Below the pieces are notes generated by a model, which was not told the DNA's origin, did no database searches, and was given only the letters and a program-made list of their open reading frames with translations. This document shows, one piece after another, positions 1 through 26,873 of a DNA stretch of 26,873 bases. Source of the DNA: Breznakia sp. PF5-3 (GTDB lineage: Bacteria > Bacillota_I > Bacilli_A > Erysipelotrichales > Erysipelotrichaceae). Location: the NCBI RefSeq assembly GCF_029504745.1, contig NZ_JAQFIQ010000032.1, positions 1 to 26,873 on the forward strand. The letters are read 5' to 3'. The number at the start of each line of letters is the position of its first letter. The first letter of the stretch is position 1. Made by a program: the position numbers and the translations under genes.

Positions 1-176
1 CCCTTATCCATTCTTGACTCGCCTTATGTGATTCGTATTCCTCGGGTCGGTAGTTTGCACTCCAACTTCCTTCAGATTCCACCTCGCGATGGACACCCTT
101 GTCTTCGGCTACGGGTTAGCGACTACACCCCCCACAGTGGACTTTCACCACTAGATATATGCCATGCCTAGCACAC
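1..176 (-). mobile_element. Group II intron (class C-like), 5' 176 nt of a second copy; the rest lies beyond the window edge
   Basis: 1..182 is identical by eye to 14416..14597. On the minus strand it begins GTGTGCTAGGCATGG at 176 and carries GGAATCTGAAGGAAG (rc of 66..80). It starts 1 nt after the U-tract of the MATE gene terminator. Confidence 0.8.
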
Positions 177-177
177 C

Positions 178-207
178 AAAAAAAGTAAAATCAAAGATTT
201 TACTTTT
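178..207 (-). terminator. Intrinsic terminator of the MATE gene
   Basis: Minus strand AAAAGTAAAATC-TTT-GATTTTACTTTT (12-bp stem) followed by TTTTTTTG. It overlaps the stop codon at 200..202. Confidence 0.8.
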
Positions 208-1558
208 CGGTTTCCAAAATAGCTATTTCACTATGATATATTTTATAAAATAAATAAATACACAAGCCTAAAGATACCACTTCCGCAATCGGAAAAGCGA
301 ACCACACCATATGCACATTTTGGGTTTGTGCAAGTAAATATGCAGCTGGTAATAATACGACAAGTTGTCGTATTACTGAACTAAATAAACTCAACATTCC
401 ATGTCCCAAAGCTTGAAAGGTTGTAGATAAGACAATACTCACAGCCGCAAGAACAAAATGAACACTAATGATTCTAAGCCCAATTACACCAATTTTAAGC
501 ATCTCTTTTGATGGTGAGAAAAAGCCTAGTAATACATCTGGGAACAATTGAAATAACAATACTCCCAAACTCATAATAACAACTGCATAGATACAACCCA
601 ACCGAATTGTCTGGGTAATGCGTTGTTGATTTCTAGCTCCATAGTTATATGAAACAATAGGGATAATTCCATTATTCAAGCCAAAGATAGGCATAAAGAT
701 AAACCCTTGTAACTTAATATAAACACCACCAAAAAAAGCAGCTGCACTTTTGGTAAAAGACATCAAGATCTGATTCATACCAAAGGACATAATGGATCCA
801 ATTGAAACCATGATAATCGATGGAAAACCAATCCCATAAATTTTACGAATTATATGTAAATCAGGTTTATACTTTCTTAAATTAAAATCTACATCATGAT
901 TAAACTTCAAATTAAAAAACAATGCTAGAATAGCAGCAATAATCTGTCCTGTGATTGTCGCAATCGCTGCTCCTTCAATTCCCATAGCTGGAATAAATCC
1001 ATAACCAAAGATAAACAATGGATCTAGAATAATATTAATAATAGCACCTAAGCCTTGTGTACACATTGTATACAGTGTTCTTCCCGTTGCCTGCAATAAT
1101 CTTTCAAAGGCAATTTCTAAAAAGATCCCAAAACCAAAAATCGTACATATTTGTAAATACTTTGTTCCTAATTTGGCTATTTCGCTACTTGTATTTTGAA
1201 TAGAAAAATAGTATTCACTACCAAGCAATCCAAAAACTAAAAACAACAAGGAACTGATAAACATAATAAGAACCCCACTACTAGCTACACGATTCGCTTT
1301 ATCAAATGACTTTCTCCCTAGATACCTAGATAGTAAAGCATTGATTCCAACCCCTGTACCAGTAGCGATGGCAATCATCAAATTTTGAATTGGATATGCC
1401 AAAGACACCGCTGTTAATGCATCTTCACTAATCTGTGCCACAAACGCACTATCCACAATATTGTAAAGTGCCTGAATCAACATCGAGACCATCATTGGTA
1501 ATGACATAGTAATTAATAAACGGTTAATTGGCATCGTACCCATTTTATTTTCTTGCAT
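200..1558 (-). CDS. MATE family multidrug/toxin efflux transporter
   Basis: 452-aa polytopic membrane ORF. The N-terminus PINRLLITMSLPMMVSMLIQALYNIVDSAFV is typical of MATE (NorM/DinF-like) proteins. GGGGGAA Shine-Dalgarno lies 5 nt upstream of the ATG at 1558. Confidence 0.9.
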   Translation of the reverse strand: MQENKMGTMPINRLLITMSLPMMVSMLIQALYNIVDSAFVAQISEDALTAVSLAYPIQNLMIAIATGTGVGINALLSRYLGRKSFDKANRVASSGVLIMFISSLLFLVFGLLGSEYYFSIQNTSSEIAKLGTKYLQICTIFGFGIFLEIAFERLLQATGRTLYTMCTQGLGAIINIILDPLFIFGYGFIPAMGIEGAAIATITGQIIAAILALFFNLKFNHDVDFNLRKYKPDLHIIRKIYGIGFPSIIMVSIGSIMSFGMNQILMSFTKSAAAFFGGVYIKLQGFIFMPIFGLNNGIIPIVSYNYGARNQQRITQTIRLGCIYAVVIMSLGVLLFQLFPDVLLGFFSPSKEMLKIGVIGLRIISVHFVLAAVSIVLSTTFQALGHGMLSLFSSVIRQLVVLLPAAYLLAQTQNVHMVWFAFPIAEVVSLGLCIYLFYKIYHSEIAILETEK

Positions 1559-1626
1559 ATATTCCCCCTATTAAACTACGTTATTATACCAAACACCACT
1601 GTGATGTAAACCCTTTTTTCATTTAT

Positions 1627-2802
1627 CTATTTAATCAATAACGTTTTATAGGTGCGATCAATGAGAAACGCTCCAATCGGAGCTGTTAATAGAATCGAGA
1701 GTATCGATACTGCTAAGACAACTTCACCACAAGCCAATCCCATACTAAGGGGCAAAGCACCAATCGCTGCTTGGACTGTTGCTTTTGGTGCATAGGCAAT
1801 CATGGTAAACAAGCGCTCATTTTTCTTTAATGGTGTTTTCACAAGACAAAGCATTACGCCAACCATTCTAAACATCAAGCCAAAGGCTAAAACAAGAATA
1901 ACTGCAAACCCAATAATTTCAAGATAAGAAATATCAATCTTCGTTCCTACCAAAACAAAAAGCAATATTTCTGCACCACTCCAAAGACGGCTATAACGTA
2001 CTTCTAAACGGTTTGCTAATGATGGATAATACTGATGCATTGCCAATCCCATCGCCATAATTGCTAATAACGAAGACATTGGAACATACATTTGAATTAC
2101 TTCTTGTACTTCCAACAAAATAAAGGAAATACTAAGCATTATAAGTACTTTCCATGAATCACGAAGATGGAAACATTTACATAACTTCACCAAAAGATAT
2201 CCAACTATTAATCCAGTGATGATCCCAACAACAATAGAAATTGGTACTCTTACAAAATCCAAAACATCCATACTACCACTCTTCAACAAAGATGTGAATG
2301 CCGTAAACATTACAATTACAAATACATCATCCACCGATGCTCCAGCCATAATCATCTGAGGAATACCTTGTTTTACCCCATATCCTTCTTTCATAAGCTT
2401 CAACATCCGTGGCACAATAACAGCAGGTGAAACAGCTGCCAATACTGCACCTAGCACTGCCGATTCTAAAATACTAAGTCCCAACAAGGTTGGACCAATG
2501 ATGATAACTCCTAAGATTTCAAAACAAGCAGGAACAAAACACATCAAAAGCGCTGGTCTTCCAACTTTTTTTAATTCCTTGATATCTAATGATAATCCTG
2601 CTCTCGTTAAAATCACAACCAAGGCAAACTGACGTAATTCATCTGAAATCTTTAAAACCTGTCCATCGATGATATCTAAAACATAGGGACCTAATATAAC
2701 TCCTGCGATCATCATTCCAACTAGTCCTGGTAGTTTTAATTTTTGAAAAATAGAACTTAATAACATACCAAATAAAAATATCCATGCGAAACTTATAAAC
2801 AT
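1627..2802 (-). CDS. Cation:proton antiporter (Na+/H+ exchanger family, CPA-type)
   Basis: 391-aa ORF with ~11-12 hydrophobic segments. The N-terminus KLKLPGLVGMMIAGVILGPYVL is characteristic of the sodium/hydrogen exchanger family. GGAGG lies 6 nt upstream of the ATG. Confidence 0.85.
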   Translation of the reverse strand: MFISFAWIFLFGMLLSSIFQKLKLPGLVGMMIAGVILGPYVLDIIDGQVLKISDELRQFALVVILTRAGLSLDIKELKKVGRPALLMCFVPACFEILGVIIIGPTLLGLSILESAVLGAVLAAVSPAVIVPRMLKLMKEGYGVKQGIPQMIMAGASVDDVFVIVMFTAFTSLLKSGSMDVLDFVRVPISIVVGIITGLIVGYLLVKLCKCFHLRDSWKVLIMLSISFILLEVQEVIQMYVPMSSLLAIMAMGLAMHQYYPSLANRLEVRYSRLWSGAEILLFVLVGTKIDISYLEIIGFAVILVLAFGLMFRMVGVMLCLVKTPLKKNERLFTMIAYAPKATVQAAIGALPLSMGLACGEVVLAVSILSILLTAPIGAFLIDRTYKTLLIK

Positions 2803-2813
2803 ATTGTACCTCC

Positions 2814-2864
2814 AATAAAAAAAGCTAATGTCCTACACTAAAAAGTATAGAAATCATCAGCTTT
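2814..2864 (-). terminator. Long intrinsic terminator hairpin directly abutting the antiporter RBS (adhesin terminator and/or leader attenuator)
   Basis: Minus strand AAAGCTGATG...CTATACT-TTT-AGTGTAG...CATTAGCTTT gives ~19 paired positions with a small internal loop. It is followed by TTTTTTTATT and then GGAGG. Confidence 0.65.
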
Positions 2865-2909
2865 CGCGGTTTAGATAAATATCTAGGGAGATTTCATTCC
2901 CTGTTATTT

Positions 2910-2938
2910 AGTATACACCTTTTTTATTTTTTGTCCAA
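2910..2938 (-). promoter_or_regulatory. Candidate sigma-A promoter for the antiporter leader
   Basis: Minus strand TTGGAC (2938..2933), 17-nt spacer, TATACT (2915..2910). The -35 element overlaps the last codons of the adhesin gene. Confidence 0.4.
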
Positions 2939-5900
2939 TGGTTTCCGCTTATAAACAAGAAACCCTAATGAGCCAACAACCAATCCTACCCAAAGCATAT
3001 AATTTGTATAATCCCCTGTAGCAATACTATTGGCAATATTTGAAATCATACTACCTGCTTTATCTGGTTTTTTATTTACATCATTTTTCACAAGCTTATC
3101 GTTTGTTACTGTATAACTCAACTTAAATGTTTTAATATCTTTGATTGATAGTTCATATGTCTTATCACTTTTCTTATAATCTTTTGGTGCTTTTACTTCT
3201 TTAAGTTCATAATCACCAGCTTTGATTTTTTCATACGTGATTTCTCCATCTTCATCACTCACTTGATTATCCCCAACAGCAGTACCATTTTTTGAAAGCA
3301 TAAACTCTGCCCCTTGCAAGCGTTTATTATCTTTCTCATCTTCTTTGATAATTGTTAAATCATAATAAGGTTGTAACCCTAGATTTTGATCAGATACACT
3401 TACATTCGCTGCAATTGAAATCTTATCACTTAATATCGTATCTTCATGGAAGATGGATACATCATTATTAGCAATACCTCGTGTTGTTGAAACAAACTTA
3501 GGCGCACATTTTAAATATTCTTCATATTCTTCATTGATGCTTATTTGAACATAGTATTCACCAGGATCAACCTCTGTAAAGATAAATCCTCCATCACTTT
3601 CAATATCAGCTTCATCAATAACTGTATGTGTATTATCCAATAATTCTACTTTTAAGATTTGAATATCATTATCATCTACATTATCACTGAATACTTGATC
3701 ACCTGCATTAGCATTGTATACACTATCATAATCTAAATCATAGAAGATAGAACCTGAAATTGTTTGGTTTGATTGATACATACCAAGATCATTATTCATA
3801 TCGTTTACACCACTTTTAAATTCCAACACACCACTTTCCCATACACCTTCATCTTCATTGAGGGTGAATATGTTACCATCTGGTGAAGTCCCTTTTGGTG
3901 ACACAAAATATCCTGTCTTTGGTGTTGCAACCATCTTATATTTTCCAGGTTTTATTTGATACATTGCATATCTTCCACTTGTATTTGTTGACGCTGTATA
4001 TTTCTCAGTCGTTTCTTTTTCATCATTATCAAGACGAATAAGTGTCATTTCATAATTACTAATGCCTTTTTCATTCGCATCGTATTGACCATTGGCATTT
4101 TCATCATTCCATACAAGATCTCCAATATTCAATATACGGTAGAATCCAGCATCAACATTGATACGTTTTTCACCTTCAGCAATTACAACATCTGCTGCTG
4201 CTTTTTCTTTTGTATCATCCCAATCAACAAAATCATTGTTTACATCATCACTACCAACATTTGGTTTAGACAAATAATATTGAGGACCCATAAATTCTAA
4301 TTCCACTGTATATTTTCCAGGGAATAAACCTGTAAATTCATAATGCCCATCCATACCAGTTATCGTTTCAGCGACAATATCACCTTTCGCATCAAGTAGT
4401 TTTACTGGTACATTCTTAAACAATGGTTCATCTACATCTTTCATGTCATTTCCATTTGTATCTTCCCAAGCTACTCCTGATATTTGTGCATTTGCTTCAT
4501 ATGTCGATGAATAAATTCCTGACTTATATGGTTCTCCAGGAATAATATACGTTCCTGTATCTAACTTTCCACCATATGCAACACTATTCCATGCCACTTT
4601 TACTTTATTCGTTGGTTTTGGCATTTTCATTTTCACGATAAATTCAATAGATTCACTTTGATCTAAGTTTTTAATATCTATACGCAAAGCATTAGCATCA
4701 CGATAACTAGCATCATTAGCACTACCATTAAAGTTTACCCATGTATTATAATCGGTTGTAAAATCAGTTAGATCATCTGCATTTTTATCATATACAGCAT
4801 CTTCACTAAATGCATATTCAACACTGGCTCCACTACTTGTAGTATAAGAGAGTGATAAAAATTCAGGTACTAGAGTAGAATTCTTTGGTGTATCTGTTAC
4901 AACTAAAGAATCTGATAATTCTGGTAACATATCAATGATTCTTAATTGGGCAAATTTTGAACTACTATTATTCTTAACACTAATTTTATAATATACTTCT
5001 TGGTTTGTAAGACTATTCCAATCTGCTTCTGTTAGATTAATATTATTTGCGTAGTCAACACCATTTAACGATGCTTCTTTACTCACTTCAAGATCTACAT
5101 GCTGTAAGAAGTTTACTGTTTGATATCTACTACCATGAGAATCAACAGGCACTGTCCCTACTGTTTCTATATTAGTTGGATATGTTGTATGTACATATTT
5201 TTGATTTTCATTTTCAGAAGCAAAATATGCATAATAAGTTGCACTAGTTCCACTTTTTGCTACTGCTGTAATACGTACCGCATATTGATTGTTGTAGTAA
5301 CTTCTAGGAATATCGCGATTATAATGCACAATAACAAGTGTTCTTCCACCCGAAATCGATCTCGTTTCAAACGTTGCATCTGGTGCATTGTTTGGATTTA
5401 CCAATTCTACTTTTTTAAAATCAACATTAGATGGTAAGATGAAATATCCAGCTCCTGAAAGTAAATCTCCACTTCCATCTACATTATTCATATTGATTGT
5501 ATATGTGAATGTATCGCCGATTGCTGGATTTCTTGGACTATACATAGAATCCCAATCATTTGATAGTAGTGGATTCGATAATCCCAACCCTGCTCCACGT
5601 TCAATATAAGTTGTCGTAAATGTACGAACATTTTTATCATCTTCTTCTTTTATATCTGTAAAACTTGTAGCCCCAACATCCTTTTGTTTTCCATAAATAC
5701 GCAATGTGTTGGTAAGACCATCATTTAACCCTTCGGTTTTATTTTGAATTCCTAATAATGTATCAGCTTCCATTGTAATTACTACTTTTCCTGCTTCAAT
5801 AGGAATCTCACTTGAACCATTATAATTAAAATCATATTTTACTTTGGTTACATATTCATCTGCTTCTAAATTTAAATCACTGATATTTATTTGACCACTT

Positions 5901-7135
5901 GCTGTATATTGTGAACTTACGGCTTTCCAACTTGTGTGTTTATTGGTTTGGTAAGATACTTTGGTTTTCACAACTTCTTTTAAAGAAGGATTTACACTTG
6001 TTTTAGCGTTCCAACTTATTTTAGCGAATCTTAAAGCATCAAAATATTCACTTTCATTTGCTAATGGATCATCTACTAAATAAACATCTTTCAGATCAGC
6101 TTCTGGACGTAATTCTAACTCATAAATCACTTTTTGTCCTGATTCACGAATAACCGTTGAAGATCCTTCTTTTCTAAAGAATACAGTTCCATCAGAAGCC
6201 GTTCCAGACCCTAATGGATATACAATATCTTTTACTTCTCCCTTTTCCACTACTGGTGTTCCTACACCATCTCTTACTCCTGTATACGTAACTTTAATAA
6301 TTCTTTCATCTTCTGCTTCTACAAAATCATATTTATAATTCAATACGATTGTCTGTACTGTTCCAATGGTTTGAAGTACACCAATTGGTACTTCAATATA
6401 TTTTCCATTACTATCATTTTGAATTGGATAATTTGTCCCATTATACATTGCACTGTATAAAATAATATCCTCAGGTAAATCTATTCGCACACTTGCATTT
6501 ACATGATCCAATCCTCCAACTCGTAATTCTGGTGTTAAATCAATCGTTGCAGTATGTACAACATGTGCCCATTTATCTTCTTTTCTAAGCGATAAAATTG
6601 GTGTTTGTTGTTCTTTTACTTCCAACGTTACACTAGAACTAAGTGGCTGATTTACATTCGCATTATTTGCACTTACTTTTAATACAGGTGTAAACGTACG
6701 TAATGCAACATCCGTTGGATATTTACCTGCTTTATACGCCATTTCAAAATCCATTAAAAATAGCTTCGCTACCCGAATATCTGCATTCCCACTAATCGTT
6801 ATTGTTTGCCCTGTTTGGGTAATCGTAAACGCACTACTGGTTGGCATTTTTTTAATTTCTACACTCTCTGGAATATCAAATGATAGATTCAAATTTTGAA
6901 TTCCATTTTGATTTTCTAACTCTTCACTAATAGCTACACTATTAATCTGTAATTGTAAAACAAATGTCTCTCCAGGTTGTACAATCGTTTTATCAAATTT
7001 TACTTGTGTATCAACATTTGCAATCTTTTCCGTTCTTGTTTGACCTTCTTGCGAGAAAGCTGGTGTGACCATCTGTGCAATCACGATAAACAAACTTGCA
7101 AGAAATACATAAATTCTTTTTTTATTCTTTTTCAT
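2924..7135 (-). CDS. Large cell-wall-anchored surface adhesin with SdrD-B-like and Cna-B-like repeats
   Basis: Signal peptide KKRIYVFLASLFIVIAQMVTPAFSQ. Three tandem SdrD B-type modules (e.g. GVAWEDTNGNDMKD...GHYEFTGLFPGKYTVELEF). A Cna-B/SpaA-type domain (LQGAEFMLSKNG...GEITYEKIKAGDYELKEVKAPKDYK). The C-terminus has SIATGD, a hydrophobic stretch and KRKPLDKK. The ORF opens at a TTG at 7141, but GAGGAG is better spaced for the ATG at 7135. Confidence 0.85.
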   Translation of the reverse strand: MKKNKKRIYVFLASLFIVIAQMVTPAFSQEGQTRTEKIANVDTQVKFDKTIVQPGETFVLQLQINSVAISEELENQNGIQNLNLSFDIPESVEIKKMPTSSAFTITQTGQTITISGNADIRVAKLFLMDFEMAYKAGKYPTDVALRTFTPVLKVSANNANVNQPLSSSVTLEVKEQQTPILSLRKEDKWAHVVHTATIDLTPELRVGGLDHVNASVRIDLPEDIILYSAMYNGTNYPIQNDSNGKYIEVPIGVLQTIGTVQTIVLNYKYDFVEAEDERIIKVTYTGVRDGVGTPVVEKGEVKDIVYPLGSGTASDGTVFFRKEGSSTVIRESGQKVIYELELRPEADLKDVYLVDDPLANESEYFDALRFAKISWNAKTSVNPSLKEVVKTKVSYQTNKHTSWKAVSSQYTASGQINISDLNLEADEYVTKVKYDFNYNGSSEIPIEAGKVVITMEADTLLGIQNKTEGLNDGLTNTLRIYGKQKDVGATSFTDIKEEDDKNVRTFTTTYIERGAGLGLSNPLLSNDWDSMYSPRNPAIGDTFTYTINMNNVDGSGDLLSGAGYFILPSNVDFKKVELVNPNNAPDATFETRSISGGRTLVIVHYNRDIPRSYYNNQYAVRITAVAKSGTSATYYAYFASENENQKYVHTTYPTNIETVGTVPVDSHGSRYQTVNFLQHVDLEVSKEASLNGVDYANNINLTEADWNSLTNQEVYYKISVKNNSSSKFAQLRIIDMLPELSDSLVVTDTPKNSTLVPEFLSLSYTTSSGASVEYAFSEDAVYDKNADDLTDFTTDYNTWVNFNGSANDASYRDANALRIDIKNLDQSESIEFIVKMKMPKPTNKVKVAWNSVAYGGKLDTGTYIIPGEPYKSGIYSSTYEANAQISGVAWEDTNGNDMKDVDEPLFKNVPVKLLDAKGDIVAETITGMDGHYEFTGLFPGKYTVELEFMGPQYYLSKPNVGSDDVNNDFVDWDDTKEKAAADVVIAEGEKRINVDAGFYRILNIGDLVWNDENANGQYDANEKGISNYEMTLIRLDNDEKETTEKYTASTNTSGRYAMYQIKPGKYKMVATPKTGYFVSPKGTSPDGNIFTLNEDEGVWESGVLEFKSGVNDMNNDLGMYQSNQTISGSIFYDLDYDSVYNANAGDQVFSDNVDDNDIQILKVELLDNTHTVIDEADIESDGGFIFTEVDPGEYYVQISINEEYEEYLKCAPKFVSTTRGIANNDVSIFHEDTILSDKISIAANVSVSDQNLGLQPYYDLTIIKEDEKDNKRLQGAEFMLSKNGTAVGDNQVSDEDGEITYEKIKAGDYELKEVKAPKDYKKSDKTYELSIKDIKTFKLSYTVTNDKLVKNDVNKKPDKAGSMISNIANSIATGDYTNYMLWVGLVVGSLGFLVYKRKPLDKK

Positions 7136-7195
7136 ATTCAACGCTCCTCAACGTTTAGACAGAAATTTTTGGCAATTCGTTCATTTATTTTTTAA

Positions 7196-7212
7196 GTTCG
7201 ACAATGTCGAAC
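7196..7212. promoter_or_regulatory. Perfect 7-3-7 palindrome upstream of the adhesin gene (candidate operator)
   Basis: GTTCGAC-AAT-GTCGAAC lies ~60 nt upstream of the adhesin start. There is no adjacent U-tract, so it is not a terminator. Confidence 0.3.
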
Positions 7213-7232
7213 ATTTTATCTATTATTTCATC

Positions 7233-7256
7233 AAGAAAAAAGAGCATACGCTCTTT
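7233..7256 (-). terminator. Intrinsic terminator after miaA
   Basis: Minus strand AAAGAGC-GTAT-GCTCTTT followed by TTTCTT. It overlaps the miaA stop codon. Confidence 0.75.
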
Positions 7257-8157
7257 AGTTTAACCATGTTTCAATATCATTTTCCAACTTCTTTTTAAAG
7301 TCACTTGTAATATCATACCAGTGAACTGGCAGTTGATTATGAAACCATGTATATTGTCGTTTCGCAAAATTACGAGTATGCTTTTGAATCAGTGCTACGG
7401 TATCTTCAAAAGAAACTTCCTTTTTATAATACCCTAACCATTCTTTATAACCGATTCCCTGCATACTTTGTAAATTGAAATCTGCTTCTGAAGTAATGAG
7501 ATTCATAACTTCTTGCTCTAATCCTTGATCCATCATCTTTAACACTCGCTCATTGATTCGCTCATAGAGGAGTGGTCGATCCATTGTTAGACCAACAATC
7601 CAAGCGTCATAGAGTAAAGTGTGTTCTTGCTTTGCAATTACATCACTTTTCTTATGCCCTAGATGATTCATCATTAAAGCTCGTTTTACTCGCTTACGAT
7701 TATTTGGATGTAAATCCTTAGCAGCATCTTCATCAACCTCACATAACTTCTCATATAAGGTATCATTGCTTAATTGCTCTAACGCTTTATCATAATCTTC
7801 ATCGATTTCTTCATCATGAAATATATAATCATATAATAAGGATTTAATGTACAATCCTGTTCCACCACAAATGATTGGTAGCTTTCCTTTTGCCAATATT
7901 TCATCGATACAAACTCTTGCCTTTTCTTGAAATATCTTCACATTATACTCTTCTTTATATGAAATCATATCAACTAAATAATGTTTAATCCCCTGCATTT
8001 CTTCAGGTAGTATCTTAGCACTACCAATGGTAAGTTCTTTATAACATTGATATGCATCTCCACTGATAATTTCACCATTATACCGCTTTGCCAAATCAAT
8101 GCTTAATCCCGTTTTTCCAACTCCAGTTGGACCTACTATAACAAGTACTTTTTTCAT
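7255..8157 (-). CDS. miaA: tRNA dimethylallyltransferase
   Basis: P-loop VIVGPTGVGKTGLSIDLA followed by EIISGDAYQCYKELTIGSAK, which is the canonical MiaA signature. The start overlaps the mutL stop (TAATG). Confidence 0.95.
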   Translation of the reverse strand: MKKVLVIVGPTGVGKTGLSIDLAKRYNGEIISGDAYQCYKELTIGSAKILPEEMQGIKHYLVDMISYKEEYNVKIFQEKARVCIDEILAKGKLPIICGGTGLYIKSLLYDYIFHDEEIDEDYDKALEQLSNDTLYEKLCEVDEDAAKDLHPNNRKRVKRALMMNHLGHKKSDVIAKQEHTLLYDAWIVGLTMDRPLLYERINERVLKMMDQGLEQEVMNLITSEADFNLQSMQGIGYKEWLGYYKKEVSFEDTVALIQKHTRNFAKRQYTWFHNQLPVHWYDITSDFKKKLENDIETWLN

Positions 8158-9998
8158 TACTTAACTCTTAAAAAATCCTTTTCTAATTCTTTTAGTGTCA
8201 ATTCAATCAATGTAGGTCGTCCATGAGGACAGTGGAATGGTTGTTCACATTTCCTTAAATCTTCAAGAACTTGTTTCATCTCTTCCATATTTAATGTGCG
8301 ATTAAAACGAATAGAAGAATGACATGCCATAGAAGCAAGTGCATGTTTACGAAGTTGTTCAATATTAATCTCTTCATTTTTTAAATATAAATCAATCATA
8401 TCTTGAATAAACTTTTCTTCTTCTACATCACTTACCCAAATCGGCAATGAGCGAACTACAAACGCATTGTCACCAAATACTTCTAGATGAATACCAATTT
8501 GATTCAATAAAGCATTCATATCATCTACTTGTTGAACCGCTTGCATAGTTGATTCAATTGTTAAAGGAACTAATAAATCTTGTTTATCTTTTACACCTCG
8601 TAATAAAGCTTTTTGAATTTGTTCATAATGATAACGTTCTTGAGCAGCATGTTGATCAATGATATATAGACCTTCATCACCTTGGGCTAGAATATAACAC
8701 TTATGTAATTGTGCAAGAACAAACATATTTGGAAAAGAAGGATTGATTGCTTCTTCTACAATCTCTTCTACTGTTTCTAGCACTTCTTCTACTTCCACTT
8801 CTGCTGGTTTCACTTCTTCTTTTATTGTTTCAATTACTTCATTACTTACTTCTTCAACCGGATCTACATCCGTTTTAACATATGGTCGAAAGCTTTCATT
8901 TACTTCCTTATGAAGTTTTTGTGGAGTAATCGTATCACTTTGTTGGTATTGAAAATCAAAGCTTGGTGTATCTACCTTTTCAAAACGTTCTTGACGAACT
9001 ACTTTATTTACTTCAAGTTTTTCACGCAATGCTTCACCTAACGATTCTTTAATTAAATATTCCAACTGTTTTTCTTTTGATAAACGAATCTCCCATTTAC
9101 TTGGATGTACATTTACATCAACCAATTGAGGATCCATTTGAATATTTAAAACGGCGATAGGATAACGATCATTTGGAATATATGGCGCATATGCATCTGT
9201 AATCGCTTTTTGTAAGCGATAAGAGCGAATCATTCGATTGTTCACAAACAACAACATATAGTACTTTGTCGCCCTTGTATGTGAAGGTTGTACAATATAC
9301 CCATGTAACTTATAATCTTGATCATCAGCATTTACTTCAATGGCAGCTTTGGCAATATCACGTCCATAAATATTCATTATCACTTCTTGCGTATTTCCAT
9401 TTCCACTACTCATAAACGATCTTTTTTCATCATTCATTAAAGTAAAAGAAATATTTGGATATGCCAATGCAAATTTTTGCACAACATCACTGATTAATGA
9501 ATATTCATATTGTGCTGTTTTTAAATGCTTAAACCGTGCTGGTGTTCTTTGAAATAAATTTTTCACAATGATTTGAGTTCCTTTAGGAGTACCTATTGGT
9601 CCTGCTTTCACTAGCTTTCCATAATCAATTTCCACAAGTGTCGCTTCCTCACCATTGTTTGTCTTCAACTCTACATGAGCAACTGATGCAATAGAAGGTA
9701 GTGCTTCACCACGAAATCCCATTGTTGAAATCTTCCAAAGATCTTGAACATCTTTAATCTTACTTGTTGCATGACGTTCAAAAGCAAGCGTTGCATCAGC
9801 AGCACTCATCCCATCACCATTGTCAATAACCATCATCTGCTCAATACCACCTTGCTTTGTTTGAATCTCAATCACTGTTGCGTTCGCATCGATTGCATTT
9901 TCCACAAGCTCTTTGATAACACCAACGGGTCTTTCAACTACTTCACCAGCCGCAATCATATTGGTTAAATGGGGATCTAAGCGCTGAATTTTACTCAT
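8157..9998 (-). CDS. mutL: DNA mismatch repair protein MutL (endonuclease-type)
   Basis: N-terminal GHKL motif IAAGEVVERPVGVIKELVENAIDA. C-terminal DQHAAQERYHYEQ endonuclease motif and CPHGRP. Confidence 0.95.
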   Translation of the reverse strand: MSKIQRLDPHLTNMIAAGEVVERPVGVIKELVENAIDANATVIEIQTKQGGIEQMMVIDNGDGMSAADATLAFERHATSKIKDVQDLWKISTMGFRGEALPSIASVAHVELKTNNGEEATLVEIDYGKLVKAGPIGTPKGTQIIVKNLFQRTPARFKHLKTAQYEYSLISDVVQKFALAYPNISFTLMNDEKRSFMSSGNGNTQEVIMNIYGRDIAKAAIEVNADDQDYKLHGYIVQPSHTRATKYYMLLFVNNRMIRSYRLQKAITDAYAPYIPNDRYPIAVLNIQMDPQLVDVNVHPSKWEIRLSKEKQLEYLIKESLGEALREKLEVNKVVRQERFEKVDTPSFDFQYQQSDTITPQKLHKEVNESFRPYVKTDVDPVEEVSNEVIETIKEEVKPAEVEVEEVLETVEEIVEEAINPSFPNMFVLAQLHKCYILAQGDEGLYIIDQHAAQERYHYEQIQKALLRGVKDKQDLLVPLTIESTMQAVQQVDDMNALLNQIGIHLEVFGDNAFVVRSLPIWVSDVEEEKFIQDMIDLYLKNEEINIEQLRKHALASMACHSSIRFNRTLNMEEMKQVLEDLRKCEQPFHCPHGRPTLIELTLKELEKDFLRVK

Positions 9999-10014
9999 AA
10001 TAACACCTCATTTC

Positions 10015-12531
10015 TTATTGTTTCTTCAATTCATTTAAAAAATTCAATGCCTCTAAAGGCGTCATTTGATCAACATTAGCTTGATCTAATAAATTTACAA
10101 TTGCTTTCGCATGCGTATCTTCTTTTTGAATATTCTCACGCATCTCCACATGTAAATCAACTTCTTCTTTTTGCACATTCGCAAGAATTTGCTGTGCTCT
10201 ATCCAATACTGCTGAAGGTAGTTTTGCTAAACGGGCAACATTCACTCCATAAGATTTATCAGCTCTTCCTTCTTTAATCTTATAAAGGAAGATGACTTCA
10301 TCATCTACTTCTTCAACATCTACTGTTAAATTCTTAATTCCGCTATATTTATCTTCCAATGCTGTTAACTCATGATAATGTGTAGAAAACAACGTCTTTG
10401 CTTTGGTATGTTCATGGATATATTCCAACATTGCATATGCCAATGACATTCCATCATATGTTGATGTTCCTCGACCAATCTCATCAAATAAAATTAAGGA
10501 ATTATCCGTAGCGTTCTGTAATGCATAATTTGCTTCCATCATTTCCACCATAAAGGTTGAATGACCACTCATAATATCATCACTAGCTCCAATTCTTGTG
10601 AAGATTTTATCGAAAATTGGTAACTCACATGTCTGAGCAGGAACAAAACATCCAATTTGTGCCATGATGACGGTCAATGCTACCTGTCGCATATATGTCG
10701 ATTTACCACCCATATTCGGTCCTGTAATAATCATGATTTGATCTTCTTCTCGCATTTCTAAATCATTCGCTACATACCTTTTTTCTTTCATTGTCTTATC
10801 TAAGATAGGATGACGATTTTCCACTAGTTTCACCTCATGTGCTTTGGTAAAGACAGGACGTATATAACCATTTTCACTTGCTACAACACTCATTGCATAC
10901 AACGCATCAATGCAAGAAATAGCCTTTGCTAACTCATGCAATTTAGGTAAGTAGATACGAATCATTTCTAATAATTGCTGATATAATTCATTCTCTAAAC
11001 GAACTGCCTTTTCCTCAGAGTGTAAAATCATATCTTCTTTTTCTTTTAACTCAGCCGTAATAAAACGCTCTGCATTCGCCAACGTTTGCTTTCGCTCATA
11101 TCCAAATTCATCTTTAATCTTATTTAAATTTCCACTACGTACTTCAATATAATATCCAAAGATTCGATTATATCCTATCTTCAAAGATGTTACACCTGTA
11201 CGTTCTCGCTCTTTTGCTTCAAGATCTAAAATAAACTTTTTCCCAGAATTCTTAATTGTTCGATATTCATCCAATTCTTTATGATATCCATCAACAAAAA
11301 CTCCACCATCTTTAACATTTACAGGTGGTTCTTCCACAAGAATTCCATCTAACTTTTCAAACAAATCATGACATACATCCACAGTTGCAAACTCTTTATA
11401 TGCTCCACAGTCTTTAAAAATATCCATGACCATCGGTGCATAACGCAGAGTAGAAATAAGCCTTAAAATATCTCTAGGATTTGCATTTCCATAAGCTATT
11501 TTAGCACTTAAGCGTTCCATATCATAAATGTTTGTTAAACATTCTTTTAACTCATCTTTCAATAAAAAGTTAAAGTTTAAAAATTCAATTGCATCCAATC
11601 GTTGATTAATCTTAGCTTCATTAATTAATGGATACGTTATCCATTTCTTTAACGTTCTACTTCCCATACTTGTTTTCGTATGATCCATAAAACTCCACAA
11701 CGTTTGAGACTTTGAATTCGTTCTTACGGGTTGAATCAATTCTAAATTTAATTTTGTAGAGTAATCCATCTGTAAGAACAATTCATCTTGAATAAGTTCT
11801 ACCCTTCCTAGATGCGACATATGACGTTTTTGTGTATTATCTAAATAATTACTTAAAATAGCAAATCCTGTTTTTATATGCTCATCATCAATACCTTCAA
11901 TTAAATCAAAATATTCTTTCTTCAATACAATATTATTTTCATTTGATATTGTAATCGCACCCAAATTTTCAATCATCTTGATTGCCTTCTTATCAAAAAA
12001 TTCCTGTACTACCACTTCACGTACATTCATCGATAACAATGTTTTTTGGAGGGATTGCAAGCTACGATCAATCGTTTTAGCACTCACCTCACCACAAGTC
12101 ATTTCACAAAAGGTAACAGCAAACCCATACTTAAAATCATAAACCGATGCAATATACGCATTATCCATTGCATCATTGGCTTCTTCCATGATTGTTCCAG
12201 GCGTTACGATCTTCACCACATCACGCTTTACTATCTTTCCAGCACTAGCATCTTCCATCTGTTCAACAATCGCAACCTTATACCCTTTTTGTGTCAGTCT
12301 TTGAATATAACCTGTTGCAGCATGGTATGGAATTCCACACATCGGAATCCGCTCTTCCACCCCAGCATTCCTACCAGTAAGAACCAAATCCAATTCATTT
12401 GACGCCGTCTTTGCATCATCAAAAAACATCTCATAAAAATCCCCTAAGCGATAAAAAACAATACAATCCTGTAAGTTTTTCTTCACCTCTAAATATTGCT
12501 GCATCATCGGTGTATATTTCTTTTCTGACAT
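10015..12531 (-). CDS. mutS: DNA mismatch repair protein MutS
   Basis: TPMMQQYLEVK N-terminus and Walker A ITGPNMGGKSTYMRQ. The ORF is open to 12558, but AAGGAG precedes the ATG at 12531, and a TGnTATAAT box at 12559..12567 sits immediately upstream of the 12558 ATG. I therefore call the shorter start. Confidence 0.95.
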   Translation of the reverse strand: MSEKKYTPMMQQYLEVKKNLQDCIVFYRLGDFYEMFFDDAKTASNELDLVLTGRNAGVEERIPMCGIPYHAATGYIQRLTQKGYKVAIVEQMEDASAGKIVKRDVVKIVTPGTIMEEANDAMDNAYIASVYDFKYGFAVTFCEMTCGEVSAKTIDRSLQSLQKTLLSMNVREVVVQEFFDKKAIKMIENLGAITISNENNIVLKKEYFDLIEGIDDEHIKTGFAILSNYLDNTQKRHMSHLGRVELIQDELFLQMDYSTKLNLELIQPVRTNSKSQTLWSFMDHTKTSMGSRTLKKWITYPLINEAKINQRLDAIEFLNFNFLLKDELKECLTNIYDMERLSAKIAYGNANPRDILRLISTLRYAPMVMDIFKDCGAYKEFATVDVCHDLFEKLDGILVEEPPVNVKDGGVFVDGYHKELDEYRTIKNSGKKFILDLEAKERERTGVTSLKIGYNRIFGYYIEVRSGNLNKIKDEFGYERKQTLANAERFITAELKEKEDMILHSEEKAVRLENELYQQLLEMIRIYLPKLHELAKAISCIDALYAMSVVASENGYIRPVFTKAHEVKLVENRHPILDKTMKEKRYVANDLEMREEDQIMIITGPNMGGKSTYMRQVALTVIMAQIGCFVPAQTCELPIFDKIFTRIGASDDIMSGHSTFMVEMMEANYALQNATDNSLILFDEIGRGTSTYDGMSLAYAMLEYIHEHTKAKTLFSTHYHELTALEDKYSGIKNLTVDVEEVDDEVIFLYKIKEGRADKSYGVNVARLAKLPSAVLDRAQQILANVQKEEVDLHVEMRENIQKEDTHAKAIVNLLDQANVDQMTPLEALNFLNELKKQ

Positions 12532-12558
12532 AACTTCTCCTTCTTCTATAACTATCAT

Positions 12559-12567
12559 ATTATACCA
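12559..12567 (-). promoter_or_regulatory. Extended -10 promoter (TGGTATAAT) for mutS-mutL-miaA
   Basis: Minus strand TGGTATAAT lies ~28 nt upstream of the preferred mutS ATG. No convincing -35 element. Confidence 0.5.
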
Positions 12568-12589
12568 TAAATATTGCTATCCCTCTGGC

Positions 12590-12616
12590 ACAAAAAGAAA
12601 AAGAGTATTACTCTTT
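12590..12616 (-). terminator. Weak terminator-like hairpin at the end of the 130-aa lipoprotein gene
   Basis: Minus strand AAAGAG-TAATA-CTCTTT then TTCTTTTT. The stem is short and AT-rich and overlaps the stop codon. Confidence 0.4.
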
Positions 12617-13000
12617 TCCTTGATAATTATTAATTAAATCCCAAAGCTTTTCAGCCGCTTTTTCATCTACTGTACTTTTCATATCATCATCATTTTTTGA
12701 ACTCTCATAACCAATCGTTCCATCTTGATAAATAAAGTACGTATCCATTTCTCCATCTCTTTGAATATAAATAGCAACAAAATCCGTAGTTGTTTCTTCA
12801 AAGTCATCTTTAAACTCTAAGCCATCCAAATCTTCAACAAACTTTTCATAATCATTTTCATCTACTGGAATCGATTCCATCGATCCACTATCATCTACGG
12901 CTCGATTAATTGCCATACCTTCAATATCATCCACATTCACACTACTAGAACCACATCCAACTAAACCAATAAACAATAATCCTATTATTAGCTTTTTCAT
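12608..13000 (-). CDS. Small acidic lipoprotein, function unknown
   Basis: Lipobox LLFIGLVGCGSS and AAGGAG RBS. I recognise no family. Confidence 0.75.
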   Translation of the reverse strand: MKKLIIGLLFIGLVGCGSSSVNVDDIEGMAINRAVDDSGSMESIPVDENDYEKFVEDLDGLEFKDDFEETTTDFVAIYIQRDGEMDTYFIYQDGTIGYESSKNDDDMKSTVDEKAAEKLWDLINNYQGKE

Positions 13001-13080
13001 AAGTTCTCCTTCCTTGGTATTTTTCTAAATTGTATCATACCATTTTATATAATAGAAAGAATTGCTATGAATAAACATAT

Positions 13081-13119
13081 TAAAAACCTCATAAGTTTAA
13101 TTTTTTCCTTATGAGGTTT
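13081..13119 (-). terminator. Intrinsic terminator after the 262-aa lipoprotein gene
   Basis: Minus strand AACCTCATAAG-12 nt-CTTATGAGGTT (11-bp stem) followed by TTTTTAAT. Confidence 0.8.
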
Positions 13120-13132
13120 CTTTACTTCAATA

Positions 13133-13921
13133 TTAATTATTCATATCTTTGAAATCTTTAAAGTCTGGGAAATCAATATCTTTATTCTTAAAGCTATCAT
13201 ACTTAATGTTAGCTGCCATTGATACTTCTCCCTTTTCTCCAAGATATTCCATTGTTACTTTAAATGTAATATCTTGTTCTTTAATATAACCATCTTTATT
13301 GATTACATACTTAATTTTATAATTTTTGATATCCATATTCTCTTCATCAAATGAACTACTTCCCATCGTATCTTCCATTTGTTCCATTACCAATTCTTTA
13401 ATTTCATCATCTTTTAATTCAATTGTAACAATTTTATCATCACCATCTTTTTTCATTTTAATACTATCAATTTGTTCTTCCACTAATAGTGCAAGATTTG
13501 TTTGCTCTTGCAATGAATCTAATTCTGTAAATTCTGAATCATCCATCTTCACTTTATATCCTGACATTTCCATATATACATTTCCATCTTTAATATAAAC
13601 GGTTGCCTTTTGATTTGTCTTTGACATTGTCATGTCCAATTCCATCATACCTTCTAATTTATCCATATCACCTAAATTATTAAAGATAAAATCATAATTC
13701 ATTGTAATCTCTTCACTCTCATCATCAACTTCAGCTTTCATTTCAAGTTCCATTGTTCCAGCATTTGAATCTGCTTCATTTGTTTTCTTCATTGCTGTCT
13801 CTAATTCTTTAATCATGTCTTTTTTGCTTACTTTTTCTCCATCTCCTGAAGAACCAGAACACCCTACCATTCCAACTAAGCAAATAACTGCTAATGCCAA
13901 ACTCATTATTCTCTTTTTCAT
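13133..13921 (-). CDS. Acidic lipoprotein, function unknown (possibly a LolA/LppX-like fold)
   Basis: Lipobox LVGMVGCSGSS and AGGAGG RBS. The mature part is highly D/E/K-rich with a beta-rich pattern. The fold assignment is only an impression. Confidence 0.8.
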   Translation of the reverse strand: MKKRIMSLALAVICLVGMVGCSGSSGDGEKVSKKDMIKELETAMKKTNEADSNAGTMELEMKAEVDDESEEITMNYDFIFNNLGDMDKLEGMMELDMTMSKTNQKATVYIKDGNVYMEMSGYKVKMDDSEFTELDSLQEQTNLALLVEEQIDSIKMKKDGDDKIVTIELKDDEIKELVMEQMEDTMGSSSFDEENMDIKNYKIKYVINKDGYIKEQDITFKVTMEYLGEKGEVSMAANIKYDSFKNKDIDFPDFKDFKDMNN

Positions 13922-13992
13922 AATCTCCTCCTATTGGTTTTTATACCTTTTCTTTCAAGACATCTTTCTTTTTTTACGTCTTTCACCAATAA

Positions 13993-14019
13993 CACACGAT
14001 TCAATTACAAAAAGTTTCA
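13993..14019 (-). promoter_or_regulatory. Candidate ECF-type promoter upstream of the 262-aa lipoprotein gene
   Basis: Minus strand TGAAACTTTTT...(15-nt spacer)...CGTGTG. It shares the 11-mer TGAAACTTTTT with the candidate promoter of the ECF sigma gene at 18476..18504. Confidence 0.3.
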
Positions 14020-14076
14020 ACAAGTTTTATTTTTTTAATAATTTTAATTAATCAAGTTTTTTATAAATAATGCCTA

Positions 14077-14591
14077 ATCGAGTAGGAGGTAACTGATTAA
14101 TTCAGTTACCGACCTCTCACACCACCGTACGCTCTCAACTTACACGGTTAATTTTACACTCCCAAAGTTAAATTAGAAAGTGTCTACGTTTAAGTTGTCC
14201 ACTTTCTTGACATAGTACCACTTTGCTCATTGCGCATTACCGCAACTTCTTAACTACTACGACGCTTGCTGACTTCTCACTATTCGTTGTTACTACGATA
14301 TTTCTATCGCTAGTGAGACCTCCTAGGGTAAGGTCATATATCTTTCTTACCATGTACCCGCCACATTTACATTTCAAGCACTCTTTAGCCTATTGGAACT
14401 TCGGATCGTTTGGCACCCTTATCCATTCTTGACTCGCCTTATGTGATTCGTATTCCTCGGGTCGGTAGTTTGCACTCCAACTTCCTTCAGATTCCACCTC
14501 GCGATGGACACCCTTGTCTTCGGCTACGGGTTAGCGACTACACCCCCCACAGTGGACTTTCACCACTAGATATATGCCATGCCTAGCACAC
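14077..14591 (-). mobile_element. ORF-less group II intron, class C-like ribozyme (~515 nt; 3' boundary +/-15 nt)
   Basis: This is a GC-richer block with no long minus-strand ORF. The minus strand starts GTGTGCTAGGCATGG. It then has GGTGAAAGTCC, CAAGGGTGTCCATCGCGAGGTGGAATCTGAAGGAAG, GAGGAATACGAA, AATGGATAAG, CTTACCCTAGGAGGTCT, GAAGTCAGCA and CGTACGGTGGTGTG. These are in the same order as in my recollection of the O. iheyensis group IIC intron. A domain VI-like hairpin (14088..14110) and ...CCTACTCGAT lie at the 3' end. The 5' end lies 1 nt after a terminator U-tract. Confidence 0.8.
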
Positions 14592-14592
14592 C

Positions 14593-14626
14593 AAAAACAG
14601 GCAATATTTAAGAAAATATTGCCTGT
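14593..14626 (-). terminator. Intrinsic terminator of the ECF/transglutaminase operon; intron target site
   Basis: Minus strand ACAGGCAATATTT-TCTT-AAATATTGCCTGT (13-bp stem) followed by TTTTTG and then the intron GTGTG. Confidence 0.85.
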
Positions 14627-14629
14627 ATC

Positions 14630-14722
14630 TTATTTTCCCTTCTTCCTAACCTTCTTCACAATCACAATTCCAAGTGTTAATCCCAATGCACCACCAATTA
14701 TACTTGCTACTTTTATATTCAT
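14630..14722 (-). CDS. 30-aa single-pass membrane micropeptide (not in the ORF track)
   Basis: MNIKVASIIGGALGLTLGIVIVKKVRKKGK. The ATG overlaps the lipoprotein stop (TAATG). The ORF exactly fills the gap between that stop and the terminator. It has a hydrophobic core and a basic tail. Confidence 0.5.
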   Translation of the reverse strand: MNIKVASIIGGALGLTLGIVIVKKVRKKGK

Positions 14723-17178
14723 TATTTTGTAAGGTATATTACACCTAAGTAATATGTTCCTTTCAAATCTTCATTTCCTGTTTTCTCAATTACTTTCTTA
14801 GCGATAGCATAGAACTCATCATCACTAATATTATAGTTTGTACGAAGCATCGTTGATCCTTTTTCATTGTATTCTTTAACTAATTGATCCACGATTTCAT
14901 CCGTGCTATAAAATTTATCATTGTAATGATAGTATTCTTTATCTTCACTTGTAGCAACATATTTTGATAATTCTGAATTCATAATATATAAATCATCTTC
15001 TACCAATACTTTGTTTGCTAAAGAATCTGGGATATTAAATAATGCATTTACAATAAATTCATTATCATTGTTTGTTACATCTAATGATAACCATTCATCA
15101 TCAATCTTCACTCTATTCCATGCATGAGGAAGTGTACCATCTAAGTTTCCTGTAACAACGATACTTTCCAATCCTGCTTCATCTGCTAATAACTTGAAAG
15201 CTGCTGCATAACTAGCACATACCCCTTTGTTGTTGATAAGAATTCCATATGCAGTAAATGAATCATTGTATTTTTCATCTACCTTCTTAAAGTTATTCTT
15301 CTCTGCACTCTTAAGTGCATCTGTATCATACTCTGCTGTTGAACAAAGATATTTATTAATCGCTTCTTCTTTTTCCAAATCAGTCATATCATCTTTGATG
15401 ATTTCTTTCACAACTTCTTTTACTTTTTCTTGAACTTCTTTTTGTTTTGAACGTTGTGTGCTTGCATCATCATCATAGATAATTGTTACATTGTTATTTT
15501 TCGCATCATAACGAATTCCTTTGACACCTAATACAAGTGGATTTTGATACAATGCTTCATACCAAGCATCCAATAGATATTCCTTATCTGATGCTTCTTT
15601 GAATTCATCTAAATTCACAGTTGTATTTCCATTCAACATTTGAATTGCCAAATACTCTGATAATGCATTGGAAGCAAATACATCATATTTTTCATCACGT
15701 ACTTCTTCTGCAACTTCTTCACTCTCTTCTGTTTTACCATCCAGATTTGAATCCTTGTTTACCGTACCTGTCTTATCTCTTAATCCATCTTGACGTTTCT
15801 TTAATTCTTTCAATTCTTTCTTGTAACTATCTTTATCATAGTTTTGAACTTCTGCATACCCCTTAATTGGTGTACCCTCAACATTGAATTGAATAGATAA
15901 TACTGGAACTGTTTTTACTTCTTCCAAAATCATTTTTCCATTTTCATCCAAAACAGCTTTCCCATCATCATCTGCTTTATAGTAATGAACTGTTGTACGT
16001 GTTTCTTTCACATTCTTGATATCATAAGTTACCAATTTTTGTGTAACTTTTCCATCTCCCATTCTCACCCATACGTGTGATGATAATAGGTTAATTTCTT
16101 TATCTACAGTTGTTTTTGCCTTGTCATTATAACTAGGTCTAATGCCACCTTCGTTCATGTAAGTCGCAGCATCCACTGGTGTTTGTTTAGCAGCTACCTT
16201 TTTATCAATAAAGTTACTTACTTTTGAAGTCCCTTTTTTACTTACTGCAATAACCCCAATGTATTTATTCTTCTCTTTATCATAGTCACTTTCTGGATCA
16301 TAAGTAGATTCTTTCACGAATTGTTCTTTATCTATCTCACCATCTTTTAGTTTCTTCTTTAGTTCATTATAATATTCATCTTCACCACCACCGAATGAAA
16401 TTCTAAAGTTACGATTATTTTTCGATGGATCTTTTTCATTTACATCTTTCCATACTGTTTCTGTTGTTGTATCGATAATAGAAATATATGGTCTTGATTC
16501 TGGATTTTCAATATTTTCATCAAAAGAGAAAATAATGTATTCTTCAGCACCTTTTACTTTATCCCACTCAAGGGTTGCAAAACCATCTTCTGAAATATAG
16601 AATTGTACATTTGGTGCGCCATTAATTTCGGTTTTAATACTAAAAACCGTTACTTGAGGTTTCTCAAATTTTTCACCAGTCTCTAAATCATAATGTTGAA
16701 CTAAATAATATTGTTGAGCATTTCCCCAATCCGCATATTCTCCTTGATCATTTAATTTTCCACCAAATTCTTTATCAGGAATCGCATACTTCGCTTCTCT
16801 TGCTGGTGTTACACTTAACGTTGATAATTCCCCTTCTTTTTCACTCTTATCAAGTATCCACTGTGCTCCTACTTCTTTTGTAAGATCTGAATCTGAATAT
16901 ACTTCTACTAATTCAGTCCATTTTTTTACTCCCATGTCTGCAAATTTTTGATTATCAATTTTATACTTAAAAGCATGGTCTCTTTCTAAATCATACATTG
17001 GATCTGTATAATCATACTTTTCTTCTTGTGCATATTTTGCTTTGATATCCGCTGTGACATCTTTATTTGAAGTTTGCTTCTCTTTTTCACCTTCACCACC
17101 ACAACCACTGATTAAAATCACAATTGCAAATAATCCTGTTACTACTCGTTTACTCAATTTCTTTATTTCTCTTTTCAT
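14722..17178 (-). CDS. Lipoprotein with C-terminal transglutaminase-like (Cys-His-Asp) domain
   Basis: Lipobox AIVILISGCGG. The C-terminal core is GVCASYAAAFKLL...LPHAWNRVKIDDEWLSLDVT, giving the C, H and D of the transglutaminase-like cysteine protease fold. GGAGGAG RBS. Confidence 0.85.
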   Translation of the reverse strand: MKREIKKLSKRVVTGLFAIVILISGCGGEGEKEKQTSNKDVTADIKAKYAQEEKYDYTDPMYDLERDHAFKYKIDNQKFADMGVKKWTELVEVYSDSDLTKEVGAQWILDKSEKEGELSTLSVTPAREAKYAIPDKEFGGKLNDQGEYADWGNAQQYYLVQHYDLETGEKFEKPQVTVFSIKTEINGAPNVQFYISEDGFATLEWDKVKGAEEYIIFSFDENIENPESRPYISIIDTTTETVWKDVNEKDPSKNNRNFRISFGGGEDEYYNELKKKLKDGEIDKEQFVKESTYDPESDYDKEKNKYIGVIAVSKKGTSKVSNFIDKKVAAKQTPVDAATYMNEGGIRPSYNDKAKTTVDKEINLLSSHVWVRMGDGKVTQKLVTYDIKNVKETRTTVHYYKADDDGKAVLDENGKMILEEVKTVPVLSIQFNVEGTPIKGYAEVQNYDKDSYKKELKELKKRQDGLRDKTGTVNKDSNLDGKTEESEEVAEEVRDEKYDVFASNALSEYLAIQMLNGNTTVNLDEFKEASDKEYLLDAWYEALYQNPLVLGVKGIRYDAKNNNVTIIYDDDASTQRSKQKEVQEKVKEVVKEIIKDDMTDLEKEEAINKYLCSTAEYDTDALKSAEKNNFKKVDEKYNDSFTAYGILINNKGVCASYAAAFKLLADEAGLESIVVTGNLDGTLPHAWNRVKIDDEWLSLDVTNNDNEFIVNALFNIPDSLANKVLVEDDLYIMNSELSKYVATSEDKEYYHYNDKFYSTDEIVDQLVKEYNEKGSTMLRTNYNISDDEFYAIAKKVIEKTGNEDLKGTYYLGVIYLTK

Positions 17179-17234
17179 TTTCTCCTCCGTATGCCCTCTT
17201 TTATTTTGACACTAGTTCTCTTTAAAACGTTCCC

Positions 17235-17948
17235 TTATTTCACAAATTTCACTAAAAATGTAATGAAATCCTCTTGTGTCATATTCTCTGTCTTAATCGA
17301 ATACAATTTACCTTCATCAATATATTTGGCAACAAACTCTTCATTTACTTTATTATAACGAAGTGCTAATTCTTGCTTATCGATTGTAGAGTTTGTATTT
17401 AATGTACCCTCATCTTCCTTTTCATAGGTTACATAAATACGTTCATCGCCTTTCGTGTATTCATTCACTACTTTCACATTTGTAAGTTGCTCACCATCAT
17501 ATAAACATTCAATTTTGGTTTGAGAATTTGTAAAACCTTTTGGTACCTCAATCGTAATGATTTCCCCATAAAATTCTTTCACATCCGCATCACTACCAGC
17601 TTTTGTTATATAGCTTTTTAAATCACTAGATAAATCGTTATCACTAATTGAATGCGTTGCAAAGTTCAATTCTCCATTTTCAAGTTTGACCTTATCTACC
17701 ATTTTTCCTGCCTGTAATTCGGTTTTAATCAATTCACCCGATGATCCACCTTGGCTTAAGATTCCAATGGCTAAAATCACTGCCGCCATTCCTCCAAGTA
17801 ATGAAAAAATAACTGGGCGTCTGAAAAATCCAACTTTTTTCTTTTCTGCTTGTTTTTCTTGTTCCTCTTTCATCAAGAGCGACGTTTCTGTAATCAGCTC
17901 TTTGGGAACTTCGATTTCATCATATGCTTCTTTGTACTTATCAAGCAT
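17235..17948 (-). CDS. Putative membrane anti-sigma factor
   Basis: 8-nt overlap with the upstream ECF sigma gene. It has a short cytoplasmic N-terminus, one TM helix (VIFSLLGGMAAVILAIGIL) and an extracytoplasmic domain of ~170 aa. The call is by context and topology only. Confidence 0.6.
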   Translation of the reverse strand: MLDKYKEAYDEIEVPKELITETSLLMKEEQEKQAEKKKVGFFRRPVIFSLLGGMAAVILAIGILSQGGSSGELIKTELQAGKMVDKVKLENGELNFATHSISDNDLSSDLKSYITKAGSDADVKEFYGEIITIEVPKGFTNSQTKIECLYDGEQLTNVKVVNEYTKGDERIYVTYEKEDEGTLNTNSTIDKQELALRYNKVNEEFVAKYIDEGKLYSIKTENMTQEDFITFLVKFVK

Positions 17949-18414
17949 CTAAATCACGCTCCATTCTTTTTTTCAGATTTTCTCGTGCTCGCGATAACCT
18001 TGTCTTTATTGTAGATTCATTAGTGTCCAACAGCTTTGCAATATCCGCAATGGAGTACTGTTCATAATAAAATAAATGTATTACAACTTTGTACTTCTCA
18101 TCCAGCTCTTGTACATAATAGAATACTTCATGATGTGTTGGATCCTCAAAGGGAATCTCAACCACCAATTCCTGCTTATTCGCATTGTAACGATTTTTAA
18201 AAAAGTCTTTACAACAATTAATCGTTACTCTGATTAACCAGGCTTTCAGATGCTCATCACTTTCAAAATCCTTCTGATATTTTACTAAGCGTAAGAATAC
18301 TTCTTGAAAAATATCCTTTGCATCATCGGGATTTTTTACTTGTGACATTGCAACTTTATACACGGTATTCGCATGCAGCTCTAAAATTTTGTCACAGTCC
18401 ATCTCTTTTCTCAT
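17941..18414 (-). CDS. ECF-family RNA polymerase sigma-70 factor
   Basis: 157 aa. Region 2 is DAKDIFQEVFLRLVKY...LKAWLIRVTINCCKDF. Region 4 HTH is YSIADIAKLLDTNESTIKTRLSRAREN. Confidence 0.9.
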   Translation of the reverse strand: MRKEMDCDKILELHANTVYKVAMSQVKNPDDAKDIFQEVFLRLVKYQKDFESDEHLKAWLIRVTINCCKDFFKNRYNANKQELVVEIPFEDPTHHEVFYYVQELDEKYKVVIHLFYYEQYSIADIAKLLDTNESTIKTRLSRARENLKKRMERDLDA

Positions 18415-18475
18415 TCCTTTTCCCTCAACTTGTTATCTATTATTTATATGTGGCTCTTTGTATCCCTTCGTAATT

Positions 18476-18504
18476 CATACGAATGAATGAAAGAAAAAGT
18501 TTCA
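18476..18504 (-). promoter_or_regulatory. Candidate autoregulated ECF promoter (SigW-like TGAAAC-N17-CGTATG)
   Basis: Minus strand TGAAAC (18504..18499), 17-nt spacer, CGTATG (18481..18476). It lies ~60 nt upstream of the sigma gene and just after the divIC-like terminator. Confidence 0.5.
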
Positions 18505-18505
18505 T

Positions 18506-18531
18506 AATAAAAAAGAAGTTTTTTAACTTCC
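18506..18531 (-). terminator. Intrinsic terminator after the divIC-like gene
   Basis: Minus strand GAAGTT-AAAA-AACTTC followed by TTTTTTATT. Confidence 0.7.
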
Positions 18532-18534
18532 CTT

Positions 18535-18831
18535 TTACTTCTCTTCCGTTGGTAATTTAAAAACCTGTTCACCATCTTCTTTTGTAAGCATATATTTTCC
18601 TCTAGCATAGTGAATAATATACTCTTTATTATTTAAATTTGATTTCTCTTTTTGTAATTTCTCTTTTTGCTTACTTAATTCAGCTTTCTCTTTCTTCGCT
18701 TCTGAAATATCCGCTCTTAAAGTGAAAGTCGTGTTTATCTCTTTCACAACTTCCATAATACAATATCCAGAAACTACTATCATTATCAACATAATGATAT
18801 ACCTTGAAGGATTTTTCTTCTTTTCTTTCAT
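18535..18831 (-). CDS. divIC: Septum formation initiator (FtsB/DivIC family)
   Basis: 98 aa with an N-terminal TM helix, then a coiled coil (KKEKAELSKQKEKLQKEKSNL) and YIIHYARGKYMLTKEDGE. Its position downstream of mfd and yabO matches the B. subtilis order. Confidence 0.7.
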   Translation of the reverse strand: MKEKKKNPSRYIIMLIMIVVSGYCIMEVVKEINTTFTLRADISEAKKEKAELSKQKEKLQKEKSNLNNKEYIIHYARGKYMLTKEDGEQVFKLPTEEK

Positions 18832-18884
18832 ATAACCACCATCTACCTTTTATACTAATGCATTATTTAAAAAAACTCAAGGTT

Positions 18885-19028
18885 TTATAAACCATATAAT
18901 TCATCACGAACATCTAACAATTCTAGATATGTCATTGTTTTTAATTCTTCTTTCGTATAAGAATTATTAGGCATATTTAAGATTTCATTTACCAATACTT
19001 CTAAATCTATTGTTTCTGTTTCCATCAT
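18885..19028 (-). CDS. Small acidic hypothetical protein (46-47 aa, not in the ORF track)
   Basis: MMETETIDLEVLVNEILNMPNNSYTKEELKTMTYLELLDVRDELYGL. GGGAGGA RBS lies 5 nt before the second ATG. It fills the gap between the rqcP-like and divIC-like genes. Confidence 0.35.
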   Translation of the reverse strand: MMETETIDLEVLVNEILNMPNNSYTKEELKTMTYLELLDVRDELYGL

Positions 19029-19081
19029 ATCCTCCCATTACTTTATACAAGTAATTTCTACTTCTTATCTCTACAATATCG

Positions 19082-19351
19082 TTATTCTGTTTTCTTTTCA
19101 ATGAATTTTTCATCCACCACTTCAAACATCAATGTAGCATCATTTTTCGATACTTGTTTTGGGGTATCCAAAACCTTCACGGTCAACTCACGGTTACCAA
19201 AAAAAATCGTGATTATATCTCCATACTTTACATCTGTACTAGGTTTTGCTTTTCTACCATTGACGATTACCCGATCTTGATCGGCTAATTCCTTGGATAC
19301 ACTTCTTCTTTTTAAAATTCTTGCAACCTTTAAATATTTATCTAAGCGCAT
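19082..19351 (-). CDS. rqcP: S4-domain RNA-binding protein, YabO/RqcP-like
   Basis: 89 aa. MRLDKYLKVARILKRRSVSKELADQDRVIVNGRKAKPS is an S4 domain. It lies immediately downstream of mfd, as yabO does in B. subtilis. Confidence 0.7.
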   Translation of the reverse strand: MRLDKYLKVARILKRRSVSKELADQDRVIVNGRKAKPSTDVKYGDIITIFFGNRELTVKVLDTPKQVSKNDATLMFEVVDEKFIEKKTE

Positions 19352-19360
19352 ATCTTCTCC

Positions 19361-22300
19361 TTATAGTTTCTTACATTGGGCAATAAACTCAATGATAATA
19401 TCTAAATAATCTTTTATTTTCTTTAAACTAACACTAATCTTTTGATTCGTGTATTTAATCTTTAAATCTTTGGAAATCGTTGTCGCCATTTCAAATAACT
19501 TCACTCCATCGATTTCATCACTCCAAGCTTTCGTAAAAATAACGCGAACATCTTTTTCATTTTCTTTAAAACTTTCTACATATTCTTCATTCACTAATAA
19601 ATCTAAACGTTTTTTATCAAATAATAACGCTACAGCTTTGGGAAGTTTTCCATATAAATCTTCCGTTTCCTGTTTCAATGTTTTTAATTCTTGATTATTT
19701 TTTACACCATCGATTTGTTGGTATAACGTAATCTTTTCAAAATCTTCTTCTTCAAATTTATGAGGAATGTAAGCATCTACTTTCACATTGGTACGAGCAA
19801 TTTCAACTTCTTTCTTTACTGGGATTCCCTTGCTTTCAGAAATAGCTTCATTTAGCATTTCCATATACATGTCAATCCCAACTGTATCAATGAATCCTGC
19901 TTGTCTAGGACCTAACATTTCTCCTGCTCCACGAATGGTTAAATCACGTAAAGCAATTTGATATCCTGATCCAAGTGCAGCAAACTCTTTCATTGATTTT
20001 AATCGTTTGGTAGCAATTTCACTTAATTGCTTATGTGGTGCATACATCAAATATGCATATGCCAAGCGATCACTTCTTCCTACCCGTCCTTTAATTTGAT
20101 ACAACTGACTTAATCCAAAGCGATCTGCATCCTCTACCAAGATGGTGTTCGCATTAGGAATATCTATCCCTGTTTCAATGATTGTTGTACAAACTAAAAC
20201 ATCATATTCTTTGTTCGTAAACTTATACATTACATCTTCAATGTCTTCTTTACTCATCTGCCCATGGGCTACAGCTACACGAATTCCTTTAATTTCATTG
20301 AGTAGCTTATTGGCAACATTGTATATTTCTTTTACTTTATTAAACAGATAGAACACTTGCCCATTTCTTGATAATTCACGTTCTATAATCTCTTTGATTA
20401 ACGATACATCTTTCTCTACAACATATGTTTGAACACTCACCCGATTCATCGGTGGTGTTGTTAGTTGTGAGAGCGAGCGAATACCCACCAACGACATCTG
20501 TAATGTCCTTGGAATTGGTGTGGCACTTAAAGATAAAACATCAATGGTATTTTTTAATTCTTTGATTTTTTCTTTATGCTCTACACCAAAACGTTGTTCT
20601 TCATCAATAATCAAAAGACCAAGATCTTTAAAGACAATATCTTTGGATAACAAACGATGTGTACCTATCAAAATATCAATCTTACCTTCTTTTAAATCTT
20701 TTTTTATCTGGGTTGTTTCTTTTTGAGAAACAAAACGATTTACAACTTTAATCGTAACCGGAAAGTTTCGAAATCTTCTTACTACCGTATTTAAATGTTG
20801 CAAACTAAGAATCGTGGTGGGACATAAGAACGCTACCTGTTTATTATCCATGACTGCCTTAAACGCTCCACGTAAAGCAACTTCGGTTTTCCCAAAACCA
20901 ACATCTCCACAAAGCAAACGATCCATTGGAGCTTCTGATTCCATATCCGCTTTAATCTCTTTAATCGCGGTTGCTTGATCTTTGGTTAATTCATAATCAA
21001 AATCTGCTTCAAATGCTCGTTGCATTTCATCATCCTTACGAAAAGCAAACCCTATCTTTTTATCTCGTAAAGCATATAGCTTTACTAAGCGATCTGCTAA
21101 CTCTTTGATATTCTCACTAACTTTTGCTTTCGTCTTCTCCCAATCCTTAGTACCCAAACGATTTAATTTAGGACTAGCTCCTTCTTTTGATACAAACTTC
21201 CTTACCAACCGAAACTGTTCAAGTGGAATAAATAAGATATCATTTCCTTTGTATGCTACCTTTAAATAATCTTTATGAATACCATCTTTTTCTTTATTGA
21301 TGATTCCTAAATATTGTCCAACACCATATAGTTTATGAACAATGTAATCACCTTTTTCTAAATCTTGATAATGATTTAGTACTTCTGCTCCTTTAAACTT
21401 ATTATCATATTTTGCTTTATAATGTACAACATCAAAGAGCTCTTTACTCGTATAAACAGCAATTTTCTCTTTATTTGCAATAAACCCTTCAACAAGAGGA
21501 AAGCTTATAAATTCTGCCTCTATATCCATCTTTGTATCCATGATTATCTCTTTCTCTAAATCATTTACACTAAGATATATCTTGTATCCTTGATGTAGGT
21601 TTTTTATATTCGCTAGTTTTTTATCTAAACTAATGTTCAAGATTGCTAACTCATTGATTCCTGATACAATTGGTTTTCGCATATTTACAAAGGTATGAAT
21701 ATGCATATCCTTTTTAGTAAATTCATAAAACTCAAAAGCAACTGTATAAATTGGTAACAATTCCTGTAAGTTTGACATTTCTTGTATATATGTAATATTT
21801 TCTTTAACAACTTTTTGATGATAATCCAAACATTCTTCATAACTACTCAAAACAATAAAATCACTATTACAATAATCTTTAATACTGTAGGTGTGATCTA
21901 ACAAACTATAATAGTTTTTGAAATGTGGTGTTTTTTGATGTGCTTCTAAGTTTTCAATTTCTTCTTCAACAAGCTCATTATTTTTAAATTTAGAACGCAG
22001 TGTATCTGCAATCTTCGTGATATCATGTTGTTCAAACAGGATATCACTTGCACAGATAATCGTTGCTTCATTCATTGTTTTGATTGTTTTCTTGGTTGCA
22101 ATATCAAAGAAGCGAATGCTATCGATTACATTATCAAAGAATTCGATTCGCAAAGGAAGGTCATAATTCATTGAAAACACATCAATGATTCCTCCTCGGC
22201 TAGCAAAGGTAAGTGGTTGATCTACATAGGTAACTCGCTCATAACCACTCTCTACCAACAATTGCTTTAATTCCTCTATTTCAATCTCTTTATCAATTGT

Positions 22301-22705
22301 TACTTCTATTGCATGTTTTCTAAATACTTCAGGATTTGGTAGAAAACTTGTAAAGGCACTCACGTGGGTAATACAGATTATATCCTCTTCTTGAAGCAAG
22401 CGATGTAATACTTCTACCTTATTTGCTGTTACTTCTCCAGAAGCCGCTAAAGCTTCAATACGCATGCTCTCTTCAACGCCAAAAAGCAGCACTTTGTCTT
22501 TTATGAGGGGGGTTAAGCTCTCATATAACTTTTGTGCTGTATATAAATTATGTTTCACAATTAGCATCGGTCGCTTTCGCTTTTGATAAGCACTTGCAAT
22601 CATCATCGTCTCTTCAATCAAAGAAAGATTTCCTAATTGATTGCTTTTGTTATCAAATGCTTGAAATGCTTCATTGTGTGCTAATGTCTTAAAAAGTTGT
22701 TCCAT
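19361..22705 (-). CDS. mfd: Transcription-repair coupling factor
   Basis: 1114 aa. Helicase motifs LLCGDVGFGKTEVALRG, DEEQRFGV and QLYQIKGRVGRS, plus a CarD-like segment YIVHKLYGVGQYLG. Confidence 0.95.
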   Translation of the reverse strand: MEQLFKTLAHNEAFQAFDNKSNQLGNLSLIEETMMIASAYQKRKRPMLIVKHNLYTAQKLYESLTPLIKDKVLLFGVEESMRIEALAASGEVTANKVEVLHRLLQEEDIICITHVSAFTSFLPNPEVFRKHAIEVTIDKEIEIEELKQLLVESGYERVTYVDQPLTFASRGGIIDVFSMNYDLPLRIEFFDNVIDSIRFFDIATKKTIKTMNEATIICASDILFEQHDITKIADTLRSKFKNNELVEEEIENLEAHQKTPHFKNYYSLLDHTYSIKDYCNSDFIVLSSYEECLDYHQKVVKENITYIQEMSNLQELLPIYTVAFEFYEFTKKDMHIHTFVNMRKPIVSGINELAILNISLDKKLANIKNLHQGYKIYLSVNDLEKEIIMDTKMDIEAEFISFPLVEGFIANKEKIAVYTSKELFDVVHYKAKYDNKFKGAEVLNHYQDLEKGDYIVHKLYGVGQYLGIINKEKDGIHKDYLKVAYKGNDILFIPLEQFRLVRKFVSKEGASPKLNRLGTKDWEKTKAKVSENIKELADRLVKLYALRDKKIGFAFRKDDEMQRAFEADFDYELTKDQATAIKEIKADMESEAPMDRLLCGDVGFGKTEVALRGAFKAVMDNKQVAFLCPTTILSLQHLNTVVRRFRNFPVTIKVVNRFVSQKETTQIKKDLKEGKIDILIGTHRLLSKDIVFKDLGLLIIDEEQRFGVEHKEKIKELKNTIDVLSLSATPIPRTLQMSLVGIRSLSQLTTPPMNRVSVQTYVVEKDVSLIKEIIERELSRNGQVFYLFNKVKEIYNVANKLLNEIKGIRVAVAHGQMSKEDIEDVMYKFTNKEYDVLVCTTIIETGIDIPNANTILVEDADRFGLSQLYQIKGRVGRSDRLAYAYLMYAPHKQLSEIATKRLKSMKEFAALGSGYQIALRDLTIRGAGEMLGPRQAGFIDTVGIDMYMEMLNEAISESKGIPVKKEVEIARTNVKVDAYIPHKFEEEDFEKITLYQQIDGVKNNQELKTLKQETEDLYGKLPKAVALLFDKKRLDLLVNEEYVESFKENEKDVRVIFTKAWSDEIDGVKLFEMATTISKDLKIKYTNQKISVSLKKIKDYLDIIIEFIAQCKKL

Positions 22706-22712
22706 AATTACC

Positions 22713-23273
22713 TCACTTTTTATTAAACTTAGCCATCACTAAATTAAAATCTTCATTTACACTTTCAATCGCTGCTTTTGCGGCATCGACAATTGCTGTT
22801 TGGAAAACTCCAAGATCTTCTTTACTTACTTTCCCAAGTACATAATCCACGGTTGGAATAACCGGATCTTTTCCTATTCCTACACGTATTCGTCTAAGTT
22901 CTTGAGTTCCTAAATGCTGAAGGATACTCTTCACTCCTTTTTGCCCGCCTGCACTTCCTTGTTCACGCAAACGTAGCTTTCCAACTGGTAAATCTAAATC
23001 ATCATAAATAACTAAGATATCTTCTATATCGATATTAAAATAATCCACCACTGCTCGTACACTTTCACCAGAGTTATTCATATACGTCTGTGGTTTTAAT
23101 AAAATTACTTTTTCCCCTTTGATAAACGTTTGGGCATACAATCCTTTAAATTTTTTTTGATCAATATCAACACCCAAGGATTTAGCAATTTCATCCATCA
23201 CCATAAACCCTGCATTGTGACGAGTTTTCTCATATTGCTTTCCTGGGTTTCCTAAACCTACAATTAATTTCAT
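22713..23273 (-). CDS. pth: Peptidyl-tRNA hydrolase
   Basis: MKLIVGLGNPGKQYEKTRHNAGF is the canonical N-terminus. The tracked ORF begins at a GTG at 23279, but GAAGAGG is spaced correctly for the ATG at 23273. Confidence 0.95.
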   Translation of the reverse strand: MKLIVGLGNPGKQYEKTRHNAGFMVMDEIAKSLGVDIDQKKFKGLYAQTFIKGEKVILLKPQTYMNNSGESVRAVVDYFNIDIEDILVIYDDLDLPVGKLRLREQGSAGGQKGVKSILQHLGTQELRRIRVGIGKDPVIPTVDYVLGKVSKEDLGVFQTAIVDAAKAAIESVNEDFNLVMAKFNKK

Positions 23274-23284
23274 ATACACCTCTT

Positions 23285-23539
23285 CTATTTAACGTGTTTC
23301 TTTCGAACACGTGCAATCTCTTCTTGAATCTGTCGATATTGGACACAGATAATCTCATTGATTTCATCAATGCTAAGATTTTTATTGGCCACAATAGAAA
23401 TAGAAAGATCACTTTGTACGATAACAGATATCTGTCCTTCGCGTAAACGAATGGAACGAATCAAATCGTAAATAAGTTCTTCTTTCTCTGGTTTTCCAGT
23501 ATATCTACTAGTGATAATTACTCTTTCTTTGCTAGCCAT
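23285..23539 (-). CDS. Hypothetical 84-aa protein, first gene of the pth-mfd transcription unit
   Basis: AAGGA RBS. The stop lies 9 nt before the pth ATG, and the pth RBS is inside its 3' end. I recognise no family. Confidence 0.6.
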   Translation of the reverse strand: MASKERVIITSRYTGKPEKEELIYDLIRSIRLREGQISVIVQSDLSISIVANKNLSIDEINEIICVQYRQIQEEIARVRKKHVK

Positions 23540-23564
23540 CTATATCCTTCTTTCTACTCACTAC

Positions 23565-23593
23565 ATTTTACTATAGGCTACCTGTTTCTTCAA
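23565..23593 (-). promoter_or_regulatory. Candidate sigma-A promoter for the 84-aa ORF-pth-mfd unit
   Basis: Minus strand TTGAAG (23593..23588), 17-nt spacer, TAAAAT (23570..23565). It lies ~25 nt upstream of the ORF start. Confidence 0.45.
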
Positions 23594-23633
23594 TTTAAAA
23601 GGTATCTTTCTTTTTACTAAGTGTAAAAATAAC

Positions 23634-23665
23634 TGCATGTTTTACCATCCAGTTATCTCTAGTGT
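23634..23665 (-). terminator. Possible terminator for the 136-aa orphan gene
   Basis: Minus strand ATAACTG-14 nt-CAGTTAT followed by TTTTTAC. The stem is AT-rich and the loop is large, so the call is weak. Confidence 0.35.
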
Positions 23666-23807
23666 TTCTATATCTTAATCCTTTTCTACCATTTCTTCAA
23701 GTATATTCTATATCTTTTTTTTGCCTTCGTAGTTTTCTTGATACTTAAAAATCTTTTCACCAAAATACAGTGAACATATGCTTCTAATTACTTACAAAAT
23801 TTATCCA

Positions 23808-24218
23808 TCATACCCCAAAATGAATGATGTATTTCTTTTCTTCAATAGCTTTTTCTATTAACGCAAGCAATTCTTGCTCTTCCTTTGTTTGTGCTGCTTC
23901 TTCAACAACCTCATAAAACAATGGTAAAGACCGTGGTGGAATAATTGTTACTCCAGCTCTTGCAAGCGCTGTATTTGGACTATCCAATCGATGCCAGAAA
24001 GTATTCATATCCTCAAGCTGATCCGCCCAAAAGCTTACATAATAATCTAATATTCTAATACGTTTATAGTTTTTTGCATCTGCAAAACTATATTCATTAT
24101 TTCTTCTTACCTTGTCAATAATAGCAAAATCGTTATACAGTTCCATAGATCCTCCTTCATATATCTTAAAAAAGTATCCTTCCCCTTGAACCTGATGTTC
24201 ACCATTTTCATATATCAT
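23808..24218 (-). CDS. Hypothetical protein (136 aa as tracked; more likely 112 aa from the ATG at 24146)
   Basis: The ORF has terminators on both sides. GAAGGAGGA precedes the internal ATG at 24146. The tracked ATG overlaps a TGCTATAAT box. No family recognised. Confidence 0.6.
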   Translation of the reverse strand: MIYENGEHQVQGEGYFFKIYEGGSMELYNDFAIIDKVRRNNEYSFADAKNYKRIRILDYYVSFWADQLEDMNTFWHRLDSPNTALARAGVTIIPPRSLPLFYEVVEEAAQTKEEQELLALIEKAIEEKKYIIHFGV

Positions 24219-24225
24219 TATAGCA
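24217..24225 (-). promoter_or_regulatory. Extended -10 promoter (TGCTATAAT) for the orphan gene
   Basis: Minus strand TGCTATAAT. Its last two bases are the first two of the tracked ATG, which argues for the downstream start. Confidence 0.4.
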
Positions 24226-24318
24226 AAACATAACCAAATAATATAGATGAATATATATTTATCCTTTTTTTATCGATTTAGAAATACAAAAACACGTATT
24301 ACATTTCATATAGAACAC

Positions 24319-24343
24319 ATAAAAAAGGAGCATACATGCTCCT
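24319..24343 (-). terminator. Intrinsic terminator after the GntR regulator gene
   Basis: Minus strand AGGAGCAT-GT-ATGCTCCT followed by TTTTTTAT. Confidence 0.8.
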
Positions 24344-24349
24344 ACTAGC

Positions 24350-25093
24350 TTATTTATTTACCGAATACCGCAAGGTATACTTTTCTCCATTGATATAACA
24401 AATTGTAAATTCAATGGGACGTGTATATTTATCAAACGATGTATTTTCCATAATCAAAGCTGTCGCTTCTTTTTTATGGAAAAGAATGTCTGCATAATCA
24501 TCATGTATGACTTGTGTATATACTTTTTGGTATACATGATTTAATTCTATTCCAAATTGTTCATAAAATACTCGATAGAGTGATTCATCATTAAATTCAT
24601 AATCCAATATTCCTTCCAATATCGATGCATTTAAATATGCTTTTTCAATTAGAACCGGATGTTCATCTGCATAACGAAGACGCTCTAAAAGAACCACTTT
24701 ACTACCAACCGCTACTTTTAAATTCTCGGCTACTTTTGCACTTGCTTCTTCATAGCTAAAATTCAATACTTTGGTTTTCGTCGTGTATCCTTGGGCTTTC
24801 ATCGTTTCTTTCCAACCTGAAGATATATTCATTGTTTTTTCATAATTAGAACGATTTACAAAGGTTCCTTTTCCTTTAATTCGAAATAAAATACCATTTG
24901 TAACCAACTCATCAATTGCTTTTCGAACAGTCATTCTACTCGTTTGGAATTGGGTACAAAACTGATCCTCACTTGAGATAACCATTCCTTGTTGTAATCT
25001 TCCATCCCTAATACAATCCATAATATAGTTCTGAATTTTCTTATAGATTGGAATATCCTTTTCTGTCTTTTTCAAAATGCTTCCTCTTTTCAT
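24350..25093 (-). CDS. GntR-family transcriptional regulator, HutC/UTRA subfamily
   Basis: Winged HTH SEDQFCTQFQTSRMTVRKAIDELVTNGILFRIKGKGTFV followed by a ~150-aa UTRA-like effector domain. The ATG at 25093 lacks an SD. The TTG at 25075 is preceded by AGAGGAA. Confidence 0.9.
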   Translation of the reverse strand: MKRGSILKKTEKDIPIYKKIQNYIMDCIRDGRLQQGMVISSEDQFCTQFQTSRMTVRKAIDELVTNGILFRIKGKGTFVNRSNYEKTMNISSGWKETMKAQGYTTKTKVLNFSYEEASAKVAENLKVAVGSKVVLLERLRYADEHPVLIEKAYLNASILEGILDYEFNDESLYRVFYEQFGIELNHVYQKVYTQVIHDDYADILFHKKEATALIMENTSFDKYTRPIEFTICYINGEKYTLRYSVNK

Positions 25094-25112
25094 ATATACT
25101 ACTTGTATATAT
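25092..25112. promoter_or_regulatory. 8-5-8 inverted repeat at the GntR gene start (candidate autoregulatory operator)
   Basis: ATATATAC-TACTT-GTATATAT contains GTAT/ATAC half-sites of the kind used by HutC-type regulators. It lies between the candidate -10 and the coding start. Confidence 0.3.
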
Positions 25113-25141
25113 ATTTTATAAAATTATTGTTGGTTTTACAA
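25113..25141 (-). promoter_or_regulatory. Candidate sigma-A promoter of the GntR gene
   Basis: Minus strand TTGTAA (25141..25136), 17-nt spacer, TAAAAT (25118..25113). Confidence 0.4.
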
Positions 25142-25154
25142 ATTTTTATCAATT

Positions 25155-25188
25155 TATAAGAAAAGAATATGGTTTTCCATATTCTTTT
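25155..25188 (-). terminator. Intrinsic terminator after PTS IID
   Basis: Minus strand AAGAATATGG-AAAA-CCATATTCTT followed by TTCTTAT, immediately after the IID stop. Confidence 0.75.
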
Positions 25189-26004
25189 TTATGCTAGAAC
25201 TAATAGTTCACTTAAACTTGCTACAACTGCAATTACGATAAAAATAAGGAATACTTTACCTATTTTTAAATTCTTTTTATCTAATAAATACCATGCAAAT
25301 AGCGTTAATGCTAATGGTAATAAACAAGGCATAATACTATCTAAGATTCCTTGGAAAGTAATTTCCATATCACCAGAAACATAAGACCATCCTGATTGGG
25401 CAACAACATATTGTGCTGAAATTGCTCCAACAACAATTAACCCAATTAAATTAGCACCTCTAGTGATTGCATCTTTTTTACCACCTGCAAAGATCCAATC
25501 TGTTCCATTCATTCCTAATTTATATCCTCTGCTAAACAATAACCATGTACTAGGAACAATTACACCTAACCAAGCTAAACAATAAAATAGTGGTCCTGTT
25601 ACATTTCCTTCGGCAGCTAATCCCATTGCTATAGAACATAAGATGGGACGTAAGGTACCACCAAACAATGAATCCCCAATCCCTGCAAATGGACCCATTA
25701 GTGCTGTTTTGGTACTTTGAATTAAATCGTCAGGGATTGCTTCTCCTTCAGCACGTTTTTCTTCCATTCCTAAAATAATTCCAGGAATAATTGATCCCAT
25801 AGCTTCTTCGGTATTAAAGAATTGTGTATGTCTTTGTAGTAATGCAATCTTTTCTTCTTCATTATCATATAGCTTATCTGCTACCAATCCAAACATTCTT
25901 ACAAAAGCAGGTGCCATCATACGTTCCATATTTTGACAACCAAGAGCAAATGTTATCCAGTTTCGATAACATTTACGAATATCTTTTTTATTTAACTTTG
26001 CCAT
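25189..26004 (-). CDS. PTS mannose/fructose/sorbose-family IID component
   Basis: 271 aa. The N-terminus KKDIRKCYRNWITFALGCQNMERMMAPAFVRMF and HTQFFNTEEAMGSIIPGIILGMEE are typical of EIID-Man. Confidence 0.9.
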   Translation of the reverse strand: MAKLNKKDIRKCYRNWITFALGCQNMERMMAPAFVRMFGLVADKLYDNEEEKIALLQRHTQFFNTEEAMGSIIPGIILGMEEKRAEGEAIPDDLIQSTKTALMGPFAGIGDSLFGGTLRPILCSIAMGLAAEGNVTGPLFYCLAWLGVIVPSTWLLFSRGYKLGMNGTDWIFAGGKKDAITRGANLIGLIVVGAISAQYVVAQSGWSYVSGDMEITFQGILDSIMPCLLPLALTLFAWYLLDKKNLKIGKVFLIFIVIAVVASLSELLVLA

Positions 26005-26013
26005 AATGACCTC

Positions 26014-26772
26014 CTAATTTTCTGCTTTCTTTGCCGTAATCTGATAATCCATATATGCCACAAACACTGCCAAAATCGTAACGGCTACAATTGGCATCTT
26101 TAACACGGCAATCATGATGAATCCTACCAACACATAAATAAGTTCATGGTTTTGTTTCAATGTATATTTAATCAATAAACCAAATCCTACAGCTGGTAAA
26201 ATACCTCCTAATACTTGGAATACAGTTCCTAATTGTTCTGGAATTAAAGCAATTAATTTAGGTACATAATCTGCCCCAAAATAACATGCGATAAAGATTG
26301 GAATAAAACGTACAATGAATTGTGAAATATTTGAATAAATAGGAATTCTTCTTGCTTGTATAATGTTTCCTTCAGCAATTAGTTTCTCTTGTCTATGAAC
26401 AAAAACTGCATTGAAAGTTGCAACACTATAAATAGCTGCTACTCCTAATAAACTTAATGGTACTGAAATTGCTACTGCATATTCTGCTGAAGCTCCAGAT
26501 ACCATGGCAAGGGGAATCCCTATATAAGATGCAAAGTTTACATCCCCTGGCACTGACATACCTGGTGTTACCAATCCTACATATAGTGCTTGAATTGCAG
26601 CACCAATCATAATACCGTTTGTTATATCTCCTAATATCAAACCAATGATAGCTCCTGCTACAATTGGTCGTCCAATCATATTCCACCCTCCTACAGTACC
26701 AAAAAAGAAGGTACCATAAATTGATCCTAAATACCCAAATAAGGCGATCAATAAAGCTTGAATTAATGTCAT
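26014..26772 (-). CDS. PTS mannose/fructose/sorbose-family IIC component
   Basis: 252-aa polytopic ORF with MTLIQALLIALFGYLGS...GRPIVAGAIIGLILGD, directly upstream of IID. GAGGAG RBS lies 8 nt before the ATG. Confidence 0.9.
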   Translation of the reverse strand: MTLIQALLIALFGYLGSIYGTFFFGTVGGWNMIGRPIVAGAIIGLILGDITNGIMIGAAIQALYVGLVTPGMSVPGDVNFASYIGIPLAMVSGASAEYAVAISVPLSLLGVAAIYSVATFNAVFVHRQEKLIAEGNIIQARRIPIYSNISQFIVRFIPIFIACYFGADYVPKLIALIPEQLGTVFQVLGGILPAVGFGLLIKYTLKQNHELIYVLVGFIMIAVLKMPIVAVTILAVFVAYMDYQITAKKAEN

Positions 26773-26804
26773 ATCATGTTCTCCTCGTATAATGTGTAGT
26801 GTAA

Positions 26805-26873
26805 TCAGTTGGCTTTTCCAACTTGATTGTATTGTTCTTCTAATCTAAGATAATGAAGTGTTCTGGGAATAAG
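26805..26873 (-). CDS. Possible 3' end of the preceding PTS gene (IIB?), truncated by the window edge
   Basis: This is the only open minus-strand frame from the window edge (...LIPRTLHYLRLEEQYNQVGKAN*). It stops 32 nt before the IIC start. The product is inferred only from the usual IIB-IIC-IID order. Confidence 0.35.
   Translation of the reverse strand, partial: LIPRTLHYLRLEEQYNQVGKAN

What the first reader, a model, noticed from the sequence alone, without database searches (positions are those of the whole stretch)
1..207. Second, sequence-identical intron copy, also inserted right behind an intrinsic terminator
Positions 1..182 match 14416..14597 with no mismatch that I can find. That covers 176 nt of intron 5' end, plus G, plus five T of the upstream U-tract on the minus strand. 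The flanking hairpins are unrelated: the MATE terminator here and the ECF-operon terminator at 14593..14626. Insertion immediately downstream of rho-independent terminators is the published hallmark of class C introns. Perfect identity between the copies implies very recent retromobility. The copy at the window edge could be the RT-encoding master or another mini copy. The window does not show which.
Basis: seen in the sequence. Interest (0 to 1): 0.65.

Follow-up and report, generated by a model that had tools for sequence, protein, structure and literature searches.

The report
Second group IIC intron copy, polymorphic insertion
The first 176 bases of this contig are the start of a real second copy of a terminator-seeking bacterial group II (class C) intron that inserted recently behind an efflux-pump gene; this is textbook behaviour, and the only twist is that the complete copy elsewhere in the window is a broken, gene-less relic.

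Summary
Observation confirmed: window 1-182 equals 14416-14597 exactly, which is 176 nt of intron 5' end plus the shared exon tail TTTTTG.

Both copies lie on the minus strand and hit Rfam RF02001. Each sits 5-8 nt after an unrelated terminator hairpin.

The insertion is real and recent. A Breznakia strain 99.7% identical in the flanks has the empty site (…TTTTTTTG|TATCATTG…). An independent assembly shows the matching 3' junction (…CTCGAT|TATCATTG), with no target duplication.

Both 5' exons end in UUUG, which pairs with the intron's EBS1 (CAAA). This pairing covaries across 10 related introns, all of them behind terminators. That pattern defines group IIC.

The window is a whole contig. Three assemblies of the same strain all break inside this copy, so whether it carries a reverse transcriptase cannot be read. 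Contig-end positions hint that it differs from the other copy in domain IV.

New point: the complete copy (14591..14077, 515 nt) has no ORF and a degenerate 26-nt domain V. The CGC triad and the 2-nt bulge are lost, whereas nine relatives keep a covarying 30-nt domain V. It is probably a dead relic, not the donor.

No maturase of this lineage was found. This is a known kind of element and of modest interest.

The parts
1..176 (-). First 176 nt (domain I, 5' part) of the MATE-site group IIC intron copy, cut off by the contig end. G1 of GUGUG is at 176. The epsilon' bulge with AGGAA is at 71..67. The copy stops 4 nt before EBS1.
   Evidence: Identical to 14416-14591. RF02001 hit 93-1, 57.6 bits, truncated 3'. 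The same junction appears in assembly JAQFIO contig 55 (L011).
177..184 (-). 5' exon tail TTTTTTTG. IBS1 = UUUG (180..177), which is the U-tract of the MATE terminator plus G.
   Evidence: The empty site in L002/L009 reads TTTTTTTG|TATCATTG. IBS1 pairs with EBS1 CAAA.
180..208 (-). Intrinsic-terminator hairpin of the MATE gene. The core is GTAAAATC-TTT-GATTTTAC at 203..185, and it overlaps the TAA stop.
   Evidence: Fold -10.5 kcal/mol, z -4.15. The same stem is present in the empty-site strains.
200..1558 (-). MATE efflux transporter gene, the 5' exon context of the insertion.
   Evidence: Pfam MatE 6.6e-44. 450/452 identical to Breznakia sp. OttesenSCG-928-G09.
14077..14591 (-). Complete ORF-less copy, 515 nt (GTGTGC...CCTACTCGAT). 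Domains I-III are recognisable and domain IV is about 65 nt with no ORF. Domain V is degenerate (14147..14122). Domain VI has a bulged A at 14083. EBS1 CAAA is at 14412..14409.
   Evidence: RF02001 118.9 bits. The weak RF00029 hit ends exactly at 14077. The 3' boundary is fixed by L008 and by relatives ending CTACTCGAT. Domain V comparison.
14592..14626 (-). 5' exon of the ECF-side copy: a 13-bp terminator hairpin (14626..14597), then TTTTG with IBS1 UUUG (14595..14592).
   Evidence: Terminator scan. Fold -17.7 kcal/mol, z -7.25.
14630..14722 (-). 30-aa hydrophobic ORF, the last gene before the ECF-side terminator.
   Evidence: Called as a gene in L004/L012/L024.

Best explanation
Window 1-176 is the 5' end of a genuine, independently inserted copy of a bacterial group IIC (class C) intron in a Breznakia sp. 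(Erysipelotrichia) chromosome.

[quoted passage not shown] It pairs its 4-nt EBS1 (CAAA) with the last four exon bases (UUUG) and EBS3 with the first 3'-exon base (U). It then reverse-splices into the DNA strand a few bases after the hairpin and is copied into DNA without a target duplication.

The insertion behind the MATE gene is recent, because close strains still have the empty site. The copy is cut off because assemblers cannot cross the repeat.

The complete copy at 14591..14077 is a 515-nt derivative that has lost the ORF and has a destroyed domain V. It is most likely a catalytically dead, immobile relic of the same intron lineage, not the source. An intact RT-encoding copy is therefore predicted elsewhere in the genome. 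That copy may be the MATE-site copy itself.
For: Shown:
- Exact 182-nt repeat with unrelated flanks.
- RF02001 hits on both copies.
- Empty site in L002 (GCA_030266565.1) and L009, with 99.67% identical flanking DNA.
- 3' junction CTCGAT|TATCATTG in Logan contig L008, so the insertion is precise and has no target duplication.
- The same 5' junction in JAQFIO.
- Logan unitigs end exactly k-1 = 30 nt into the shared sequence on both sides, so those samples hold at least 2 copies.
- EBS1 (the 4 nt after GC in the ID loop) pairs with the last 3-4 exon nt in all 10 introns compared, across 7 different sequences.
- All nine relatives sit after a hairpin plus T-run.
- Relatives' IEPs have RVT_1 and GIIM and no endonuclease domain.
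- 11-nt bulge with AGGAA, as the literature gives for IIC (PMC1702495).
- Domain V: the nine relatives fold as 9 bp + 2-nt bulge + 3 bp + tetraloop, with a CGC triad, at -13 to -17 kcal/mol and with 4 compensatory pairs. The mini is 26 nt, has lost one triad nucleotide and the bulge, and folds at -3.7 kcal/mol.

Inferred: the mobility mechanism, and that the mini is dead.
Against: - No RT/maturase of this lineage was found anywhere: none in the window, none among the top 120 relatives of the L. salivarius RT, and none by exact k-mer scans.
- If the mini is an old relic, 100% identity over 176 nt with a recently inserted copy is unexpected, unless the deletion was recent and abrupt or the copies are homogenised by gene conversion.
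- That the mini's ribozyme is dead is predicted from sequence only.
- No empty ECF-side site was found, so the age of that insertion is unknown.
Confidence: 0.85

Rival explanations
1. The MATE-site copy is a second copy of the same 515-nt ORF-less element. On this view the mini is a non-autonomous element still mobilised in trans by a maturase/RT encoded elsewhere, and its odd domain V works or is complemented.
For: - Perfect identity of nt 1-176 and of the last 28 nt (L008) with the mini.
- No RT gene was found for this lineage.
- ORF-less bacterial introns mobilised in trans are documented for Thermosynechococcus IIB1 introns (PMC8643678, PMC4424553).
- An ORF-less IIC relative exists in Persicobacter.
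Against: - Reverse splicing needs the element's own catalytic core. The mini's domain V lacks the CGC triad register and the 2-nt bulge that all nine relatives conserve with covariation.
- In JAQFIO the contig entering the mini from its 3' side runs 239 nt, but flank-side contigs stop after about 93-95 shared nt. This fits a partner copy that differs from the mini from about nt 370-377 (start of domain IV), not an identical mini.
- Two identical 523-nt repeats would not be crossed at one site only, as happens in two assemblies.
Confidence: 0.25
2. Positions 1-176 are an assembly artefact: a contig-end chimera or mis-join of reads from the 14.5-kb copy onto the MATE flank.
For: The sequence lies at a contig end and is identical to an internal repeat.
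Against: - The same MATE-terminator/intron junction occurs in a separately assembled genome (L011).
- The reciprocal 3' junction (intron end fused to the ispF upstream region at exactly the empty-site position) is in an independent Logan assembly (L008).
- IBS1 matches EBS1.
Confidence: 0.03
3. The repeat is part of a larger segmental duplication or recombination product, not an independent retro-insertion.
For: Only 182 nt of the copy are visible.
Against: - Identity stops 6 nt upstream of the intron's first base, and the flanks are unrelated.
- The empty site differs from the filled site by exactly the intron.
- Downstream synteny (ispF, gltX...) is preserved in L008 and L002.
Confidence: 0.02

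Closest known systems
Bacterial group IIC (class C) introns, e.g. B.h.I1 of Bacillus halodurans, O.i.I1, GBSi1 (PMC1702495; PMC4424553)
   Same: - Insertion 5-8 nt after intrinsic-terminator hairpins, in the sense orientation.
- 4-bp IBS1-EBS1 pairing, and U as the first 3'-exon base.
- 11-nt epsilon' bulge with AGGAA.
- Small ribozyme.
- Relatives carry a CGC-triad, short-distal-stem domain V and En-less IEPs.
- No target duplication.
   Different: - No IEP can be seen for either copy.
- The only complete copy has a degenerate domain V.
- No sequence closer than about 72% identity in domains I-III was found in plasmid or phage records, and exact k-mer scans of GTDB representative genomes and JGI metagenomes found nothing.
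Full-length IIC intron on Ligilactobacillus salivarius plasmid NZ_CP114507.1 (L014 2512-4417, ltrA 452 aa)
   Same: The last 55 nt (3' half of domain V, J5/6, domain VI, 3' end) are 54/55 identical. It has the same architecture and also sits behind a terminator.
   Different: Nt 1-276 are only 72% identical. It encodes an RT and has a canonical 30-nt domain V. EBS1 is CGCA rather than CAAA.
ORF-less bacterial group II introns dependent on a related IEP in trans (Thermosynechococcus elongatus, Trichodesmium dnaN introns; PMC4424553, PMC8643678, PMC12584367); ORF-less IIC in Persicobacter pPP7 (L017)
   Same: Loss of the domain IV ORF, and co-residence with at least one related copy in the same genome.
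   Different: Those elements keep an intact catalytic core and are spliced or mobilised. This one has lost canonical domain V, so it looks like a decaying copy rather than a working non-autonomous element.

Membership tests
Group II intron (ribozyme) | Conserved domain I-IV core detectable by covariance model; 5' GUGYG and 3' AY ends | tested here: met
   RF02001 scores 118.9 bits (full model) and 57.6 bits (truncated). The 5' end is GUGUG and the 3' end is ...CGAU. Boundaries were fixed by filled/empty site comparison.
Group II intron (ribozyme) | Canonical domain V (catalytic triad, 2-nt bulge) and domain VI with a bulged branch A | tested here: inconclusive
   Domain VI with a bulged A at -7 is present. 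Domain V of the complete copy is degenerate: 26 nt, -3.7 kcal/mol, triad register and bulge lost, whereas the nine relatives have 30 nt with covariation. Domain V of the copy in question (1-176) lies beyond the contig end.
Group IIC / class C | Located just downstream of an intrinsic terminator stem-loop (or attC), sense orientation | tested here: met
   Both copies: hairpin, then T-run, then the intron 5-8 nt after the stem. The same holds in all nine relatives.
Group IIC / class C | IBS1-EBS1 of only 3-4 bp | tested here: met
   EBS1 CAAA pairs with UUUG at both sites. This 4-nt pairing covaries across 10 introns with 7 different sequences.
Group IIC / class C | No EBS2/IBS2 pairing | not tested
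   I looked for no EBS2 motif, so its absence is assumed by analogy with IIC introns (PMC1702495), not shown.
Group IIC / class C | 11-nt epsilon' bulge with conserved AGGAA (PMC1702495) | tested here: met
   UCUGAAGGAAG is aligned to the unpaired 11-nt stretch of RF02001 in both copies.
Group IIC / class C | Domain V with a CGC triad and a distal stem 2 bp shorter | tested here: not met
   Met by all nine relatives, but not by the complete Breznakia copy (CCGU-G, no bulge). Read as decay of this copy, not as exclusion of the lineage. It cannot be tested for the 1-176 copy.
Group IIC / class C | IEP of the class C clade, lacking the En domain | not testable with these tools
   No ORF is present in the window copies, and no Breznakia IEP was retrieved. 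The IEP of one relative (P. acidaminophilum) was scanned and has RVT_1 and GIIM only. Other relatives are annotated ltrA, 427-460 aa, but were not scanned.
Active retroelement | Insertion polymorphism with precise junctions and no target-site duplication | tested here: met
   The site is empty in L002 and L009. It is filled in the window, L011 and L008, with junctions exact to the base.

The most novel reading that the evidence does not exclude
The MATE-site insertion is another copy of the 515-nt ORF-less element with the 26-nt non-canonical domain V. In that case a group IIC derivative lacking both its protein and a recognisable catalytic hairpin has retrotransposed recently. That would imply either a functional, radically reduced domain V or complementation of the catalytic core in trans in vivo.
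Probability: 0.1. Interest if true: 0.7.

Novelty: new member of a known kind. Interest (0 to 1): 0.27.

Why it matters
It gives a clean natural case of a IIC intron caught mid-spread in a cockroach-gut Erysipelotrichia lineage. Filled and empty sites are seen among near-clonal strains, with base-exact junctions and an EBS1/IBS1 match.

It also shows an ORF-less copy in which the catalytic domain V has collapsed. This illustrates how such elements decay in place behind terminators.

Practically, it explains why all assemblies of this strain break at this point. None of this changes what is known about group IIC introns.

Tried and rejected
- **Extending the contig leftwards.** This is impossible. 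The window equals a whole contig. JAQFIR010000034.1 equals window 90..26873 and JAQFIO010000055.1 equals window 90..14315, and both stop at intron nt 87.
- **Exact-protein look-ups of the MATE and Na/H exchanger genes.** These returned 'not on record', although identical DNA exists in L011.
- **Look-up of the spurious 38-aa ORF inside the intron, to list all assembled copies.** It found only the ECF-site copy.
- **Exact k-mer scans.** Four intron k-mers (nt 24-67, 38-68, 104-131, 471-506) gave no match in GTDB representative genomes or JGI metagenomes.
- **Searching for the lineage's RT.** I queried with the L. salivarius IEP. The top 120 hits, down to 63% identity, are Lactobacillaceae-type or unnamed, and none is named Breznakia.
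- **An empty ECF-side site.** None was found. Every contig carrying the 30-aa ORF or the sigma factor is filled or breaks in the intron. The G09 contig ends before the site.
- **The low RF00029 score as evidence of decay.** Rejected, because a full-length relative (P. acidaminophilum) gets no RF00029 hit at all.
- **Locating the ORF deletion.** Global alignment of the mini to the L. salivarius intron was too noisy. The 90-nt domain IV/V 'filler' (nt 371-460) matches nothing.
- **Contig-end arithmetic (87/89/176/277).** I treat this as a hint only.

Full report
**1. Observation**

Window 1-182 is identical to 14416-14597. The repeat finder extends the match to 185 nt at 99%, and direct reading places the first mismatch at 183.

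- On the minus strand both stretches read ...TTTTTG|GTGTGCTAGGCATGG...
- Rfam RF02001 (group-II-D1D4-3) hits 14508-14333 at 118.9 bits over the full model. It hits 93-1 at 57.6 bits, truncated by the window edge.
- The hairpins upstream of the two copies are unrelated and both are far more stable than shuffles. The MATE hairpin (180-208) gives -10.5 kcal/mol, z -4.2. The ECF-side hairpin (14597-14626) gives -17.7 kcal/mol, z -7.3.

**2. Where the window comes from**

- The MATE protein is the representative of a cluster whose longest contig is 26873 nt, which is the window length. Position 1 is therefore a contig end.
- The nearest named relatives are Breznakia species (Erysipelotrichia), and the cluster-mate comes from Breznakia sp. 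OttesenSCG-928-G09.
- Two NCBI assemblies are 100% identical to the window over their whole overlap. JAQFIR010000034.1 equals window 90..26873. JAQFIO010000055.1 equals window 90..14315.
- So three assemblies of one strain all stop inside this intron copy, at intron nt 87, 87 and 176.

**3. It is a real, independent and recent insertion**

- In strain G09 (L002; flanking DNA 99.67% identical; MATE 450/452 aa), the MATE stop and hairpin are followed by TTTTTTTG|TATCATTG. ispF starts 91 nt after the MATE stop. This is an empty site. A second empty site is in Logan contig L009.
- Logan contig L008 starts with the last 28 nt of the intron, fused to the same 3' exon...CCTCCTACTCGAT|TATCATTGTCACC.
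- Filled and empty sites therefore differ by exactly the intron (GTGTG...CTCGAT), with no target duplication.
- The same 5' junction is present in JAQFIO.
- Logan unitigs (k = 31) stop exactly 30 nt into the sequence shared by the two sites, on both the 5' and the 3' side. This is what at least two copies in those samples would produce.
- These results exclude an assembly chimera and a segmental duplication.

**4. Class**

The 3' boundary makes the complete copy 14591..14077, or 515 nt. I compared it with ten distant relatives from plasmid records, 69-73% identical in domains I-III.

- Every relative whose 5' junction was read sits after a hairpin plus T-run.
- The IEP of the one relative I scanned has RVT_1 and GIIM only. 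Most of the others carry an annotated ltrA of 427-460 aa.
- The four nucleotides after GC in the ID hairpin loop pair with the last 3-4 exon nucleotides in all ten introns compared. The EBS1 sequences are CAAA, CGCA, AAUA, UAAA, UGCA, UAGA, UUAA and CAUA, each with its own matching exon.
- In the Breznakia intron, EBS1 CAAA pairs with UUUG at both sites, and both 3' exons start with U.
- Together with the 11-nt AGGAA bulge, these are the features the literature gives for IIC introns. Those features are a terminator stem-loop in place of IBS2, a 3-4 bp IBS1-EBS1, EBS3 as in IIB, a CGC triad and a shortened distal stem of domain V (PMC1702495; PMC4424553; PMC8643678).

**5. The complete copy is defective**

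- It has no ORF. Domain IV is about 65 nt.
- Nine relatives share a 30-nt domain V, CCGCC-NNN-U-ACS-GNNC-SGU-NN-G-NNN-GGUGG. It folds as 9 bp + 2-nt bulge + 3 bp + tetraloop at -13 to -17 kcal/mol. Four of its pairs show compensatory changes, and 93.7% of cells are paired, against 25-48% when the partners are slid.
- The Breznakia copy reads CCGU-GUAAGUUGAGAGC|GUACGGUGG. It is 26 nt long, one triad nucleotide is missing, there is no bulge, and it folds at -3.7 kcal/mol. The 5' strand changed without compensation in the 3' strand.
- From nt 461 to the end it is 54/55 identical to a Ligilactobacillus salivarius intron.
- J2/3 also departs at positions that are invariant in seven relatives: GCAGAnGYCAUAGUA becomes GCAAGCGUCGUAGUA.
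- I infer a catalytically dead relic. This is a prediction from sequence.
- The weak RF00029 score is not evidence of decay, because a full-length relative gets no RF00029 hit at all.

**6. What the edge copy is**

This cannot be read. There is one hint. In JAQFIO, the contigs that enter the repeat from unique flanks stop after 93-95 shared nt. The contig that enters the mini from its 3' side runs 239 nt, to nt 277. If the same overlap rule applies, the mini becomes unique at about nt 370-377, the domain III/IV boundary. That is what a partner copy with a different domain IV, for example one holding an ORF, would produce.

I give about 60-65% to an intact or full-length copy at the MATE site and about 25% to a second mini. 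No IEP of this lineage was found, and exact k-mer scans of public collections were empty.

**7. Verdict**

It is an ordinary though well-documented instance of IIC intron behaviour. The additional result is that the neighbouring 'mini' copy is a decayed derivative.

- Novelty: new member of a known kind.
- Interest: about 0.27.
- The only reading that would raise interest is that the domain-V-defective mini itself transposed. I put that at about 10%.

Noticed in passing
window 2841-2910 (-): Fluoride riboswitch (RF01734, 43.4 bits, E 4e-9) directly upstream of the Na_H_Exchanger-family gene at 1627-2802.
   Followed up: no
window 193-195; L002 8643-8645; L009 about 228-230; L011 about 14120-14122: The 3-nt loop of the MATE terminator hairpin is TTT in the intron-bearing strain and AAA in both empty-site strains, while the palindromic stem is unchanged. 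This looks like a hairpin-loop inversion (template switch) that co-occurs with intron presence.
   Followed up: partly
window 14122-14147 (-) and 14256-14273 (-): The complete mini intron has a degenerate 26-nt domain V (CGC triad register and 2-nt bulge lost). It also has substitutions at J2/3 positions that are invariant in seven relatives.
   Followed up: yes
window 14077-14131 (-) vs L014 4363-4417: The last 55 nt of the intron are 54/55 identical to a Ligilactobacillus salivarius plasmid IIC intron, although nt 1-276 are only 72% identical. This could be a mosaic or a strongly conserved 3' end.
   Followed up: partly
L017 2510-3159 (Persicobacter psychrovividus plasmid pPP7): A roughly 650-nt ORF-less IIC intron behind a terminator, with the same EBS1 (CAAA) and IBS1 (UUUG) and an intact canonical domain V. 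A second Persicobacter plasmid also hits (H3).
   Followed up: partly
L013 2686 (JAQFIO010000059.1), intron nt 55: G instead of T, 34 nt from the contig end, in an otherwise 100% identical genome. It may be a real SNP in the ECF-side copy, a read-through from a third copy, or a contig-end error.
   Followed up: no
window 14630-14722 (-): A 30-aa hydrophobic/basic ORF (MNIKVASIIGGALGLTLGIVIVKKVRKKGK) that overlaps the stop of the transglutaminase-like gene. It is called as a gene in several assemblies and is the true last gene before the ECF-side terminator.
   Followed up: partly
whole window: All sizeable genes and both intron copies are on the minus strand. GC skew of the plus strand is -0.22 to -0.36, so the introns lie in the G-rich (leading-strand) sequence, co-oriented with replication.
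   Followed up: no
window 26873 (right end): The right contig end is shared exactly by a second assembly (JAQFIR010000034.1), which suggests another unresolved repeat just beyond the PTS EIIC gene.
   Followed up: no

What the first reader, a model, noticed from the sequence alone, without database searches (positions are those of the whole stretch)
14077..14591. Reverse-transcriptase-less class C group II intron (ribozyme-only mini-intron)
The block is visibly GC-richer than its flanks and has no minus-strand ORF of 60 aa or more. Read on the minus strand it opens with GTGTG. It then follows, motif after motif, the domain I-III layout I remember from the O. iheyensis group IIC ribozyme: GGTGAAAGTCC, CAAGGGTGTCC..GCGAGGTGGAATCTGAAGGAAG, GAGGAATACGAA, CTTACCCTAGGAGGTCT, GAAGTCAGCA and CGTACGGTGGTGTG. 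It ends in a domain VI-like hairpin. A short closed stem (GAAAGTG...CACTTTC) sits where domain IV would normally carry the ~1.3-kb intron-encoded protein gene. Bacterial group II introns almost always encode their own RT/maturase. A ~0.5-kb ORF-less element that still appears mobile (next finding) would have to be mobilised in trans, like a MITE.
Basis: partly seen in the sequence, partly recalled or inferred. Interest (0 to 1): 0.75.

Follow-up and report, generated by a model that had tools for sequence, protein, structure and literature searches.

The report
Dead group II intron broken by IS elements
The 515-base block is a real class C group II intron that landed behind a transcription terminator, but its middle was replaced by scraps of two insertion sequences, so it is an ordinary dead relic rather than a self-sufficient mobile mini-ribozyme.

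Summary
Window 14077-14591 (minus strand) starts with GTGTG directly after a terminator hairpin and T-run. It hits Rfam group-II-D1D4-3 at 118.9 bits and ends in a domain VI hairpin with a bulged A and ...CUCGAU, as in RT-containing class C relatives.

- Intron sequence stops at 14221, just before the closing strand of domain III.
- 14220-14164 is the terminal repeat of an IS3-family element.
- 14163-14125 is the first 39 nt of an IS256-family element, 36/37 identical to copies in 33 metagenome contigs with unrelated flanks.
- Intron sequence resumes at a 7-nt microhomology (CGTACGG) with only the 3' strand of domain V, then domain VI.

Domain IV, the RT gene and the 5' strand of domain V with its catalytic triad are missing. 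RF00029 scores 14.9 bits here against 45.6-49.3 in four relatives, and the "DV" fold is no better than shuffled sequence.

A second copy (window 1-176) shares domain I. Assembly breakpoints indicate that other copies share only D1-D3, so the chimeric form is unique to this locus. Verdict: an IS-disrupted, internally deleted intron fossil, of low interest.

The parts
14593..14626 (-). Target site of copy 1: an intrinsic-terminator-like hairpin (stem-loop 14626->14597, ACAGGCAATATTT-tctt-AAATATTGCCTGT) followed by TTTTT (14597->14593). G at 14592 comes next, then the intron. It lies downstream of a 30-aa ORF and the 818-aa transglutaminase-like gene.
   Evidence: The terminator scan reports 13 pairs, a 4-nt loop and the tail TTTTGGTGTG. 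The same architecture sits upstream of copy 2 and of relatives.
14221..14591 (-). Intron 5' fragment of 371 nt: GTGTG start, domain I, domain II, J2/3 (GAAGTCAGCA) and domain III up to ...GAGCAAAG. The closing 3' strand of the basal helix of domain III is missing.
   Evidence: RF02001 scores 118.9 bits at 14333-14508. RF01998 scores only 18.3 bits at 14217-14315, against 40-69 bits in relatives. In the alignment, Roseburia L010 continues GGAGCAAAG-GGGC-GAAC where ours continues TGGTAC. The first 176 nt are identical to copy 2.
14164..14220 (-). IS3-family terminal inverted-repeat fragment of 57 nt: TGGTACTATGTCAAGAAAGTGGACAACTTAAACGTAGACACTTTCTAATTTAACTTT. The IS body would have extended towards the 3' side.
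   Evidence: It matches sequences at the outer edge of annotated IS3-family transposase genes: L. salivarius pMP118 (32 nt, 90.6%) and B. thuringiensis pBtoxis (44 nt, 79.5% by blastn; 53 nt by local alignment; only a 120-nt IS3 transposase fragment is annotated there). It also matches the end of an IS3-like element (annotated by me from its OrfA-like ORF) nested in L047 (18 nt exact). All begin TGGT at the element edge.
14125..14163 (-). IS256-family left-end fragment of 39 nt: GGGAGTGTAAAATTAACCGTGTAAGTTGAGAGCGTACGG. It starts at the IS terminus, and its body would also have extended towards the 3' side.
   Evidence: The exact 25-mer occurs in 33 metagenome contigs, always at the same distance from a conserved terminus GAGAGTGTAA and with unrelated upstream flanks. 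Identity is 36/37 to one subfamily. The adjacent ORF in full copies is Transposase_mut PF00872, E 7.2e-107.
14125..14131 (-). Junction microhomology CGTACGG. It is shared by IS256 positions 33-39 and by the 3' strand of domain V in relatives (CCGTACGTACGGTGGTGTG).
   Evidence: The IS consensus continues CTCAGCTCACACGG after CGTACGG, whereas ours continues TGGTGTGAGAGG, as intron relatives do. All 33 IS matches stop at this point.
14077..14131 (-). Intron 3' fragment: the 3' strand of domain V (CGTACGGTGGTGTG, 14131->14118), then domain VI (14117->14077) with a bulged branch-point A in CCUACUCGAU. The 3' splice site follows ...CGAT at 14077.
   Evidence: Alignment A2 shows the sequence invariant or near-identical to L002, L010, L011 and L014 from CGG onwards. 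Plasmid BLAST gives 98.2% identity over 55 nt to L. salivarius introns.
1..176 (-). Copy 2 of the same intron: domain I only, cut off by the window start. GTGTG begins at 176.
   Evidence: The repeat 1-185 against 14416-14600 is 99% identical, and the single mismatch is in the exon T-run. RF02001 gives a truncated hit of 57.6 bits.
177..207 (-). Target site of copy 2: hairpin AAAAGTAAAAT-ctttg-ATTTTACTTTT (207->181) overlapping the MatE stop codon, then TTT and G.
   Evidence: Read directly from the sequence. It is too A+T-rich for the scan's criterion of 3 G-C pairs.

Best explanation
The block is an inactivated copy of a class C (IIC) group II intron.

Inferred history:
1. A full-length intron retro-inserted immediately after the terminator hairpin and T-run downstream of the 30-aa ORF, the usual class C target.
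2. An IS3-family element transposed into it at the 3' edge of domain III, between 14221 and 14220.
3. An IS256-family element transposed into that IS3, 57 nt from its end.
4. A single deletion of roughly 4 kb joined nt 39 of the IS256 to the 3' strand of domain V across a 7-nt microhomology (CGTACGG).

That deletion removed both IS bodies, the closing strand of domain III, domain IV with the RT/maturase gene, and the 5' strand and apex of domain V with its catalytic triad.

What remains is 371 nt of intron, 57 nt of IS3 end, 39 nt of IS256 end and 55 nt of intron. By coincidence this has the size and both termini of an ORF-less mini-intron.

Without domain V it cannot catalyse splicing or reverse splicing, so it is immobile. 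It is tolerated because it lies in an intergenic spacer behind a terminator.

Shown directly: the mosaic composition, the missing parts and both junctions. Inferred: the order of events and the single deletion.
For: Intron identity and termini:
- RF02001 scores 118.9 bits.
- The 5' GTGTG follows a terminator hairpin and T-run at both copies.
- DVI and the 3' end are near-identical to RT-containing relatives.

Loss of domain V:
- RF00029 scores 14.9 bits here against 45.6, 45.8, 48.2 and 49.3 bits in L010, L002, L011 and L014 with the same filters.
- The DV fold is -5.9 kcal/mol, z -0.48, against -19.4 and -20.1 in relatives.
- Relatives read GAACCGCCG(T/A)(A/G)TAC..GTACG(T/C)(A/T)CGGTGGTGTG. 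Ours has no CCGCCG 5' strand.

IS256 piece:
- The 25-mer spanning the supposed DV 5' half is found in 33 metagenome contigs with unrelated flanks. None of them contains D1-D3 or DVI.
- Conservation begins exactly at GAGAGTG and identity to ours is 36/37.
- The adjacent gene is a Mutator-family (IS256-type) transposase, E 7.2e-107.

IS3 piece:
- It matches sequences at the edges of annotated IS3-family transposase genes in two plasmids (one a 120-nt transposase fragment) and the end of an IS3-like element nested in L047.
- In pMP118 the transposase genes lie on the side that is deleted here. The IS256 ORF also reads towards that side. Both facts fit one deletion.

Domain III truncation: alignment A3; RF01998 scores 18.3 bits against 40-69 in relatives.

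Uniqueness of the chimera:
- In GCA_029504715.1 the locus is split into two contigs that run into the intron.
- The upstream contig stops 95 nt past the last base that differs from copy 2 (14598 to 14503).
- The downstream contig starts at 14315, which is 95 nt before 14220, the first IS3 base.
- So the repeat shared with other copies is the T-run plus intron 1-371 only.

Not an assembly artefact: the identical sequence is present in GCA_029504775.1, and both junctions are present in GCA_029504715.1.
Against: - No full-length copy of this exact intron lineage was recovered, so the original sequence after ...GAGCAAAG is inferred from relatives that are about 70% identical.
- The IS3 assignment rests on short matches (32 nt at 90.6%, 44-53 nt at about 79%, 18 nt exact). 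The donor IS was not found.
- No target-site duplications can be checked, because only one end of each IS survives.
- The order of events and the single-deletion step are inferred.
- The 100% identity of domain I with copy 2 means the insertion is recent. All the damage must therefore be recent too, or gene conversion between copies must be invoked.
- The breakpoint arithmetic assumes a de Bruijn assembler with k near 96-99.
Confidence: 0.85

Rival explanations
1. A complete, RT-less class C ribozyme with a minimal closed domain IV and an unusual but functional domain V, spliced and mobilised in trans by the protein of a full-length relative, like a MITE.
For: - Correct 5' and 3' termini, an intact-looking DI and DVI, and the class C target site.
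- A second copy behind another terminator, with an identical domain I.
- ORF-less bacterial introns with several copies and a possible trans-acting IEP are documented, for example B.c.I7 on pE33L466 (PMC2504315) and the review PMC4424553.
Against: - The supposed DV 5' strand and DIV stem are IS256 and IS3 termini found elsewhere with no intron around them.
- There is no catalytic-triad helix. RF00029 is about 31 bits below relatives and the fold is indistinguishable from shuffles.
- The closing strand of domain III is absent.
- The chimeric part is unique to this locus according to contig breakpoints.
- The junctions were not seen in any of the 33 contigs.
Confidence: 0.03
2. The same dead chimera, made in one step during retromobility. 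The intron RT, copying the intron RNA from its 3' end, switched templates at CGTACGG onto IS-containing RNA and then back onto the intron at domain III. The copy would then have been born defective rather than damaged afterwards.
For: - There is a microhomology at the DV/IS256 junction.
- Both intron termini are perfect and domain I is 100% identical to copy 2, which suits a very young copy.
- Template switching by group II intron RTs is established biochemistry (my own knowledge, not tested here).
Against: - The IS3 piece and the IS256 piece each begin exactly at the DNA terminus of their element. That is the signature of transposition into DNA, not of switching between RNAs, since IS transcripts do not start at the first base of the element.
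- Three consecutive switches would be required.
Confidence: 0.08
3. Assembly artefact: a chimeric contig that collapses reads from an intron, an IS3 and an IS256.
For: Contigs of these assemblies break inside the intron, and the window itself starts inside copy 2, so repeats do trouble these assemblies.
Against: - The 644-nt region is 100% identical in GCA_029504775.1.
- A separate contig of GCA_029504715.1 contains both junctions and runs into the unique downstream lipoprotein gene.
- The pieces are shorter than typical k-mers or reads, so reads would span them.
Confidence: 0.02

Closest known systems
Bacterial class C (IIC) group II introns with an RT/maturase, e.g. B.h.I1 of Bacillus halodurans and O.i.I1 of Oceanobacillus iheyensis. 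The comparators used here are the introns on S. aureus plasmid CP049442, Roseburia plasmid NZ_CP135163, L. salivarius plasmid NZ_CP114507 and L. plantarum plasmid NZ_CP116750.
   Same: GUGYG start, domain I-III sequence (about 70-73% identical), insertion right after a terminator hairpin and T-run with a 3-4 nt IBS1, and a domain VI and 3' end ...CCUACUCGAU that are nearly identical (target rule from PMC1702495).
   Different: It has no domain IV, no RT gene, no 5' strand or apex of domain V and no closing strand of domain III. In their place are 96 nt of IS debris.
Documented ORF-less bacterial group II introns: B.c.I7 ORF-less copies on B. cereus pE33L466, B.c.I13, B.th.I2, C.te.I1 and the set of Simon et al. 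2008.
   Same: About 0.5-0.7 kb, no IEP, and a related copy of the intron in the same genome.
   Different: [quoted passage not shown] Here domain V is destroyed and the gap is filled with foreign IS ends.
Fragmented or inactivated group II intron copies in bacterial genomes (e.g. 111 fragments in 90 Enterobacteriales strains, PMC3522654).
   Same: A non-functional remnant of a retroelement in a non-coding position, alongside other mobile DNA.
   Different: Both termini are retained, so it imitates a complete mini-intron. Whether the fragments in that survey retain both termini was not checked here.
IS256-family (Mutator-type transposase) and IS3-family insertion sequences.
   Same: The terminal 39 nt and 57 nt match the ends of such elements.
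   Different: Only one end of each is present. There is no transposase, no second inverted repeat and no target duplication, so these are remnants and not elements.

Membership tests
Group II intron, class C (as a derivative by descent) | Domain I-III ribozyme sequence and structure with a GUGYG 5' end | tested here: met
   RF02001 scores 118.9 bits over the full model at 14333-14508, and GTGTG is at 14591. Identity to plasmid-borne IIC introns is 69-73% over intron positions 1-347.
Group II intron, class C (as a derivative by descent) | Insertion directly downstream of an intrinsic-terminator-like hairpin and T-run | tested here: met
   Copy 1: 13-bp stem, 4-nt loop, TTTTT, G, then the intron. 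Copy 2: an A+T-rich hairpin plus T-run. Relatives L001, L002, L003, L011 and L014 have the same arrangement.
Group II intron, class C (as a derivative by descent) | Domain VI hairpin with a bulged branch-point A, 7-8 nt from a 3' end of the form ...AY | tested here: met
   The fold and alignment show GAGAGG..CCU-A-CUCGAU, with one mismatch to the L. salivarius intron over the last 55 nt.
Functional group II ribozyme (able to splice or reverse-splice) | Domain V: a hairpin of about 34 nt with a catalytic triad (CGC/AGC) in the 5' strand, a 2-nt bulge and an apical tetraloop | tested here: not met
   RF00029 scores 14.9 bits against 45.6-49.3 in four relatives. The fold is -5.9 kcal/mol, z -0.48. 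Only the 3' strand is intron-derived. The rest is an IS256 end.
Functional group II ribozyme (able to splice or reverse-splice) | Complete domain III (closed basal helix) following J2/3 | tested here: not met
   RF01998 scores 18.3 bits (gathering score 35; relatives 40-69). Intron homology ends at ...GAGCAAAG, and the closing strand is replaced by TGGTAC of the IS3 end.
Mobile group II intron retroelement | Intron-encoded RT/maturase in domain IV | tested here: not met
   There is no minus-strand ORF of 60 aa or more in 14077-14591. Relatives carry ltrA genes of about 1.3 kb.
ORF-less intron mobilised in trans (MITE-like) | Several copies of the same ORF-less form at different sites | tested here: not met
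   Contig breakpoints place the start of copy-1-specific sequence at 14220, so other copies share only D1-D3. Neither chimeric junction occurs in any fetched locus. An exact-peptide probe inside the intron found only this locus. The complete genome was not available.
ORF-less intron mobilised in trans (MITE-like) | A closely related RT-encoding intron in the same genome | not testable with these tools
   Copy 2 is cut off at the window start. Exact-protein look-ups of its neighbour genes (MatE, tried with two start codons, and the Na+/H+ exchanger) failed. The genome-collection scan found only a different intron.
IS256 family insertion sequence | Terminal inverted repeats flanking a Mutator-type (PF00872) transposase | tested here: not met
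   Only the first 39 nt of the left end is present. The transposase is seen only in the metagenome copies. This is a fragment, not a member element.
IS3 family insertion sequence | TG...CA terminal inverted repeats flanking orfA/orfB transposase genes | tested here: not met
   Only one terminal segment of 57 nt beginning TGGTAC is present. Its homologues lie at the edges of annotated IS3-family transposase genes. This is a fragment only.

The most novel reading that the evidence does not exclude
The chimera could still be biologically active. One route would be domain V supplied in trans by a full-length copy in the same cell, as in fragmented organellar introns. Another would be the IS256-end hairpin region substituting structurally. 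Either would let the RNA be excised or even mobilised despite lacking its own catalytic domain.
Probability: 0.02. Interest if true: 0.6.

Novelty: new member of a known kind. Interest (0 to 1): 0.12.

Why it matters
The biological value is small: one more inactivated group II intron in an intergenic spacer of a low-GC Firmicute. The value is mainly cautionary.

- The relic keeps both intron termini, a strong D1-D4 covariance-model hit and a domain VI hairpin. Motif reading, or a pipeline that checks only the D1-D4 model and the ends, would therefore file it as a rare ORF-less intron.
- Only calibrating the DV/DVI score on RT-containing relatives and searching the odd segment on its own showed that it is IS debris.
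- It is also a compact example of nested mobile-element traffic (intron, then IS3, then IS256, then a microhomology deletion) at a terminator.
- It shows that the intron family was recently active in this genome, because two copies have identical domain I sequences.

Tried and rejected
1. RF00029 at gathering threshold found nothing in the window or in relatives L001-L003. I first took that miss as uninformative. The sensitive scan then showed that relatives score 45.6-49.3 bits, so the fast filters had dropped them and the low score of ours is meaningful.

2. I first read the odd DV as a mutated DV with a 3-nt deletion and a scrambled apex. I also read the upstream roughly 70 nt as a remnant of the 3' end of the RT ORF, from local alignments to L011 and L014. 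I rejected both once the same sequence turned out to be an IS256 end and an IS3 end, which match far better.

3. Attempts to recover the rest of copy 2 all failed:
- Exact-protein look-ups for MatE with two start codons and for the Na+/H+ exchanger found nothing on record.
- The spurious 38-aa peptide inside the intron, used as a copy probe, found only the same locus.

4. Searches for a full-length master of the same lineage:
- The genome-contig scan found only a different IIC intron, L003.
- The metagenome scan with a domain I 22-mer found nothing.
- Four viral-contig scans found nothing.
- The phage collection had only relatives at about 71% identity, and plasmids at most 73%.

5. L001 (P. 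acidaminophilum) was dropped as a DV comparator, because its 3' end is itself abnormal and a TnpB gene follows.

6. The organism was not identified. The locus occurs in NCBI assemblies GCA_029504775.1, GCA_029504715.1 and GCA_030266565.1.

Full report
**Observation**

It is 44.9% G+C in a 33.1% window. It has no minus-strand ORF of 60 aa or more. Rfam's group-II-D1D4-3 model (RF02001) matches 14333-14508 end to end at 118.9 bits. A second copy of the first 176 nt lies at window 1-176, cut off by the window start. It is identical apart from one base in the exon T-run.

Both copies follow a hairpin and T-run directly. For copy 1 the scan reports a 13-bp stem, a 4-nt loop and a TTTTT tail. For copy 2 an A+T-rich hairpin overlaps the MatE stop codon. 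This is the known class C target (PMC1702495). The surroundings are ordinary chromosomal genes: MatE, a Na+/H+ exchanger behind a fluoride riboswitch, a surface protein, miaA, mutL, mutS, a DUF6612 lipoprotein and a transglutaminase-like protein.

The domain V/VI model RF00029 gives only 14.9 bits here. I calibrated this on RT-containing relatives from plasmids:
- S. aureus L002
- Roseburia L010
- L. salivarius L011
- L. plantarum L014

With the same sensitive filters they score 45.6-49.3 bits. Their D2-D3 model (RF01998) scores 40-69 bits against 18.3 for ours. At gathering threshold the fast filters had dropped the L002 RF00029 hit, so that earlier miss was misleading.

Alignment A2 shows that ours is nearly identical to the relatives from CGTACGGTGGTGTG through domain VI to CTCGAT|T. 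The region where the relatives have the 5' strand of domain V and its apex (GAACCGCCGTATACGGAACCGTA) reads TTAACCGTGTAAGTTGAGAG in ours. That segment folds at -5.9 kcal/mol (z -0.48), against -19.4 and -20.1 kcal/mol for two relatives.

**What the odd sequence is**

I scanned metagenome contigs with the 25-mer AACCGTGTAAGTTGAGAGCGTACGG, expecting either nothing or more mini-introns. It gave 33 contigs. None of them has intron domain I or domain VI. In all of them the 25-mer lies 14 nt inside a conserved terminus, GAGAGTGTAA(A/T)ATA..., and the upstream flanks are unrelated. It is followed by a gene for a Mutator/IS256-type transposase (PF00872, E 7.2e-107).

Ours matches this IS256-family left end from its first base through nt 39 (36/37 to one subfamily). 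It departs from it after CGTACGG, where the IS continues CTCAGCTCACACGG and ours continues TGGTGTGAGAGG, as introns do. CGTACGG is also part of the DV 3' strand in relatives, so the junction is a 7-nt microhomology.

The 57 nt between domain III and the IS256 end (14220-14164, TGGTACTATGTCAAGAAAGTGGACAAC...) match three termini:
- the end of an IS3-like element nested in contig L047 (18 nt exact; I identified that element only by eye from an OrfA-like ORF)
- the edge of annotated IS3-family transposase genes on L. salivarius pMP118 (32 nt, 90.6%)
- the edge of a 120-nt annotated IS3 transposase fragment on B. thuringiensis pBtoxis (44 nt at 79.5% by blastn, about 53 nt by local alignment)

All start TGGT at the element edge. 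Alignment with relatives shows that intron homology ends at ...GAGCAAAG, just before the strand that closes domain III.

**Layout, minus strand**

| Window coordinates | Length | Content |
|---|---|---|
| 14591-14221 | 371 nt | intron D1, D2 and most of D3 |
| 14220-14164 | 57 nt | IS3-family end |
| 14163-14125 | 39 nt | IS256-family end |
| 14131-14077 | 55 nt | DV 3' strand and DVI, overlapping the IS256 piece by the 7-nt microhomology |

Missing are the D3 closing strand, domain IV, the RT/maturase gene, and the DV 5' strand with the catalytic triad and apex.

In pMP118 the IS3 transposase genes lie on the side that is deleted here. The IS256 transposase also reads towards that side. One deletion from IS256 nt 39 to the DV 3' strand would therefore explain the whole structure.

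**Is the chimera repeated?**

The same locus is present in three NCBI assemblies:
- In GCA_029504775.1 it is 100% identical.
- In GCA_029504715.1 it is split into two contigs that end inside the intron.
- In GCA_030266565.1 the contig starts downstream of the intron and does not cover it.

In the split assembly, the upstream contig stops at 14503. That is 95 nt past the last base that distinguishes copy 1 from copy 2 (14598). The downstream contig starts at 14315, which is 95 nt before 14220, the first IS3 base. The equal overhangs imply that the repeat shared with other copies is the T-run plus intron 1-371. They also imply that the IS-containing 3' part is unique to this locus. Neither junction occurs in any other fetched locus.

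The two-copy evidence therefore shows that the intron family was recently mobile. It does not show that this 515-nt form is mobile.

**Mechanism and rivals**

The best explanation (0.85) is a full-length IIC intron that was hit successively by an IS3 and an IS256 and then collapsed by a microhomology deletion. That left a catalytically dead, immobile fossil that is harmless behind a terminator.

| Rival | Confidence | Main objection |
|---|---|---|
| Functional ORF-less mini-intron | 0.03 | Contradicted by the missing DV and D3 strands and by the IS origin of the filler |
| Born-defective copy made by RT template switching | 0.08 | Gives the same dead product, but both IS pieces start exactly at DNA termini of their elements |
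| Assembly artefact | 0.02 | Identical sequence in separate assemblies and contigs |

**Comparison with what is known**

ORF-less bacterial group II introns are rare but documented. They usually sit in genomes with a related IEP-encoding copy (PMC4424553; B.c.I7, B.c.I13 and B.th.I2 in PMC2504315). As described in those papers, the B.c.I7 copies are clean ORF deletions and C.te.I1 self-splices in vitro. Fragmented, inactive copies are common (PMC3522654). This element belongs to the second group. It is a new, unannotated instance of a known kind.

**Limits**

- I could not obtain the full genome, the rest of copy 2, or a full-length intron of the same lineage.
- The IS3 assignment rests on short matches.
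- The order of events is inferred.

Noticed in passing
window 2841-2910 (minus strand): A fluoride riboswitch (crcB motif, RF01734, 43.4 bits, above its gathering score) lies directly upstream of a Na+/H+-exchanger-family gene (1627-2802), with a MatE transporter gene next to it.
   Followed up: no
window 1-207 (minus strand): The second intron copy is cut off at the window start, 176 nt into domain I. Sister contig JAQFIR010000034.1 corresponds to window 90-26873, so it starts inside the same copy. The window is therefore probably a whole contig that ends in this repeat. Whether copy 2 is full-length with an RT gene is unknown.
   Followed up: partly
L020 ~562-630, also L040, L042 and L044: A MITE-like derivative of the IS256-family element, about 69 nt long and made of two inverted ends only: GAGAGTGTAAAATAAACCGTGTAAGTTGAGAGCGTACGGCTCGGCTCACACGGTTTATTTTACACTCTC. 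It occurs in four metagenome contigs with different flanks.
   Followed up: no
L015-L047, IS256 left end, nt ~15-65 of the element: The IS256-family left end itself contains a hairpin followed by a T-run (AACCGTGTAAGTTGAG...CTCAGCTCACACGGTTTTTT), just upstream of the transposase gene. This terminator-like motif is the kind of site class C introns target.
   Followed up: no
L047 ~3484-4866: Here the IS256-family copy is interrupted by an IS3-like element (OrfA-like start MANKKPVFDNEFRNNAV...; identified by eye, not scanned against Pfam). This is the reverse nesting of what is inferred for the window.
   Followed up: partly
L013 2501-3370 (Persicobacter psychrovividus plasmid NZ_AP025299.1): Class C D1-D3 scores well here (RF02001 140.9 bits, RF01998 46.2 bits). 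There is no annotated RT gene, no RF00029 hit, and only about 520 nt before the next gene. This may be another ORF-less or truncated IIC intron, and a second plasmid of the species has a similar hit.
   Followed up: no
L003 1-120 (Clostridium sp. MAG contig CAOKPF010000068.1): A different class C intron shares about 45 nt of the 5' end (91%) and then diverges. It also sits right after a terminator hairpin and at the very end of its contig.
   Followed up: no
window 14537 (intron position 55), compared with L008: There is a single T-to-G difference (GTAGTCGC against GTAGGCGC) in domain I between the window and the GCA_029504715.1 contig. It may be a strain SNP, or the assembler may have followed another copy.
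   Followed up: no
L002 4801-4877, method note: At gathering threshold with default filters, cmscan missed an RF00029 hit of 45.8 bits (gathering score 40) that the sensitive mode found. A 'no DV hit' result from the fast mode is therefore unreliable for class C introns.
   Followed up: yes
L012 2501-4300 (Natranaerobius thermophilus plasmid) and L001 4725-4900: Two further relatives look degraded. L012 has only a 108-aa maturase-domain gene annotated and no DV/DVI hit. L001 has an intact ltrA gene, but an abnormal 3' end is followed by a TnpB gene.
   Followed up: no
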